Assembly: GCA_045649045.1 (NCBI GenBank)
Contig: JAZRPF010000010.1
Span: 1-61,260 of the forward strand
Reading direction: 5' to 3'
Length of the DNA stretch: 61,260 nt
DNA from: Eubacteriales bacterium
Lineage (GTDB): Bacteria > Bacillota > Clostridia > Oscillospirales > CAG-272
Shown: positions 1-61,260 of the stretch, one piece after another
How positions within the stretch are numbered: position 1 is the stretch's first letter
How the letters are laid out: each line of letters starts with the position of its first letter
The notes under the pieces: model-generated
The model's database searches: none
Told to the model about the DNA's origin: nothing
Seen by the model: the letters and a program-made list of their open reading frames with translations, nothing else
Position numbers and translations under genes: made by a program

Positions 1-66
1 AAAGAAAAAAAGAAGACCGCGGCCTGCAAGAATTTCTTCCGGTCATCGTTCTTTCATGAAAAATCA

Positions 67-1596
67 TCAGTCATTGAGCGAATTTTTCGCACTGACAGTG
101 ACTTCTCTATCGTAGCAGGCGAACATCTCGTCCACATCCTCGCGCTTGGGAGCAGGAGTGAGGAGGCTGACAAGCGGGACAATGACAAGACCTGCCAGCA
201 TCGCAAATGCGCCGCAGTTGATGGGTGATTGCAGAATTGTGGGGAAAAGCTCACGGAAGAGCATATTGAGAAGCATGATGCCTGCGCCAAAGAAGAAGGA
301 GCAGAAGCAGGCAATTTTGGTCGTGCGTTTCCAGTAGAGTGCGTAGATGAAGGGCGCGAGGAATGCACCTGCGAGTGCGCCCCATGAAATGCCCATCAAC
401 TGTGCAATGAAGGTGACATTGCTCTTGTATTGCAGAATGGCAAGGACAACCGAGATAGCAATAAAGACGGCAATGAAAATGCGCATGATGAGAATTTGGA
501 GCTTCTCACTCATTTTCTTCACGATATTGTCTTTGATAAGGTCGAGTGTCAGGGTAGAGGAGGAGGCGAGCACCAAGGATGAGAGGGTGGACATTGAGGC
601 GCTGAGCACGAGGACAATGACAACACCTATCATAATATCGGGCAATTTGGAAATCATTGCGGGGATAATGGTATCGAAACCGTTTTTTGCAATATCAGCT
701 TCGGTCAGACCGCTGATTCTGCCAAATCCGCCCAGGAAGTAGCAGCCGCCTGCGACAATCAAGGCAAAAACGGTGGAAATGATAGTACCTTTGGTAATCG
801 CCTTTTCGTTCTTGATAGCATAGAACTTCTGCACCATCTGTGGCAAGCCCCATGTGCCAAGCGAGGTCAGGATGACAACGCCGAGCAAATCGAGGGGGAG
901 AGGGCCAAAGAAGGAATTGTAGGCACCGGGCGTTTCGGCGGGAACTGCGGCAAGCTTGTTCAGTGCCTCGGCAAAGCCTCCGTGACCGCTGAGAACGGCG
1001 ATGATGACGGCGACGATGCCGACGAGCATGATGATGCCCTGAATGAAATCGTTAATGGCGGTTGCCATGTAGCCGCCTGCAACCACATAGATGCAGGTCA
1101 GAACTGCCATAATGAGAATACAGATGCTGTAATCAATATTGAAAGCCATGGCAAAGAGACGGGAAAGTCCGTTGTAAAGCGAGGCGGTATAAGGAATCAG
1201 GAAGATAAAGGCAATCAGAGAGGCAATCACTTTCAGGGAAACAGATTGGTATCTTGCGCCGAAAAATTCGGGCATGGTCGCGCTGGAGAGCTTTTGCGTC
1301 ATGAGGCGTGTACGGCGACCGAGAATCACCCACGCAAGCAGAGAGCCGATGATGGCATTGCCAATGCCAATCCAAGTTGACGCGATACCAAACTTCCAGC
1401 CAAACTGACCTGCATAGCCGACGAAAATGACGGCTGAAAAATAAGATGTACCGTAGGCAAAGGCAGTCAGCCAAGGGCCGACCGAGCGTCCGCCGAGGAC
1501 AAAGCTGTTGACATCGGTGGCATGGCGACGGCAGTAAAGTCCAATCGTAATTGTGATGGCGAAAAAGATGATCAGAAGCAAAATCTTAATAAGCAT
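67..1596 (-). CDS. sodium:solute symporter family (SSF) transporter
   Basis: 509-aa ORF, many hydrophobic spans, SSF-like N-terminal region (GGRSVGPWLTAFAYGTSYFSA); substrate not inferable. Confidence 0.75.
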   Translation of the reverse strand: MLIKILLLIIFFAITITIGLYCRRHATDVNSFVLGGRSVGPWLTAFAYGTSYFSAVIFVGYAGQFGWKFGIASTWIGIGNAIIGSLLAWVILGRRTRLMTQKLSSATMPEFFGARYQSVSLKVIASLIAFIFLIPYTASLYNGLSRLFAMAFNIDYSICILIMAVLTCIYVVAGGYMATAINDFIQGIIMLVGIVAVIIAVLSGHGGFAEALNKLAAVPAETPGAYNSFFGPLPLDLLGVVILTSLGTWGLPQMVQKFYAIKNEKAITKGTIISTVFALIVAGGCYFLGGFGRISGLTEADIAKNGFDTIIPAMISKLPDIMIGVVIVLVLSASMSTLSSLVLASSSTLTLDLIKDNIVKKMSEKLQILIMRIFIAVFIAISVVLAILQYKSNVTFIAQLMGISWGALAGAFLAPFIYALYWKRTTKIACFCSFFFGAGIMLLNMLFRELFPTILQSPINCGAFAMLAGLVIVPLVSLLTPAPKREDVDEMFACYDREVTVSAKNSLND

Positions 1597-1629
1597 TTTT
1601 GAATAGAGTCCCTTTCGTGAGTTCCAGCA

Positions 1630-2202
1630 TTACAGACCGAGCAAATGCTCAATCAAAATTTTTGTACCGATAGCGACGAGAATCAACCCGCCTGCAAGAG
1701 TGGCTTTTTTCTTGTACTTGACACCGCACTGATGACCGAGAAAAACGCCGAAGAAGCAGATAGCAAAGGTTGTTGCGCCAATCAGGGAAGAGGCAGAAAG
1801 AATGTTCACACGGTTGAAGGCAAAGGTGACACCGACTGCCAAGGCATCAATGCTTGTTGCCACCGCCATGATGATAAGCTGGGAAAGGCGCAGTGCTTCC
1901 TCACCGCAGCAATCACATTCCTCATCCTTGTCAAAAAAGACATCGAAAATCATTTTGCCACCGAGGAAGAGGAGCAGGAGAAAGGCGATCCAATGGTCAA
2001 AAGAGACGATGTACTCTTTGAAATTATAGCCGATTAAGTAACCGATGACAGGCATGAGTGCCTGAAAGACGCCAAAGCAAAATGCAACGGCAAGCATACG
2101 GGAAAGGCGAAGCACACGCATTCCAAGCCCTCGGCAAATTGACACGGCAAAGGCATCCATTGCAAGTCCGATGCCAATGAGGAAAACATCAATAAAACCC
2201 AT
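1630..2202 (-). CDS. mntP: manganese efflux pump MntP
   Basis: 190-aa membrane protein with duplicated MDAFAVS / SIDALAVG motifs typical of MntP/YebN. Confidence 0.8.
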   Translation of the reverse strand: MGFIDVFLIGIGLAMDAFAVSICRGLGMRVLRLSRMLAVAFCFGVFQALMPVIGYLIGYNFKEYIVSFDHWIAFLLLLFLGGKMIFDVFFDKDEECDCCGEEALRLSQLIIMAVATSIDALAVGVTFAFNRVNILSASSLIGATTFAICFFGVFLGHQCGVKYKKKATLAGGLILVAIGTKILIEHLLGL

Positions 2203-2413
2203 AAAACATCCTTGTTCCTTTGATTTTTGAAAAACATACTAAAAATTATAGCATAGTAAACCGCGAAAGTCAAGAAAATATTGCGAAAAAAAGAAAGCTT
2301 TTGCAGGAAAGTACTGTACCTTCATCAAAAGCCAATTTTTTCCGCCTGCATAACCAAAGCCACTTTTTGTCCATACTGAAAGCAGTATAGTTACTTGCAG
2401 AATGGAGTCCTTT

Positions 2414-3187
2414 ATGTATCGGAACAAAGTGGAGATCTGCGGTGTGGATACCGCAAAATTAAAGGTTCTGTCCGACGAAGAAAAGCGCAGGCTCCTTCTT
2501 CGCACCAAGGCGGGTGATGCGGCCGCAAGAGAAGAGCTGATTTGCGGTAATTTGCGGCTTGTTTTGAGTATTGTCCAGCGCTTTTCGGGCAGGCGGGAGA
2601 ACATGGACGACTTGTTTCAGGTTGGATGTATCGGTCTTATGAAATCAATTGACCACTTCAATGTCGAGCTTGATGTGAAATTCAGCACCTATGCAGTACC
2701 AATGATCATCGGGGAAATCAGACGGTATTTACGGGATAATAATTCAATTCGTGTCAGCCGTTCAATTCGCGATTTGGCATACCGTGCGCTTGCGGCACGC
2801 GAGGAGATTTCAAAGCAAAAGGAACGCGAGCCGACGGTTGATGAAATTGCCGAGAAAATCGGTGTGCAAAAGGCACAGGTCGCACAGGCACTTGAAGCCA
2901 TTGTCGAGCCGATTTCACTTTATGAGTCGGTCTATAATGACGGTGACGATACCATTTATGTCATTGATCAACTGAAAGACCATGACGATACAGACGAGGC
3001 GTGGGTGGAAAGCATTGCCCTGCGTGACGCCATGAAAAAGCTTGGCGAGCGTGAGCGTTCCATTATTCTTATGCGCTTCTATAAGGGCAAGACGCAAATG
3101 GAAATCGCCGAGGAAATCGGTATCTCACAGGCACAGGTCTCCCGCCTTGAAAAAAGCGCCATTGAGAAAATCAGAAAAGACTTCTGA
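2414..3187 (+). CDS. sigG: sporulation sigma factor SigG
   Basis: MYRNKVEICGVDT..GNLRLVLSIVQRF..FSTYAVPMIIGEIRRYLRDNN..ISQAQVSRLEK closely parallels B. subtilis SigG as I recall it; ATG at 2414 has GGAG 6 nt upstream, preferred over ORF-track start 2402. Confidence 0.85.
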   Translation: MYRNKVEICGVDTAKLKVLSDEEKRRLLLRTKAGDAAAREELICGNLRLVLSIVQRFSGRRENMDDLFQVGCIGLMKSIDHFNVELDVKFSTYAVPMIIGEIRRYLRDNNSIRVSRSIRDLAYRALAAREEISKQKEREPTVDEIAEKIGVQKAQVAQALEAIVEPISLYESVYNDGDDTIYVIDQLKDHDDTDEAWVESIALRDAMKKLGERERSIILMRFYKGKTQMEIAEEIGISQAQVSRLEKSAIEKIRKDF

Positions 3188-3290
3188 TATACGAAAATGA
3201 TGAAGAAAAAGATTTTTTCAGGTCGAGATTCAATTTTTGTTTTTTATAGTATGACTATGTATCTTTGCGTTCATCTACCCAAGAAAAAAC

Positions 3291-3332
3291 GCAAGAACAG
3301 ACTGCAAACTTTTGTTTGCAGTCTGTTCTTGC
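3291..3332 (+). terminator. rho-independent terminator after sigG
   Basis: perfect 19-bp stem GCAAGAACAGACTGCAAAC/GTTTGCAGTCTGTTCTTGC followed by T-rich tract. Confidence 0.7.
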
Positions 3333-3662
3333 TCTTTGCATTATCTTTTTTGCTGATATCCGAGTGAATCAATTGCATCTTGCTTGCTATACTTATCATC
3401 TTTATATTGCCTCCTTACAAAAGCAAGTAATCACATTGTATCAAATGAAGAGAGAAAAGGCAAATACTTATAATCTATCGCGGTTATGTTTTTTATCTAT
3501 CGGTGCATTGACAATCAAAGCAATTTGCAAGGAAAGGACGGCGAGCTTTGGTTGCCATCCTTTTACAGTCCGACTATTGACTTTAATGGAATTAAGTGCT
3601 AAAACGGAAATATATTGCGTAGTACAAACGAGCCAATTGATTTATGAAGGGGAAAATGAACC

Positions 3663-5900
3663 ATGTCACAAACCTACTACACAAAGCCTGCTGAAAATTT
3701 CAATGAGGCACAGCCGCTCGGCAACGGCACAATCGGTGCAATGCTGTTCGGCAAGACGGAAAATGAACGCATTGGGCTGAACCACGACACGCTCTGGACA
3801 GGGATTCCATGGCATGAAACCCGTGAAGGCAACTACGATGCTTATATGAAAGCCCGTACCGAAGTTCTGACTGAAAAATACGCCGATGCGCATACAACCA
3901 TCACAGAGGGCTTTGCTTCACGCAATAATTCCGACCGCTATCAGCCGTTTGGCGACCTTGTGATAACCTTTCCAAAAGGCGGAGAAGTGGAAAATTATGC
4001 GCGTGTGCTTTCACTTGATGACGCAGTCGCAAGGGTCACCTACACGCAAGACGGTGCAAGCTACACGCGTGAGATGTTCTGCTCCTATCCCGACAAGCTG
4101 CTTGCGATTCGTCTGACAGTCGATAAGCCGGGAACACTCTCGTTCAAAGCACATCTGAAATCTCCGCATAAAAATTCTATCATTGCCGGTGATGGAAGAG
4201 TCATACTTGACGGCGAATGTCCTCTCTCTTACACGCCCGATGAATCGCCCATATACTCAAGTGACCCGAAGCAGCGCGGCATTCGGTTTGCGGGCGAGCT
4301 GCGCGTCAAAACAGATGGAACAGTCATCAATCCCGACCTTACACACAGCAACTCGGCAGTTTGCGTTGAAAATGCGACAGAAGCGGTGCTTTTTGTTTCG
4401 ATTACCTCGTCGTACATTGACCCGTACCATCGTCCTGACGGCGAATACCGCAAGCCATTGACTGAGATTTTAGACAAGGCCGAGGCTCTTGGATGGGATA
4501 AGCTGATAGCGCGCCACCTTGAAGATTATCATGCATTTTACAATCAAATTTCTCTTGACCTTGGCAGCAGCGGACGCGAGGAGCTCCCCACCGATGAGCG
4601 TCTGGCACGCTTTGAGGAAGACAAAAATGATTGCTCGCTTTATACATTGCTGTTTGATTTCGGACGGTATCTCACGATTGCCGGCTCGCGCGAGGGCAGC
4701 TTGGCGATGAATTTGCAGGGCATTTGGAACGAAAAGCTGAAACCCGATTGGCGCTGCAATTACACGCTCAACATCAACACCGAGATGAACTACTGGCCAA
4801 CGCTCATGTGCGGACTTGAATCCTGCTATGAGCCGCTTTTGAAATTTATCGAGAACCGTGTGGAATCAGGCAGAAAAACCGCACGGGAAATGTATCACGC
4901 CCCCGGGTTTGTTATGCATCACAACTCAGATATCTGGGCGATGACCACGCCGGCGATGTGCGGAAACGCTTGCTGGGGCTTCTGGAACGGTGCGGCGGGC
5001 TGGCTCTGTTATCATTTGTACGAATATTATGCCTATACGGGCAATGTTGACTATCTGCGCAAAACAGCATATCCGATTATGCTCGAAGCAGCAGAATTTT
5101 ATCTTTCGCAGCTGATAAAGCAAGACGATGGGCGTCTATCGGTTTGTCCGAATGCATCACCGGAAAACACATTTATCACTGCCGAAGGTCAGCGGAGTGC
5201 CGTTTCAAAGTGGACGGCGATGAGTGATTCGATTGCCTGTTCGCTCTTCCGAAACTGTCTTGAAGCTGCAAAAATTCTTGGCGATAACAGCACGCTTCTC
5301 GCACAGCTTGACTCGGCTCTCGCCGAAATGAAGCCCTATGAAATCGGCACGGACGGCAAAATCATGGAGTGGAATGAGGAATTTGTCGAAAGAGAAGTGA
5401 CGCACCGTCATCTTTCGCATCTCTGGGCGCTGCATCCGGCAAGGATGATTACCGTGCGCGACAAGGAATACGCTACCGCTTGCCGCAAATCGCTTGAAAC
5501 TCGCGGTGACCGCGGCACAGGCTGGAGTCTCGGTTGGAAAATTAATATGTGGGCGCGTCTTGGTGATGGCAATCGTGCAAAGCAGCTTCTGGATATGCAG
5601 CTTCATTTGGTGTCGTCAGATGTTGAAACCAATCGGACCACCGGCGGAACCTATCCGAATTTGTTTGACGCACACCCGCCGTTCCAGATTGACGGCAATT
5701 TTGGCATGACGAGTGGCATTCTTGAAATGCTGGCTTCTCAGATTCCAACCGAAAACGGCGAAGAGCTTGTTCTTTTGCCTGCACTTCCTGATGGCTGGAA
5801 GAACGGCAGCCTGCGCGGAATGCGTCTTCGCGGCGGGCAGATTCTCGATATGTGCTGGAAAGATGGCAAGATTGCGGAACATTCGCTCAAAAAAGCTTGA
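3663..5900 (+). CDS. glycoside hydrolase family 95 (alpha-L-fucosidase type)
   Basis: 745 aa; N-terminal PLGNGxxGAM, central NLQGIWN and NYTLNINTEMNYWP motifs characteristic of GH95. Confidence 0.8.
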   Translation: MSQTYYTKPAENFNEAQPLGNGTIGAMLFGKTENERIGLNHDTLWTGIPWHETREGNYDAYMKARTEVLTEKYADAHTTITEGFASRNNSDRYQPFGDLVITFPKGGEVENYARVLSLDDAVARVTYTQDGASYTREMFCSYPDKLLAIRLTVDKPGTLSFKAHLKSPHKNSIIAGDGRVILDGECPLSYTPDESPIYSSDPKQRGIRFAGELRVKTDGTVINPDLTHSNSAVCVENATEAVLFVSITSSYIDPYHRPDGEYRKPLTEILDKAEALGWDKLIARHLEDYHAFYNQISLDLGSSGREELPTDERLARFEEDKNDCSLYTLLFDFGRYLTIAGSREGSLAMNLQGIWNEKLKPDWRCNYTLNINTEMNYWPTLMCGLESCYEPLLKFIENRVESGRKTAREMYHAPGFVMHHNSDIWAMTTPAMCGNACWGFWNGAAGWLCYHLYEYYAYTGNVDYLRKTAYPIMLEAAEFYLSQLIKQDDGRLSVCPNASPENTFITAEGQRSAVSKWTAMSDSIACSLFRNCLEAAKILGDNSTLLAQLDSALAEMKPYEIGTDGKIMEWNEEFVEREVTHRHLSHLWALHPARMITVRDKEYATACRKSLETRGDRGTGWSLGWKINMWARLGDGNRAKQLLDMQLHLVSSDVETNRTTGGTYPNLFDAHPPFQIDGNFGMTSGILEMLASQIPTENGEELVLLPALPDGWKNGSLRGMRLRGGQILDMCWKDGKIAEHSLKKA

Positions 5901-5970
5901 TTAGTGTATAGCGTTACCAAGCAATCTTCCGTCAGAATGTTCAAAGCAGTGAAAACAATATTTTCAAAAA

Positions 5971-6004
5971 GAACAAGGCGAGCTTTTTATGGCTCGCCTT
6001 GTTC
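5971..6004. terminator. bidirectional terminator hairpin between convergent genes
   Basis: GAACAAGGCGAGC-loop-GCTCGCCTTGTTC, A-run before and T-rich after. Confidence 0.65.
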
Positions 6005-6010
6005 ATATCT

Positions 6011-6976
6011 TTAATTATTTGCTATTTTTAATTTAATATCTCCCGTGTCGGTGGTAATTTCACATCTGCCGCCGACCACAGTTTTTGGAACGTCAATGTC
6101 ACCTGTGCTTGTCCTGGGTATAAATACTTTCTCCGAAAGTAAAGTTCCGGTTACATCGCCCGTATCTGTTTCTACCAAAATCTCGGCGGCATCGCAACCT
6201 TCAACCTTCACATCACCCGTGCTTCTCTTAATAGAGAGCTTTTCTGCGGCAATCACATTATTCAAAGAAATATCGCCGGTGCTTCCGCGTGATATTACGT
6301 TTTTGCACGCAATATTGGCGAGATTAGCCTTGCCTGTCGATACCTTGACCGTAACATCATCCGTGCAGCTCGCACCCGAAACAGTCACCTTGCCTGTAGA
6401 AACCGAAAGGTCAAGCGATTTTGCGGATACGCTTTCAATGCGAATGCTTCCCGTAGTCGTCTTTATTTTTATGCCTTCCGAAGCGGAAGCGCCATTCGTT
6501 ATGTCGCCTGTGCTTTCCGAGATGTCAATGCTTTTGAATTGAAAATCCTTGGGTATCTTCACATCTCCCGTGCTTGAACTTATCGAAAGTGCGCCGTATT
6601 CGCCCTGCGGCATATAGACGGTTATCTTTGGCGAGCTGAAATTTATACTTATATGTTCATACCATTTTCTCGTATCTACGACCTCTATTACAAGCGTATC
6701 GCCCTTTACCGAAACCGAGTGTTTTACGTTTTTCTGCTCGTAACACACAACCGAGCATTTTGAATTTTCGGAAGGAATGAAGCTAATATCGGCAGTATTG
6801 GTAACCACCGAGATTGATTGGAAATCTTCATTTATTTCATAATTGTTTGTTTCGTACTTGTTCGTCGATAATTTCGTAAAATCCCATTTGAGCATTGCCA
6901 TCACGCCTCCAAAAATAATGCATCCAATCAATATAAAAGAAGTGGCTACAAGCCATATTTTCGCGCTTTTGCTCAT
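6011..6976 (-). CDS. DUF4097-type beta-strand repeat protein with N-terminal membrane anchor
   Basis: 321 aa; repeated STGDI/TGDV(K) beta-helix-like units; third gene of PadR-DUF1700-DUF4097 operon. Confidence 0.7.
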   Translation of the reverse strand: MSKSAKIWLVATSFILIGCIIFGGVMAMLKWDFTKLSTNKYETNNYEINEDFQSISVVTNTADISFIPSENSKCSVVCYEQKNVKHSVSVKGDTLVIEVVDTRKWYEHISINFSSPKITVYMPQGEYGALSISSSTGDVKIPKDFQFKSIDISESTGDITNGASASEGIKIKTTTGSIRIESVSAKSLDLSVSTGKVTVSGASCTDDVTVKVSTGKANLANIACKNVISRGSTGDISLNNVIAAEKLSIKRSTGDVKVEGCDAAEILVETDTGDVTGTLLSEKVFIPRTSTGDIDVPKTVVGGRCEITTDTGDIKLKIANN

Positions 6977-7575
6977 GATGCTTCCTCCTTTTTAACAAAA
7001 CACCTTTTAATACCCAAAGCCATTTTTTTGGTAAGCAGCAAAGTGCCTTTTGTTGCCGCTTTGCACCCTAAGAACAAGAAAATAGAAAGTCCTGTGCAGA
7101 ACATACTTGCACCGACCATAGCAATTCCCGTAGGACCGTTACCTTGACAGATAAAGATTACACTTGCTGCCACACCGCCGAGGGCACAAGCAACAAGCGA
7201 AACAAAGACAGCCCATACGGAAACGATAACAGAGCATAACACAGCGTAAAGTGAAAGCATCACGGCGAACGCGGCAATCGCCAGCGAAAGCCATATGGGA
7301 GAACCGAGTGCCAAAAGCACGATTTCCCATGCTTTGAGCCGCTTTTTAGGTTTGAGCCTTTCTTTTGCGATTTTGGTAAGAGGAATATCTGCTATAATCT
7401 GCGTTGCAATCTCACTTGCAGTGCCAATATCCGAAACGGCTTCTTCCTCCGTCTGCCCTTCTTCCATTCTGTCGTCAATCATTTCACTGTAAAAAATAAG
7501 ACGCTCTTCAACATCTTGCTTGGGAAGACCTGACAGGCTTATTTTGAGCGTATGTAAGAACTCTTGTTTTTTCAT
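6973..7575 (-). CDS. DUF1700-type membrane protein
   Basis: 200 aa; soluble N-terminus (LPKQDVEERLIFYSEMIDDRMEEG) then TM segments; 4-nt overlaps with both neighbours. Confidence 0.65.
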   Translation of the reverse strand: MKKQEFLHTLKISLSGLPKQDVEERLIFYSEMIDDRMEEGQTEEEAVSDIGTASEIATQIIADIPLTKIAKERLKPKKRLKAWEIVLLALGSPIWLSLAIAAFAVMLSLYAVLCSVIVSVWAVFVSLVACALGGVAASVIFICQGNGPTGIAMVGASMFCTGLSIFLFLGCKAATKGTLLLTKKMALGIKRCFVKKEEAS

Positions 7576-7889
7576 TTTTCCTCATCCTCCTTGATGACAA
7601 ATTGATAAATTGACATCACCTCACGCCACTCATTCTTGAAATCTTCAATGCGTCCAAGCCCTGCGTTTGTGATATGATAATATTTTCGTAGCCGTCCTCC
7701 ATGCTCGGAGGTATATACCGTCAGCATCCTCGCAAGCTCCAAACGCTTCAATATCGTATATAGAGTCGATTCCGACATCTCTATATAAGGCTTCATATCT
7801 TTGATAATCTTATAGCCATAAGAATCTCCACTCTTGATAGCGGCTAACACGCATACATCGAGTAACCCTCGCTTTAATTGAATATCCAT
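7572..7889 (-). CDS. PadR family transcriptional regulator
   Basis: 105 aa; LLDVCVLAAIKSGDSYGYKIIKD..TLYTILKRLE winged-helix PadR signature. Confidence 0.85.
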   Translation of the reverse strand: MDIQLKRGLLDVCVLAAIKSGDSYGYKIIKDMKPYIEMSESTLYTILKRLELARMLTVYTSEHGGRLRKYYHITNAGLGRIEDFKNEWREVMSIYQFVIKEDEEK

Positions 7890-7913
7890 AGCATACTCCT
7901 CCTTACATAATAC

Positions 7914-7942
7914 ATCATATCACGAAGTATTGTTTTTGTCAA
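7914..7942 (-). promoter_or_regulatory. sigma-A type promoter for padR operon
   Basis: minus strand TTGACA-N17-TATGAT with TG extension, about 25 nt upstream of the padR RBS. Confidence 0.5.
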
Positions 7943-8102
7943 GTGTTTCTTATAATTAATTTCAAATTTTTTACTTCAAATTGGCAACAAGCATTTTATC
8001 CACCGAAAAGAAAATCAGACTCCATAAAAAGTGTCATACCTCTGACTTTATATAGGGACAACACTTTTACATCAAAAATCATAGAGTCCATCGGACAAAA
8101 AA

Positions 8103-8149
8103 CTGTTGTCCCTCATATAACTCACTCAGGGTGTGTTATATGAGGGACA
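8103..8149 (-). terminator. terminator hairpin downstream of the displaced spoIVB 3' remnant
   Basis: perfect 17-bp stem GTTGTCCCTCATATAAC/GTTATATGAGGGACAAC; on the minus strand followed by AGTTTTTTG. Confidence 0.6.
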
Positions 8150-8181
8150 ACTTCTTTGATATATTTTCCTGTTTTTCGGTT

Positions 8182-8324
8182 TTACGACGCGTCCACTAAC
8201 GGCATAGGCAGAGAGCCGAGCATATTTTCTATAAATATCCCGTATCCCGTGGTGGGGTCGTTGATGAGCACGTGGGTGACAGCGCCGACAAGCTTGCCAT
8301 TCTGGATGATGGGGCTGCCGCTCA
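8182..8324 (-). pseudogene. displaced 3' fragment of spoIVB (C-terminal ~47 codons plus stop)
   Basis: translates [35 protein letters not shown]..., paralogous to the C-terminus of the intact spoIVB at 11599..12675; no start codon or upstream part. Confidence 0.75.
8297..8324. repeat. 28-bp exact direct repeat, copy 1 (islet boundary)
   Basis: CCATTCTGGATGATGGGGCTGCCGCTCA identical to 11702..11729; flanking bases differ on both sides. Confidence 0.9.
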
Positions 8325-8354
8325 CGACTGTTGTCAATAGGGGACAACAATTTT

Positions 8355-9188
8355 CTATAAGAATTTGCGAATTTGAGTGGGTGTAACACCAAAGTTTTTT
8401 TTGAAAGTATATGATAAATGTGACTGCGAAGAAAAACCACATATTGAAGAAATTTCTTCAATTGTTAATTGAGTTGATGTAATCAGCTCGTGTGCTTTTA
8501 TAAGTCTTTGTTTTAAGATATATTGATGGAGTGTTGTACCTTCCTCTTTTTTAAAAATTTCATTAAGATAAAAAGGATGATAATTTAGCATTTTTGCAAT
8601 TTGTTTATTATTTAAATCAATTTTTTCAGATAGTATAGCTTTAATTTGTTTACACACCGAATTGTTATGTGTATCTTGTATATTCCGGAATATATTTATT
8701 AAAATTATTTTCATGACGGCACTTTGCAATGCTTCATAGCCTTCTTTTTTCAACAATCCTTCGTCGCAAATTCGTTCCAACGCATCTTCGCACCATATGG
8801 AAGCAGGTAAATAAATAATACTTTCAAACAATTTACTCTTAGTTTCGTATTGTGTATAAAGTATGTTGCTCGGCGGACAGCCTTTATATTCCTCAGGTCC
8901 CATAGGAGCAATGTTTGAATAACTATGTGAAAAATCAAAATTCACAGTATAAATCAGCAATTTGTTTTCTTTGCACAGCGAAAACTTATAAGGCATCCCA
9001 CATGGATAATAAATAAGCGCGCCCGCTGAAAGCGGGTACACTTTTCCGCCGCTTTCAAAACTTCCATTGCCTGATAAAATGTATATAAGTCTGCAATCAT
9101 TTGCGACGATGGTTTTATCAGCAATGATATATGTGCTTTTTGCAATATATCTTACAAAAGGATTAAAATTAGTATTCACAAAATGCAC
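8355..9188 (-). CDS. AraC family transcriptional regulator
   Basis: 277 aa; cupin-like N-terminal half, C-terminal double HTH ([30 protein letters not shown]). Confidence 0.85.
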
Positions 9189-9292
9189 CCCTTTCTTTGT
9201 TTTTTGAAAAAAACTGCTTTGTTTTACATATTGATTATATCTGCTTTTTATGTTAAAGTCAATATGTAGAATTGAGGAACGGAACTGTATTT

Positions 9293-9817
9293 ATGATTGC
9301 AATGTTAATAGGAACACTTGGGATTACGGCAAACTGTGTCATATATCAGCAAAAAAACGGCAAAAATCTGTTGCTATGGAAAATGATTTCAGATATTTTG
9401 TGGTTTTTTCATTATTTGTTTTTAGGTGCGTATTCAGGAAGTGCGGTTGCTATGATAGGAGTATTTCGTGAATTTGTTTTTTATAAAGAAAATCAAAAAG
9501 AAAGAAAAAATATTTTTTTCTTAATATTTTTCTTATTCGCAACCTTTTTATTTACGATAATTACATGGAACGGCGTCACAAGTGTTTTTCCGGCGCTTGC
9601 CTCAATAATTTCAATTATAGGTTTTTGGAAAGCCAATCCCGTGCATTCCCGAGTGCTTGCTTTTCCTGTTTCAGGCCTAATGCTTACATACGATATAGGT
9701 TGTGCTTCTTATGTTGGAATTGTAAATGAAGTATTAACACTATTTGCTACAACGTTTGCAATAATTTATAATTTATACAAAAGAAAGGTTGATAAAAATG
9801 AGAATAGGTGTTGTTAA
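9293..9817 (+). CDS. YgjV-like inner membrane protein
   Basis: small polytopic membrane protein resembling the YgjV family from memory; ATG 9293 preferred over the TTG at 9272. Confidence 0.45.
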   Translation: MIAMLIGTLGITANCVIYQQKNGKNLLLWKMISDILWFFHYLFLGAYSGSAVAMIGVFREFVFYKENQKERKNIFFLIFFLFATFLFTIITWNGVTSVFPALASIISIIGFWKANPVHSRVLAFPVSGLMLTYDIGCASYVGIVNEVLTLFATTFAIIYNLYKRKVDKNENRCC

Positions 9818-10832
9818 CTGGGAACGAACAGGCTCGAGCGATACATATTTCGGGCACTATATTTCAAGAAGTCTCAGTCCGGCAAAATACAGACACAGAA
9901 CCCCTTATTATGCCGACATTATATCGAAAAATAAAATAGCTTTTCATAAAACATCACAAGAAGAATACGATAAAGAATTGCAATATGCTATTGATGCAGG
10001 AATTGATTATTTTGCATACACCTGGAACAGCGAAGAAAAAGAAAATCGCGCAGATTTACCGGATGCAACCAAAGAAGAAAAAGAAAACTATTTGAAAGAA
10101 GAAGAAAATTCAAAAAGAAAACTTCACACAAGAAGTGTTTTAAAGAAAAAAATAAAATTATGTGCAATACTTCTATGTATGCACAACTTCAGTGATAATG
10201 ATATGGAAAAGCTTTTGGAGGAAATGAAAGAAGATTACTATGAAAAAATAGATGGCAGACCATTGGTATATCTCTTTGGCGGATACAGATTGGATTTTAT
10301 TAAAAGGTTGCAAACAAAAGCAGAAGAAAAAGGGGTATCAAAACCATATATTTCTTTTTTTGATAATGGTGCAATAAGCGAAAACGGAGATTATTCCTTA
10401 GCAGATGCGGTAAGTTCTTATTCATTTGAATATCACAATTGCTCTTCTTATCTTGAATATTGCCAAAAACTGAATTTAAGAAACGACGAACGAAAAAAAT
10501 TCAATATAGATTTAATTCCTCTTTTTTCTCTGGGATATAATGCAAAACCAAGAATGGATAATCCCGTTCCATGGTTTGACGGCTATACCGAGGCAGGATG
10601 CACACCCCTTCCCACAATTCAGGATATGGCAAATGGCGGAAATATTTTTGCAGACTGGATGGAAGAAAATAAATCATATGTGAAAAGCAGACATATTATG
10701 GTTTTTGCATGGAATGAATTTGAAGAAGGCGCGTGGATTTGCCCCACATATGATGATGATTTGAATGTTGACAGCAGCCGCGTTAAAGTTTTTTCTGAAA
10801 TGGTTAAAAATTGGAAGCAACGATTATTATAA
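9798..10832 (+). CDS. hypothetical protein, glycoside-hydrolase-like (TIM-barrel type, family uncertain)
   Basis: MRIGVVNW.., AIDAGIDYFAYTW, VFAWNEFEEGAWICPT resemble WbsX/GH99-like proteins; assignment from memory only. Confidence 0.4.
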   Translation: MRIGVVNWERTGSSDTYFGHYISRSLSPAKYRHRTPYYADIISKNKIAFHKTSQEEYDKELQYAIDAGIDYFAYTWNSEEKENRADLPDATKEEKENYLKEEENSKRKLHTRSVLKKKIKLCAILLCMHNFSDNDMEKLLEEMKEDYYEKIDGRPLVYLFGGYRLDFIKRLQTKAEEKGVSKPYISFFDNGAISENGDYSLADAVSSYSFEYHNCSSYLEYCQKLNLRNDERKKFNIDLIPLFSLGYNAKPRMDNPVPWFDGYTEAGCTPLPTIQDMANGGNIFADWMEENKSYVKSRHIMVFAWNEFEEGAWICPTYDDDLNVDSSRVKVFSEMVKNWKQRLL

Positions 10833-10851
10833 AATATGGAGGACAGTTAAT

Positions 10852-11110
10852 ATGTCGGGGAAAATTCACGATCCGAATCTACTTAAAAGTTTTAAGGAAA
10901 CAACAGAAACAGACTGGTATGAGGTGACAGCTGAAAACTTTGATATTCACGGATTGATTAAAGATAAAGAAGGAAGCTTATCCTTAAGAATGCCTCTTGA
11001 TATTGCAAAAAACAGTAAGTGACGGTGTTTTTAATCAAGCAATTTATGGTGCAGGAGGAAGGATTCTTTTTTCCACAGATTCCCCCTTTATTTCAATAAA
11101 AGCCGAGTAG
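10852..11110 (+). pseudogene. decayed ORF (frameshifted 5' fragment, possibly SGNH/GDSL-hydrolase N-terminal domain)
   Basis: good RBS plus ATG 10852; frame stops at 11022 just after an A6 run (11007..11012), but the +1 frame continues VSDGVFNQAIYGAGGRILFSTDSPFISIKAE to a TAG at 11108..11110; no intact continuation. Confidence 0.35.
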
Positions 11111-11565
11111 CGTAATTGCAAAGGTGATAAAATAGCTCCAAAAGAGCGTGTCTTAATAAGTGAATTTTCACGTAATTGAGGTAGTGTCCTCTTTTTCAGC
11201 ATGAACTTTTCTTTAAATTCAGATATTGAGAGCCGTACTATCAGACGTTCAAACAAGTATTTTTTGCAATATTACCTGAGCGTGCATGCTTTTCTTTTCA
11301 ACTATGTTTAGAATTGTATTTTTTAAGCTCATTGTTTTACACATATAGCATCTGTAAATTCTTCAATATAGTTTTGAACCAATGCGATTTGGTTTTATTA
11401 TTATAAAATTACCCATTTATAAGGTTATAATGGCAAAAAATATAAAATTAGGTCACTTAATCAAAGTTGTAACACAAATGTAATATTAAACACCTCCATA
11501 TTTACTCCTTTTCACTAGCAAAATTACACATGGAAAGCGCGAAATTTCCTCTGTTATAAAAATGT

Positions 11566-11591
11566 GCCCGTCTGTTTTAAAACAGACGGGC
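11566..11591 (-). terminator. terminator of the current spoIVB
   Basis: palindromic hairpin GCCCGTCTGTTTT/AAAACAGACGGGC 8 nt downstream of the spoIVB stop, T-rich on both strands. Confidence 0.65.
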
Positions 11592-11598
11592 TTTTCCA

Positions 11599-12675
11599 TT
11601 ATTTAATTTTCTCTGCTTCAGCTAACATATTCTCGATGAATATCCCATATCCTCTTGTCGGATCATTCACAAATACGTGAGTAACTGCACCTATCAGTTT
11701 CCCATTCTGGATGATGGGGCTGCCGCTCATACCTTGGACAATCCCACCTGTTGCTTCAAGAAGTGCTTTGTCAGTGACACGGATGGAAAAGCATTTTGTT
11801 TCGCGATTGGCGGGGTGAATCTTGGTAATTTCAATCTGATATTGCTTTTTTTGTCCATTTTCAAGGGTGCAGTAAATTTCAGCGGCACCGATCTTGATTT
11901 CAGATGCACGGGCGGGGGGAAGTGCCTGCTTTTCAAGGTCTTTGGGCAGGTCGCTTAAGACGCCGAAAACGCCTGTTTCACTATTAACGGTGAGTGCGCC
12001 ACGCTTTTTTAAGCCGAGTGCGCCGCGCAATTCACCGGGTGCGCCTGCGGCACCCTTTTCAATGCCTTGAATTGAAACATCGGTGACAAGACCGCGTTCA
12101 AGCGGCATAACCTCGCCTGTGTCGGGGTCGCAGATGCCGTGTCCGAGACCGCCAAAAAGACCTGTTTTGGCATCAATGAAGGTAATGGTACCGATACCTG
12201 CGGTACGGTCACGCACCCAGACTCCAAGGTGATAATTGCCGTCGCTTTCAGACAGCGCCGGGGTGACGGTCAGTGTAAATTCCTTGCCCTGCCTTTTCAG
12301 CGTTAAGCTAAGCGGCTTTCCACCTGAATTTTTTACCGCGCTTGTGAGGTCACCCACATGGTGAATTTCCTTGCCGTCGATACGCGTAATCAAATCCCCT
12401 TTGGCAATACCGCCTTCTTCTGCCGGCTTTGCGTGCTTGCCGTCATGCACGACCTCTCCCAGATTGACGACCATGACGCCGGGCATAAACATCCGAATCC
12501 CAAAGACATCACCGCCCGGACAAAGACGCATATCCGAAAAAGCGTCCTTCTTTTCTTGTTTGACGGTTGCCACATCGGGAGCGTCGGCGGATACCTTCAG
12601 AGAGATGAAGGGGAGACTTATCGCCGCCATGAGCAGTGATAAGCATAAAAGACGATTTCCGATTTTTTTAATCAT
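11599..12675 (-). CDS. spoIVB: SpoIVB peptidase (S55 family sporulation signalling protease)
   Basis: 358 aa; signal/anchor, PDZ-like region, catalytic-Ser motif [21 protein letters not shown]; last ~35 codons are AT-rich like the adjacent islet. Confidence 0.85.
   Translation of the reverse strand: MIKKIGNRLLCLSLLMAAISLPFISLKVSADAPDVATVKQEKKDAFSDMRLCPGGDVFGIRMFMPGVMVVNLGEVVHDGKHAKPAEEGGIAKGDLITRIDGKEIHHVGDLTSAVKNSGGKPLSLTLKRQGKEFTLTVTPALSESDGNYHLGVWVRDRTAGIGTITFIDAKTGLFGGLGHGICDPDTGEVMPLERGLVTDVSIQGIEKGAAGAPGELRGALGLKKRGALTVNSETGVFGVLSDLPKDLEKQALPPARASEIKIGAAEIYCTLENGQKKQYQIEITKIHPANRETKCFSIRVTDKALLEATGGIVQGMSGSPIIQNGKLIGAVTHVFVNDPTRGYGIFIENMLAEAEKIK
11702..11729. repeat. 28-bp exact direct repeat, copy 2 (inside spoIVB)
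   Basis: identical to 8297..8324; encodes SGSPIIQNG of SpoIVB. Confidence 0.9.
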
Positions 12676-12851
12676 GACAAATTCCTATCCCGATGATAAG
12701 GATTTTACCGCACTGCGATAAAGCGCATCCTATCCTGTGGCATCCCGCAGCGCATACGGTGCGTGTTATCGAAGTACAGTATCTAATGTGTGCATGGGCG
12801 TAGGAATTATGAGTAACAATAATTGCAAGAAGTGCTATGAAAAACAAAAAA

Positions 12852-13346
12852 TCAATCGAAAAAACGAACAGCCTGCCAAGCGCAAATTAAGCGTTCAAGC
12901 GAATAGGTGGCATTTGCAGGGCTACTCGATGGCAGGGTTATCGCTTCTCGTTTGGTTTTTGGAAAAATATAGCGACGGTAGAGTGCCGCCGCCGTCTGTC
13001 CGTTTGTAAAAATTGCTTGAATTGGTGCATTTTTAAGAATGAGGGAAAGGTCATTCGGGGATACATGAGAGATGGTGCTGTCAGCACTGCCGACAATGCG
13101 GCAGGAGGCAATGACATCCCAAAGAGCAATTCGGTTTTGTAGCAAAAAAGCGCGCTTTTCTTCGACGGTGCTTGGAAGTCTTGAGTCAAAAATCGCCGCC
13201 AGAATACGCCAGAAGCGATTTTGCGGATGGCCGTAGAAGAACATTTGCTCGCGCGATTTGACCGACGGGAAGCTGCCGAGAATCAGTATTTTGGAACGCT
13301 CGTCAAAGACGGGTGCAATCGGGTGGACAACTGTTTTTTCATTCAT
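12852..13346 (-). CDS. uracil-DNA glycosylase superfamily protein (DNA-deoxyinosine/hypoxanthine glycosylase type)
   Basis: 164 aa; ILILGSFPSVKSRE..FYGHPQNRFW motif as in small UDG-family deoxyinosine glycosylases. Confidence 0.65.
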   Translation of the reverse strand: MNEKTVVHPIAPVFDERSKILILGSFPSVKSREQMFFYGHPQNRFWRILAAIFDSRLPSTVEEKRAFLLQNRIALWDVIASCRIVGSADSTISHVSPNDLSLILKNAPIQAIFTNGQTAAALYRRYIFPKTKREAITLPSSSPANATYSLERLICAWQAVRFFD

Positions 13347-13352
13347 AGTGTG

Positions 13353-15056
13353 TCACACCTCTTCTTTTTGATGTGTTTTTTCGCGTTTTTTTGCTGTTTT
13401 TGCTTGAATTTTCGCATATGCATCGGGCAAGGTCAGCGAGAGCACAAAGAGAGCGGCAATATATAAAAACAGGTTGCCAATCATGTTGTAGAGCGTGCGG
13501 TGCGTGTAAAGCGGAACCTCGGCAATGAGATAGCCTTCGGTAAGTGGCTCAAGCGTCCCGAGAAGCTCGCCCTTATTCGAAATGACCGAGGTGATGCCCG
13601 TATTGCCTGCGCGAAGAACATAGCGGCCGTTTTCCACCGCGCGCAAGACCGCTTGGGCGTGGTGATGCTCAAGCGCCACCGAGCGACCGAACCATGAGTC
13701 ATTTGTCGAAATCACAAGAACCTCTGCGCCGTCCCGTACAGACGCGCGCGCAAGTGATTCATAAATCGAGTCAAAGCAGATAAGCGAGCCAATCCGCCCG
13801 AAATTTTCCTCAAAAATCGCGGTGTCCTCACCTGCCGTCAGGTCATTCATCATGGCAAGCGTTGCCATATAAGGAAAGACGGCGTTTATAAAGGGCTTCC
13901 AAGGCAGAAATTCGCCAAAGGGGACGGGACGGCGTTTATGATAAAGCGTATCACTTCGACTGCCGTCGGCACGGAAAAGAAAGAGTGAATTATAGTCGTC
14001 CTTTTCTGCACCGCCGTTGTCAATACGGCTGAATGCGCCGACTAAATTGGCAATCCGCAGCTCTTTTGAAAGTGCCATCAGCCATTTTGTTGTGCTACTT
14101 TGCGTAGTGCCAATGTCTGTGAGCGTAGAGGGGATTGCTGTTTCTGACCAAATGACAATATCGGGGTGCATCGCCCGAGCATCTGCCTCTGCGACCAATT
14201 CGCGCAATAGCCTTTCGTAACGCTCATGTAAACTTTCATTTTCATTGTTCCACTTATCGCGCGAGGAAACATTACCTTGTAAAAGTCCGACGGTGACAGT
14301 GCTAACGGGCTTGCTTTGTATATGCCCAATGATTGAGCCGGCGAGAAAATTCAGGAGAAATACGCCGAGCGCAAGGCAAGCAGGCAAACGGCATTCAAGC
14401 AGACGGCGTCGCTTGTCCTTTCCTGCACGGCGGAAAAAGAGAAGTCCAAGTGCCAGATAGCCATTGACAAGCATGATGATGAAGGTGATGAAATAGCCGC
14501 CAAAAAGAGAGGCTGTGGCAATCAAGGCGGGGTGAGCGGCTTGTGTAATTGCCATCATACCCCACGGCACGCCCATCCATGTCAGTGTGATGAGTGCCGA
14601 GAAGACCGTCCATACAGATGCGAACAGAGGGGGTAATAAAAGCGGATGCTGCCTGACTGCTGTCAGGTTGGCGAAAATTGAGAATGTTGGATAAATAAAG
14701 CCAAAGCAGAGGGTGGCAATCAGCGCAAGACCAAGCCATGCGACACAAACAACAAGTGCCGCCCCGAGAGGAGAAAGGTCTGCAATAAAGTCAAGCGGAT
14801 ACATCGAGATAAACCAATGATAGACGCCGAGATAAAAGCCGAAGGCGAAAAAGAAGCCTCTGTAAAGATAGCAGCGGTAGCGTTTTTTTTCCGCCTCGGT
14901 TGCATCTGAAAACAGAAAGAAAAGCGCCGGGATACCTGCAATATACGCAAGCGGCGCTGACAGTGATGAAATCGGCAGGAAGGGAACTGCAAGGCAAATG
15001 CCGCAAAGAAGCGAGCACAGCCAGATGGGAAGCTTTTTCACATTGTATCCTTTCAT
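13353..15056 (-). CDS. lnt: apolipoprotein N-acyltransferase-like protein (polytopic N-terminus plus CN-hydrolase domain)
   Basis: 567 aa; multiple TM segments then nitrilase-fold domain with E (WSETAIP), K (YHKRRPVPFGEF) and C (GSLICFDSIY) in Lnt order. Confidence 0.7.
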   Translation of the reverse strand: MKGYNVKKLPIWLCSLLCGICLAVPFLPISSLSAPLAYIAGIPALFFLFSDATEAEKKRYRCYLYRGFFFAFGFYLGVYHWFISMYPLDFIADLSPLGAALVVCVAWLGLALIATLCFGFIYPTFSIFANLTAVRQHPLLLPPLFASVWTVFSALITLTWMGVPWGMMAITQAAHPALIATASLFGGYFITFIIMLVNGYLALGLLFFRRAGKDKRRRLLECRLPACLALGVFLLNFLAGSIIGHIQSKPVSTVTVGLLQGNVSSRDKWNNENESLHERYERLLRELVAEADARAMHPDIVIWSETAIPSTLTDIGTTQSSTTKWLMALSKELRIANLVGAFSRIDNGGAEKDDYNSLFLFRADGSRSDTLYHKRRPVPFGEFLPWKPFINAVFPYMATLAMMNDLTAGEDTAIFEENFGRIGSLICFDSIYESLARASVRDGAEVLVISTNDSWFGRSVALEHHHAQAVLRAVENGRYVLRAGNTGITSVISNKGELLGTLEPLTEGYLIAEVPLYTHRTLYNMIGNLFLYIAALFVLSLTLPDAYAKIQAKTAKKREKTHQKEEV

Positions 15057-15068
15057 TTACATATTTTG

Positions 15069-16040
15069 TCAGGACTTGAAAAGCTCGGTAAAATAGACAT
15101 CCTCAAGCGGTATGGAAAATTCCTTGTCTGTGAGATAGGAAAGAGCGTGTCCCTTGTCCTTAAAGGAAAAGCGCAGACGGTAAGAGCAAAGAGCCTGATA
15201 CTTATAGCCAATTGCGCGGTCTGCACGGTTCACGCCGTATTTACCGTCACCGACAAGTGAATGCCCGATGTGCGCCATGTGCGCGCGAATCTGGTGCGTG
15301 CGCCCTGTCAAAAGCGCGACTTCAAGCAATGAAATGTTGCCTTTTATTTGCAATACCTTGTATTGTGTCAGAATCTTTTTTTCGTCGCGGGCGCCTGTGG
15401 GACGGTCATACACAAGGACACGGTTTTCGTCTGCAAGCTTGCGCAGGTAAGCGGTCAGGGTGGCGGATCTTGGATTTGGTGTACCGTGAACGGCACAAAG
15501 ATAGTATTTGTCAATTTCCCTTGCACGAATTTTCTCATTCATGATGCGGAGTGCCTCGGCATTCTTGGCAGCGATGACGATACCGCCTGTATTGCGGTCG
15601 ATGCGGTTGCAAAGGGCGGGCGCAAAGGCGTGCTCGGCGTAGGGGTTGTACTCGTTTTTTTGGTAGAGATAGGCTTGCAGATGTGTCAAAAGGTTATCGG
15701 TTGTCTGGTCGGCATCCTCATGCACCGAAACGCCCGGGCGTTTATTAAGGAGCAGAATATTGCTGTCCTCATAGATAATGGATAGCTTGGGACGAATTGA
15801 GGCGAGGGTGATGGTGGTAGCTTGATTATCGTTTTGGAAAAATTCATCACGCAAAAAAAGCTGAAGAGTGTCGCCCTCATGCAGAATGTCATCAGGTGTG
15901 GCACGCTTTCTGTTCAACTTGATTTTTTTTGTGCGAATGGATTTATAAAGAAGAGATGAGGGCATATTGCAAAGAGCCTTCGACAAAAACTTGTCCAGCC
16001 TTTGCCCTGCATCGTTTTTTTCTATTTGCCATTCTCTCAT
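15069..16040 (-). CDS. RluA-family 23S rRNA pseudouridine synthase with S4 domain
   Basis: S4-like QRLDKFLSK, catalytic NRIDRNTGGIV, GRTHQIRAHMAHIGH; ATG 16040 has an AAGGA RBS, ORF-track start 16076 has none. Confidence 0.85.
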   Translation of the reverse strand: MREWQIEKNDAGQRLDKFLSKALCNMPSSLLYKSIRTKKIKLNRKRATPDDILHEGDTLQLFLRDEFFQNDNQATTITLASIRPKLSIIYEDSNILLLNKRPGVSVHEDADQTTDNLLTHLQAYLYQKNEYNPYAEHAFAPALCNRIDRNTGGIVIAAKNAEALRIMNEKIRAREIDKYYLCAVHGTPNPRSATLTAYLRKLADENRVLVYDRPTGARDEKKILTQYKVLQIKGNISLLEVALLTGRTHQIRAHMAHIGHSLVGDGKYGVNRADRAIGYKYQALCSYRLRFSFKDKGHALSYLTDKEFSIPLEDVYFTELFKS

Positions 16041-16161
16041 AACTGTATCCTTTGATGTTTCAGAATATTCTATCATTATTATACTTCAAAGTATAGCCAA
16101 TTGCAAGTGCTTTCAATGAAAAGTTAAGACGGGCCTTGCCTTGCAAAACCCGTCCTCTTGT

Positions 16162-16794
16162 TTAATTGAACTTAGCCATCATCTTTCTTGCACAGTCGGC
16201 AATGACCGTGGCAGTTCCGTCCATACCAAGCAGACTGCTGTTGATAGCGAGATGATAGTTGTCATAACGCCCCCATTTGCTTCCTGTGTAGAAATTGTAG
16301 TAGGAGGCGCGACGGCGGTCGGTTTTATTGATGAGGTCAAGTGCCTGCGATTCGCTTACCTCATGCCGTTCGGCAATGCGTTTTTTTCTGTCGGCGATAT
16401 CGCCGTAGACAAATACGCTCAATCTGTGCGGACAGTCACGCAGGACATAGTCGGCACACCGACCGATGATGACACAGCTTTCTTTATCTGCCAATTTGCG
16501 AATCAGATCGGATTGCAAAACGAAAAGTCTGTCATTGATGGGCATGGTATAGCCAAAATGGTGAGCGGCGCCAAAGGCATTTGAGCCGACGGCAAGCGTA
16601 TAGAGAAGACTGTTCGCGGCAACCTCGTCCGCGCGTGCCGCAAGCTCAGGATTGATGTTTTCCGACTGGACTGACATGGTAATCAGTTCACGGTCGTATT
16701 TTGAAATGCCAAGAATGGCGGCAACTTTTTCTCCGATTTCTCTTCCGCCGCTTCCGTATTGCCGTGCGATAGTGATAACGATTTTTCCAGTCAC
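16162..16794 (-). CDS. cytidylate kinase-like family protein
   Basis: ITIARQYGSGGREIGEKVA P-loop variant typical of this family; GTG 16794 lies 6 nt after GAGGAGG, so preferred over ATG 16815. Confidence 0.7.
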   Translation of the reverse strand: MTGKIVITIARQYGSGGREIGEKVAAILGISKYDRELITMSVQSENINPELAARADEVAANSLLYTLAVGSNAFGAAHHFGYTMPINDRLFVLQSDLIRKLADKESCVIIGRCADYVLRDCPHRLSVFVYGDIADRKKRIAERHEVSESQALDLINKTDRRRASYYNFYTGSKWGRYDNYHLAINSSLLGMDGTATVIADCARKMMAKFN

Positions 16795-16985
16795 AGTAAA
16801 CCTCCTCACAATCATTTGGTAGAATTATCCAAAAAATGTTTTTTGTATTTCAATTATAGCACAAAATAGTCAAAAAGTAAAGAGTCACAGCGGAAAAATA
16901 ATGATTTTTTAAAACGACTTGATTTTTTGCGGTGCTTATGGTATCATGAAAATGGAAATTTATCAAGTGAAAGGAAAAAGGCAGT

Positions 16986-18551
16986 ATGGTAGCGGTTTGT
17001 CCCGAGCAGATTGCGAAAATTGATGCTTTTGCGAGAGATATCCTGCATATTCCCACCGCAATTCTGATGGAGCGAGCAGGTGCGGCGGTCGCAAAAGAGG
17101 TGATGCACCTTTGCAAAAAGGGTAGCAGGGTGCTTGTTTTTTGCGGAAGCGGCAATAATGGCGGTGACGGCTACGCGGCAGGTAAACTTTTGTTAGAAAA
17201 CGGATATTCCGTACACGCGGTTGATGTCTTTGGAAAAGGTCAGCGCACCGAGGAGGGCAGGGCGGCATATAAAGCCTTCTGCCAAGCCGACGGCTTTTCG
17301 TTATCTTTTGGAGTTGCAGATGCAGAAGGAAGGCTTCGTGAGTGTGATATTGTCATAGAGGCGGTATTCGGTGTCGGCGCGCGACAGGATTATCCGCAGG
17401 AGGCGGTCAAATTGCTTGCCGATTTTGCGCGTGCAAGGCAAGAAAACATACAGTCACCCTTATTCGTAGCGGTGGACTGCCCGCTCGGTACAGATGCGCT
17501 TCTTGGTACAGCACGCGACGATGCATTTGTTTTTGATGCGACCGTAGAGCTGACACTCCCAAAAATCGGGCTTCATTCTTATCCTGCCCGCCGTTATGCA
17601 GGCACCTTTTCTCTTCATAGCCTTGAATTGCCCATAGATGTTATAATTGAAAACTTTAATTTACAAAACAATTTAACGGATGATGAATATGTAAAAGATA
17701 AGTTGCCGAAGCGCATATCCGAAGGACATAAGGGAAGCTTCGGTGCTCTTGGCGTTCTTTGCGGTAGTGACGCGTATCCAGGGGCGGCGCTTCTTGCCTG
17801 TGAGGGGGCAATGCGTACAGGCGTGGGAATGCTACACTATTTTGGTAGCCGCGAGGTGATGCGCCTTCTGTTGACAAGGCGTCCCGAGGCGGTTTGCCAT
17901 CCGATGCCTCCGATTGCCGATATGACGGCAGAGGATGCAGTCGCGTTTGTTACACAGGCACCCGAAATGTCGGCTTGGCTGATTGGGTGCGGATGTGGCA
18001 GAAGTGAAGGGCTTGCACATCTCTTACGAGCCTTCCTTACAACCGAAGGCGCACCGCTTATACTGGACGCAGATGCCTTGAACACACTTGCTGATTCTGC
18101 TTACAGCCTGATGCCTTTACTTGCTAAATGTAAACGATTAGTTGCATTGACACCGCATCCGCTTGAGTTTTCACGGCTTTTTGCCCATCAGGTGTCAGAG
18201 GTGCAGGCGAATCGGCTGGGGATGGCGAGGGAAGCATCATGCTTGCACGGCGTGACGCTTTTGCTGAAGGGAAGCGGTACGGTGATTTCGTCGCCAAGCG
18301 GGCAAGTGACAGTGAATACAAGCGGTAACACGGCACTTGCGAAGGGTGGTAGCGGTGATGTGCTGGCAGGGGTGATTGCCGGTTTTGCCGCACAGGGAGC
18401 TGCACTTGACGATGCCTGTGAGCTTGGTGCTTATTTGCACGGGCTTGCAGGGGAGCGCTTGTCGGCAGAGCTTGGAGAGGCAGGTGTATTGCCCTCTGAT
18501 TTACCAATTGTCATTGCAAAAGAGATGAAGCGCTTAAGCCAAATGAACTGA
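16986..18551 (+). CDS. nnr: bifunctional NAD(P)H-hydrate repair enzyme (epimerase/ADP-dependent dehydratase)
   Basis: 521 aa; YjeF_N part (CGSGNNGGDGY) fused to carbohydrate-kinase part (GGSGDVLAGVIAG). Confidence 0.85.
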   Translation: MVAVCPEQIAKIDAFARDILHIPTAILMERAGAAVAKEVMHLCKKGSRVLVFCGSGNNGGDGYAAGKLLLENGYSVHAVDVFGKGQRTEEGRAAYKAFCQADGFSLSFGVADAEGRLRECDIVIEAVFGVGARQDYPQEAVKLLADFARARQENIQSPLFVAVDCPLGTDALLGTARDDAFVFDATVELTLPKIGLHSYPARRYAGTFSLHSLELPIDVIIENFNLQNNLTDDEYVKDKLPKRISEGHKGSFGALGVLCGSDAYPGAALLACEGAMRTGVGMLHYFGSREVMRLLLTRRPEAVCHPMPPIADMTAEDAVAFVTQAPEMSAWLIGCGCGRSEGLAHLLRAFLTTEGAPLILDADALNTLADSAYSLMPLLAKCKRLVALTPHPLEFSRLFAHQVSEVQANRLGMAREASCLHGVTLLLKGSGTVISSPSGQVTVNTSGNTALAKGGSGDVLAGVIAGFAAQGAALDDACELGAYLHGLAGERLSAELGEAGVLPSDLPIVIAKEMKRLSQMN

Positions 18552-18556
18552 AAACA

Positions 18557-18594
18557 AGCAAAAGAGGCAGTCAAAAAGACTGCCTCTTTTGCTT
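18557..18594. terminator. bidirectional terminator between nnr and polA
   Basis: AAGCAAAAGAGGCAGTC-loop-GACTGCCTCTTTTGCTT. Confidence 0.7.
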
Positions 18595-18597
18595 GTT

Positions 18598-21144
18598 TCA
18601 ATCGCCGAGCCAATTATCAGCGATGCTTAAATCGACGGTGAGGGGGACATCGGTTTGATAAGCGTTTTCCATTTCCTCACGCAGAATTTTTGCTGCTTTA
18701 TCAGCAAGCTTTCTCGGTGCTTCTACAATCAGCTCGTCGTGTACCTGCATGATGAGATGCGCTGACGGGCATTCCTTTTTCAGCCGTGCGGCTGTACGAA
18801 TCATCGCGAGCTTAATGACATCGGTTGCGCTTCCCTGAATGGGACTGTTCATAGCGATTCGTGCGCCGAATGCCTGTGTCATTTTGCTTTTCTCTGCAAG
18901 CTCGGGAATATAGCGACGGCGGCCGAGCATTGTTTGAGAATAGCCGCTTGCACGCGCACTTTCAACCGACGCTTCGCGGTAGGCATCAATGGCGGGGTAG
19001 GTGTTCAGATAGTCCTCAATATAGCGTTTTGCCTGCGCGGTTGAGATTTTCAAGTCCTCACCGAGCGAAAAAGCGCCGATGCCGTAGACAATACCGAAAT
19101 TGACTGCCTTGGCGCGCTTACGCATTTCGTCGCTGACATCCTCTTCCGTGACACCAAAGACGAGAGATGCGGTTTTGGTATGGATATCGTCACCGCGCCT
19201 GAATGCTTCAATCATGGTTTTGTCGCCTGCCATATGAGCAAGCAAGCGAAGCTCGATTTGTGAATAGTCGGCATCAATCAAGACATAATCGTCATTTTCT
19301 GCAATAAAGAAGCGGCGCAATTCGCGACCGAGGGGTGTCCGAATGGGAATGTTCTGGAGATTCGGATCAGTTGAGGAAAGACGGCCTGTTGCGGTTAATG
19401 CCTGCTTGAAGGTGGTATGCACGCGGTCATGCTCATCTGCCTGATTCAAGAGGGCGGTGACATAGGTGGAGCGAAGTTTCGTCACCTGTCTGTATTCAAG
19501 AATCAGGGGGATAATCGGGTGGAGGGAGGCGATTTTTTCAAGAGCCTCGACATTGGTGGAGTAGCCTGATTTTGTTTTCTTGGCGGCAGGAAGACATAGC
19601 TTGCCAAAAAGAATCTCACCAAGCTGCTTTGAGGAATTGAGGTTGAACTCGCTTCCTGCAAGCTCATAAATATCGGCAGTCAATGTCTCAATCATATCGT
19701 CAAGCTCGTGGCCGAAATCCGTGAGTCCGCGACGGTGAATTCTGAAGCCGCTTTTCTCCATTTCAGCAAGAAGGGGTGCAAGCGGCAATTCAATTTCATC
19801 AAGAAGGTAGAGCATTCCTTGCTTTTGCAGGGCTTCACGCAGAACAGGCTCGGAAAGACGCATTCTTTTCGTTGCGGAGAAAGAAGAAGGGGGGAGTGGC
19901 GCACAGTCGCTCGGCAGGACACGCGCAATCGATGAAAGTGCATCATCGAGCGTGCTTCTGTTGCCTGTTGGATGCAAAAGATAGGCATAGAGCATGATAT
20001 CAAGCGGAATACAGCTTGTCTGAACGCCCGCCTTGTGCAGTCTGTGCAATAGATCCTTTGAGTCGAAGCAGATACAGGTGTGACTGCCGTCAAAAAGAGG
20101 GGTTAAGGCGGAAATGTCACCTTGATAGGTGTATAAACGGTCATCGGCGGTGGAAAAGAGATAACAGCCCTCGGTTGCTTCGAGCGCAAACGCGCCTTTT
20201 TTTGCCGCATTCAGAAGCACCTCTGCGCTTGCCTCAACAGCTTGCTCGGTGATTTCAGCCTCTTCCTTTTGTGTGGACTTCGGTTCGTTGAGACCGAGCT
20301 TGCGTACCAATGCCCGAAATTCAAGTGACATCAGCTTGTCGTACAGAGCGGGCGCATAGCCGAGATATTTGAATTCGTCAAGTGTTTTGCCGAGGGGAAC
20401 ATCTCTGACAATTGTAACAAGCCATCTTGCAAGCTCTGCGGCTTCCTTGCCTTGCACAAGCTTATCACGGATACTGCGTCTGATCGAGGGGTTGTCAAGA
20501 TTATGGTAGATGTTTTCGAGAGAACCAAAGCATGAAATCAGACGGAGGGCGGTTTTTTCGCCGATTCCCGCAACACCTGGGATGTTGTCGGACGAGTCAC
20601 CCATGAGCGCCTTGACATCAATGAACTGGGATGGAGAAATACCGTAGTGTTCTGAAAAATGAGAGGGTGTAAAGGGAATGGTATCGCTGTTGGTTGCCAG
20701 AAGAACGGTGATGTTTTCACTCACCATTTGCAGAAGGTCGCGGTCACCGGTCAGAATATATGCCTCGGTATCGGGACGGCTGGCTGCCATCACAGAGACG
20801 GTGGCGAGAATGTCATCTGCCTCGTAGCCGGGCAGCTCAAGCGTGTGAAGTCCCATCAGACGCATACATTCCTTAGCGTCGTCGAATTGCTCAAGCAGCT
20901 CAGGAGGTGTCGGGTGACGGCCTTCCTTGTATTCGGGGTAGCGCTCCTTGCGAAAATTGCGCTCTTTGACATCAAAGGCGATGCAGGCATAGGTCGGTTG
21001 CAATTTTTCAAGCTGGATGCGGACAATATTAATGAGTCCGTAGATGGCATTTGTGGGCTTGCCGCCGCTTGTCGAGAGAGCGCGAATACCGTAAAATGCG
21101 CGGTTAATCATACTGTTTCCGTCTATGATGAGGAGTTTTTCCAT
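18598..21144 (-). CDS. polA: DNA polymerase I
   Basis: 5' nuclease N-terminus (LLIIDGNSMINRAFY), family-A motifs (DYSQIELRLLAH, RRxAKxxNFGxxYG, QVHDELIVE); ATG 21144 with RBS preferred over extended ORF start 21246. Confidence 0.9.
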   Translation of the reverse strand: MEKLLIIDGNSMINRAFYGIRALSTSGGKPTNAIYGLINIVRIQLEKLQPTYACIAFDVKERNFRKERYPEYKEGRHPTPPELLEQFDDAKECMRLMGLHTLELPGYEADDILATVSVMAASRPDTEAYILTGDRDLLQMVSENITVLLATNSDTIPFTPSHFSEHYGISPSQFIDVKALMGDSSDNIPGVAGIGEKTALRLISCFGSLENIYHNLDNPSIRRSIRDKLVQGKEAAELARWLVTIVRDVPLGKTLDEFKYLGYAPALYDKLMSLEFRALVRKLGLNEPKSTQKEEAEITEQAVEASAEVLLNAAKKGAFALEATEGCYLFSTADDRLYTYQGDISALTPLFDGSHTCICFDSKDLLHRLHKAGVQTSCIPLDIMLYAYLLHPTGNRSTLDDALSSIARVLPSDCAPLPPSSFSATKRMRLSEPVLREALQKQGMLYLLDEIELPLAPLLAEMEKSGFRIHRRGLTDFGHELDDMIETLTADIYELAGSEFNLNSSKQLGEILFGKLCLPAAKKTKSGYSTNVEALEKIASLHPIIPLILEYRQVTKLRSTYVTALLNQADEHDRVHTTFKQALTATGRLSSTDPNLQNIPIRTPLGRELRRFFIAENDDYVLIDADYSQIELRLLAHMAGDKTMIEAFRRGDDIHTKTASLVFGVTEEDVSDEMRKRAKAVNFGIVYGIGAFSLGEDLKISTAQAKRYIEDYLNTYPAIDAYREASVESARASGYSQTMLGRRRYIPELAEKSKMTQAFGARIAMNSPIQGSATDVIKLAMIRTAARLKKECPSAHLIMQVHDELIVEAPRKLADKAAKILREEMENAYQTDVPLTVDLSIADNWLGD

Positions 21145-21175
21145 GGTCTTTTCCTTTCGGCTTGCACTTCGACTT

Positions 21176-22279
21176 TTATGAGTTTGTACTTTCCCCTTGC
21201 TCCGTGGTTTCTTCCGCGTCTTGTGCGGTATCTTCCGGAAGGCCATCCTGTTCTGCTTCCGCGGTAGCGGGTTCGTTGTTATCTACATCAAATAGCGCTT
21301 GTGCGTTTTCTGTCTCTGCGGCTATTTCGGGCGCTTCGCTTTCAAGCGAGTCAAAGGTCAGCTGAAGCTCGTCAAAATCCTCGTCAGCTAAAGGAGGCAT
21401 TTTGCTGAGCGAAGCGGCAGGGTGCTCAGCTTTTTTCAGCAGTTGAAGTATTTTATCATCATTTGAGCTTTCTGAGAAAAGAACGCGCAGCATACGGATG
21501 CTGATATAGAGGAATACTGCAACCATGAAAATATCGTGTGCTGCATTTTCGTAGAGCGGTTGCCCATTGACTAACATATAAATAAATGAAGGGAAACCGC
21601 AAACGGCAGAGAAAACCATGGTTATGAAGCCAAGCGCGCATTCGGTGGCATAACGAGGTTGTCCCAGCAGTACGCGCAATTCGTAGAGAAGATAAAGTGC
21701 AATGAAAACAAAGGTGAATTGGTCAAGCAACTTGTTTGGCGCATTGATGGGAGAGCTTGTTTCAAAATAAAGATACAAAACCTGCATGATAGCAAAAAAG
21801 GGAATGGACAGACCGAACAAAACACGCTTATCCTCGGCGCCGGTTGGGAAAAGACAGTTATGAATGCAGAAAAACACGCCTGCAATGGAGAAAAGCGTTG
21901 CTAACAGCAAAAGGGTAGTGGTGAGGGGAGAATCAGAGATTTCGTTCGGCTTCATTTCGAAAAAGGTTGGAATTGAGAAAAGTGCATATGCGGCGAGTGA
22001 AATGCCCAGAAGCGCATTCCCGAAATAGAAGCTGATACCATGCTCGGCGGGGCGGAGCGAAATTTTGCCACGCAGACAAAGCCCCACGACAAAAAACACA
22101 AGGACAATGGCAAACAGCAGATAGTGTACTGCTGTCGGCAACAGAGAGTCTGCTTGATAATAACCTGTGCTGATTTCAAATTCCTGAAGTGCCATATAGC
22201 GAATAAAGGAAATGAACGCTGAAAAAGAAAGCGACAGCGAAAAGAACAAAGCAAAAACAATACGGGTTGATTTGGACAT
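21176..22279 (-). CDS. hypothetical polytopic membrane protein with acidic C-terminal tail
   Basis: about 8 hydrophobic spans, then a D/E-rich tail; ATG 22279 preceded by AGGTGGAG. Confidence 0.55.
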   Translation of the reverse strand: MSKSTRIVFALFFSLSLSFSAFISFIRYMALQEFEISTGYYQADSLLPTAVHYLLFAIVLVFFVVGLCLRGKISLRPAEHGISFYFGNALLGISLAAYALFSIPTFFEMKPNEISDSPLTTTLLLLATLFSIAGVFFCIHNCLFPTGAEDKRVLFGLSIPFFAIMQVLYLYFETSSPINAPNKLLDQFTFVFIALYLLYELRVLLGQPRYATECALGFITMVFSAVCGFPSFIYMLVNGQPLYENAAHDIFMVAVFLYISIRMLRVLFSESSNDDKILQLLKKAEHPAASLSKMPPLADEDFDELQLTFDSLESEAPEIAAETENAQALFDVDNNEPATAEAEQDGLPEDTAQDAEETTEQGESTNS

Positions 22280-22604
22280 CGTGGGACTCCACCTTTCTTT
22301 GCATGATTCGCAGAAGGTCATTTTGGCGAAATATTAAAAGTTTTATCAAATGAATGCGCTATATAATAATATGGAAGGAAAGTAGCGATTTTGACTGCTT
22401 GACGGCAGAAAACCAAAAGAACATCGAAACACTTATTATTATACTGCACTTTCATTAACATTCAATGAATAAATTTCCAATGAAATAATAAACTTTTGAA
22501 AACTCTGCGACAAAAACAGACATTTCATTCGAATATATACAATATGCACAAAAACACACACTAAAATTAGTCGAAATTTCTACATATAAAAAATGGTAAA
22601 AGCA

Positions 22605-22633
22605 TTGCAATTTGATGTAAAATCGAGTATAAT
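22605..22633 (+). promoter_or_regulatory. sigma-A promoter of the S10 operon
   Basis: TTGCAA-N17-TATAAT preceded by a very AT-rich UP-like region; about 230-nt leader before rpsJ. Confidence 0.55.
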
Positions 22634-22865
22634 AAGAAGGCTTGATGTGCGATGAAGCGAGAGGTTGCCGTGGTAACACGGGTAATTTTCGTGGAGTATG
22701 TCCGAAAAACGGGCGACAGCAACTCGCCGTCCTTGACGGCAACTGCGCGGTTAGGGTGTGTCTGTGCGGCAGACGCAACCCGCTTTTTACAGGCCTAAAA
22801 AGAAACAGCCGGCACAGTGTACATTCCATCGCCCCCCTACAGTAAGAAAAAAAGGAGGCAAAACA

Positions 22866-23177
22866 ATGGCAGCAAATGAAAAAATCAGAGTGAGACTCAA
22901 AAGCTATGACCACACGCTCGTAGATGCCGCAGCAGAGAAGATTGTGGAAATTGCCAAGAGAAACGGCAGCGCTGTTTCGGGTCCTATTCCGCTTCCGACC
23001 GAAAAGGAGATTGTCACCATTCTCCGTGCGGTCCATAAGTATAAGGATAGCCGTGAGCAGTTTGAAATGCGTACTCATAAGAGACTCATTGACATTCTCA
23101 AGCCCCAGAGCAAGACGGTTGAAGCGCTCATGAGCGTTGAACTTCCTGCCGGTGTGGACATTGAGATCAAGGCGTAA
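22866..23177 (+). CDS. rpsJ: 30S ribosomal protein S10
   Basis: [16 protein letters not shown]..; RBS AAGGAGG; first gene of conserved cluster. Confidence 0.95.
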
Positions 23178-23304
23178 GCCGAATCCCTAAGCGGAGGACG
23201 AGCCTCCGGCGGTCAAAAGCCGCAACGCAGAATCCATGCGGTCATGTTGGCGCTTCGTCAAAACGAAATTCAAAGGCGTCAACCAATAACTGAGGAGAAA
23301 AAAC

Positions 23305-23937
23305 ATGAAAAAAGGCATTATCGGTAAGAAACTGGGCATGACTCAGATTTTCGACGAAATCGGCAATGTAATTCCCGTAACCCTGATTGAAGCAGGCCCC
23401 TGCGCTATTTCGCAGAAGAAGACTGCTGAAAATGATGGCTATGACGCAATTCAGCTCGCTTTCGGCGATGCCAAGGAAAAGCACCAGACCAAAGCTTTGC
23501 TCGGTCACTTCAAGAAGGCCGGCATCACCCCCAAGAGACATTTGAAGGAATTCCGTCTTGATGATTGCAGCGCGTACAATGTTGGCGATGTGATTGCCGT
23601 CGATACCTTCGCCGCAGGCGAAAAGGTCGACATCACAGGCATTACGAAGGGCCACGGCTACACGGGTGCAGTTAAAAGATGGGGACACCACATTTTGTCG
23701 ATGACACACGGTACAGGTCCTATCCACCGTCAGGTTGGTTCTATGGGTGCAAACTCGACACCTTCTCGTGTTTTCAAGAACAAGAAGATGGCGGGACAGT
23801 ACGGTAACGAGCAGGTCACAATTCTGAACCTGGTTGTTGTAAAAATTGATGCAGAAAAAAATCTAATCGCAGTGAAGGGCGCCGTTCCCGGTGCTAAGGG
23901 CGGTATCGTCTTCATTCGCGATTCTGTGAAAGCATAA
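23305..23937 (+). CDS. rplC: 50S ribosomal protein L3
   Basis: MKKGIIGKKLGMTQIFDE.. and operon order. Confidence 0.95.
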   Translation: MKKGIIGKKLGMTQIFDEIGNVIPVTLIEAGPCAISQKKTAENDGYDAIQLAFGDAKEKHQTKALLGHFKKAGITPKRHLKEFRLDDCSAYNVGDVIAVDTFAAGEKVDITGITKGHGYTGAVKRWGHHILSMTHGTGPIHRQVGSMGANSTPSRVFKNKKMAGQYGNEQVTILNLVVVKIDAEKNLIAVKGAVPGAKGGIVFIRDSVKA

Positions 23938-23955
23938 CGGAAGGAGGAAACTGAA

Positions 23956-24582
23956 ATGGCTGTAATTAAAGTTGTGGATATGAACGGCAAGGAAGTCGGC
24001 GAAATGAATCTGGCTGACGAAATCTTTGCTGCCGACATCAACGAGGCTGTCCTCCATACCGCAGTGAAGGCATATCTCGCTAATCAGAGACAGGGCACAC
24101 AGTCCACCTTGACCCGCACGGAAGTATCCGGCGGTGGCAAGAAGCCCTGGAAGCAGAAGGGTACCGGTCGTGCAAGACAGGGTTCTACCCGTGCTCCGCA
24201 GTGGACACATGGCGGTATCGCACTCGGCCCGAAGCCCCGCGAATACCGTGTCAGCCTGAACAAGAAGACCAAGCGCATTGCAATCTTCAGCGCACTTTCC
24301 TCGAAGGTCGCTGCAGGTGAAATGGTCGTTGTTGACAAGATTGCTGCAACCGAGTACAAGACTGCTGCTATGGCAAACATGGTGAAGGCACTCGGCGCAG
24401 GCAAGAAGTCACTGATTGTGATGCCTGAGGTTAATTCTTTTGTAGTCAAGAGCTGCGCTAACATCCCCGGTGTCAAGACGACAATGTTCAATACATTCAG
24501 CGCATATGATGTTCTGAATTGCAATACACTCATTGTCGCGAAGGAAGCCGTTGAGAAAATCCAGGAGGTGTACGCGAAATGA
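23956..24582 (+). CDS. rplD: 50S ribosomal protein L4
   Basis: 208 aa; GGGKKPWKQKGTGRARQGS motif. Confidence 0.95.
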   Translation: MAVIKVVDMNGKEVGEMNLADEIFAADINEAVLHTAVKAYLANQRQGTQSTLTRTEVSGGGKKPWKQKGTGRARQGSTRAPQWTHGGIALGPKPREYRVSLNKKTKRIAIFSALSSKVAAGEMVVVDKIAATEYKTAAMANMVKALGAGKKSLIVMPEVNSFVVKSCANIPGVKTTMFNTFSAYDVLNCNTLIVAKEAVEKIQEVYAK

Positions 24583-24872
24583 AGGCAATTGCAGATGTAA
24601 TCATTAAGCCTCTTATCACCGAAAAGGCAACCGATTCTCTTGCTGAGAAGTGTTATTCCTTCAAGGTGCTGAAGAGCGCAACCAAGCCCGAAATCGCCAA
24701 GGCGGTTGAGGCAATGTTTGATGTGAAGGTTGCGACTGTCAACACAATCATCATGAAAAAGAAGCCGAAGAGACTCGGTGTTCATTTGGGTACTACAAGC
24801 GAGTGGAAGAAAGCCATTGTGACCTTGAAGCCTGACTCCAAGAGCATCGCATTCTTCGACAGCATGAATTGA
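24579..24872 (+). CDS. rplW: 50S ribosomal protein L23
   Basis: 97 aa; ITEKA..YSFKV..ATKPEIAKAVE. Confidence 0.95.
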   Translation: MKAIADVIIKPLITEKATDSLAEKCYSFKVLKSATKPEIAKAVEAMFDVKVATVNTIIMKKKPKRLGVHLGTTSEWKKAIVTLKPDSKSIAFFDSMN

Positions 24873-24890
24873 GTAGGAGGTTGAAGAAGA

Positions 24891-25721
24891 ATGCCTACTG
24901 TTAACTACAAGCCGACGACACCGTCGCGCAGAAATATGCAGGCTCCGTCCTTTGACGAGGTAACAAAGTTTACCCCTGAAAAGAGCCTGATTCAAACAAA
25001 GAAAAAGAAAGCCGGACGCAACAGCTACGGCAAAATCACCGTTCGCCATAAGGGCGGCGGAAACAAGCAGAAGTACAGACTGATCGACTTCAAGCGTCAG
25101 ACTGAGGGCGCAGCGACTGTTGTCGGTGTCGAATATGACCCGAACAGAACCGCATACATTGCACTTCTGCAGCATGAAAGTGGCGAAAAGAGCTATGTCA
25201 TTGCACCTGTTGGCTTGACCGACGGTGATGTGGTTTACTCCGGCGCCGATGCAGATATCAAGCCCGGCAACACGATGCCGATCAGCTCGATTCCTGTTGG
25301 TACTTTCATTTATAACATTGAGCTCTATCCCGGTAAGGGGGCGCAGCTTGTCCGTTCCGCAGGTGCCGCAGCGCAGCTGATGGCAAAGGAGAACGGTTCT
25401 GCGCAGGTAAGACTTCCTTCGGGAGAAGTGCGTATCATTCGCTTGGACTGTAAGGCAACAATCGGACAGGTTGGCAACATCGAGCATGAGACTGTCAAGC
25501 TCGGTAAGGCCGGTAAGACTCGTCACAAGGGTATCCGCCCGACTGTTCGCGGTTCCGTCATGAACCCGTGCGACCACCCGCACGGTGGTGGTGAAGGCCG
25601 TTCGCCTGTCGGACGCCCCGGACCTGTAACACCGTGGGGCAAGCCTGCTCTTGGTTATAAGACCAGAAACAAGAAGGCTCGCACAAACAAGTTCATCGTG
25701 AAACGCAGAGGCAGCAAGTAA
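24891..25721 (+). CDS. rplB: 50S ribosomal protein L2
   Basis: 276 aa; [20 protein letters not shown] motif. Confidence 0.95.
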
Positions 25722-25755
25722 TGCCGCACAGTAATTGAGAAGGAGGCACTAAATA

Positions 25756-26037
25756 ATGAGCAGAAGCCTGAAAAAAGCACCTTTCGTGGAGCAGAAGCTT
25801 TTTGACCGCGTGGTTGCTATGAATGAAAAAGGCGAAAAAAAGGTGTTGAAGACCTGGTCTCGTGCATCCACCATCTTCCCGGAATTTGTCGGTCACACGA
25901 TTGCTGTCCATGACGGCAGAAAGCATGTGCCGGTTTATGTAACCGAAGATATGGTCGGTCACAAGCTCGGTGAATTCGCACCCACCCGCACCTTTAAGGG
26001 ACACGCGGGTTCCAAAACATCTAACAACGGCAAATAA
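25756..26037 (+). CDS. rpsS: 30S ribosomal protein S19
   Basis: [35 protein letters not shown]. Confidence 0.95.
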
Positions 26038-26079
26038 TCAATGAATCGCAAAATTGCGAGAGGAGGCAACGCCTGAACT

Positions 26080-26433
26080 ATGGAAGCAAAGGCATATCTT
26101 AAATACGCGAGAATTTCTCCGCGCAAGGTTAAGATTGTTCTCGACCTTATCAGAGGCAAGGACACCGAGACGGCAATGGCGATTCTGAAGAATACGCCGA
26201 AAAGCGCGTCTGAATATCTGACCAAGCTCTTAAAAAGCGCGGTTGCAAACGCAGAACACAATTTCCATATGGATACAACAAATCTTTATGTATCCGAGTG
26301 CTTTGTCTGCCCCGGCCCCACACTGAAGCGTGTGATGCCCCGCGCACAAGGCAGAGCATACAGAATCCTGAAGAGAACCAGCCATGTGACAATGGCAGTC
26401 AAAGAGAAAAATTCGGAGAAGGAGGTAGGCTGA
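26080..26433 (+). CDS. rplV: 50S ribosomal protein L22
   Basis: [27 protein letters not shown]. Confidence 0.95.
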
Positions 26434-26437
26434 CACT

Positions 26438-27211
26438 ATGGGACAGAAAGTAAATCCGCATGGTCTTCGCGTCGGCGTTATCAAGCCCTGGGATTCCAGA
26501 TGGTTTGTTGGTGACCATGAATTCGGCGATACGCTGGTATCTGACTATCAAATCAGAAAGCATCTGAAGAACAAGCTTCAGGGTGCCGGCGTACCTAAAA
26601 TTGAAATCGAGCGTGACAGAGCGCGCATCCGCGTGTTCATTCACTGCGCGAAGCCCGGTATGGTCATTGGCCAGAAGGGTGCTGCAATCGAAGCCTTGAA
26701 GGTCGAGCTTGAAAAGATGACCGGCAAGAGCGTGATTGTCAATGTTGTTGAGATCAAGAACGCTGACTTGAACGCACAGCTCGTTGCAGAAAGCATTGCT
26801 TCTCAGCTTGAAAGAAGAATTTCCTTCCGCCGTGCAATGAAGCAGGCAATCGGCAGAACCATGCGTCTTGGCGCAAAGGGTATTAAAATCTCTTGCGGCG
26901 GTCGTTTGGGTGGTGCGGAAATCGCTCGTACCGAGCATTACCATGACGGTACCATTCCGCTTCAGACCATCAGAGCCGATATTGATTACGGTTTCTATGA
27001 AGCTAACACCACTTACGGTAAAATTGGTATCAAGGTTTGGATTTATAAGGGTGAAATCCTGAACGACAACGGTAATGCTACCCGTGAGCGCACCGAGCGT
27101 CGTCCTCGCCGTAACGGCGATAACAACCGTCGCGACAACAACCGCGACAACAGAGGTCCTCGCCGCGATTTTCGCCGTAACGAAAGAAGAACAGAAGGGG
27201 GCCACCAATAA
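26438..27211 (+). CDS. rpsC: 30S ribosomal protein S3 (with R/N/D-rich C-terminal tail)
   Basis: [13 protein letters not shown].., KH domain; about 50-aa basic low-complexity extension. Confidence 0.95.
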
Positions 27212-27642
27212 TGTTAATGCCGAAGAGAGTTAAGTACAGACGCGTTCAGCGCGGAAGACTTACAGGTAAAGCATCACGCGGTAACACAATCAGCAACGGT
27301 ACCTACGGTTTGGTTGCATTGGAGCCCGCTTGGATTACCAGCAATCAGATCGAGGCTGCGCGTATTGCAATGACTAGATACATTCGCCGTGGCGGTCAGG
27401 TCTGGATTAAGATTTTCCCCGACAAGCCGATTACCGAGAAGCCTGCTGAAACTCGAATGGGTTCAGGTAAAGGCTCTCCTGAGTATTGGGTTGCCGTTGT
27501 AAAGCCCGGCCGTGTTCTCTTTGAGATGGACGGCGTGTCCGAGGAAATTGCGAAAGAAGCAATGCGTCTCGCTATGCACAAGCTGCCGATCAAGTGCAAG
27601 TTCGTGACTCGCGAGCAACAGGAAAAGGCAGAGGAGGTATAA
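27211..27642 (+). CDS. rplP: 50S ribosomal protein L16
   Basis: [16 protein letters not shown].. Confidence 0.95.
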
Positions 27643-27645
27643 GCC

Positions 27646-27834
27646 GTGAAAGCAAAGGAACTCAGAGAAATGACGACCGAGCAGCTCGAAACCAAGCTCT
27701 CGGACCTTAAACGCGAGCTTTTTAATCTCCGTTTTCAGCTTGCCATCAATCAGCTTGACAATCCTCACAAAATCGGTGACGTGAAGCACGACATCGCTCG
27801 TGTGATGACTGTTTTGCGCGAGAAGAATGCGTAA
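27646..27834 (+). CDS. rpmC: 50S ribosomal protein L29
   Basis: GTG start; [30 protein letters not shown]. Confidence 0.9.
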
Positions 27835-27850
27835 AAGGAGGTAATGCAAC

Positions 27851-28111
27851 ATGAGCGTAGAAAGAAAAATGAGAAAGCTCCGCGTTGGCCGAGTTGTCAG
27901 CGATAAGATGGATAAGACCGTTGTGGTTGCCATCGAGGACAATGTTCCTCACCCCAAGTACGGTAAAATCATGAAGCGTACGGTGAAAATCCACGTACAT
28001 GATGAGAAGAACGCATGTGGCATCGGCGATAAGGTATCTGTAACAGAAACCAGACCGCTTTCCAAGACTAAGAGATGGCGTCTTGTGGAAATCTTGGAGA
28101 AGGCGAAATAA
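27851..28111 (+). CDS. rpsQ: 30S ribosomal protein S17
   Basis: 86 aa; [20 protein letters not shown]. Confidence 0.95.
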
Positions 28112-28175
28112 TTTCAGTTTCATAAGAATCAGTAGGTAGGTCAAAAAGCTTACCGAAACAAGGAGGAAACTAACA

Positions 28176-28544
28176 GTGATTCAGCAACAGACACTCATGA
28201 AAGTTGCCGATAATACGGGTGCGAAAGAGCTTATGTGCATTCGTGTGCTGGGCGGTTCAGGCCGTCGTTATGCAAACATCGGCGATATCGTAGTGGCAGC
28301 TGTCAAAAAGGCAACACCGGGTGGCGTTGTCAAAAAAGGCGAGGTTGTCAAAGCGGTAATTGTAAGAAGCGTCAAGGGACTTCGTCGCGCAGACGGTTCC
28401 TATATCAAGTTTGACGAAAATGCGGCAGTTGTCATCAAGGAGGATAAGACTCCTAAGGGCACCCGTATTTTTGGCCCGGTAGCAAGAGAGCTTCGTGATA
28501 AAGACTTCACAAAGATTCTTTCTCTCGCTCCCGAGGTTCTGTAA
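28176..28544 (+). CDS. rplN: 50S ribosomal protein L14
   Basis: GTG start after AAGGAGG; [18 protein letters not shown]. Confidence 0.95.
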
Positions 28545-28557
28545 GGAGGTACTGACA

Positions 28558-28884
28558 ATGGAAAAGCTTCATATTAAGAAGGACGATACCGTTGTGGTTA
28601 TCTCCGGTGACGACAAGGGCAAGAAGGGCAAGGTCATTGCAACCTCTCCGAAAGAGGGCAAGGTCATTGTCGAGGGCGTTCATGTCGTTTCCAAGCACAA
28701 CAAGGCTCGTAAGCAGGGCGAGGTCAGCAGCATCGTGAAAACCGAGGGTGCTATCTACGCCAGCAAGGTTCTTCTGTACTGCTCCGCGTGCGATGCAGGC
28801 AGACGCACCAAGACCGTTATCAAAGAAGAGAACGGCAAGAAAACCAAAATCCGCGTTTGTTCCAAGTGCGGTGCAAATCTGTGA
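28558..28884 (+). CDS. rplX: 50S ribosomal protein L24 (C-terminal CxxC...CxxC)
   Basis: MEKLHIKKDDTVVVISGDDKGKKGKV KOW motif; ATG 28558 after AAGGAGG preferred over ORF-track 28495. Confidence 0.9.
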   Translation: MEKLHIKKDDTVVVISGDDKGKKGKVIATSPKEGKVIVEGVHVVSKHNKARKQGEVSSIVKTEGAIYASKVLLYCSACDAGRRTKTVIKEENGKKTKIRVCSKCGANL

Positions 28885-28899
28885 GGGAGGTAAGAGAGC

Positions 28900-29439
28900 A
28901 TGGCAAGATTTAAGGATAAATACAAGCAGGAAGTTGCTCCTGCCCTGATGAGCAAGTTCGCTTACAAGAGCCCTATGCAGATTCCGAAGTTCGACAAGAT
29001 TGTCATTAATGTCGGCGCAGGTGATGCAAAGGACAACGCAAAGGTTATCGATTCCATCATCGAAGAGATTACATTGATTGCCGGTCAGAAGGCAGTTCCG
29101 ACCTACGCAAAGAAATCTGTCGCAAACTTCAAACTCAGAGAAGGCATGAAGATTGGCGCAAAGGTAACACTTCGCGGCGATAGAATGTACGAGTTTATGG
29201 ACAGACTCTTCAGTTTCGCTCTCCCTCGCGTGCGCGACTTCAAGGGTATCAACCCCAACGCTTTCGACGGCAGAGGCAACTATGCACTCGGCTTGAAGGA
29301 GCAGTTGATTTTCCCTGAAATCGAGTACGATAAGGTGGAGAAGATTCGCGGTATGGACATCATTTTTGTCACAACCGCTGCCACCGACGAAGAAGCAAAA
29401 GAGCTCCTCACCTTGATGGGCGCTCCCTTTGCGAAATAA
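28900..29439 (+). CDS. rplE: 50S ribosomal protein L5
   Basis: [12 protein letters not shown]..; 179 aa. Confidence 0.95.
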
Positions 29440-29448
29440 GGAGGAACT

Positions 29449-29634
29449 ATGGCAAAGAAATCCATGATTCTCAAGCAGCAGAGAACCCCGAAGTTCTCTA
29501 CGCGCGCTTACACCCGTTGCAAGATTTGCGGCAGACCTCACGCTTATATCCGTAAGTACGGCATTTGCCGTATCTGCTTTCGTGAGCTTGCTTATAAGGG
29601 CGAGATTCCGGGCGTAAGAAAAGCAAGCTGGTAA
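29449..29634 (+). CDS. rpsN: 30S ribosomal protein S14 type Z (zinc form)
   Basis: 61 aa; [17 protein letters not shown]. Confidence 0.95.
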
Positions 29635-29758
29635 CTCACTACTATTCTCTCATCTATTGGCAGGAAAGTGCGAAAAGATACGCACTTTTACCACCAATCA
29701 GCCGTCGCATCTCTATGTGGCAGCAAGAAAATTGAACTTGCATTAGGAGGATAAAAAT

Positions 29759-30157
29759 ATGCAAATTTCAGATGTTATCGCTGATATGCTCACCAGAATC
29801 AGAAACGCAAATGATGCGAAGCATGATACTGTTGACATTCCGGCATCCAACATGAAGAAGGCAATCGCCGACATTCTCTTGAACGAAGGTTATATCAAGA
29901 GCTATCAAATCGTTGAGGACGGCAAGCAGGGCATCATCCGCATTGTGCTGAAGTATGTCCAGGGCAAGCAGAAGGTCATTCACGGTTTGCGCAGAGTTTC
30001 CAAGCCCGGCTTGCGTATCTACACCAACTGTGAGGATATGCCCCGCGTGATGAACGGACTCGGCATTGCAATCATTTCCACATCCAAAGGCATTATGACC
30101 GACAAGGACGCTCGCCGCGCCAATGTCGGCGGCGAAATTCTCGCCTTTGTCTGGTAA
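29759..30157 (+). CDS. rpsH: 30S ribosomal protein S8
   Basis: [14 protein letters not shown]..; 132 aa. Confidence 0.95.
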
Positions 30158-30177
30158 GAAGCGGGAGGAATAAGAAT

Positions 30178-30717
30178 ATGTCAAGAATTGGAAGAGCACC
30201 GATTACTATTCCCGCAGGCGTTACTGTAACTGTTGCTTCTGACAACACTGTTACCGTAAAGGGCGCACTCGGCACCTTGACCGAGACCTTTAAGCCTACC
30301 ATGAAAATTACACAGGAGGGCAACACACTGACTGTTACCCGTCCTGACGACGAGAAGGAAAACCGCGCTTTGCACGGTCTTACCCGTACCCTTCTCAACA
30401 ACATGATTGTTGGCGTTACTCAGGGCTTCAGCAAGAAGCTTGAAATCGTCGGTGTCGGCTACAAGGCAGAGAAGAAGGGCAAGCAGCTTGTCCTCAGCCT
30501 CGGTTATTCGCACCCCGTATACTTCAATGAAGAAAATGGCATTACCTTTGATTTGCCTGATAACACCACTGTCATTGTCAAGGGGATTGACAAACAAATC
30601 GTCGGTCAGATCGCGGCACAAATCCGCGAGAAGAGACCTCCCGAGCCGTATCTTGGCAAGGGCGTGAAGTACTCTGGTGAAAAGATTCGCCGTAAGGCCG
30701 GAAAGACCGGTAAATAA
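30178..30717 (+). CDS. rplF: 50S ribosomal protein L6
   Basis: [17 protein letters not shown].. Confidence 0.95.
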
Positions 30718-30734
30718 GGAAAGGAGTTAACGCA

Positions 30735-31094
30735 ATGGTTAAGAGAACAGATAGTAATGCACAGCGTCTTAAGAGACATAAGAGAGTCCGTTCCAAGATT
30801 GTTGGTACAGCGGCTCGTCCCCGTCTTGCTGTGTATCGTTCCAATGCGCACATCAGCGCACAGATCATCGATGATGAGGCCCGTGTGACACTTGTTTCCG
30901 CGAACACCTACGAGGCATCCTTTGAGGGCAATGGCTCAAACAAAGAGGCTGCTAAGAAGATTGGCGAACTCATCGCAAAAAGAGCTCTTGAAAAGGGCAT
31001 TTCCGCAGTTGTATTTGACCGCGGCGGCTATATTTATCACGGGCGTGTATCGGAACTTGCTGCAGGCGCACGCGAAGGCGGCTTGCAGTTCTGA
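30735..31094 (+). CDS. rplR: 50S ribosomal protein L18
   Basis: [26 protein letters not shown]. Confidence 0.95.
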
Positions 31095-31151
31095 GTCCGG
31101 TTTGTACACTATTTCAAAGCAATTTGAAGGATTAAGTTAAGGAGAAAAAAC

Positions 31152-31652
31152 ATGGCAAAAATTATTGATGCGGCAGAGCTTGATCTGAAAGAAAAGCTCG
31201 TCGTTCTCAACCGTGTTTCCAAGACCGTTAAGGGTGGTCGTATCGCGCGCTTTGCTGCTATCATGGTAGTTGGCGATGAGAACGGTCATGTCGGCTACGG
31301 ACTCGGAAAAGCTGCTGAAGTTCCCGATGCGATTCGCAAAGGAATTGAAGACGCCAAGAAAAATCTCATTGAGGTTTCACTCAATGGTTCAACCATCCCT
31401 CACGAAATCATCGGCGAGTTCGGTGCAGGCAAGGTTCTTTTGAAGCCTGCTGCTCCCGGTACCGGTGTTATCGCAGGTGGTGCAGTGCGTGATGTTCTTG
31501 AGCTTGCCGGTATTAAGAACATTCGTGCAAAGTGCCTCCGTTCCAACAATCCGACCAATGTTGTCAAGGCTACCTTTGAGGCTCTCAAGGCTCTTCGTAC
31601 CTTGCAGCAAGTCGCCGAAATCCGCGGCATCAGCCCTGACCGCGTGAAATGA
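31152..31652 (+). CDS. rpsE: 30S ribosomal protein S5
   Basis: [24 protein letters not shown]. Confidence 0.95.
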
Positions 31653-31659
31653 GGAGGAC

Positions 31660-31842
31660 ATGATGGAACAGGTTAAAGTTGTATTAACAAAAAGCTTGAT
31701 AGGCGCAAAACCCAATCAGAAGGCTACTGCAAAATCCCTCGGCCTCAACAAAATCGGTGACAGCATTGTTCATGCAAATGATGCAGTGCTTGCCGGTAAG
31801 GTTCGGGTTCTCAGCCATCTGGTTAAAATTGAAACCGTTTAA
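31660..31842 (+). CDS. rpmD: 50S ribosomal protein L30
   Basis: 60 aa; [23 protein letters not shown]. Confidence 0.9.
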
Positions 31843-31871
31843 TCGGAATTTGGACTGAAGGAGGAAAAAAC

Positions 31872-32312
31872 ATGAAACTTCATGAACTTTCGCCTGCTGA
31901 AGGCTCAACCAAGAGCAACTTCCGCAAAGGCAGAGGACCCGGTTCCGGTAACGGAAAAACAGCGGGCAAGGGCCACAAAGGTCAGAATGCTCGCTCGGGC
32001 GGCGGTGTTCGTCCCGGTTTTGAGGGCGGTCAGCTTCCGCTTTACAGAAGACTTCCGAAGAGAGGCTTCTACAACAGATTTGGCAAATCCTATGTCATTG
32101 TCAATCTTTCCGCTTTGAACGCATTTGATGAGAACACGGTAGTCGACGAAGCAACAATGCTTGAAGCAGGCATCATCAGCCGCACGCTTGATGGTGTTAA
32201 GGTTTTGGGCAGAGGTGAAATTTCCAAAAAACTTACTGTGAAGGCGGCAGTCTTTTCCGGCTCCGCAAAGGCAAAGATCGAAGCAGCAGGTGGAAAGACT
32301 GAGGTGGTATAA
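31872..32312 (+). CDS. rplO: 50S ribosomal protein L15
   Basis: [38 protein letters not shown]. Confidence 0.95.
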
Positions 32313-33751
32313 TGCTTCAGACATTAAGAAACGCATGGAAAATCAAGGAAATCAGAAATAAGATTCTGTTTGTTATTCTCATTCTCGCACTTTACAGAGT
32401 CGGCACGGTTATCCCCGTTCCCTTTATCGATTCCTCTCACTTCGATGCGCAGTTCGGAGATACGATTCTTGCATACATGGACACCTTATCCGGCGGCGCG
32501 CTCGGTACAGCGACTCTGTTTGCTCTTGGTATCTCGCCCTATATTACTGCATCCATCGTGATGCAGCTCCTGACCGTTGCAATTCCTTATTATGAGAGAC
32601 TTGCAAAGACAGGTGAAGAGGGTAAAAAGGTTATCAACAGACATACCCGTGTTGTGACTGTTCTTCTTGCAATAGTAACCGCTATCGGTTACTATATGCT
32701 CCTGAAGAGAGGCGGTATGCTTGTTCACGAAGCAACAGAAGGCAGCGGAGCTACTTGGCTCTACGCTATTGTCATCATCACTTGCTTCTGTGCAGGTGCT
32801 GCTATTGTGATGTGGCTCGCAGAAAAGATTAACGAGAGCGGAATCGGTAACGGTATTTCTCTCATCCTGTTTGTCAACATCATTTCGGGTGCGCCTTCCT
32901 TTGTCATGAAGATGGTGCAGCTGGTGAAGACAGCATCCGGCCATGTTGATATGGGTGCTTATACACCGACATATCAGTATCAGTACAATGCTGATGCAGA
33001 AGTGTCCAAGGGCCTTTATGTCAGCTTGGCGATTCTCTTCGCACTGCTCATTCTTTTTGTCGTGTTGGCAATGACTGTTTTCTCTGTCTTTGTCACAGGC
33101 AGTGAACGCAAAATCAAAATTCAGTATGCAAAGCGCGTTGTTGGACGCAAGATGTACGGCGGTCAGAACAGTGAGCTTCCTCTTAAATTGAATATGTCCG
33201 GCGTTATGCCTGTCATCTTCGCAAGCTCCATTATTTCTCTCCCCGCAACCATCATGATGATGCTCGGCACATCGAGTGACAACTTCTTCTACAGGTTGTT
33301 CAGTGCAGACGGATGGCTTTATCCGCTTCTGCTCTTCATCCTGATTATCGCTTTTGCTTACTTCTACACTCAAATTTCTTTCAATCCTGTTGAGGTTTCG
33401 AATAATTTGAAGAAGAACGGCGGTATGATTCCCGGTATTCGTCAGGGAAAACCCACTGCTGAATTCATCTCCAAGATTCTTTCGAAGGTTACACTCATGG
33501 GCGCGCTCTTCCTGAGCATCATTGCGATTCTTCCGATTATCGCAAAGCCGCTTGCTCTGACTCCTATCGTGAGATCGCTTCTTGCTCCGTTCTTTACGGG
33601 TAGTGCGCTTTCCGATGCTGTCACCTATTTCACAGGCAGCTTTACATTCGGTGGTACCTCGCTCCTGATTGTCATCGGCGTTGCCATCGAAACGATGCGC
33701 GAGCTTGAGGCACAGCTCACGATGCGTAACTACAAGGGATTCCTTTCCTGA
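32312..33751 (+). CDS. secY: preprotein translocase subunit SecY
   Basis: 479 aa; 10-TM layout, conserved position after rplO; longer than the ~430 aa I expect. Confidence 0.9.
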   Translation: MLQTLRNAWKIKEIRNKILFVILILALYRVGTVIPVPFIDSSHFDAQFGDTILAYMDTLSGGALGTATLFALGISPYITASIVMQLLTVAIPYYERLAKTGEEGKKVINRHTRVVTVLLAIVTAIGYYMLLKRGGMLVHEATEGSGATWLYAIVIITCFCAGAAIVMWLAEKINESGIGNGISLILFVNIISGAPSFVMKMVQLVKTASGHVDMGAYTPTYQYQYNADAEVSKGLYVSLAILFALLILFVVLAMTVFSVFVTGSERKIKIQYAKRVVGRKMYGGQNSELPLKLNMSGVMPVIFASSIISLPATIMMMLGTSSDNFFYRLFSADGWLYPLLLFILIIAFAYFYTQISFNPVEVSNNLKKNGGMIPGIRQGKPTAEFISKILSKVTLMGALFLSIIAILPIIAKPLALTPIVRSLLAPFFTGSALSDAVTYFTGSFTFGGTSLLIVIGVAIETMRELEAQLTMRNYKGFLS

Positions 33752-33768
33752 TTTCAAAGGAGTTGCAT

Positions 33769-34398
33769 ATGAAGATTATATTTTTGGGCGCTCCCGGTGC
33801 AGGGAAGGGAACACAGGCTGAACTGGTGGCTGAACGCGCAGGCATTCCCACCATTTCAACCGGTGCAATTATCAGAGAAGCCATCAGAACAGGTACCGAG
33901 ATGGGTAAGGCTGCAAAGTCCTACACAGATAACGGTGCGCTTGTTCCCGATGAGGTTGTCATCGGCATCATCCGTGAGCGTTTGGTTCAGGATGACTGCA
34001 ACGGCGGCTACATCCTTGACGGCTTCCCCCGTACCGTGCCTCAGGCAGAGGCACTTGACCGAATGGGCATCAATATTGATGTGGTACTCAGCATAGAGGT
34101 TGCCGATGAGGCAATCGTTGAGCGCATGAGCGGACGCCGTGTCTGCGAGTGCGGTGCTTCCTACCATACGGCTTACAAGCCTTCGGCTGACGGCGTTCAT
34201 TGTGACAAATGTGGCAAGGAACTGACCATTCGCCGTGACGATGCTCCAGAGGTCGTCAGAAGTCGTTTGAAGGTCTATCACGAAACAACCGAGCCTCTCA
34301 AGAGCTTCTATGCCACTAAAGGCATTCTGAAGACTGTTGAAGGGCAGGAGCGTGTAGAGGACACAACTGCACTTGTTCGTGCGACATTAGGTGTTTGA
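33769..34398 (+). CDS. adk: adenylate kinase (zinc-lid type)
   Basis: MKIIFLGAPGAGKGTQA; lid CECG...CDKCG. Confidence 0.95.
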   Translation: MKIIFLGAPGAGKGTQAELVAERAGIPTISTGAIIREAIRTGTEMGKAAKSYTDNGALVPDEVVIGIIRERLVQDDCNGGYILDGFPRTVPQAEALDRMGINIDVVLSIEVADEAIVERMSGRRVCECGASYHTAYKPSADGVHCDKCGKELTIRRDDAPEVVRSRLKVYHETTEPLKSFYATKGILKTVEGQERVEDTTALVRATLGV

Positions 34399-35153
34399 AC
34401 ATGGTTTCACTGAAAAATTCCGAACAGCTTGCGTTGATGAAGGAAGCGGGACGCATTACAGGTGAGGCACTTCTCGTTGCCGAAGAGGCAATTCGGGAAG
34501 GCATTACAACCAAGGAGCTGGATAAAAAAATCCGCGCTCATATTGAAAAATGCGGTGCCCGTCCTTCCTTCCTCGGCTATGGCGGATTTCCCGCCAGCGC
34601 TTGCATCAGCTTGAATCATGAAGTGATTCACGGAATTCCGTCCGCTCAAAAAGTCATCCATGAGGGCGACATTGTCAAAGTCGATGTCGGCGCTTATTAC
34701 CGCGGGTTTCACGGTGACAGCGCAAGGACCTTTGCAATCGGACAGGTCAGTGAGGAAGCCAATCGCTTGATTGCCGTCACCAAGGCGTGCTTTGATGAGG
34801 CAGTCAAGCTGGCACTTCCCGGCAACCGTATCGGTGATATTTCTGCCGCGGCGCAAGCCTGTGCGGAAAACGCAGGATTCAGTGTTGTTCGCAAATATGT
34901 CGGGCACGGAGTCGGCATGCAGTTGCATGAAGATCCCGAAGTTCCGAACTTCGGTCGAGCGGGACACGGCGTACGCCTGTATCCCGGAATGACTTTGGCA
35001 ATCGAGCCGATGATCAATGTCGGTACATTTGATGTCAGAGTCTTGAAGGACAACTGGACTGTTGTCACAGCAGACGGTTCGCTTTCAGCGCATTATGAGC
35101 ATACGGTCGCTATTACAAACGATGGGCCGATTCTGCTCACGGATGTGCGGTAA
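34395..35153 (+). CDS. map: type I methionine aminopeptidase
   Basis: 252 aa; pita-bread fold motifs (GDIVKVDVGA, HGVG, LAIEPM). Confidence 0.9.
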   Translation: MNMVSLKNSEQLALMKEAGRITGEALLVAEEAIREGITTKELDKKIRAHIEKCGARPSFLGYGGFPASACISLNHEVIHGIPSAQKVIHEGDIVKVDVGAYYRGFHGDSARTFAIGQVSEEANRLIAVTKACFDEAVKLALPGNRIGDISAAAQACAENAGFSVVRKYVGHGVGMQLHEDPEVPNFGRAGHGVRLYPGMTLAIEPMINVGTFDVRVLKDNWTVVTADGSLSAHYEHTVAITNDGPILLTDVR

Positions 35154-35165
35154 CGGAGGTCTCTG

Positions 35166-35453
35166 ATGACAGGTTCAATTGGTACAGCTCCCGACACTTG
35201 GGTTGGCAGTATCGTGCTGTCCCTCGCGGGGCGAGACGGCAAACGGTTGTTTGTGGTTGTCGCTATCGATGAGGCTGATGGATATGTATACCTCGCTGAC
35301 GGCAAGTTACGGCAAATCCAACATCCGAAGAAGAAAAAAAGCAAGCATATCCAATGGATGAAAAAAGGAGATGCGGCTTTGGTTGAAGCGTGTCTGAATG
35401 GCACGGTTACCAATCGGCAGCTCAAAGAAACGCTTACAGCTTTATGCTTCTAA
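35166..35453 (+). CDS. KOW domain-containing RNA-binding protein
   Basis: 95 aa; [19 protein letters not shown]..; conserved map-infA intergenic gene in Clostridia. Confidence 0.7.
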
Positions 35454-35476
35454 ATAGCGGTAGAGGAGGGATTATT

Positions 35477-35698
35477 CTGCCTAAGGACGATTTGATTGAA
35501 TTTGAGGACGGCGTCGTTGTAGAAGCACTTCCGAACGCCACCTTCAAGGTACAGCTCCCGAACGGTCATATTGTGACCGCGCACATTTCGGGTAAGTTGC
35601 GTATGAATTATATCAAGATTCTTCCCGGTGACACCGTGACGGTCGAGGTCTCTGTTTATGACTTGACCAAGGGACGCATCACTTGGAGGAAAAAATAA
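35477..35698 (+). CDS. infA: translation initiation factor IF-1 (apparent non-ATG start)
   Basis: (x)[30 protein letters not shown]..; GAGGAGGG at 35463..35470 followed by ATT ATT CTG; nearest in-frame ATG (35444) has no RBS and overlaps the KOW gene. Confidence 0.8.
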
Positions 35699-35724
35699 AC
35701 CGATGAAAGGAACGGTATATAACA

Positions 35725-35838
35725 GTGAAAGTAAAACCTTCCGTCAAGAAGATCTGCGATAAGTGCAAGATTATTAAAAGAAAAGGAAAAGTCATGGTCA
35801 TCTGCGAAAACCCCAAGCATAAGCAGAAACAGGGCTAA
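35725..35838 (+). CDS. rpmJ: 50S ribosomal protein L36
   Basis: not in ORF track (37 aa); own translation [40 protein letters not shown] start. Confidence 0.9.
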
Positions 35839-35873
35839 TCCACTATCAAAAATAGAAGGAGAGTAATATCCAA

Positions 35874-36242
35874 ATGGCTCGTATAGCTGGCGTTGATATT
35901 CCGAATCACAAGCGCGTGGAAATCGCACTGACCTATATTTACGGTATCGGTCTTAAGAGTGCCAAGGACATTTTGGCAAAGACCGGCATTAACCCCGATA
36001 CTCGCGCAAAGGATCTCACCGAGGCAGAAATCGCAAAGCTTCGTGAGGAGATTGAAAGCAACTATCATGTAGAGGGTGACCTTCGCCGTGAGGTTGCAAT
36101 GAACATCAAGAACATGGTCGAAATTAACTGCTACCGCGGTATCAGACACAGAAAAGGACTCCCTGTTCGCGGTCAGAGAACCAAGACCAATGCGAGAACA
36201 AGAAAAGGTCCTGCAAAGACCATCGCAAACAAGAAGAAGTAA
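35874..36242 (+). CDS. rpsM: 30S ribosomal protein S13
   Basis: [26 protein letters not shown]. Confidence 0.95.
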
Positions 36243-36255
36243 GGAGTGAGAACAA

Positions 36256-36654
36256 ATGGCAAAGGCTACAGTTAAAAAAGTCGTCAAGAAACGCCGCGAA
36301 CGCAAGAATATTGAAAAAGGTGCGGCACATATTCGTTCCACTTTCAACAACACCATTGTCACCATCACTGATGTGGCGGGTAACGCTGTGTCTTGGGCAT
36401 CTGCAGGTGAAATGGGCTTCAAGGGTTCCAGAAAGTCCACTCCTTTTGCTGCTCAGACCGCTGCGGAAGCAGCTGCAAAGGGCGCAATTGAGCATGGCAT
36501 GAAGACTGTTGAAGTTTATGTTCGTGGACCCGGTTCAGGACGAGAGGCTGCCATCCGTGCGCTTCAGACCGCAGGTCTTGACATCACCCTCATCAAAGAT
36601 GTCACCCCGATTCCTCACAACGGTTGCCGCCCTCCCAAGCGTCGCCGCGTGTAA
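36256..36654 (+). CDS. rpsK: 30S ribosomal protein S11
   Basis: [23 protein letters not shown]. Confidence 0.95.
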
Positions 36655-36675
36655 TCGAAAGGAAGGTACAAAATT

Positions 36676-37299
36676 ATGGCAAGATATACAGGTCCAAGCT
36701 GCAAGCTCTGCCGCAGAGAAGGCGAAAAGCTTTATCTGAAGGGAGATCGTTGCACAACAAAATGCACATTGGAGCGCAGAAGCAATGCGCCCGGTCAGCA
36801 TGGTGCTGCCCGCAAGAAGATCGAAGAGTACGGTATGCAGCTTCGTGAGAAGCAGAGAGCAAGACGCTACTACGGTGTTCTTGAAAGTCAGTTTGCAAAG
36901 TATTATGAGATGGCTGAAAAGAAGGAAGGCATGACTGGCGAAAACCTGCTCATCATCCTTGAACGCCGTTTTGATAATGTCATTTACAGAATGGGTATGG
37001 CAGAGAGCCGCAAGGAAGCTCGTCAGCTCGTTTTGCACGGTCATTTCACCCTGAACGGTAAGAAGGTGAATATTCCTTCCTTGCTCGTAAAGGTTGGAGA
37101 TGTGGTTGCTGTTAAAGAAAGCCGTCGCGACGGTGCAAAGCTGAAGGCTCTTGCTGAAGCGATGGGTGACAAGGTTAAGCCGAAGTGGCTGGATGCAGAT
37201 GCAACAAACGCGACCTGCAAGGTAGTTTCTATGCCTGCTCGCGATGACATCGACTTCCCGTTCAACGAACGCTTGATCGTCGAGTACTACTCCAAGTAA
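36676..37299 (+). CDS. rpsD: 30S ribosomal protein S4
   Basis: [26 protein letters not shown]. Confidence 0.95.
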
Positions 37300-37450
37300 T
37301 TTCCCCCTCCGATTCGGACCCATCCGCAGAGCAACGGTCGATTTGCTTTTTCGATGTTGCCTCTTCGGACGGATGGGCAATTTGGGTAATTGCCAATGTC
37401 CCTGTAGGGATGTACGCGTACTGTAAAATTGAAATTAGGAGGATTTACAC

Positions 37451-38437
37451 ATGTTAGCATTTGATCAGCCGATTGAAAAACCGAACATCGTTGTCAATGA
37501 CCTGAACGAAACAGGCAGTGAAAGCGAATTTGTGATTGAGCCTCTGGAAAGAGGTTACGGCACGACTCTCGGTAATTCTTTGCGCAGAATGTTGCTGAGT
37601 TCTCTCCCCGGCTTTGCTGTGACAAGCGTGAAAATCGATGGTGTTCTTCATGAGATTTCCACAATCGCCGGCGTGAAAGAGGATGTTCCTGAGATTATTC
37701 TGAATGTGAAGGGCATTGTGCCGAAGCTCAATGTTCCCGGTCCCAAGACTGTCATGATTGATGTCGTTGGTCCTTGCGAGGTTTGTGCAGGCAGCATTAC
37801 ACCCGATGCCGATATCGAGATTCTGAATCCCGAGCATCACATTTGTACTGTCAGCGCAGACGAACACTTCTTCATGGAATTGACAATCAATTCCGGTCGC
37901 GGTTATGTTCCGCAAGAAAAGAACAAGCAGAATTATCTTGCAACTCTCGAAAACAATGCCGGAGCACCGATCGGTCTCATTTTTGTTGACTCCATTTTCA
38001 GCCCTGTTTACAAGGTCGAATATAGGGTTGAGGACACTCGTGTCGGCAACATTACGGACTATGACAAGCTCACGATGCATGTTCTGACAAACGGAACCAT
38101 CGCGGCAAAGGAAGCGGTTTCTCTCGGAGCCAAGATTCTCAATGATCACTTCACTCTCTTCGTAGATATGTCTGACGAAGCGAAAAATCTGATTACGACT
38201 GTTGAGCCACCCGAATGCAAACGGGATAAGATTCTTGAGATGACCATTGAAGACCTTGACCTGTCTGTCCGTAGCTTCAACTGCTTGAAGCGCGCAGGCA
38301 TTGATACGGTTGGCGATCTCGTAAGCCGTACCGAGGAAGATATGATTAAGGTAAGAAACCTCGGAAGAAAATCGCTGGAAGAAGTTATTCAGAAGCTGCA
38401 CTCGCTCGGTCTTGCACTCAAGACGGTTGAAGAGTGA
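37451..38437 (+). CDS. rpoA: DNA-directed RNA polymerase subunit alpha
   Basis: 328 aa; [21 protein letters not shown]-terminal domain [16 protein letters not shown]. Confidence 0.95.
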
Positions 38438-38459
38438 GATACTATAGGAGGTAAAGAAA

Positions 38460-38840
38460 ATGGCCGGAAATAGAAAACTCGGCAGAAAATCCGCTCACAG
38501 AAAGGCTATGCTGAGAGGCTTAGTTACCTACCTTCTCGAGAACGGTGAAATTGAAACGACGCTCACAAGAGCTAAGGAAGTTCGCTCTGTCGCCGAAAAG
38601 ATGATTACCCTCGGCAAGACAAACACCTTGGCTTCCTACCGTGAAGCGCTCGCATATATTACCAAGGAATCTGTTGCGAAAAAGGTCTTCGACCAGATTG
38701 CTCCGTCTTATGAGAATGTAGATGGCGGTTATACACAAATTTTCAAGCTTGGGCCCCGTCGCGGCGACGCCGCAGAAATGGCTCTCATCAGACTTGTCAA
38801 GGTTGATGCAGACGCAAAAGCCCCCGCTGAAAACGCATAA
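38460..38840 (+). CDS. rplQ: 50S ribosomal protein L17
   Basis: [20 protein letters not shown]...E.IETTL.RAKE. Confidence 0.95.
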
Positions 38841-38900
38841 CACAAAAAAGAAAAGTGACCGTACTCTCTGCATTCTTAGCGGAGAAATAGGCAGCGGAAG

Positions 38901-38936
38901 TACCGAGGCATTGATTTGCCTCGGTATTTCTGTTTC
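38901..38936 (+). terminator. terminator of the ribosomal super-operon
   Basis: perfect 10-bp stem TACCGAGGCA/TGCCTCGGTA followed by TTTCTGTTTCTG. Confidence 0.75.
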
Positions 38937-38943
38937 TGTGGGC

Positions 38944-40818
<1,875 letters not shown>

Positions 40819-40821
40819 TCA

Positions 40822-40911
40822 TAAAAAACAAGGGCCGAAATCAAACAAAGCAGAAAGAATATACCCGCTATCTCGGATATACTTTTGAGCTTTTATGTTT
40901 GATTCCGACCC
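40822..40911 (-). terminator. long imperfect hairpin plus T-tract downstream of the repressor operon
   Basis: arms 40832..40847 and 40896..40911 pair 14/16; on the minus strand followed by TTGTTTTTTAT. Confidence 0.4.
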
Positions 40912-40970
40912 TGTGTATTCCCGAATTCACAGCCGGGAGGATGGAACGTATTCGCCACGCGAGGCGGCAG

Positions 40971-41225
40971 TTATAGAGCGACGCGAGTCGCTATGAATCT
41001 TGCAGGCTCGTTCGGTCTTGCGTGTAGAGCCTTGATACAGAGAGCAACCTTCCCATGACAGTGCGGACATTCCAATATGTAATCCGCGTCAGATGCTTCC
41101 GAGAGCCGTTTGAGCTCACTGTCATTTCGCAGGAGCACGTCAGGAACGTCAGCGAAGCGATGGTTGCCGTAGGGACATTTCAGTTTCGGCATATATCTTC
41201 TACCGTCATCTGTTTTTTCCGCCAT
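40971..41225 (-). CDS. hypothetical small zinc-ribbon-like protein
   Basis: 84 aa; KCPYGNH...ECPHCHG; 15 nt downstream of the repressor gene, probably co-transcribed. Confidence 0.5.
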   Translation of the reverse strand: MAEKTDDGRRYMPKLKCPYGNHRFADVPDVLLRNDSELKRLSEASDADYILECPHCHGKVALCIKALHARPNEPARFIATRVAL

Positions 41226-41240
41226 TGAATACCTCCTTTA

Positions 41241-41861
41241 TCACGAGTCAAGATCCTTCATCACCATAGTGGCAACGCCTTGGATCCTTAAATCATTTAG
41301 CTGTTCGCCTTTCAAAATAATGGGCTTGAGTGAATCGTTTTCGGGTACGAGATGCACCTCGCTGTCACTGACGCGGTGGTAGCGTTTGAGGGTAGTGCAA
41401 TCACTTCGATAGAGAAAGGCAACGATCTGACCCTCACGCGCCGTTTCCTGTTTGCGAATGAGAACAAGGTCACCGCTGTCAATTCCTGCGTTTATCATCG
41501 AATCTCCGCTGGCACGCAGAAGGAAGAAATCTCCGCTACCGGTCAAAGCCAAGGGCAATCGGATATGCTCAAGCTCGGCATCGGTCACCTCGGTGAGCGG
41601 ACCGCAAGGAATGGAATTACCCATCTGCACACGGTTGGTGTCCATCAGCTCACGCATATACTTGGTGATGATACCACGGTGACCGTCGTATTCGATCTCG
41701 CCTTGCTCCTGCATGGTTTTGAGATATCTCTGAATGGTGGGACGGGAAGCACCGATCCCTTGCTCGATCTCCCGAGTGGAGGGAGACCTGCCGTAATCCT
41801 CAAAATATTCATTAACAAAATCGATAATTTTTCTGAACAGCGATTCATCTCTGCTTCTCAT
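41241..41861 (-). CDS. LexA/CI-like repressor (wHTH plus S24 self-cleaving peptidase domain)
   Basis: N-terminal HTH (SPSTREIEQGIGASRPTIQRYLK), catalytic Ser in ASGDSM and Lys in TLKRY, LexA spacing; ATG 41861 follows a GGGGG RBS. Confidence 0.85.
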   Translation of the reverse strand: MRSRDESLFRKIIDFVNEYFEDYGRSPSTREIEQGIGASRPTIQRYLKTMQEQGEIEYDGHRGIITKYMRELMDTNRVQMGNSIPCGPLTEVTDAELEHIRLPLALTGSGDFFLLRASGDSMINAGIDSGDLVLIRKQETAREGQIVAFLYRSDCTTLKRYHRVSDSEVHLVPENDSLKPIILKGEQLNDLRIQGVATMVMKDLDS

Positions 41862-41882
41862 AAAAGCCCCCTGAAACATAAT

Positions 41883-41896
41883 GAGCCATTTGGCTC
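41883..41896. promoter_or_regulatory. candidate operator (6-2-6 perfect inverted repeat)
   Basis: GAGCCA-TT-TGGCTC between the repressor -10 box and its start codon. Confidence 0.4.
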
Positions 41897-41900
41897 TTTA

Positions 41901-41929
41901 ATTATAACACAGCACGTGTGTTTTGTCAA
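41901..41929 (-). promoter_or_regulatory. consensus sigma-A promoter for the repressor operon
   Basis: minus strand TTGACA-N17-TATAAT (perfect consensus). Confidence 0.6.
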
Positions 41930-41995
41930 GAGGTTTTGAAAAATACTCGATTTTTGGAAAAGCAATTGCGATTGCACCAAAATTGTCACATTGTA

Positions 41996-42024
41996 TTGAA
42001 AAACTCCAAAAAATATGATATAAT
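41996..42024 (+). promoter_or_regulatory. consensus sigma-A promoter for the plus-strand cargo operon
   Basis: TTGAAA-N17-TATAAT with TG extension; flanked by GCAATTGC (41962..41969) and ATTGCAAT (42039..42046) palindromes. Confidence 0.6.
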
Positions 42025-42062
42025 GACTAATAATAAAAATTGCAATAGGATACCAACGAATT

Positions 42063-42791
42063 ATGAAAACGATTTGGCAACTTACTTATGAAACAAAACC
42101 GGGCAATGATGGCGTGCAAACAAAAAAATACAAATCTTTTGCCGAGGCAAAGAAGGATATCCGAGAGATTATTTCGCAAATTTATCTATCGCCATATATA
42201 AAGGCGATTCGTACAGATGGTGTCCACAAAGCTTACCGTACAGCAATGGCAGGCTTTTTGGATAATTACATTTCTCATACTGATTTTTTGAATATAGATG
42301 AATCCATTCCGTCAGACGATCCCGATGACTATGAATTTGAGCGAAAGCCAACGAGCGAGAACGATGCTGGCATGAGTGTTGACGATGACGATTGGAACGA
42401 CGAAGATGAGGAAGTTGACGAGCTTGACGATTTTGATATCTACATTGCAAAGGATTCTCTCTCCTTTGAATGTTACTATGAAGGACGACCTCATCTCAAC
42501 ACGGACATGGTCGTAATGGATGATGAAAATAAGGAGTATTGCTTTGAGTTCTACGTGGACAGAGCCCCAAAAAATAAACTGAGAGAGCTACAAATGACAT
42601 TGACACCTTTGCAATATTGGGGCACCTCATCCTATCCTATGTTGATCCTTCGCACCTTGGAAAATAGCCAAGAACCTCTTGATCAGCAACAAATCATTTC
42701 ACGCATTGAGAACGCTTATGATACAGCATATACAAAATTATTTCAGATTTTTGAATGCGCTTGTTATAATAGCGGTGCAATTGGTCGATGA
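42063..42791 (+). CDS. hypothetical protein with strongly acidic central segment
   Basis: 242 aa; DDDDWNDEDEEVDELDDFD tract; no recognisable family. Confidence 0.55.
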   Translation: MKTIWQLTYETKPGNDGVQTKKYKSFAEAKKDIREIISQIYLSPYIKAIRTDGVHKAYRTAMAGFLDNYISHTDFLNIDESIPSDDPDDYEFERKPTSENDAGMSVDDDDWNDEDEEVDELDDFDIYIAKDSLSFECYYEGRPHLNTDMVVMDDENKEYCFEFYVDRAPKNKLRELQMTLTPLQYWGTSSYPMLILRTLENSQEPLDQQQIISRIENAYDTAYTKLFQIFECACYNSGAIGR

Positions 42792-42828
42792 CTCCAAAAA
42801 CATTAATTAACCACGAGGAGATTGTATT

Positions 42829-43641
42829 ATGAAACACCCCGAAATTCAGCAGATTATTGATACTATGACAAAGACAGGCTACGATTACAAGAAAGAAATT
42901 GAGGAAATCGAAGTAATGCAAAAACGTGCAACAATTAGTATAAATTCTGCACCGTCTTCAAACCCCTCCGTAGCTTCTGTGACATCTCTTGCATTGCCCG
43001 ACCATGTGAAAGCTATGATTTACGCACAGCTTTCCAATAACCGTCCGTGGCAACCTATCTATAACAATCGCCTGACAATTGATGCGATATTTAGCGATTA
43101 TGATATTGAATTGTTGAAGAAGGCTAATCCTGCTACTCTTGTTGATAAAATCGCAGAAATCCACTGCGGTAACAGACAAATCAAACGACAGATGCAGAGC
43201 CTCAAAGCAAATATTGAAACATTGGAAAGAATCGAAGAAGAACACGGTTCAATCAGTGGCTATTATGCTACAACAAGTCTTGTAGATGTTATTAAAAGCT
43301 TGAGCCAATCGGGAAAGAATTATAAACTCAATTGTATGGGCATCCCGCTTGTCTGCGAATATCTCAAAGGCGTTGGTGTTGAGGTGATCAAACCCGACTC
43401 GCTTCTTTGTAGACTTCTGGGACGGTTGGGATATTCCAAAAAGATTCCTGCAACTCCGTGGGAGGCAATAGAGATTTGCAAAGAAATTGGCGATGAATAT
43501 GGATTATCTCAGGCAGAGGTTGATACAATCCTTTGGCAGTATTGTGCAAAAGACAAATTCGAAGTATGTACCGACAATCCCAAATGCGCTCAATGTGGTG
43601 TATATAATTGCCCAAACAGAACTTGCCCGAGCTTAGTATAA
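42829..43641 (+). CDS. hypothetical protein, TAG/HhH-GPD-like DNA glycosylase superfamily candidate with C-terminal Cys cluster
   Basis: 270 aa; middle region resembles 3-methyladenine glycosylase I layout, HhH-like LKGVGVEVIKPDSLLCRLLGRLG, C-terminal C-x5-C-x2-C-x4-C; from memory, not searched. Confidence 0.4.
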   Translation: MKHPEIQQIIDTMTKTGYDYKKEIEEIEVMQKRATISINSAPSSNPSVASVTSLALPDHVKAMIYAQLSNNRPWQPIYNNRLTIDAIFSDYDIELLKKANPATLVDKIAEIHCGNRQIKRQMQSLKANIETLERIEEEHGSISGYYATTSLVDVIKSLSQSGKNYKLNCMGIPLVCEYLKGVGVEVIKPDSLLCRLLGRLGYSKKIPATPWEAIEICKEIGDEYGLSQAEVDTILWQYCAKDKFEVCTDNPKCAQCGVYNCPNRTCPSLV

Positions 43642-43655
43642 TTGGTGAAAAAAGT

Positions 43656-44207
43656 ATGGAAAATAAAAAATATCCGCTTCTCGTTTACAGAGAAAAGATG
43701 GCAGAAGTACATACGCCCGAGGAGATCAAAGCTGCCTTTGACGACAGTTTCTATGCCGTTTGCTTTAACTACGATCGCGGTCATGGCAGAGCCAAGTACG
43801 CATTGTTCGCGGCGATATGGGAGATCAATCCCGATGTGATCATTACCGAGGCTGACCTCTGCATTATGACGGTTGAGCCGGTCGTGTGGCGCGACCAGCT
43901 CTTGCTTATCGATAAAAATGGCGACAAAGAAACAGCAAACAAGATTGCAAAATTTATGGCGGAATCGGGTATCATTTCCTATGAATACCGATTTGTTAAC
44001 AAATCCTGCGCAAAGAGCTGCTTGCCGCCGAGTGAAAACAGAAAACCTACCGCATTATTCAAGGGCAACCTGCTCATTGACGGCGACAAGTTGCTTTTGA
44101 CTGCAAGGCATACGAATAAGGCGGATAGAACGAACACGGAAAATCTACAAACGCTGAAAATCAAAAGGAGAACCAAGAATGAAATTCTGCCCGGAGTGTG
44201 GAAGTAA
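43656..44207 (+). CDS. hypothetical protein
   Basis: 183 aa from ATG 43656; overlaps the next gene by 29 nt; no family recognised. Confidence 0.45.
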   Translation: MENKKYPLLVYREKMAEVHTPEEIKAAFDDSFYAVCFNYDRGHGRAKYALFAAIWEINPDVIITEADLCIMTVEPVVWRDQLLLIDKNGDKETANKIAKFMAESGIISYEYRFVNKSCAKSCLPPSENRKPTALFKGNLLIDGDKLLLTARHTNKADRTNTENLQTLKIKRRTKNEILPGVWK

Positions 44208-45870
44208 ACTTGCTTCCGAATCTGCAAAATTTTGCTCGGAATGCGGATTCAAATTAAATATCTCAAATTCTGTTAACGCCGAGGAATCCGTTGAAATAGA
44301 AGATAACATTTCATCAGAGAAAGAAGAAGTTAATGAATTTAAAAAAGCTATGCAAGCATTTGAGTATACGCGGTACGTTGACGGTCAATATGTCATCTTA
44401 AAATGTATTGAGCCGTATGCCAAATCAATCACCGTGCCAAAAGGAGTATCGATAATAGGTGAAGAAGCTTTCTTTGGGCATGAAATGGTTGAAGAAATCT
44501 TTTTGCCCGAAGGCCTAACCACTATATGCAAGCAAGCGTTTAATAACTGTAAAAAGTTAAAGAGAATCAATATTCCATCCACAGTGATATCTATTTTAGA
44601 TGGAGCTTTCGGGGAGTGCACTGAGCTTGAAGCAATCATGCTCCCTGATAAGCTTTCCCAAATCGGTGTATCAACATTTTTCAAATGCCACAAAATCAAA
44701 AGTGTTAGCATTCCAAAATCCATTACAGAAATCCCCGAAGAACTATTTGCTTATTGCGGTGCTCTGGATCAAGTCGCACTTCATGACGGAATCACGGTTA
44801 TTGGTAAAAGCGCATTTTGTGCAACCAATCTGAAGAAAGTCGAGTTGCCGTTATCTCTCCAAGTAATTCAAGAAGATGCCTTTGGTTTTTGCAGAAATCT
44901 TGAACACATTACTCTGCCTCACGGTACGGAGGTTGTTGGAGCCAAGGCCTTCTACGGTTGTGAGAATCTTTCGGAAATTGTTATTCCCGAAACAGCAACT
45001 TACTTTGGAGACGGAGCATTTAATGGGTGTAAAAATCTTAAATCAATAAATATTCCAGACGGCGTGTGGCGTTTAAACAGTTGTTTGTTCTTTGGTTGCT
45101 CGAATCTTGGCGAAATCACAATACCTAAATCGGTTGGATACATTGGTAATTTGGTTTTCAGTGGCTGTTATAAACTGAAAAAAGTCACGATCATCGGTCA
45201 TACACGTATATTACACGAAGCTTCAGAGGAAGAATTGATGGACATAGACTACAGACCGCGTGAATGGAATCCTCAATGGGAACTGCCTGCTGGATGTAAG
45301 GTAGTCAGAAAATCTACATCTAATGCCAACAAAAGCTCTCCGAAGCAACCTGCTCCCAAAAAGATTAACCCCAAAAAGAATATTTCAAAAAGCCAAGAAA
45401 TTGCACACACATTGAATCAATTTGAAAACATGAAATGTGAGGCGTTGCCTGATGGCTCTTATAAACTAATTGCTTATCTCGATTCAAATGCGGTCTCTGT
45501 AACACTCCCCGATAGCATCACGGAAATTCGCTCCGGGGCATTTGAAAACTGCAATGAGCTTTGTGATATTGAGCTTCCGTCTACCCTTATCTATATCGGT
45601 GTTTCTGCTTTTGCGAATTGTCCTTCCTTGCAAACAATCACAATTCCTCGATCTGTAGACAATATTGACAGCGGTGCTTTCGAAGGATGCTGTAATCTTG
45701 AAAGGGTTACCTTCGAGGATCCCGATAGTTGGTATTATGAGGACGATGATACGGAGGATCCAGATGATTGCGAGATCGATATTTCCCCCGAAGATTTGAA
45801 AGATCCTCAAAAAGCGGCCGAGCTGTTGAAAACGCGAGATAAATTTATCACTTGGCTTAAGAGAGATTGA
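44179..45870 (+). CDS. zinc-ribbon plus BspA-type leucine-rich repeat (LRR_5) protein, no signal peptide
   Basis: 563 aa; FCPECGSKL..FCSECGFKL then two blocks of ~23-aa repeats (I.IP.SV..IG..AF..C..L) split by a K/P-rich linker; RBS AAGGAGAA. Confidence 0.75.
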   Translation: MKFCPECGSKLASESAKFCSECGFKLNISNSVNAEESVEIEDNISSEKEEVNEFKKAMQAFEYTRYVDGQYVILKCIEPYAKSITVPKGVSIIGEEAFFGHEMVEEIFLPEGLTTICKQAFNNCKKLKRINIPSTVISILDGAFGECTELEAIMLPDKLSQIGVSTFFKCHKIKSVSIPKSITEIPEELFAYCGALDQVALHDGITVIGKSAFCATNLKKVELPLSLQVIQEDAFGFCRNLEHITLPHGTEVVGAKAFYGCENLSEIVIPETATYFGDGAFNGCKNLKSINIPDGVWRLNSCLFFGCSNLGEITIPKSVGYIGNLVFSGCYKLKKVTIIGHTRILHEASEEELMDIDYRPREWNPQWELPAGCKVVRKSTSNANKSSPKQPAPKKINPKKNISKSQEIAHTLNQFENMKCEALPDGSYKLIAYLDSNAVSVTLPDSITEIRSGAFENCNELCDIELPSTLIYIGVSAFANCPSLQTITIPRSVDNIDSGAFEGCCNLERVTFEDPDSWYYEDDDTEDPDDCEIDISPEDLKDPQKAAELLKTRDKFITWLKRD

Positions 45871-45883
45871 AAGGAATATAACT

Positions 45884-46081
45884 ATGGCAGATGAAATTAT
45901 AAGAGATTTCGGCGGTAGAATAATCGCTCGAATTGAAACAAAGCCCAACGGCGACAAGATTGTTCGCGATTTTGGCGGTCATATACTGGGCAGATACGAT
46001 AAAGCAGCGAATGTTACCCGAGATTTCGGCGGACATATTCTCGCGCGTGGCGAATGTTTAGGAATTCTAATTGGAAAATAA
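45884..46081 (+). CDS. small tandem-repeat protein (3x RDFGG[RH]I[IL][AG]R)
   Basis: 65 aa; IRDFGGRIIAR / VRDFGGHILGR / TRDFGGHILAR. Confidence 0.6.
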   Translation: MADEIIRDFGGRIIARIETKPNGDKIVRDFGGHILGRYDKAANVTRDFGGHILARGECLGILIGK

Positions 46082-46112
46082 ATAATATCATACAGCAGAA
46101 AGGAGACAAATC

Positions 46113-46268
46113 ATGGCACAATTCACTGTAGTCTTTACCGATGGAGGTTCGTATCTCGTAACAGCCCCAGATAAATACGCGGCTATTGAAAAGGCAAAAA
46201 GCCAAAAGAGCAATAGTGACCGTGTAGGAGTTAAAGAGGTTAAGGATTGCCACGGAAACAAAGTCTAA
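46113..46268 (+). CDS. hypothetical 51-aa protein
   Basis: not in ORF track; AAAGGAGA RBS 6 nt before ATG; own translation MAQFTVVFTDGGSYLVTAPDKYAAIEKAKSQKSNSDRVGVKEVKDCHGNKV. Confidence 0.5.
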   Translation: MAQFTVVFTDGGSYLVTAPDKYAAIEKAKSQKSNSDRVGVKEVKDCHGNKV

Positions 46269-46281
46269 TCTGAAAAAAGGT

Positions 46282-46312
46282 CAAGCCCTCCGCAAAATTA
46301 GCGGAGGGCTTG
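46282..46312. terminator. bidirectional terminator between the two convergent cargo operons
   Basis: perfect 12-bp stem CAAGCCCTCCGC/GCGGAGGGCTTG, A-run before and T-rich after. Confidence 0.7.
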
Positions 46313-46323
46313 CTGTTATCATA

Positions 46324-46683
46324 TCAAAGTCCTAATGCATACTTAAGTTTTTTATCAAGCTCTGCCATTGTTTCATCGCTCAGACGCCCAATATGATTTT
46401 TCAAACGCTTGGTATCAATTGCCCTAATTTCATAGAGCAGAATCCGGTACGAAAAAAGCGGAAGCTCCGGAATGTCCGCGGGAATCGTTGCCATTGCGTT
46501 CTGACTTTCGAACTCAGTGCTATTTGAGGACAACGGAGCAACAATAACTGTACCGCCATTTGAGTAAGCTTCTTCATTCAACTCATCGTTTGAAACAATA
46601 ACAACATACCGTATTCCGCCCATTTCAGCGCCAAATACAGGCGACAGATCTGCCCAAAATATATCTCCGCGTTTTATTATCAT
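46324..46683 (-). CDS. MazF/PemK (EndoA-like) endoribonuclease toxin
   Basis: MIIKRGDIFWADLSPVFGAEMGGIRYVVIVSND closely parallels B. subtilis EndoA [33 protein letters not shown]; ATG 46683 after GGAGGAG. Confidence 0.85.
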   Translation of the reverse strand: MIIKRGDIFWADLSPVFGAEMGGIRYVVIVSNDELNEEAYSNGGTVIVAPLSSNSTEFESQNAMATIPADIPELPLFSYRILLYEIRAIDTKRLKNHIGRLSDETMAELDKKLKYALGL

Positions 46684-46739
46684 GGCTTTACTCCTCCTAC
46701 TTTGTACTATTCTAATTATAACATAAATTCTTTTCGCGT

Positions 46740-47837
46740 TCAAGTACTGTATTCAGCCATTATCTGTTGATACTCTCTCGGATAATAGACTTGATACCAA
46801 TTCAGAATAATCGAATATTTCAATTCCAACACCGCAAGCGCTTTTGTTGACATATAGTGTGTGGTTCTGATAAAGCTACCGAACCAATCTGGAAGACCAA
46901 GCATTTGTAATGTGATGTTGGTATAATAATCCATGCCGTGTTCATAGTAATATCCGCGCCGAGCTTTATTTGCTACGTCATAAGCAAAGCCCGCATCGTT
47001 AAAATCGCAGTCACGCATCGCGTCACGGATAATCATAAATACCTCGTCGCGCGTAGAAGGAATATCGGTGAGCGAACAGATCCCATTAGAGAGAAGCTGC
47101 TCAGCGTTATGCCGCCAAGTGCAAGTGCCGTGGACAAGTCCGATCAGCTTCAGAAAATCGCTATATGTTACCGGATGTGCGATCGTGATCATTTGCTTGA
47201 TAACTTTTTCGCCGCCAACACCTGCTAATTTCTCAAATTCACCCGTCAAAAGTCGGTGCTTGACTCCGCGGTCGTTCAAGTCAATACTATCCAAACACTC
47301 ACCGGTGCGCTTTTCCAACTGCGCGCAAATACTGAGAGTCCGCAACAGCGATTTCTGAAAATGGGAGAAGGTAGCCTCGGATAGCTCAAGATAGCTTTCA
47401 TCGGTAACATCTGCAACCTTGAGCTTTTTTGCATAAGGCAGATAGGTTTCAAAGGGAATGTCGAAGCCGTCTGCCTTCATCTTTTCACCGCAGGCGCAAA
47501 TGCGGTCGCGAAGGTCGAACGCGCACCTGCCTTCCACCCATTCCACCGTTTTACATTTCGGGCAATAATAATGCGTGGGCAACGGATTTTCGTCTGTCGC
47601 ACCAAGTAAATATGCCACAAAACAAGAGGCGACCGCGTTTTTGACAACCATTCGTTCATCAGCTTGCTTTACTTCGGCACGGAGCCTGAAAAGTTCGTAA
47701 AAGTATTTGCCAACCTCATACTGCATAAAGGCTTGTTTTTCGCTGTAAAATCGGCTGACGATACGCAGATCGGGCATATCTCCGTACAATTCAAAAATCC
47801 TTTTATATGCTTTGTCCCAAATTTCTTTTTCGGTCAT
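46740..47837 (-). CDS. stand-alone degenerate PolC PHP/zinc-finger-region homologue
   Basis: 365 aa; [40 protein letters not shown] and [17 protein letters not shown] match remembered PolC segments, with metal-ligand positions substituted. Confidence 0.6.
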   Translation of the reverse strand: [365 protein letters not shown]

Positions 47838-48295
47838 CTATGATTTTCTCCTTTATACTTTTCAAGCGCATCAAACACCTTGTGATATACAAGCTGATTG
47901 GGATAATACCGATAATCCGCAAAAATATCGATTCCGCGCCCTTCAAAGTGCTGCAATATCGCAGCGGCGCAGCCCGCGGAGCGGGATTGACCGAAATCGC
48001 ATTGGCAGATAATGTCGCGTCCCTCGGCTCTTGCTTCGTAAATAAATTTTGCAAGCTCGTCTGCTTCTGCAAGATAGGTTTCGTAGGTGTAGCCGTAATC
48101 ATCAAGGATCTCGATATCAATATCGGGGATCAGAATGTTAAATACGCGGTCACATGCGTTCCCGAAATAAACCCGTACTTCTTCGGCTCTGCGCGTTTTG
48201 CGCGGACTGCAAAAGCTGATGACCGCCGTGTTTTTTGGGAAATCCCCCTTCATAAGCTCTTTAATCGCTTTGCGGGAATAGATTTCAACCTTCAT
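47834..48295 (-). CDS. Cys-based phosphatase-like protein (CX5R loop)
   Basis: 153 aa from ATG 48295 (RBS GGAGGGAAAG); CDFGQSRS = C-x5-R-S P-loop; acidic IPDIDIEILDD upstream. Confidence 0.5.
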   Translation of the reverse strand: MKVEIYSRKAIKELMKGDFPKNTAVISFCSPRKTRRAEEVRVYFGNACDRVFNILIPDIDIEILDDYGYTYETYLAEADELAKFIYEARAEGRDIICQCDFGQSRSAGCAAAILQHFEGRGIDIFADYRYYPNQLVYHKVFDALEKYKGENHR

Positions 48296-48872
48296 TTTCT
48301 TTCCCTCCATCAAGATCAATATAAGAATAATTGCTGTGCTGAAGGCACAAAACGTAACCTTTTGTCAGTTCAGTAGGGATTTTTCGTTCAGCAAAAGCTC
48401 CGTTGCCGTCGTAAATACGGATGCTTGTTTCATTTGATGATACTCTTTTCGAGGTACAGCAGTATTTAAAAACCTGCTTTTTAAGATCAGGCGCGGTGTA
48501 CGGCGCAGTGGTGATCTCATAGGCATAATTCACTTTTTCCTTGCTGCAATCCCACGTGTCATAAATACAACCGTCAACGCAAGCAGACCAGTGCTCATCC
48601 ATATCAAGAATATATCTGCCGCGAAGATGTTGTTTGCAAAATTCCTCGGCGGTCAATTGGTTATTAAGGGATATCTTTTTTGCGTTTAATACATCCTCAA
48701 CGTATCGCAGATTTTTTACACTGTTGAAGGACTTTGCGCCCGTGACCTTTTTGTATTCATTCAATTTGCGTTGAACAGCCGCGTAGTCCCACCCCGTCAC
48801 TACAACGATAGCGCGCTTTACGCAATCGTCGGTAGACAAGCCCTTGGGGTGAGGATTATAATATTTATACAT
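48285..48872 (-). CDS. hypothetical protein, N-terminal papain-like (Cys-His-Asp) domain candidate
   Basis: 195 aa; YNPHPKGLSTDDCVKRAI ... HWSACVDGCIYDTWD; resembles a widespread phage/Firmicute family of unknown function. Confidence 0.4.
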   Translation of the reverse strand: MYKYYNPHPKGLSTDDCVKRAIVVVTGWDYAAVQRKLNEYKKVTGAKSFNSVKNLRYVEDVLNAKKISLNNQLTAEEFCKQHLRGRYILDMDEHWSACVDGCIYDTWDCSKEKVNYAYEITTAPYTAPDLKKQVFKYCCTSKRVSSNETSIRIYDGNGAFAERKIPTELTKGYVLCLQHSNYSYIDLDGGKENEG

Positions 48873-49137
48873 CTTGCAGATTCCTTTCTTTCAATGATTC
48901 TTTGTACTGCTCACGGTACTCAGCAAGTGTCGCGCCGTTGGCAGCAGAATAGTGATCCTCGGGAAATCCATCATATTCCCATCCGCAATGACGGCAAATA
49001 TCGTAATTATCAAGTGTTTTGCGCTTGCAAACGGGACAAATTATAACTGAATGATCCTCGTCATAGGCTGTACCGACGGGTGGTAAAACACGCTTGCCGT
49101 ACTCTCCGCGTATTGCGGCATAAATGCTTTCTTTCAT
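48865..49137 (-). CDS. CPCC-family cysteine-rich protein
   Basis: 90 aa; CPVCKRKTL..YDICRHCGWEYD. Confidence 0.65.
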   Translation of the reverse strand: MKESIYAAIRGEYGKRVLPPVGTAYDEDHSVIICPVCKRKTLDNYDICRHCGWEYDGFPEDHYSAANGATLAEYREQYKESLKERNLQDV

Positions 49138-49700
49138 ATGCGGACCATTTGAACCTTTTCATGCTTTATTTCAGGATAGCCTGAGCAAACTGAGATAAAT
49201 ACTTGTCTGCCCAGAGAAGAAAGCTTATCAAGAATTAAAGTGATGTCGAATGCCTCATCGAGACGGTCGAAATAGCTGTAAATGAAGATAGGACGGTCAT
49301 CATCACGAGAGGTTATGTTGGCGGTTTTAATAAGCACATTGGAATCATCCGTGTCACGCTCGTTGCACTTATCTACAAACTCACGGGTATCGTCCTCTGA
49401 AAAGTGTACACTGTTCGGCTCAAAGTTTGCGGCAAGGCGGTTGTCGCCCATAAAGTCGGCATTGCGGATATAGCATACGCTGTAATTCTTGTTGTCCATC
49501 TCAATGTCTGCGTGGATTACGAAGCGCCCATCGTCAACACGATCGGGATCGTTCTGCGCGCCGTAGTCACCAATTAACTCGCGCAGAAGGTCAAGAGCGA
49601 GATCGGAGTAGTGGCCGTGAAGCATACAAACAGGGGAGGTAATTGTAAAGTCAAGATCGAGGGCAGAGGCAGATGTGATTTGAAGATTGCTAAATTTCAT
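49134..49700 (-). CDS. hypothetical protein, ABC/SMC-ATPase-like layout lacking a P-loop
   Basis: 188 aa; N-terminus laid out like RecF/SbcC heads but HGHYSDLA replaces GxxGxGKS; C-terminal RPIFIYSYFDRLDE resembles Walker B. Confidence 0.35.
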   Translation of the reverse strand: MKFSNLQITSASALDLDFTITSPVCMLHGHYSDLALDLLRELIGDYGAQNDPDRVDDGRFVIHADIEMDNKNYSVCYIRNADFMGDNRLAANFEPNSVHFSEDDTREFVDKCNERDTDDSNVLIKTANITSRDDDRPIFIYSYFDRLDEAFDITLILDKLSSLGRQVFISVCSGYPEIKHEKVQMVRI

Positions 49701-49748
49701 TTTTTACTCTCCTTTTGAGTGAAAATAATAATTATAATCGTGAAAGAG

Positions 49749-49777
49749 ATTATAACACACGATTTAAAAAATTTGAA
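49749..49777 (-). promoter_or_regulatory. candidate promoter of the minus-strand cargo operon
   Basis: minus strand TTCAAA-N17-TATAAT with TG extension; -10 box enclosed by inverted repeat AATCGTG (49736..49742) / CACGATT (49758..49764); second TATAAT at 49731..49736. Confidence 0.45.
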
Positions 49778-49861
49778 ATAAAAACAGGTTGGATTTTGGA
49801 ATCGATGGTTACACGAATAGTATATCACACCGCCTTGCGACATTTATGGTGCATGGTGGGT

Positions 49862-49901
49862 AAAAAAGGAAAACACCACTTCAGTTTTCGTGGTGTTTTG
49901 C
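49862..49901 (-). terminator. terminator after the DUF6809-like gene
   Basis: stem AAAACACCAC/GTGGTGTTTT; on the minus strand followed by CCTTTTTT. Confidence 0.65.
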
Positions 49902-49913
49902 AGCAATACATTT

Positions 49914-50189
49914 TCATTCATCGTGTTCAGATTGTATCTCCAGTGCCAACCGCGCCCCAAGCTTGAAGGCATATTCGAATAATGTCTCGTCAGAGAGACT
50001 TGCGTATTCACTCCAGCAATCCTGGAACTTCTCGAAGATTTTCTTTTGCTCATCCGTCATAGTTTTGAGTAGGTCATCATTATGCCGGCTAATGTATTCC
50101 AACAGTTGCTTCATCTCGAGTGTATTCTTTCTACTGTCCTCGGGTGGCATAATGTTTCCGCACCATAGCTCTTTTATCATACTTTTCAT
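49914..50189 (-). CDS. DUF6809-like small protein
   Basis: 91 aa; ELWCGNIMPPED... recalls a family common on Clostridial mobile elements; RBS AGGAGG. Confidence 0.55.
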   Translation of the reverse strand: MKSMIKELWCGNIMPPEDSRKNTLEMKQLLEYISRHNDDLLKTMTDEQKKIFEKFQDCWSEYASLSDETLFEYAFKLGARLALEIQSEHDE

Positions 50190-50343
50190 AGAACATACCT
50201 CCTGTTAGCATACAACAATACCACAGAAGAGAGAGAAAGTCCAGTCGTTTTTCGAAAATAAAGAACTTTTTCTTGTCGGGCGTTATCTTTGATTTCTGCG
50301 TGGCAATTATTGAGCCTTGAGTTTCACAGTACGGCTTATTAAA

Positions 50344-50379
50344 GCAAAACACCACGGATTTTCTTCCGTAGTGTTTTGC
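50344..50379 (-). terminator. terminator of the DapF-fold gene
   Basis: GCAAAACACCACGG/CCGTAGTGTTTTGC (one mismatch); weak T-tract on minus strand. Confidence 0.45.
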
Positions 50380-50465
50380 CATAAGAGCTGCTTATTCGGT
50401 TGCTATCATTTTACCGCTAATTTTGCACGCCCTATTGGTCACTTTTCTTTTTTCTTAATTGATTA

Positions 50466-51311
50466 CTACAGGTCAATTGTGCCCTCAAAGCACAAATGGG
50501 CGTCGCCTTTTGAAACAAAGGGCGCACCAATGCCTTCACTTGTTAAGCTGAGACTGCCACCGCGCATTTGAACCTCAAGGGCTATTCCAATTGGTAAAAG
50601 ACCGCACATCTGTGCGACTGCAACTGCCGCTGCCGCGCCGCCGCTTGATGCCGAAAGCTCACCTTCATGTGTATCAAATATTCTTGCCGATAATGAGGTG
50701 CTGCTTGTAATTTCCGCAAAAACTATCGCTTCTCCTTTGGAGTAAAGGGAATATCTCAAAAGGGATAAAGCTGTTTTGATGGGATTCAGCAATTCAAGTG
50801 GAGTATCAAATTCAAGCAGAACTGTATAGGGACGGTCAACTGTCAGGCTATAAACGCTATAACCCCTTCCGTCAAGAACGAGCTTTTGTCCAAGTGGCTG
50901 TACTTGCGTATGTGGGGCAATATGTGTATCAAAGCACGGAGATGGCAAGGTGACCGATATTTGCTCCGGATTTTCCTCATCAAAAGAGAGCGAATAAATC
51001 TGGCCGTCGCACAAAAGTCGTGCGGTGCTTTGGCAAACCATGCCCTGCGTGCGAAAGTAGGCACCCGCAGCACGCACGGCTTCGCCTGATGGCGAGCAAG
51101 AGCTGCCGTGGTAGTCATAAGCACTCATACCGCAAATGCTTTCACCGTCGGGCAAGGTGTTTATCTCCGGGAAAAGAATCGCATTGGGGAAGAGCGCAGT
51201 CTTGCTTCTTCCGAGCATACGCGCAAGCTCTTCACGAGGGATGGGGCATTCCTCTTTCGGTACGACAAAATCACAAGACAGTGTTTGCAGCTTGGAAAAT
51301 GCAATTTTCAT
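50466..51311 (-). CDS. diaminopimelate-epimerase-fold protein (non-canonical DapF/PhzF superfamily)
   Basis: 281 aa from ATG 51311 (RBS AAAGGTG); two-domain DapF-like layout, first Cys motif as SCSPSG, second site SASSGGAAAA has Ser where DapF has Cys. Confidence 0.5.
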   Translation of the reverse strand: MKIAFSKLQTLSCDFVVPKEECPIPREELARMLGRSKTALFPNAILFPEINTLPDGESICGMSAYDYHGSSCSPSGEAVRAAGAYFRTQGMVCQSTARLLCDGQIYSLSFDEENPEQISVTLPSPCFDTHIAPHTQVQPLGQKLVLDGRGYSVYSLTVDRPYTVLLEFDTPLELLNPIKTALSLLRYSLYSKGEAIVFAEITSSTSLSARIFDTHEGELSASSGGAAAAVAVAQMCGLLPIGIALEVQMRGGSLSLTSEGIGAPFVSKGDAHLCFEGTIDL

Positions 51312-51460
51312 ATGGCGCACCTTTATCGTTTTCTTTGATGTTGCCATATGAATGTTATGCATTTTCTGTAAAAAAGATGTCGCTTTTTGAGAAAAAAGTG
51401 CTTTTTTTATTAAATGGCGGGATATCACCAAGAAATAAATAGAAAAAGTTTCTAAAATTC

Positions 51461-51489
51461 TTTACAAAAGACCTTGTGTTTGGTATAAT
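51461..51489 (+). promoter_or_regulatory. sigma-A promoter upstream of the kinase gene
   Basis: TTTACA-N17-TATAAT with TG extension. Confidence 0.5.
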
Positions 51490-51534
51490 AAAGGTAATAA
51501 TTGCAAATAGCTTCAACCGAAAAGGAGAACACTT

Positions 51535-53016
51535 ATGGCAAAGAAAGTTCTTGCATTTGATTTTGGCGCGTCAAGCGGTCGCGCTATGCTGGGCGAATAT
51601 GCAGACGGTAAGATTCAGATTACCGAAATTCACCGCTTTTCCAATGACATTGTCAAGGTTGGCGACCGTATGTATTGGGATGTTTTGCGCCTGTTCCACG
51701 AGGTCAAAACAGCTATCAACAAGGCGGTTAAGGCAGGACAGGTTGATGCCATCGGTATCGACACATGGGGCGTTGACTTTGGACTGCTCAACAGTCACGG
51801 TGAACTGCTTTCCAACCCTGTCAACTACCGTGACGAGCGTACAGTCGGTATGCCCGAAGAGGTTTTTGAAAAAATATCCAAGCGTGATTTGTATGCCCTG
51901 ACAGGCACACAAACTATGCGTATCAATACCATCTATCAGCTTTATTATCTGGCAACACGCCGTCCTGAGCTCTTGGAGAGTGCCGATACCATGCTCTTCA
52001 TGCCTGACCTTATTGCCTATATGCTGACAGGTGTGAAGCGTGCTGAGGAAACCATCGCCTCTACATCGAATTTCTTTGACCCCGAAAAGAAGATCTTTTG
52101 TCTGGATTTGCTTGACAAGCTGGGTATTCCGTCCCGTCTGTTGCCCCCGATGATTCATCCGGGTGAGACCTACGGTACACTCACTCCCGCTCTCTGCGAG
52201 GAATTTGATTGTGAGCCTATTCCCGTTATAGCCGTCTGCACACACGATACAGCCTCTGCTGTCACTTCTGCACCTGCTGAAGGCGACTTTGCCTATATCA
52301 GCTGCGGTACATGGAGTCTGTTCGGCACAGAGCTTGATGCACCGCTCCGCAACGATGAAAGCTTCCGTGTGGAATATACAAACGAGGGCGGTCATAGCGG
52401 CACTACCCGTTTCTTAAAGAATATCATGGGACTTTGGCTGATTCAGGAATCGCGCCGTCAATGGATTCGCGAGGGCTTTGATGTCAGCTATGCCGATCTT
52501 GAAAGAGAAGCATTGGCGGCAGAGCCTTTCCGCTGCTTCATCGATTGCGACGCGCCCGAATTTGAAACATCAGGCGATTTGCCGCGCCGTGTGCGCCGCT
52601 TCTGTGAGGTAACGGGGCAGTATGTACCGCAAACACGCGGCGAGGTGATGCGCTGTATCTACGAGAGCCTTGCGATGAAGTACCGTCTTAATATGGCGGC
52701 GCTTTCCGAGGTTACGGGTAAGACATACGGCTGTATCCATATGCTTGGCGGCGGTATCAAGGACACGCTGCTTTGCCGTCTGACTGCCGCTTCTACGGGT
52801 ATTGCGGTTGTGGCAGGCCCCATTGAAGCAACGGTCATGGGTAATGTTGCCGTGCAGCTCATTGCACTCGGTGAGCTTTCTGATGTCAAGGAGGCTCGTC
52901 GGGTTATCAAAAATTCCATAGAAGCAAAGCATTATGAGCCTCAAAACACTGATGCATGGGCGGCACAGGAAGAAAATTACCGCAAAATTCTCGGCAAATC
53001 AGCCACTCGCGCATAA
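51535..53016 (+). CDS. rhaB: FGGY-family carbohydrate kinase, rhamnulokinase-like
   Basis: 493 aa; LAFDFGASSGRAMLG N-terminus and overall FGGY layout typical of RhaB. Confidence 0.7.
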   Translation: MAKKVLAFDFGASSGRAMLGEYADGKIQITEIHRFSNDIVKVGDRMYWDVLRLFHEVKTAINKAVKAGQVDAIGIDTWGVDFGLLNSHGELLSNPVNYRDERTVGMPEEVFEKISKRDLYALTGTQTMRINTIYQLYYLATRRPELLESADTMLFMPDLIAYMLTGVKRAEETIASTSNFFDPEKKIFCLDLLDKLGIPSRLLPPMIHPGETYGTLTPALCEEFDCEPIPVIAVCTHDTASAVTSAPAEGDFAYISCGTWSLFGTELDAPLRNDESFRVEYTNEGGHSGTTRFLKNIMGLWLIQESRRQWIREGFDVSYADLEREALAAEPFRCFIDCDAPEFETSGDLPRRVRRFCEVTGQYVPQTRGEVMRCIYESLAMKYRLNMAALSEVTGKTYGCIHMLGGGIKDTLLCRLTAASTGIAVVAGPIEATVMGNVAVQLIALGELSDVKEARRVIKNSIEAKHYEPQNTDAWAAQEENYRKILGKSATRA

Positions 53017-53034
53017 ACGGAGGAATCACAGCGA

Positions 53035-54000
53035 ATGTTCATTGATTTCCATACACATTTGTTTCCGGACAAAGTGGCACCACGCGCGGTTGATACGCTG
53101 ATTGCAGGCACTCTGCGCGAGGAGGGAAGAGCGATTCCCCCTCGCGCAGAGGCGACCGAGTCAGGCATTCTTTCGCTGATGCAAAGCGAGTGCATTCCGC
53201 TTTCAATCGTGCTTCCTATTGCAACAAAGCCGTCGCAGACGGAGCATATTTGCACATTTGCCGCATCGTTGAATGAACGGTACCGGTCGGCAGTACAGGA
53301 TGCTGTTGCTTATTTGAAGGCATTGCCTGTCAGCACTTTTGAAATGCCGTGCGATGACACCTTGCCTGTCGTGATGTCACCTGCACTTTGTATGCCGACC
53401 GACAAGGAAAGGCAATCCATGCCGTCGCCTGCTCTTATTTCCTTTGCATCAATTCATCCCGATGATTTGAATGCCGAGGACAACTTGAAGCATATTGCAG
53501 AAAGTGGCTTTCTTGGTATCAAGCTGCATCCTGAATTTCAGCATTTTGATATCGCCTCTCCGCGCGTAATCAAGTTACTTCAGCTTGCTGAAAATCTCGG
53601 CCTTATCACCGTCATTCATGCAGGCAGAGATATTGGGATGCCGCCTCCTGCGCACGCTGCCCCTGAAGCCATTGCTCATGTGCTTGACTATATAGAGGGT
53701 AACCGCTTTGTTGCGGCGCATATGGGTGGATTTCGTATGTGGGATGATGTGGAAAAGCATCTTGTCGGTAAGCCACTCTATCTTGACACCTCTTATCTTG
53801 GCCTTTGGGACGGCGAGCCGACCTCCGCACAATTCCGCCGCATTCTATGCGCGCACGGGACAAAAAAGATATTGTTTGGCAGCGACTATCCATGGAAAAC
53901 GCCGCGCGAGGTTGTTGGGCGTTTGAAAACGCTGTGCTTGTCCGAAGGACAGCTCGACGATATTTTCAGACGCAACGCGATTCGTCTCCTGTTTTCATAA
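53035..54000 (+). CDS. amidohydrolase family (metal-dependent TIM-barrel hydrolase) protein
   Basis: MFIDFHTHLFP.. His-x-His start, later HPEFQ, HAG, GSDYPW. Confidence 0.6.
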   Translation: MFIDFHTHLFPDKVAPRAVDTLIAGTLREEGRAIPPRAEATESGILSLMQSECIPLSIVLPIATKPSQTEHICTFAASLNERYRSAVQDAVAYLKALPVSTFEMPCDDTLPVVMSPALCMPTDKERQSMPSPALISFASIHPDDLNAEDNLKHIAESGFLGIKLHPEFQHFDIASPRVIKLLQLAENLGLITVIHAGRDIGMPPPAHAAPEAIAHVLDYIEGNRFVAAHMGGFRMWDDVEKHLVGKPLYLDTSYLGLWDGEPTSAQFRRILCAHGTKKILFGSDYPWKTPREVVGRLKTLCLSEGQLDDIFRRNAIRLLFS

Positions 54001-54210
54001 AAATTCAGATAAAGGTCTTGCAATTTGCAGGAGAATATGATATACTATGCTTGTGAAACGGAGATGTTGCCCTTTTGTTGGGGTGAGGTCTCCCTTTTTT
54101 TATACTTCAGAAGGATAAGGTGGAAGGTCTGAAAAACGAATTTTTCAGACGGCAAATTTGTGCCTTGACGGTCACCGACCGTCATTTCGGCAGAAAGGAA
54201 TGACCATAAA

Positions 54211-54759
54211 ATGATTCTTGAAGATTTTCCTGTCATTGCTGCCGTCAGAGGTGAGCAGGATTTTGTTTGTGCGCTCACTGCTGATGTCGCCTTCATATTT
54301 CATTTGAACGCCTCAGTTTTAACACTTGAGGATACGGTTCGTCGCGCCCATACAGCAGGGAAGTCGCTTTTCGTTCATTTGGACCTTGCGGAAGGTGTCG
54401 GGCGGGATGCCGCAGGCATCGCACTTCTTGCCCACCTTGGTGTTGACGGCATTATCAGTACGCGCAGTGCCTTGATTCGTCAGGCAACAGAAAGCGGTCT
54501 TCTGACTGTGCAACGCTTCTTTATTGTGGATTCGCACTCGGTTGCCACATCCTATGAGGCAATTGAAAACGCGCATCCTTCAATGGTCGAATTAATGCCC
54601 GGTGTGATTCCAAAGGTCATCACTCGCTTTACAGACCACTGTCGTTCAATTCCTGTGATTGCAGGGGGAATGATTGACACGAAGGCAGAAATTGTGGCGG
54701 CGTTAGGTGCCGGTGCAACTGCCGTATCTACCGCAAAGCGTGAGCTTTGGAATCTTTGA
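54211..54759 (+). CDS. glpP: glycerol-3-phosphate responsive antiterminator GlpP
   Basis: 182 aa; PVIAAVR.., LHLDL..G, GIISTR.. pattern of the G3P_antiterm family. Confidence 0.75.
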   Translation: MILEDFPVIAAVRGEQDFVCALTADVAFIFHLNASVLTLEDTVRRAHTAGKSLFVHLDLAEGVGRDAAGIALLAHLGVDGIISTRSALIRQATESGLLTVQRFFIVDSHSVATSYEAIENAHPSMVELMPGVIPKVITRFTDHCRSIPVIAGGMIDTKAEIVAALGAGATAVSTAKRELWNL

Positions 54760-54775
54760 AAAGGACTGTCATTAC

Positions 54776-55575
54776 ATGAAAGAATTTTAGAACATTTCAC
54801 TTTTTCTCTTTGATATGGACGGGACACTTTATCTTGGTAACCGCCTTTATACCTTCACGAAGGAATTGCTTGACACCATTCGCCGTCAGGGTAAACGCTA
54901 TCTCTTTATGACGAACAATTCGTCAAAAAGCGTTTCCGATTATGTGAAAAAGCTGGCGAAGCTTGGTATTGCCGCGACAGAGGACGATTTTATGACATCC
55001 TCACAGGCGATGGCGTACTATCTTTCGTTACATCATAAGGACTGCTATATTTATTGCAGCGGTACACAGTCCTTTGTGCGTGAGCTTGTGTCGGCAGGAC
55101 TCCATGTGACAACTGATTATGACGAGAATATCAATTGCATTGTGACAGGCTTTGATACTGAGCTGACCTTCAAAAAGCTTGAAAATCTGAGCCGTCTGCT
55201 TCTGAAGGATGTGCCGTATCTCGCCACCAATCCCGATATGGTCTGTCCGACCGAGTTCGGCTCTGTGCCCGACTGCGGCTCTGTCAGCGATATGCTTTAC
55301 AATTCGACTGGTCGCCGCCCTCTCTTTATCGGTAAACCCTCGCCCCTCATGGTTGAGCTTGCCATGAAGAAGGTCGGGGTGACACAAGAAGGGACGCTTG
55401 TCGCAGGCGACCGTATCTATACCGATATCGAGTGCGGTCTGCGCGCAGGGATTACCCCGTACTTGTCATGAGCGGTGAAACAACCGAGGAAATATTGGCG
55501 GCATCCGAGCGCAAGCCTGCCTATGTCATGCGTGATTGCGGTGAGCTTCTTGATGCCTTGAAGCAGCTTGATTGA
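54776..55575 (+). pseudogene. HAD-IIA (NagD-like) phosphatase gene disrupted by an in-frame TAG and a frameshift
   Basis: ATG 54776, TAG at 54788..54790 four codons later, upstream of motif I FLFDMDGTLY; frame ends at 55471 but the -1 frame continues VLVMSGETTEEILAASERKPAYV.. to 55575; shift maps to the CCCC run 55455..55458. Confidence 0.6.
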
Positions 55576-55597
55576 GATAAAAAGAGCAGATTTATAC

Positions 55598-55642
55598 AAA
55601 AGCTTGAGGATTTCAATATCAAATTGAAATCCTCAAGCTTTT
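55598..55642. terminator. bidirectional terminator between the HAD gene and cysK
   Basis: perfect 20-bp stem AAAAGCTTGAGGATTTCAAT/ATTGAAATCCTCAAGCTTTT. Confidence 0.75.
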
Positions 55643-55703
55643 TATTAAAATTGTATGGAACGACTTGATGTGCCTAGATAGGCGTGTTTCGTTCTTTTTG
55701 CGG

Positions 55704-56633
55704 TTATTCAAAAAGTGCAGTGGACAGATAACGGTCGCCTGTGTCGGGCAGTAAAACGACAATCTTCTTGCCACGCATATCCTCTCGCTTTGCAAGCTGA
55801 TAGGTGGCGTGCAGAGCCGCACCTGATGAGATGCCCACAAGGACACCCTCGCGCCTGCCAAGCTCGCGTGCTGCATGGTACGCCTCCTCGGTTGTGACGG
55901 TCAAAACCTCGTCATAAACCGTCGTATCAAGCACGGCGGGAACAAAGCCTGCGCCTATGCCTTGCAGGCCGTGCGCACCACTCTTGCCCTCTGAAAGCAC
56001 CGGTGAATCGGCAGGCTCGACTGCAATCACGCGGAGCGCGGGGTTATTCTCCTTCAGATAGCGTCCTGTACCGCTGATGGTACCTCCTGTTCCCACACCT
56101 GCCACAAAGACATCCACCGTACCGTCGGTATCGCGCCAGATTTCAGGGCCTGTGGTGTCATAGTGTGTGGCTGGGTTGGCAGGATTCACAAACTGTCCTG
56201 CAATGATGGCGTTTGGTGTTTCGCTTGCGATTTTATCGGCAAGATTAATTGCGCCCTGCATTCCAAGCTTGCCGTCAGAAAGAACAAGCTCTGCGCCGTA
56301 GGCGCGCATGAGGCGGCGGCGTTCCTCGGACATGGTGTCGGGCATGACAATGATGAGGCGGTAGCCGCGTGCGGCGGCAACTGCCGCAAGACCGATGCCC
56401 GTATTGCCGGAGGTTGGCTCAATGATGACCGAATCAGCGGAAAGCTTGCCCTGCCTTTCGGCATCTTCAAGCATGGAGAGTGCCACGCGGTCCTTGACCG
56501 ATCCTGCGGGATTCAGATATTCAAGCTTTGCATAAACCGTTGCCAAAAGGCCAAGCTCACGCTCGGTATTGGTTAATTCAAGTAAGGGGGTATTGCCGAT
56601 GAGTGCATCGGCTGATTTGAAAATGCGTGCCAT
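55704..56633 (-). CDS. cysK: cysteine synthase A (O-acetylserine sulfhydrylase)
   Basis: 309 aa; IGNTPLLEL, NPAGSVKDR, TSGNTGIGLA, GTGGT motifs. Confidence 0.9.
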   Translation of the reverse strand: MARIFKSADALIGNTPLLELTNTERELGLLATVYAKLEYLNPAGSVKDRVALSMLEDAERQGKLSADSVIIEPTSGNTGIGLAAVAAARGYRLIIVMPDTMSEERRRLMRAYGAELVLSDGKLGMQGAINLADKIASETPNAIIAGQFVNPANPATHYDTTGPEIWRDTDGTVDVFVAGVGTGGTISGTGRYLKENNPALRVIAVEPADSPVLSEGKSGAHGLQGIGAGFVPAVLDTTVYDEVLTVTTEEAYHAARELGRREGVLVGISSGAALHATYQLAKREDMRGKKIVVLLPDTGDRYLSTALFE

Positions 56634-56682
56634 AGAATCGACCTTTCACGGCAGACGGATGGTTTGCCGACTGTTTTTTATT

Positions 56683-56711
56683 ATTATAACCGAATCCCCG
56701 ACGGTTGTCAA
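56683..56711 (-). promoter_or_regulatory. consensus sigma-A promoter for cysK
   Basis: minus strand TTGACA-N17-TATAAT. Confidence 0.6.
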
Positions 56712-56766
56712 GAAAATCGGTGTAAATTTTCTTTCGCCACATCATGATATAAAAGGAATAAATCCA

Positions 56767-56795
56767 TTGCATTTTTCTCTTGTTTATGGTATCAT
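56767..56795 (+). promoter_or_regulatory. sigma-A promoter for dxs
   Basis: TTGCAT-N17-TATCAT with TG extension, about 45 nt upstream of the dxs ATG. Confidence 0.5.
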
Positions 56796-56838
56796 AAATA
56801 AAAGAAGCCTGATTGCGTCAAGAAAAGAGAAATTATAT

Positions 56839-58722
56839 ATGCAGAACAGTCAAGAATATCTACCGCTTATTTCGTCGCCTGCGGACTTGCGCCGTTTGCC
56901 GCGCTCGGCTATGCCTGTGCTGGCATCGGAGATACGGCGGTTTCTCGTTGAGCGTATCAAGGAGCACGGCGGTCATCTTGCGTCCAATTTAGGTGTCGTT
57001 GAGCTGACGGTTGCCTTACACCGTGTCTTTCATTCGCCTGATGACCGCATTGTTTTTGATGTGGGGCATCAGTCCTATGTGCATAAAATGCTGACAGGCA
57101 GACTTGCCGACTTTGATACTTTAAGACAGCCGGGCGGACTATCGGGCTTTCCCTGCCGCGATGAGAGTCAGCATGATGCTTTTGGTACAGGGCATAGCTC
57201 AACCGCGCTATCTGCGGCCATTGGTTTTGCAGAGGCTGACAAGCTCGCAGGGCGTAAGTCCTACACCATTGCCGTTCTTGGTGACGGCGCCTATACGGGC
57301 GGTATGGTGCATGAAGCACTCAATAACTGTGCGTCTGACCTGCACTTGATCGTCATTCTTAATGAGAATGAAATGTCGATCTCCAAGAACATCGGAAGCT
57401 TTGCCCGTTATATTGCAAAAATCCGTTCATCAACAGACTATGCGCGCAGAAAGCAAAAGACTGCCAATCTTCTGCGTAATCTTCCGCTTGTCGGTGAGCC
57501 TTGTTTTCGTTTTTTACGCAATACCAAGCAGACCTTGAAAGACCTGCTCTATGCCAGCAATTATTTTGAAAAGCTCGGCCTTTTCTATTTAGGCCCTGCT
57601 GACGGTAATGATTATGATACCGTAGAAAAGCTGCTCCGTATTGCCAAGGGCAAGGGAGAAAGCGCAATTGTTCATCTGCGTACTGTGAAGGGCAAGGGCT
57701 ATGCGCCTGCCGAAAACCTGCCCCACCAATATCATAGCGTAGCCAAAACCACGCCACCGCTTAATTATTCCGAGGTGTTCGGCCGCGAGCTTGCGCGCTT
57801 GGCAGAAAAAGATGATAAAATCGTTGCCATCACTGCCTCTATGGCAGACGCGACAGGCCTTTCCGCCTTCCGCACGACATATCCCGAACGCTTCTTTGAT
57901 GTGGGAATTGCCGAAGCACACGCTGTCACCTTTGCGGCAGGTCTTGCAGGCGGCGGTGTCAAACCCTTTTTTGCCGTCTATTCGACATTCCTGCAAAGAG
58001 CCTATGACAATGTTTTGCATGACGCCGCTTTGCAAAAGCTGCCCATTCGGCTTTGTATTGACAGAGCCTCTCTTGCGGTAGGGGACGGCCCGACACATCA
58101 TGGCGTATTCGATGTGGCGTTTCTTTCGCAAATACCGCATATGACTCTTTATGCACCTGCATCCTTTGCATCTTTACGGCGTATTCTGCGCCAAATGGCA
58201 TCAGATGATGTGGATGCCCCCATTGCCGTCAGATATCCCAATGCCACAGAGGATGAAAGCATCTTAACTGCCTTTTTTGTCGGCAGGGAAGAGGATGATT
58301 CGCTTGTCCGCGCTGACTTTTCGTCTCGCTATGCACCGCGTGCCGTTATTGTCAGCTACGGTAAGGTCGCAGGTGAGGCGCTGCGCGCCGAGCAAATTCT
58401 GCGCAAAAAGAAGATTAAGGCAGGTTCTATTTTGCTTGAAAGACTCAAGCCCTATCACCTGACCGCTGCCGATATTTTGAAATTGTTGCCGCATTCAGTC
58501 AAGGTGCTTGTGTTCATTGAAGAAGGAATTGAAGCTGGCGGTGCGGCCATGCTATTGAAAGCAGAGCTTGAAAGGGAGCTGCATAAGAGAAAAATCCACA
58601 CAAAAATTCATGCCATTCACGATTGCTTTGTGAAGCCCTCAAAACCAATGCCTCTTTATGAGGCGTGTGCGCTTCGCGGTGAGGATGTGGCAGAGTCTGT
58701 ATGCGAGCTTTTGAAGCTTTAA
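56839..58722 (+). CDS. dxs: 1-deoxy-D-xylulose-5-phosphate synthase
   Basis: 627 aa from ATG 56839; GGHLASNLGVVELTVALH, GDGAYTGGM TPP motif; the ORF-track N-terminal extension overlaps the cysK promoter region. Confidence 0.9.
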   Translation: MQNSQEYLPLISSPADLRRLPRSAMPVLASEIRRFLVERIKEHGGHLASNLGVVELTVALHRVFHSPDDRIVFDVGHQSYVHKMLTGRLADFDTLRQPGGLSGFPCRDESQHDAFGTGHSSTALSAAIGFAEADKLAGRKSYTIAVLGDGAYTGGMVHEALNNCASDLHLIVILNENEMSISKNIGSFARYIAKIRSSTDYARRKQKTANLLRNLPLVGEPCFRFLRNTKQTLKDLLYASNYFEKLGLFYLGPADGNDYDTVEKLLRIAKGKGESAIVHLRTVKGKGYAPAENLPHQYHSVAKTTPPLNYSEVFGRELARLAEKDDKIVAITASMADATGLSAFRTTYPERFFDVGIAEAHAVTFAAGLAGGGVKPFFAVYSTFLQRAYDNVLHDAALQKLPIRLCIDRASLAVGDGPTHHGVFDVAFLSQIPHMTLYAPASFASLRRILRQMASDDVDAPIAVRYPNATEDESILTAFFVGREEDDSLVRADFSSRYAPRAVIVSYGKVAGEALRAEQILRKKKIKAGSILLERLKPYHLTAADILKLLPHSVKVLVFIEEGIEAGGAAMLLKAELERELHKRKIHTKIHAIHDCFVKPSKPMPLYEACALRGEDVAESVCELLKL

Positions 58723-58764
58723 TAACGGCAACAGTGCCGATTTCTTTCATGGAGGCAAGCATTG

Positions 58765-60867
58765 ATGATTGAAGGCGCAAGACGCAAATTGTATTGGAAG
58801 CGGGCAGCGCTTGCTTTGCTTATTGTTTTGGCAACACTTCTGTTTGAATTTTGCTTTTCAAACTACCGTACATTATTTCTTGACCGCGATGACTATGTGA
58901 CCGACTTCCAAGGACTATCGGATGCGCCGCTTCCCTTGAAGGCAGGGACAAGCCATACCTATACGGTAAAAGGCGCACCAAGCGATGTGTATGCCATCAG
59001 AATTTTCTCGGTGACAAAGGATGGCGCACCCCTGACAAAGCCAATTCAGGTGGTTGTCAAGGGCGCGGATTCCAAACGCGCGGATACCGTAGTGAAGATC
59101 GCGACGACTGCTATTGGGGCGGGGGACAATCAGAATCCTGCCGAAAAAACCATCCTGCTTGATTTGAATACGGGTGAGCCGAGTGAGCTTACGCTTGAAT
59201 TTTCAAATGTTGAGAGGGATACGCTCATTACAGCCGTTGTTTTGAATCCGTCAAATAACCTGATGCGCTTCAATCTTCTGCGCTTCCTTCTGGTGCTTGC
59301 AGTGGGAATTTTCATCTGGCTGTCGGTGACATTCAAGTGGAACAGTCATGCCTTTGATATCAGCAAGCGCTCACACTGCTTGCTGGTTTTTGGCACGCTT
59401 GTGCTTTGTATTGTCATCACGGTGCTTTATTGCTCGTCCTTTATCGGCGGCTTCAAGGATATTTCCTATCCGCTTCAAAATGGAGTCAACACCTATAACC
59501 CCTATATTCAGCAAACAGATGCCTTCCTGAAGGGACAGCTTCATATCGACTATCCTGTATCGGAAAAGCTGTTGCAGCTTGAAAATCCTTATGATTATAG
59601 CGCAAGAAAAGGCATTTCATATCTTTGGGACAGAGCTATGTATGACGGTGCCTATTATTCTTATTTCGGCATAGCACCCATTCTCAATGTTTATTTGCCA
59701 CACTATCTTCTGACAGGTTCGCTCCCCGCGGATGCGACTGTCAGCAGCTTTTATGCCATCAGCGCAACCGCATTCATTTCACTGTTTTTGATTGCTTATG
59801 TTGTAATCTATAAGAAAAAGGTACCGCTCACATACTTGTGCCTGGGCCTTGTCACCCTTCTTCTGACATCGAATATTTTGCTGATGGCGCGAGGCAGACA
59901 ACCCTTCTATTATATCGCGATGATTGCAGGTATGGCATATCTTGCCGCGTTTATGTTCTTTTCCTTGCTTGCCATTAATGAAAAGGGAAAGATTCTTCGC
60001 CCGACCTTTTTTGCACTTGCGGGACTTTCCTATGCAATGCTTTTCCTTTCAAGACTGAACATGGCGTTGCTCGCGGCGTTTGTCGTACTGCCCATTCTGT
60101 ATTTCGGTGTTCTTCGCAATAAGCCCCAGCTTGACATTAATGAAGAAGGCGCGTCTTTGAAGGTCACGCGGACACTTGGAGGAAAGCTGATAGACCTTGC
60201 CGCGCTCGGCTTCTTTGTCCTGCTCGCGGTAGGCTTTACTCTTTGGTACAATCAGGCACGCTTTGACAGCCCCTTTGAGTTTGGTACGAATTATCAGCTG
60301 ACGGTCAGCGATATTTCCAAAAACAAGCTCCGCCTGAGCGGTATTCCCGGTACAATCTATCACTATTTCATGCAGCCACTTGGCGTGTCGGGGAATTTCC
60401 CGAATTTCAGCTTGCTTCATTCCTCGCTTAACAATTATGGCACCTATGTTTATGTTGATACAGGCATGGGCCTGTTTGCGATTCCTCTGATGCTTTCGCT
60501 CTTTCTTGCGTTCCCCACCCTTCGCAGTAAAAAGAAAACGCCCTTTGCGAAGAGCCTGCTCTTATGCTTGCTTTGCGGCTTCTTCTTCGTGGCGTTTATG
60601 AATTTCTGTCTTGGCGGTGTCATTTTCAGATATACTGCCGACCTCACGATGCTCGCTTCGGTCCTGTCGGTGATTTTGCTCTTTTCCTTCCATGAGCAGA
60701 CGGCAGAGCATAGCACAGGCGCGGCGGTGGCTTGCAGAACAATCGGTAAGCTACTGATGCTACTTTCGTGTTATATGTGTATTCACCTTCTCTTATCGGT
60801 GAGTGTCAACCTGATGGGCTACGATGCGAATCTGTTTGTTTCCATCGCCGAGCTTTTCGGTTATTAA
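58765..60867 (+). CDS. large polytopic membrane protein (GT-C-like glycosyltransferase candidate)
   Basis: about 700 aa; one TM, ~150-aa extracytoplasmic domain, then more than 10 TM segments; family uncertain. Confidence 0.45.
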   Translation: MIEGARRKLYWKRAALALLIVLATLLFEFCFSNYRTLFLDRDDYVTDFQGLSDAPLPLKAGTSHTYTVKGAPSDVYAIRIFSVTKDGAPLTKPIQVVVKGADSKRADTVVKIATTAIGAGDNQNPAEKTILLDLNTGEPSELTLEFSNVERDTLITAVVLNPSNNLMRFNLLRFLLVLAVGIFIWLSVTFKWNSHAFDISKRSHCLLVFGTLVLCIVITVLYCSSFIGGFKDISYPLQNGVNTYNPYIQQTDAFLKGQLHIDYPVSEKLLQLENPYDYSARKGISYLWDRAMYDGAYYSYFGIAPILNVYLPHYLLTGSLPADATVSSFYAISATAFISLFLIAYVVIYKKKVPLTYLCLGLVTLLLTSNILLMARGRQPFYYIAMIAGMAYLAAFMFFSLLAINEKGKILRPTFFALAGLSYAMLFLSRLNMALLAAFVVLPILYFGVLRNKPQLDINEEGASLKVTRTLGGKLIDLAALGFFVLLAVGFTLWYNQARFDSPFEFGTNYQLTVSDISKNKLRLSGIPGTIYHYFMQPLGVSGNFPNFSLLHSSLNNYGTYVYVDTGMGLFAIPLMLSLFLAFPTLRSKKKTPFAKSLLLCLLCGFFFVAFMNFCLGGVIFRYTADLTMLASVLSVILLFSFHEQTAEHSTGAAVACRTIGKLLMLLSCYMCIHLLLSVSVNLMGYDANLFVSIAELFGY

Positions 60868-60932
60868 GCGAAAAATGGGAATCGCCGTATTGTGAAGGAT
60901 AAGACTGTTTCGATAAAAAAGCACTCCGAATT

Positions 60933-61260
60933 GATATGCACCCCAAAAGTTAGACACTTTTGGAGGTGCATATTTTTTATGGCAAAAAAGGAACAGAAGC
61001 AAAAAAATCATAGCGCAGAATTCAAAATTTGTGTTATAATGGATATGCGAGAACACCGACTAAGTTATCACGAAACAGTTCGGAGATATTGGAATACCAA
61101 AACGCATTCCGAAGAATGTAATTATATAAACGCTGTAAAGAGGTGGGAACGCATATTTTTAGAAGAAGGAGCCGAAGGTCTGATGAAAGAACGCAGAGGC
61201 AAAGCTTGCAAAGCAAGCGGATCTAACAAAGGTCGTCCACCTAAACTTGACCGCAAGATC
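60933..61260 (+). mobile_element. IS3-family (IS150-like) insertion sequence, left end; truncated by the window edge
   Basis: TG-initiated terminal sequence TGATATGCACCCCAAAAGT.. resembling IS150-group IRL, followed by orfA. Confidence 0.6.
60979..61260 (+). CDS. IS3-family transposase OrfA (HTH), partial
   Basis: own translation MAKKEQKQKNHSAEFKICVIMDMREHRLSYHETVRRYW...RWERIFLEEGAEGLMKERRGK...GRPPKL; open to the window end. Confidence 0.7.
   Translation, partial: MAKKEQKQKNHSAEFKICVIMDMREHRLSYHETVRRYWNTKTHSEECNYINAVKRWERIFLEEGAEGLMKERRGKACKASGSNKGRPPKLDRKI

Follow-up and report, generated by a model that had tools for sequence, protein, structure and literature searches.

How did a single spoIVB gene come to have two 3′ ends, separated by an islet of 3.4 kb? 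Sporulation has a sigma-K checkpoint, and spoIVB encodes the protease that triggers it; in Bacillus subtilis the gene is expressed in the forespore, not in the mother cell. In the DNA analysed here (the window, 61,260 nt of a contig from a Eubacteriales bacterium), the live gene lies at 11599–12675 on the minus strand and encodes 358 aa with PDZ and Peptidase_S55 domains (Pfam E = 1e-80). In an alignment to B. subtilis SpoIVB (PDB 9lnf), its Ser317 falls on the S378A position, S378 being the catalytic serine mutated in that protein (PMC12502668). From the Ser317 codon onwards the gene is chimeric, and finishes with an AT-rich 3′ end (SGSPI..ENMLAEAEKIK and stop; 11599–11727, minus strand) followed by its own intrinsic terminator (11566–11591, minus strand). 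Downstream lies a second, diverged and GC-richer 3′ end, an orphan at 8182–8322 on the minus strand, which corresponds to the final 36 positions of Pfam Peptidase_S55 (E = 9e-19), has no gene body upstream, and is followed by a hairpin at about 8103–8151. The GC3 values are 0.42 for the live 3′ end, 0.51 for the gene body and 0.72 for the orphan. As to the two 3′ ends and their terminators, the first-pass annotation was borne out.

That annotation also described an exact 28-bp repeat bracketing an AT-rich islet. Exactly two copies occur in the window (8297–8324 and 11702–11729, both read on the minus strand), two matches were found in 0 of 100 shuffles, and the GC content of the islet (8352–11598) is 0.33 versus 0.47 for the whole window. 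On the minus strand the repeat consists of TG followed by AGC GGC AGC CCC ATC ATC CAG AAT GG, encoding SGSPIIQNG. In copy 2 the TG is at 11729–11728 and the catalytic-Ser codon AGC at 11727–11725, and in copy 1, where the orphan end begins, the TG is at 8324/8323. Beyond the 28 bp the two gene-end copies share only about 67–77% nucleotide identity. Among related loci the exact-identity run after the TG varies from 2 to 91 bp, while homology between gene ends always begins at the TG before the catalytic-Ser codon. As read from these alignments, the 28-bp repeat is therefore not a fixed attachment core and the junction is the TG itself; the TG at 11729–11728 would be the crossover point.

The gene nearest the orphan end encodes an AraC-type regulator (8355–9188, minus strand; Pfam HTH_18 and HTH_AraC). 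It is followed on the plus strand by genes for an Imp-YgjV family membrane protein (9272–9817; Pfam E = 1.7e-28) and a 347-aa protein (9789–10832), and by the N-terminal stump of a GxDLY/GDSL esterase gene (10852–11109). The stump results from a 792-bp deletion with its junction at about 11107–11109, and the gene is whole (358 aa) in a sister strain (L081). The AraC regulator, the YgjV-like protein, the decayed reading frame and the absence of a recombinase had all been recognised beforehand; the 347-aa protein, then described as glycosidase-like, has only weak, sub-threshold WbsX/GH71-like matches. Neither Pfam nor tblastn with 12 large serine recombinase (LSR) proteins detected a recombinase or recombinase pseudogene within the islet, and no integrase was found beside spoIVB. 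The sole tblastn match of the 12 LSR proteins in the window (39046–40605, about 30% identity) belongs to another island; used as a probe, this serine recombinase gave no match near spoIVB in 125 loci. The islet itself occurs at 95–99% identity in cattle and faecal metagenomes that are without the spoIVB body of this species.

The live end travels with the islet from the Ser codon onwards, in agreement with the earlier proposal that the incoming DNA brought its own spoIVB 3′ end and pushed the older end downstream. Since this spare end belongs to the unit, SpoIVB is intact: the 358-aa frame is unbroken and all invariant C-terminal residues are kept. Comparison of relatives, suggested as a check at that time, points the same way, as the closest SpoIVB relatives (57–70% identity) end like the orphan (..MPLKKAA, ..QMPMAKAS, ..QTPLARAS) and not in ..AEAEKIK. 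The live tail class, with a similar terminator, is also present in other species. Live and orphan ends differ at 4 of 35 conserved residues, and have tails of 7 and 11 aa, respectively. Across the 80 species compared, SpoIVB tails are 3–16 aa long and free to vary, so the exchange of ends probably had only a small effect on the protein. It is very likely, judging from the sequence, that SpoIVB is still functional and that the islet is passenger DNA.

Two or three gene ends, often in tandem, were found at 10 of 80 species-level spoIVB loci, and all 13 orphan ends begin at position −2 from the Ser codon. The stored ends measure 130–144 nt, starting at the catalytic serine. One unit is present in the window and two in the sister strain (L081–L083); at L058, and again at L016, the gene end occurs three times, and L036 also carries a row. 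The cargo of such recombinase-less units includes AraC-regulated sugar-use genes, toxin-antitoxin pairs and similar genes. A 25-nt motif (L) precedes 13 of 13 orphan ends in these loci, and its mean pairwise identity is 0.72 versus 0.28 further upstream. In the window, L lies at 8326–8350 on the minus strand, abutting the orphan end, with the AraC stop codon 4 nt from the L region. The same junction was present in 30 of 30 metagenome contigs, found by a search pattern that itself required L. A prophage-like region beside spoIVB in a relative with 66% identity (L089–L095) was considered separately; it has neither a recombinase nor an orphan end, and so gives no support.

The origin of L became apparent from larger elements at the same site. 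IMG/VR, searched for L with a strict pattern, yielded no exact match. Four of its contigs carry three tandem LSR genes (Resolvase, Recombinase and Zn_ribbon) next to L, which lies within the 41–165 nt that separate the last stop codon of the triplet from the Ser codon. In one host, both the empty and the occupied site could be read. The empty site is ..GGGGATG/AGCGGAAGC.. (the slash marks the junction) and encodes a SpoIVB of 429 aa. The occupied attL reads ..GGGGATG/TGAGTGAGTTATAATAAGGACAAC, giving a 392-aa ORF terminated ..ATG/TGA, and the attR reads ..TGTTGTCCTTTACTTGACACACTCATG/AGCGGAAGC.., after which identity to the empty allele is 98.65% over 445 bp. The attL of this element (L139) was not reached within 50 kb leftward from its attR, and was located through the neighbour genes of the empty site. 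The last 37 codons of the split spoIVB lie about 108 kb from attL. This one full-size element with both junctions read thus splits spoIVB and carries no spare gene end. The palindromic attP reconstructed from the empty and occupied sites has L as its left half, and the attB of the LSR family, as deduced from these junctions, is centred on the TG before the spoIVB catalytic-Ser codon. The junction TG of the window is in the identical position to the true attL, attR and attB of the full-size element. No published report of spoIVB as a target of such elements was found.

The window islet shares with this family the junction position and an L motif, a P-type half-site of the elements' attP, abutting the displaced end, and lacks the recombinase triplet. 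It also has no attL-type border (gene body joined to the R arm): no R arm follows the TG, and the gene continues in frame into the spare end. The L of the window matches the profile with E = 0.001, agreeing with the consensus at 22 of 27 positions and differing at 5. The hairpin at about 8103–8151 is an attP-like imperfect palindrome, with arms matching L and R of the reconstructed attP and a T-run, and it may also serve as a terminator. A degenerate third arm-like copy (TGTTGTCCCTATATAAA) lies at 8050–8066 on the minus strand. Given the five mismatches between L and its consensus, and a hairpin centre 3 nt shorter than that of the true attP, the att-type sites of the window may be dead. The orphan end may not be native to this lineage: a strain of 94.5% identity continues differently beyond ..ENML, and tails of the ..AKAS type, along with the attP-like hairpin, recur across species.

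Other classes of site were also considered for the palindromes. An integron arrangement (the tyrosine integrase IntI beside attI, with attC hairpins) was rejected: no integrase lies beside spoIVB, and the sequences are not attC-like because the palindrome is broken at its apex, whereas attC hairpins recombine at the base. An Rfam scan of 7000–13000 returned only one sub-threshold chance match. The A-rich flank of L prompted a comparison with Xer/dif (IMEX) sites, which span 28–31 bp and have Xer-binding arms. This reading was likewise rejected by eye; L does not resemble the B. subtilis dif site. It is also unlike the published difSL arms TTTCCGAAAA and TTTTCTTGAAA (PMC5357621).

The reading that best accounts for the locus, to which we give a probability of roughly 0.6, is that LSR elements of one family dock at this position in gut Clostridia, and that the islet is a non-autonomous unit of cargo lodged there, with an attR-type scar as its right border. 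An LSR event in an ancestor of the window DNA would have created the junction between L and the old end, so that at the right border (L at 8326–8350 plus the orphan end) one half of an attP would be joined to a spoIVB 3′ end of older date. On the left, the border would be the live gene itself, read from the AT-rich spare 3′ end of the unit from the Ser codon onwards. Units with spare ends would arise and spread secondarily, likely by homologous or Campbell-type recombination in the repeated gene ends of 110–140 bp, or by co-mobilisation alongside a full-size element. Their formation is not explained by a known reaction, because canonical LSR recombination of attP with attB leaves the gene split and produces no unit with a spare end. 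The earlier idea of an incoming element carrying a spare gene end applies to the window unit but not to its full-size relatives, which split the gene instead.

The most recent movement of the islet can be reconstructed. Positions 12300–8217 of the window are about 99.8% identical to L081, whereas the backbone is 94.5% identical to the same strain, and this difference shows that the islet last moved by homologous recombination, with crossovers in the spoIVB body near 12300 and in ..ENML of the orphan near 8217. Homologous recombination could in principle be the whole explanation: an old block would have spread among relatives through the conserved SGSPI..ENML codons, either by double crossovers of the RecA type or by Campbell insertion, with L as a hitch-hiker and no recombinase ever active in or near the lineage. 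Both ends of the identity patch lie within homologous spoIVB sequence, the exact run past the junction ranges over the 2–91 bp given above, gene-end copies are mosaic in identity (e.g., L014, L078 and L051), and efficient recombination through RecA processing takes at least about 28 bp. This explanation is nevertheless unlikely, as it leaves unaccounted for the dozens of differing cargos between gene end and L, and the conservation of L (0.72 vs 0.28) at an identical nucleotide in distant species, and the junction of L with a gene end is demonstrably made by LSR elements elsewhere. Of the two mechanisms offered in the first-pass annotation, each is seen in part, site-specific integration in the L scar before the orphan and homologous recombination in the identity patch.

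Site-specific integration had been coupled there with later loss of the integrase, that is, a full-size element would have integrated at this site and deletions would have removed its recombinases and mobility genes in place. Other hot spots often harbour decayed ICEs and remnants without an integrase (PMC4701971), and the esterase gene of the islet has undergone a deletion of 792 bp. Even so, in-place decay is not supported and very unlikely. The recombinase genes directly adjoin L in full-size elements, yet no serine-recombinase fragment was found in the 13 junctions of related loci and 30 metagenome contigs screened. Moreover, full-size elements leave a B/R junction and a stop codon at their left end, not an intact gene, and the same unit, at 3.4–4.2 kb, is present in another strain and on other backbones.

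The tandem rows raise a further alternative, in which the recombinase triplet of a resident full-size element acts on units of gene end, cargo and L, and each insertion regenerates the site in an integron- or SCC-like manner. Besides the rows themselves (L081–L083, L058, L016 and L036), the conservation of L in units without a recombinase and the attP-like palindromes and possible inverted attL scars inside the rows are as expected from such trans-mobilisation. It is improbable, as it would require LSRs to recombine an attR-type site with attB, a reaction not known for them, and no full-size element lies beside a row among the 80 species loci. No circle or excision joint (8297/11729) was seen in contigs assembled from five runs in which this or the sister strain is present, although contigs cannot show absence. 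A broader version, which we also regard as improbable, is that spoIVB acts as a cassette platform, with [spare end – cargo – attP half-site] units moved in trans by, or alongside, the LSR triplets of resident gene-splitting elements, and a minimal unit re-sealing the split spoIVB. An odd contig joint (X12) connecting 11619 to 8218 was also observed; rather than a circle, it probably represents a recombinant end of the gene from a different organism.

Storage of several alternative ends in direct orientation might instead suggest programmed switching of the SpoIVB C-terminus between them. This is extremely unlikely: the tails are short (3–16 aa) and unconstrained, an exchange between direct repeats would lose the cargo for good, and variant junctions were not seen in the contigs of the five runs.

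With the islet taken as a non-autonomous unit at an LSR docking site, the locus can be compared with known systems. Skin and SPbeta each encode a serine recombinase at the element edge. Together with gin and yin, they split sporulation genes at a precise site (sigK, spsM, gerE and yabG for skin, SPbeta, gin and yin, respectively; PMC5595907, PMC10747680). Full-size relatives of the islet likewise split spoIVB precisely, with TGA at attL, differing in the target and in having three recombinases rather than one. An interrupted ORF that requires excision for function, as in skin, is found in these relatives but not in the window, where the islet is recombinase-free and the gene unsplit.

SCC elements use Ccr serine recombinases and a site at a gene 3′ end, and the gene stays intact; pseudo-SCC elements are without ccr, and units are separated by gene-end repeats of about 15–20 nt. 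SCC/SCCmec and composite islands lie at the 3′ end of rlmH (orfX) (PMC13739063; bioRxiv 10.1101/336396). SpoIVB loci similarly show rows of recombinase-less tandem units between repeats of the target-gene end, but the target is not rlmH, and the stored ends extend 130–144 nt from the catalytic serine, against about 15–20 nt in SCC. Streptococcus ICEs with a serine-integrase triplet target hsdM, traG and mutT (Ambroset et al. 2016, PMC4701971). Like the spoIVB elements, they have three tandem Resolvase, Recombinase and Zn-ribbon genes at one end and insert within a protein-coding gene; the hosts and target differ, and the likeness is one of gene layout.

The ssrA islands of Dehalococcoides reportedly stand in rows with short repeats. 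McMurdie et al. (2011, PMC3146451) describe many islands of varied cargo at this one conserved gene, with an integration module in only 16 of 31. Their target is an RNA gene, whereas spoIVB is a protein gene. In phage 21/e14 at icd and in ICESt1/CIME accretion at fda, the element supplies a diverged 3′ end, the old end is left as an orphan, and derivatives lacking the integrase can stand in a row with intact elements. These use tyrosine integrases and carry the spare end in attP, while the full-size spoIVB element read at both junctions has no spare end.

The catalytic-Ser codon of spoIVB is a recurrent landing site in gut Clostridia, where large elements split the gene and small units keep it whole. 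As a hot spot of variation between strains of gut spore-formers it had not been reported before. It supplies a three-recombinase system with a defined pair of sites, the palindromic attP and its attB, and suggests that mobile DNA and the capacity to sporulate may be linked. If the cassette-platform reading were true, the elements would both break and mend a sporulation checkpoint gene, with a minimal re-sealing unit (gene end plus attP) of about 190 bp, and would stack metabolic cassettes as a by-product.

The spoIVB gene (11599–12675, minus strand) encodes a 358-aa protein whose Ser317, in an alignment to the B. subtilis enzyme, falls at the S378A position (PDB 9lnf), S378 being the catalytic serine of the latter (PMC12502668). 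The 28 bp repeat reported at this site by the first-pass annotation is exact and has only two copies (8297–8324 and 11702–11729); no double match arose in 100 shuffles. Its minus-strand reading is TG and then the SGSPIIQNG codons, and past it the identity between the copies falls to 67–77%. The Peptidase_S55 match of the displaced gene end (the orphan, 8182–8322) is confined to the final 36 positions of the domain (E = 9e-19). The islet between the repeats has a GC of 0.33, and third-position GC is 0.42 in the gene end in use (the live end), 0.51 in the gene body and 0.72 in the orphan, a composition that supports a foreign origin of the live end. The two ends differ at 4 of 35 conserved residues (I/V, F/L, V/I, R/T). 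All invariant C-terminal positions of SpoIVB are retained in the live protein, and the tail after ..ENML is 3–16 aa long and unconstrained across species; judged by its sequence, this SpoIVB is very probably active.

The islet carries genes for an AraC regulator, an Imp-YgjV protein and a 347-aa protein with only sub-threshold matches to glycosyl enzymes, together with a GxDLY/GDSL esterase gene that a 792-bp deletion has reduced to a stump; no recombinase is left in it. Two genes upstream of spoIVB, beyond a UDG-family gene, lies an Lnt-type apolipoprotein N-acyltransferase gene (LNT_N and CN_hydrolase, 13353–15056). Such a gene is conserved near spoIVB in the loci of relatives, and the usual recN-spoIVB neighbourhood is missing from this lineage.

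Two or three gene ends were found in 10 of 80 species-level loci (SpoIVB identity 44–55%), counted within the available flank. In the multi-end loci all orphans start exactly at -2 from the Ser codon, and the stretch over which they are identical to the live end ranges from 2 to 91 bp, so the 28 bp do not represent a fixed core. Ahead of each orphan stands a motif foreign to spoIVB (L, consensus TGTTGTCCCTACTTGACCACACTC; 8326–8350 in the window), with a mean pairwise identity of 0.72, versus 0.28 fifty bases farther upstream. A metagenome scan for L plus Ser-Gly-Ser-Pro codons added 30 junctions, a set biased by the search pattern. The cargo is different at every locus, e.g., GH32, PfkB and AraC; KDPG aldolase and a kinase; a glycyl-radical enzyme and its activase; a BNR sialidase and a DHDPS-family protein; SIS/BadF-family genes; AAA_14 ATPases; a Fic/Doc protein with a small adjacent ORF, a putative antitoxin; or EamA transporters. 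No recombinases or fragments of them were present in the multi-end loci or in the metagenome junctions with varied cargo.

A second kind of junction occurs inside the cassette rows of four loci (L058, 9098–9160; L055, 9071–9120; L036, 10944–10990; L051, ~9146), where a 20–27 nt piece resembling the spoIVB body (..GGCATCATCCAAGG..ATG) is joined, on the opposite strand, to the other attP arm (R). It looks like an inverted attL scar, with moderate similarity (14/15, 23/32 and 13/19 positions). Orphan ends in L098, L106, L111, L116, L123 and the third copy of L058 break after an Ile codon, at differing positions, and run on as ..ILLC.. or ..ILLAS.. (DNA ..ATACTCCTTGCGAGC..), a pattern that suggests another small insertion element landing within orphans.

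In four IMG/VR contigs, L stands immediately before an SGSPI.. fragment, with three tandem large serine recombinase genes just upstream; orthologues are 51–61% identical between elements, and paralogues ~30%. One such full-size element is present in NCBI assembly GCA_000403845.2, and strains of that host show both empty and occupied sites. The empty site is recN followed by a 429-aa spoIVB (..CAGGGGATG/AGCGGAAGCCCC.., slash at the junction). At the occupied left junction (..CAGGGGATG/TGAGTGAGTTATAATAAGGACAAC..) the ORF ends immediately, at 392 aa and without the catalytic serine, while the right junction (..TGTTGTCCTTTACTTGACACACTCATG/AGCGGAAGCCCC..) leads into the remaining gene and its neighbour, 98.65% identical to the empty allele. 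The junctions are ~108 kb apart on the scaffold. This comparison shows that the family integrates at the TG, splitting spoIVB, and identifies L as the left half of attP. Reconstructed as L-ATG-R, attP forms a near-perfect palindrome of ~50 bp. A hairpin behind the orphan (8104–8151) has the same two arms with a centre 3 nt shorter, and the same hairpin is found after ..AKAS-type tails in five other loci (L036, L042, L051, L055 and L058), which accounts for the GGGACAAC repeats in the window's genome.

The split at the catalytic-Ser codon in this host, another of the gut Clostridia, is seen in scaffold KE159569.1 of GCA_000403845.2 and relatives (L164–L173, L159–L162), and there are also strains whose 429-aa gene is intact. 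The intervening mobile DNA carries Fic, DUF5348 and NlpC_P60 genes at its left end, and at its right end a RecD2-like helicase, YqaJ, SSB, a ParM-like protein, toxin-antitoxin pairs and the three serine recombinases. Within it (L155, 813–2231, and L157) are also a 472-aa NUDIX protein, an IS256-type transposase, Fpg gene fragments, and a tyrosine recombinase with a sortase gene, and the 108 kb may be a composite of several elements. The window has a lone large serine recombinase gene (38944–40773), ~30% identical to every triplet member, which belongs to an island behind rplQ and is unlinked to the spoIVB site.

On its right the islet is bordered by an attR-type scar, and on its left by the intact gene read into the unit's own spare end. 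The full-size element brings no spare end and splits the gene (one element, both junctions readable), and canonical attP × attB recombination cannot yield an intact left gene with a spare end. The first of two routes proposed earlier, site-specific integration with later loss of the integrase, agrees with the scar at the right border, but decay of a full-size element in place is unlikely, since no recombinase remains and the left junction is not the kind that such an element leaves. On this reasoning the unit would be a secondary product and would now be spreading by homologous recombination, as a patch in the window shows directly; the islet is also present on other backbones (cattle and faecal metagenomes).

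The patch was seen against a sister strain. SpoIVB of 99% identity occurs on eight metagenome contigs (L081–L088), all with the islet and an intact esterase gene. Over the backbone the sister strain and the window share 94.5% identity, whereas 12300–8217, from mid-spoIVB across the islet to the orphan's ..ENML codons, has only 8 mismatches and the deletion. This stretch is a homologous-recombination patch with both ends in spoIVB sequence, a trace of the second proposed route. Past 8217 the two are unrelated as far as a sigG-like sigma gene (window 3188); in this interval the sister strain carries a second unit (epimerase, dehydroquinase, AraC) along with a third gene end. The unit may have originated by looping-out between successive repeats of L plus gene end followed by Campbell insertion, by movement alongside a full-size element, or by non-canonical recombinase reactions. 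No excision joint of the islet was seen in contigs assembled from sequencing runs.

The 5 kb absent from the sister strain (3189–8217; the shared sigG-like gene is 2402–3187) include a GH95 fucosidase gene (3663–5900), a DUF4097/HAAS/PadR operon (6011–7889), and the orphan's tail and hairpin. A 36 nt stretch (7908–7943), which includes a near-consensus promoter (TTGACA-17-TATGAT, with TG) preceding the PadR gene, has very high summed metagenome depth and unrelated flanks on either side, and is thus common to many organisms.

As the first-pass annotation had expected, the next relatives (57–70% identity) have a spoIVB ending like the orphan, not ..AEAEKIK. The AEAEKIK-type end, with a similar terminator, is the sole end in four distant species (L017, L025, L028, L069), which are candidate donor lineages. 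In contigs with a 66% identical SpoIVB (L089–L095), a phage-like region (terminase, portal, amidase, CI-type repressor) begins 450 bp past spoIVB and extends ~20–25 kb toward pyrB/pyrI, without a recombinase or an orphan gene end.

Several known systems match part of this picture. End replacement of the e14/icd type is one. Others are gene-intervening elements (PMC5595907, PMC10747680), ICEs with triplet serine integrases (PMC4701971), SCC rows at rlmH (PMC13739063; 10.1101/336396) and ssrA islands (PMC3146451). In splitting spoIVB, which in B. subtilis is expressed in the forespore, the full-size elements act as skin-type elements do on other sporulation genes. No report joining spoIVB to a serine recombinase, attB, prophage integration or an intervening element was found in the literature searched.

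Follow-up and report, generated by a model that had tools for sequence, protein, structure and literature searches.

The window, that is the whole 61,260-nucleotide stretch of DNA analyzed here, comes from a genome of an Eubacteriales bacterium. Between rplQ and a DapF-like gene, it carries an integrated and cargo-rich island, with a GC content of 39-47% vs. about 50% in the flanks. This island architecture recurs in other MAGs. The gene studied here, named mini-PolC hereafter, closes an operon of five overlapping cistrons in the island. The host polC gene is not within the window. The genes and sites that frame mini-PolC are as follows.

38460-38840: rplQ (identity confirmed)
38944..50400, unstranded: integrated island of about 11.5 kb
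38944..40773, minus strand: large serine recombinase (Resolvase, Recombinase, Zn_ribbon_recom, and DUF4368 domains), at the island end adjoining rplQ
41241..41879, minus strand: LexA/S24-peptidase-type repressor of the island
49749..49777, minus strand: promoter-like site TTCAAA-17-TATAAT with TG, upstream of the five-gene operon (from a consensus scan)
49134..49700, minus strand: 188-aa protein, first cistron of the operon, no family match
48865..49137, minus strand: Cys_rich_CPCC zinc-ribbon protein of 90 aa (Pfam PF14206, E 7e-8), collinear in the loci of the family
48285..48872, minus strand: 195-aa operon partner (phrog_3754, E 4e-24), collinear in nearly all loci of the family
47834..48319, minus strand: 161-aa DSP-like cysteine phosphatase with an intact CX5R(S) loop, CDFGQSRS (Pfam DSPc, E 3e-4; alignment with the DUSP12 active loop)
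46740..47837, minus strand: mini-PolC gene, 365 aa, a stand-alone derivative of the PolC polymerase core predicted to be catalytically dead (ORF call, PolC matches, AF2 model, Foldseek, dN/dS)

The stop codon of the phosphatase gene overlaps the start codon of mini-PolC (ATGA) and the mini-PolC start is translationally coupled. A DSP-like phosphatase is found upstream of mini-PolC in about 14 of 21 loci. More generally, the slot directly upstream is variable and holds either a DSP-like phosphatase, an AAA ATPase, or a second mini-PolC. The CPCC protein also recurs near distant mini-PolCs. When the operon partners were compared with the PDB at the sequence level, the 161-aa protein gave a weak match to the DUSP12 loop and nothing else was found; NCBIfam gave nothing useful for them. 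Synteny within the 365-aa family may reflect the descent of one island lineage rather than functional coupling.

Besides this operon, the island cargo comprises a MazF gene, a BspA-type LRR gene, and an OGG-like glycosylase gene, and a 270-aa neighbor gave a weak OGG match in PADLOC. PADLOC returned no defence model for mini-PolC, MazF, or the operon partners.

A Reduced PolC Polymerase Core

The ORF at 46740-47837 is uninterrupted, and the peptide stretches from which the initial annotation had proposed a relationship with PolC are all present in it (residues 69-135, 231-252, and 327-353). This relationship is far above chance. Indeed, phmmer searches of the PDB matched mini-PolC, each time as two stretches, to the PolC of G. 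kaustophilus (3F2B, E 6.2e-33) and to that of E. faecium (9QPC, E 1.2e-30), and the NCBIfam PolC equivalog PRK00448 matched it at E 5.9e-43. The scores do not reach the curated equivalog cutoffs, with 146.7 bits vs. 873 for NF001688 and 138.7 vs. 1043 for TIGR01405.

Structure prediction and superposition, proposed in the initial annotation as a check, agree with the sequence matches. A first AF2 run with 15 close homologues had given a poor model (pLDDT 57); it was superseded by a run with an alignment of 95 sequences, which produced a confident, single, and compact fold (pLDDT 94.1). In Foldseek, PolC is the structural match of this model (TM 0.78, E 5e-17), and DnaE superposes less well (TM 0.51-0.59). 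The net charge and pI of mini-PolC are mildly acidic, similar to those of the PolC core, and are therefore of no diagnostic value.

The domain boundaries of PolC used here are those that Pfam assigns in a genuine PolC (P0248), and residue roles follow the literature (PMC12592400). In P0248, the OB domain covers residues 231-306, the exonuclease 414-568, and the PHP domain extends up to about 677; the palm (DNA_pol3_alpha) starts at 813 and the fingers span 1094-1234. Mini-PolC aligns to positions ~810-946 and ~1090-1279 only, and the C-terminal (HhH)2/clamp-binding region of PolC falls outside this coverage. Mini-PolC is the N-terminus of the palm with a four-Cys zinc finger, followed by fingers, and not a PHP domain. 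The PHP label of the initial annotation had therefore to be abandoned, because both segments map downstream of PHP in PolC and because mini-PolC has no match to the Pfam PHP profile, nor to those of RNase_T and OB. Likewise, the view that exonuclease, palm, and fingers were all missing holds for the exonuclease, but the palm N-terminus and the fingers are precisely what the protein consists of. The regions of the protein are given below.

47589..47837, minus strand: residues 1-83, N-terminal palm helices (aligned to PolC 810-890; 19% identity to PolCs)
47433..47588, minus strand: residues 84-135, from the NPLP-H motif through the four-Cys zinc finger (C92, C95, C114, C116) to DGFDIPFE, the most PolC-like part
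47214..47432, minus strand: residues 136-208, remnant linker with a variable D-x-D site (KVADVTD), disordered at 145-150
46770..47213, minus strand: residues 209-356, fingers sub-domains with HGTCTW (H236), KARRGYY, and [11 protein letters not shown] (alignment to PolC)

Residues 84-135 share 50% identity with seven true PolCs, vs. 19-26% for the other regions. The four cysteines, aligned to the CPxC...CPxC motif of PolC, never vary within the family, and their conservation among 95 short relatives is 90% or more; they form a predicted zinc site. At the other end, the protein stops at PolC position ~1279, an end point common to most short relatives.

Since mini-PolC maps to the palm and fingers, HGTDVW and [11 protein letters not shown] are not PHP metal ligands, as had been supposed, and fall instead in the fingers and active-site pocket. 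In E. faecium PolC (PMC12592400), these motifs contribute H1185, Y1274, F1276, H1280, and Y1284 to the lining of the nascent-base-pair/inhibitor pocket in the polymerase active site. Their counterparts in mini-PolC are H236, Y328, S330, L334, and E338, respectively.

Loss of the Catalytic Site

The catalytic acidic triad of PolC is made up of the two Asp of PDIDxNF and of a third Asp in KLDxLGH (in G. kaustophilus PolC, D973, D975, and D1098). Mini-PolC does not have this triad. In the alignment, KVADVTD faces PDIDLNF, whose Asp residues correspond to the catalytic positions D972/D974 (PMC12592400); only the first Asp is kept and the stretch is variable in the family. The strand carrying the third Asp is deleted. 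The initial annotation had noted that a GHDDPT-like motif was not recognizable. It is indeed absent, as part of the deleted segment, but the corresponding motif is the palm strand with the third catalytic Asp (KLDILGHD) and does not belong to PHP.

The linker has 38 residues vs. 144 in PolC, with two deletions visible in the alignment; about 30 residues of thumb-base helices are kept and the catalytic strands are gone. It is also the least conserved region of the family, with pLDDT below 50 at residues 145-150. Elsewhere, the GS loop of the polymerase (SRGSVGSS in PolC) has become VKNAVASC within residues 1-83, and three pocket residues, F1276, H1280, and Y1284, are replaced by S, L, and E.

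We infer from these sequence features that mini-PolC no longer synthesizes DNA. The proposal of a polymerase-derived scaffold rather than an enzyme is borne out by the deletion of the D-x-D and third-Asp strands, by the loss of the GS loop, and by the constant length and low dN/dS described below. The same is true of the catalytic degeneracy, stand-alone state, and mobile-island setting recognized at the outset.

Conservation of the Family

The 365-aa family comprises more than 100 clusters of 360-370 aa, from ruminant-gut Clostridia. In a search of sequencing runs, the matches listed were partial and came from DNA gut metagenomes. Values of dN/dS are 0.11-0.16 (about 0.14) at dS near 1, which denotes purifying selection. 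Among the residues that now occupy the former pocket region, there is no variation at Y328, S330, or K332 and very little at L334 or E338. H236, the equivalent of the PolC-specific H1185, is also invariant.

Public databases name the relatives “hypothetical,” “HTH domain-containing,” or, wrongly, “DNA polymerase III alpha.” The label “DNA polymerase III alpha subunit (gram-positive type)” carried by some of them would fit a fragment left behind by a broken polC, and hence a pseudogene, or a split polymerase that obtains its catalytic half in trans. We give practically no credence to either. The fragment is ruled out by the constant length of 360-370 aa in more than 100 clusters, a dN/dS of about 0.14, the translationally coupled start, and the single compact fold of the model. 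The split polymerase is ruled out because no other ORF of the island resembles PolC at E<=1. The gap between 147 bits and the 873-bit equivalog cutoff also speaks against both.

A Superfamily of Inactivated Mini-PolCs

An exhaustive search recovered 2,222 representatives at E<=1e-3, including 371 at E<=1e-30. Among the top 148 relatives, 91 have 330-600 aa vs. 15 above 1000 aa. Nearly all short forms are devoid of the acidic D-x-D, and they are grouped in one derived clade of an NJ tree without support values. We define the superfamily operationally by a palm N-terminus, a zinc finger, and proximal fingers, an end at ~1279, a non-acidic D-x-D, and a shortened catalytic/thumb segment. The window protein has all these features, and sequence comparison shows its family to be the most reduced branch of this large inactivated set.

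Many members are fused to other domains. An N-terminal XRE HTH is present in 34 of 95 short relatives, and the XRE-HTH fusions match the MqsA antitoxin HTH model in 14 relatives. Other relatives carry FtsK-gamma. In one protein (P0213), the module is fused to a P-loop/STAND-like NTPase; this gene is coupled to RtcB and cREC_REC and lies next to GmrSD and a Cas4-like gene. Homology between the N-terminal NTPase of P0213 and the AAA ATPase of another locus (L002), compared as a Rosetta-stone test, was not detectable. Finally, two mini-PolC modules are fused in tandem in P0144, and adjacent paralogues are found at locus L001.

Genomic contexts also differ within the superfamily. Distant members have WYL, SLOG, AAA_15/21, and LRR genes as neighbors. 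HTH-fused relatives are solitary genes in unrelated neighborhoods, which point to no particular signal. As a metagenome scan for the HTH fusions ran on a generic XRE-HTH pattern, only about 8 of its 80 loci were relevant, and nothing could be learned from their contexts. No mini-PolC was found on viruses or plasmids: a pattern scan of IMG/VR with the family alignment gave no relatives, PHROG had no match for mini-PolC, tblastn against annotated phages and plasmids gave polymerase-length PolC matches only, and a BFVD fold search gave full-length phage polymerases only. Two plasmid matches that were inspected are full-length PolC genes in replication modules.

The MazF Neighbor

The following features lie downstream of mini-PolC.

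46715..46743, minus strand: promoter-like site TTGAAC-17-TATAAT with an extended -10, in the 57-nt gap between the mini-PolC stop and MazF
46324..46683, minus strand: MazF/PemK-type toxin, 119 aa from M21 of the listed ORF (Pfam PemK_toxin, E 3e-25), with RBS and start, an independent cassette
46282..46312, minus strand: intrinsic-terminator-like hairpin (12 bp, 9 GC) and T-run after MazF

Mini-PolC could be an atypical antitoxin, or holder, that binds and neutralizes this orphan MazF. Its gene is immediately upstream of MazF, as in MazE-type and other type II systems, and no conventional antitoxin is recognizable in the window. Wherever a member of this MazF family was sampled (down to 70% identity), a 365-aa PolC-like gene lies at most ~2.5 kb upstream. 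A 50-aa ORF that accompanies MazF elsewhere is absent in window-type loci, where MazF is still intact. The matches of 14 XRE-HTH fusions to the MqsA antitoxin model point in the same direction. However, the co-occurrence is confounded by the common descent of one island lineage. Other facts weaken the idea as well: MazF is served by an extended -10 promoter, an RBS, and a terminator of its own, the intervening genes vary, and MazF is intact in only about half of the loci. Across loci, 0 to 3 unrelated genes intervene, including an IS110 transposase and a Spo0A_C-like gene. Where MazF is absent or decayed, the PolC-like gene is intact and under purifying selection, and distant mini-PolCs have no toxin neighbor.

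The two genes are thus not the co-transcribed bicistronic pair with obligate co-occurrence that defines a type II antitoxin. Moreover, mini-PolC is about four times the size of MazE-type antitoxins and, unlike them, carries no DNA-binding domain of the AbrB, RHH, or HTH type. It is also separated from a separately promoted, often missing MazF by variable genes. We do not think that mini-PolC is primarily a MazF antitoxin, and a role of this kind appears very improbable.

Proposed Role

In our preferred interpretation, to which we give about an even chance, mini-PolC is a pseudo-polymerase acting as a non-catalytic binding or sensor module in conflict-type cargo loci. Its compact fold is built from helices of the N-terminal palm, the four-Cys zinc finger that is specific to PolC, and the proximal part of the fingers. 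The catalytic beta-strands, most of the thumb, and the PHP, exonuclease, OB, and clamp-binding parts of a PolC-type replicase were deleted. The module would then bind a protein partner, or a nucleotide or nucleic-acid ligand, on the remodeled face of the former active site and on the zinc-finger surface. Residues contacting the dNTP in PolC are partly kept, in the window family and across the HTH class; because this retention is partial, nucleotide sensing is not specifically supported. Judging from the tandem and fused paralogues, the module is probably dimeric. In HTH-fused relatives, it may be the signal-receiving domain of a transcription factor. In the window island, the stand-alone form would work in trans, together with the partners to which it is translationally coupled, in a defence, counter-defence, or immunity cargo operon.

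The module may alternatively be a decoy or guard of the replicase, mimicking the zinc-finger and fingers surface of PolC in order to capture a phage or toxin factor that attacks PolC. The stand-alone form may then shield PolC, as a case of immunity by mimicry, or set free an effector such as MazF, and the HTH- or NTPase-fused forms may be integrated decoys that turn on a response. Several observations favor such mimicry: the zinc-finger module has stayed at 50% identity to true PolC and the remainder has drifted to 19-26%, PolC superposes on the model far better than DnaE (TM 0.78 vs. 0.51-0.59), the H1185 equivalent is invariant, HTH and STAND-like NTPase domains are fused where sensor domains usually sit, and the loci are of the conflict type, with an island-linked MazF. 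However, three of the five pocket residues are changed, and consistently so, which suggests a new specificity rather than mimicry of that face. In addition, the strong conservation of the zinc module may be merely structural. On balance, we consider a decoy or guard unlikely. A more specific version, in which the PolC core was exapted as a replicase-mimic “integrated decoy” sensor, coupled in this island to MazF release or to the co-translated phosphatase, is in our opinion decidedly unlikely.

Mini-PolC might also interfere with the replisome, as a dominant-negative PolC fragment that competes for a PolC partner or for the primer-template and slows or redirects host replication for the benefit of the island. 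The retention of PolC-like palm and fingers surfaces with the zinc finger, and the location of the gene on a mobile element, are compatible with this. However, mini-PolC has no thumb, (HhH)2, clamp-binding, or PHP/Exo parts, through which C-family polymerases grip duplex DNA, the clamp, and other partners. Chromosomal, solitary HTH-fused relatives fit poorly with interference, and the operon promoter, which looks constitutive in the consensus scan, would be costly for a replication poison. We regard interference with the replisome as highly improbable.

Significance and Comparison With Known Systems

Bacillota depend on PolC as their essential replicase, which is also a drug target now in clinical development. 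A large superfamily of pseudo-polymerases derived from it has apparently not been described before. Our literature search found no earlier description of pseudo-enzymes from the core of a replicative C-family polymerase, and nothing relevant on CPCC, PF14206, PolC-like pseudo-polymerases, or the Pfam accessions. The main survey of Pol III alpha homologues explicitly set aside any fragment whose active site was not intact (PMC3919608). The superfamily comprises hundreds of 50%-identity representatives, with repeated XRE-HTH, FtsK-gamma, and NTPase fusions and strong purifying selection, which implies a widespread non-catalytic function of the polymerase cleft and zinc-finger surface in gut Clostridia. 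Its recognition also corrects a recurrent mis-annotation that would inflate polC gene counts in MAGs. It raises the questions of which ligand is bound by the remodeled active-site face, whether HTH fusions regulate transcription in response to replication-related signals, and whether mobile copies serve defence, counter-defence, or immunity.

With the PolC core (3F2B/3F2C; E. faecium 9QPC/9QRL/9QRN), mini-PolC has in common the palm helices, the four-Cys zinc finger, the NPLP-H and DGxDIPFE motifs, the HGTxxW helix with the H1185 equivalent, and the YM..K helix of the fingers. In contrast, it has 365 aa instead of ~1,430, without the N-terminal domain, OB, PHP, exonuclease, ring and little fingers, (HhH)2, and clamp-binding region, and its second Cys pair is CxC instead of CxxC.

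The other inactivated mini-PolCs are found as solo proteins of 330-450 aa, as XRE-HTH fusions of ~470-520 aa, and as FtsK-gamma, NTPase, and tandem fusions. They consist of the same PolC segments as the window protein, with an end at ~1279, a non-acidic D-x-D, and the CxC variant of the zinc finger. The window family differs from them by the deepest deletion, with 38 residues left vs. 60-100 in most relatives (144 in PolC), by the loss of the Gly-rich loop and FPKAH motif that many relatives keep, and by having no fused DNA-binding domain. PolC-like proteins of intermediate length (700-980 aa), with PHP and the core but no exonuclease, also end near PolC 1280-1290; in the NJ tree, which has no support values, their branches lie between those of true PolC and the inactivated clade. 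Unlike mini-PolC, most of them keep PDIDLNF, KxDxLGH, and the PHP domain, and hence may be active enzymes.

Finally, a parallel is offered by ImuB, the catalytically dead Y-family homologue that is the hub of the mycobacterial mutasome, has retained a clamp-binding motif, and acts together with ImuA' and DnaE2. The folds are unrelated (Y-family vs. C-family), and mini-PolC has no comparable clamp motif or partners. Nevertheless, both have a polymerase fold minus the catalytic acidic residues, kept in ImuB, and probably in mini-PolC, as a binding scaffold.

Identity of the 365-aa gene

The minus-strand ORF at 46740-47837, here called mini-PolC, is an uninterrupted frame of 365 aa and contains all three peptide stretches from which the initial annotation had recognized a copy of the PolC PHP/zinc-finger region. 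The resemblance to PolC is well above chance. Among all PDB chains, phmmer matched PolC alone, with E-values of 6.2e-33 for the G. kaustophilus enzyme (3F2B) and 1.2e-30 for the E. faecium enzyme (9QPC), and two NCBIfam PolC equivalog models gave E-values of 5.9e-43 and 1.6e-40 (147 and 139 bits vs. cutoffs of 873 and 1043). However, the part of PolC concerned is not the PHP region. Both PDB matches are split in two (residues 3-144 and 209-356 of mini-PolC), and the only Pfam matches, both sub-threshold, are to DNA_pol3_alpha (palm) and DNA_pol3_finger. In P0248, a genuine PolC of 1,427 aa used as a map, Pfam places the OB domain at 231-306, the exonuclease at 414-568, the PHP domain up to about 677, the palm from 813 and the fingers at 1094-1234. 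BLASTP aligns mini-PolC with P0248 810-946 and 1090-1279, that is, with the very palm and fingers domains that had been reported as missing, and NCBIfam model positions 830-967 are consistent with this placement. The PHP label is therefore wrong.

The motifs previously read as PHP metal ligands also belong to the polymerase active site. The 9QPC chain-to-residue offset was calibrated from the phmmer alignment and the residues named in PMC12592400. In this numbering, HGTDVW of E. faecium PolC contains H1185, and an 11-residue fingers stretch contains Y1274, F1276, H1280, and Y1284. Because these residues line the nascent-base-pair/inhibitor pocket of the active site (PMC12592400), the two motifs are not PHP metal ligands. 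Of the equivalent positions in mini-PolC, H236 and Y328 are kept while S330, L334, and E338 are altered. A “GHDDPT” motif was rightly found unrecognizable, the segment being deleted, but it is part of the palm strand bearing the third catalytic Asp (KLDILGHD) and not a PHP motif.

Loss of the catalytic site and predicted fold

Aligned with seven true PolCs, mini-PolC shows two deletions, one taking out the strands with the D-x-D motif and the other a β-hairpin and the third-Asp strand. The catalytic segment has 38 residues vs. 144 in PolC, about 30 residues of the thumb-base helices are left, and the GS loop has changed from SRGSVGSS to VKNAVASC. The D-x-D site, with the sequence KVADVTD, shows the lowest conservation of any stretch in the 365-aa family. 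The zinc-finger module (residues 84-135; C92, C95, C114, C116) is 50% identical to PolCs and the other regions 19-26%. AlphaFold2, run with a diverse 95-sequence alignment, predicts one compact fold (pLDDT 94.1, pTM 0.92) in which only residues 145-150 are disordered. In Foldseek, this model matches PolC structures with TM 0.77-0.78 (E down to 5e-17), vs. just 0.51-0.59 for DnaE-type enzymes.

A search of 90%-identity clusters returned 238 matches, the best 120 of which are 55-88% identical and nearly all 360-370 aa long. They come from MAGs of uncultured Clostridia, Eubacteriales, Oscillospiraceae, and Lachnospiraceae from the guts of yak, sheep, roe deer, and other hosts. When compared pairwise with the window copy, members with dS near 1 have dN/dS values of 0.11-0.16 and two more distant ones 0.09 and 0.25, synonymous sites being saturated in the most distant members. 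The mini-PolC start codon, served by a good ribosome-binding site, shares an ATGA overlap with the stop codon of the gene before it. Constant length, low dN/dS, and the coupled start argue against a fragment of a broken polC, in agreement with the initial annotation. No second PolC-like ORF occurs among island ORFs of at least 50 aa, even at E<=1, and a split polymerase is therefore excluded. The probability that mini-PolC is a pseudogene or one part of a split enzyme is thus negligible. Mini-PolC is a stand-alone, selected, catalytically dead derivative of the PolC core whose zinc finger is preserved and whose former active-site face is remodelled yet conserved. Taken alone, this identity and pseudo-enzyme status are close to certain.

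The island and its operon

Features of the island and its borders
up to 38840: ribosomal-protein/rpoA/rplQ cluster, before the island
38944-40773: large serine recombinase, after the rplQ cluster
41241-41879: LexA/S24-type repressor, after the recombinase
to about 50.4 kb: low-GC cargo, ahead of a DapF-like gene
49777-49749, minus strand: promoter-like site upstream of five overlapping genes

As first proposed, mini-PolC is stand-alone, catalytically degenerate, and located on a mobile island. The degeneracy lies in the loss of the D-x-D and third-Asp strands, and the gene is part of the cargo of a serine-recombinase island. The five minus-strand genes encode, in order, a 188-aa protein, a Cys_rich_CPCC protein, a 195-aa protein, a 161-aa DSP-like phosphatase, and mini-PolC, and most loci of the family show this order again. 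What varies is the position directly before mini-PolC, which is taken by a DSP-like gene in about 14 of 21 loci, by an AAA ATPase gene in three (L002, L003, L007), and by a second mini-PolC in L001. Distant mini-PolCs lie in similar mixed arrays (LRR_5, CPCC, GIY-YIG, WYL-LRR, SLOG, AAA_15/21). Mini-PolC itself has no match in PADLOC or PHROGs.

Several neighbors deserve description. The 161-aa protein (47834-48319, minus strand), whose gene is translationally coupled with that of mini-PolC, has an intact cysteine-phosphatase loop of the CX5R(S) type (CDFGQSRS); it matches phrog_5614 and, weakly, DSPc and DUSP12. The 270-aa product of 42829-43641 (plus strand) has a C-terminal Cys cluster, CTDNPKCAQCGVYNCPNRTC, and weakly matches the PADLOC OGG model (HhH-GPD glycosylase-like); DNA-glycosylase genes (Pur_DNA_glyco) likewise stand in the array beside a distant mini-PolC (L109). 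The 563-aa BspA-type LRR_5 protein at 44179-45870 (plus strand) carries an N-terminal zinc ribbon, and LRR_5 genes accompany mini-PolC at every evolutionary distance sampled (L002, L004, L025, L027, L111-L115). A 65-aa ORF (45884-46081, plus strand) consists of three RDFGG(H/R)I(L/I) copies (MADEIIRDFGGRIIARIE...VRDFGGHILGRYD...TRDFGGHILARGE); it has no family match, and tblastn found none in related loci. At the far edge, a 321-aa ORF (50466-51431, minus strand) matches diaminopimelate epimerase (DapF) only weakly and below threshold, with 51 bits vs. a cutoff of 115, and could be an epimerase that has diverged or is decaying. The genes of another low-GC patch (8000-12000, 33-37% GC) are ordinary chromosomal ones, for an AraC-type regulator, a YgjV membrane protein, and a WbsX-like glycosyltransferase. 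The SpoIVB peptidase gene that comes next (11599-12675) indicates a spore-forming Clostridia host.

The MazF neighbor

Features of the MazF gene
46324-46683, minus strand: MazF/PemK toxin, true start at M21 of the listed ORF (46683)
46743-46715, minus strand: extended -10 promoter-like site, 57-nt gap upstream of MazF
46282-46312, minus strand: 12-bp hairpin terminator downstream of MazF

The 57-nt gap also holds a strong ribosome-binding site. Full-length MazF is present in 8 of the 21 loci first sampled, and three more have partial matches (18-46% of the gene). All 128 MazF clusters at >=69% identity appear to belong to the mini-PolC island lineage, and a 365-aa gene is situated 0-2.5 kb upstream of MazF in the sampled contexts. 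Between the two there is nothing, a 50-aa ORF, this ORF with a Spo0A_C-like gene, or a trio of 64-aa ORF, IS110 transposase, and 50-aa ORF. Given the variable spacing genes and the presence of MazF in only part of the loci, the pair is not operonic and mini-PolC is maintained without MazF. Both points speak against mini-PolC being the MazF antitoxin. No antitoxin for this orphan toxin is recognizable in the window, so the idea is retained as an improbable rival. In other islands (L002, L112-L115), about 114 nt separate MazF from the 50-aa ORF (MELAYYDVTYRR...) upstream of it; this ORF is missing from the window and is kept without MazF in L001.

A superfamily of inactivated PolC cores

When 1.84 billion representatives at 50% identity were searched exhaustively with a profile, 2,222 proteins matched at E<=1e-3, of which 371 reached E<=1e-30. 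Lengths above 1000 aa are found in just 15 of the best 148 relatives, against 43 with 330-450 aa, 48 with 451-600 aa, and 31 with 601-1000 aa. Mapped onto PolC, short relatives span about 810-945 and 1090-1279, the mid-length class spans the PHP domain, without exonuclease, plus the core, and nearly all end at about 1279. In almost all short relatives the D-x-D site is non-acidic. They retain the zinc-finger Cys, the second pair usually as CxC rather than CxxC, together with NPLP, DGxxIPFE, HGTxxW, and often YLFPKAH. Most mid-length relatives retain PDIDLNF and KxDxLGH. In a crude neighbor-joining tree without support values, every inactivated form falls within one derived clade, mini-PolC clustering with the most reduced solo forms. 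Mini-PolC belongs to a large inactivated clade.

Its module recurs in fusions with DNA-binding or NTPase domains, and tandem duplicates also exist. Pfam detects an N-terminal XRE/Cro-C1 HTH in 34 of 95 short relatives; P0126 carries an FtsK-gamma winged helix, P0213 and P0276 an N-terminal P-loop (DnaB_C/nSTAND-like) NTPase, and P0144 two copies in a single chain. In L001, the gene directly upstream of the 365-aa one is a mini-PolC paralogue (hhalign E 9e-76).

Within this L001 pair (6872-9098), the 387-aa paralogue lacks the zinc finger yet keeps the 11-residue fingers motif; the 365-aa one has the zinc finger and reads YMSTKAL at the motif. A DnaA-like AAA+ gene lies upstream. L109 (6583-10253) and L110 show a translationally coupled trio of cREC_REC receiver, RtcB RNA ligase, and an inactivated mini-PolC with a fused P-loop NTPase, adjoining GmrSD_N and a Cas4-like/DUF2779 gene. 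P0181, P0191, P0196, P0205, and others are trimmed PolC-like proteins of 700-980 aa with PHP (mostly without exonuclease), palm, thumb, and fingers. Their end at PolC ~1280-1290 leaves out the (HhH)2 and clamp-binding region. The catalytic motifs are retained in most, but partial degeneration is seen in several, and the class may represent minimal polymerases or steps on the way to dead forms.

Possible function and relation to known polymerases

We consider it about an even bet that mini-PolC is a binding sensor or adaptor. It would bind a protein, nucleotide, or nucleic acid, would probably act as a dimer and, in the window, would serve a conflict-type function jointly with its translationally coupled partners. 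A decoy or guard of the replicase, as initially suggested, is unlikely, and interference with the replisome still less probable, at a level close to that of the antitoxin idea.

Databases label the short relatives as hypothetical, as HTH-domain proteins or, wrongly, as DNA polymerase III alpha. No earlier description of inactivated PolC-core derivatives was found in the literature searched, and the principal survey of homologues of Pol III alpha (PMC3919608) left out fragments whose active site is not intact. Solid on the evolutionary side and weak on mechanism, the finding gives direct access to experiments. The fold and ancestry of mini-PolC are already known; no description appears to exist of a conserved superfamily in which the replicative C-family polymerase core has become non-catalytic and is in part fused to HTH and NTPase domains.
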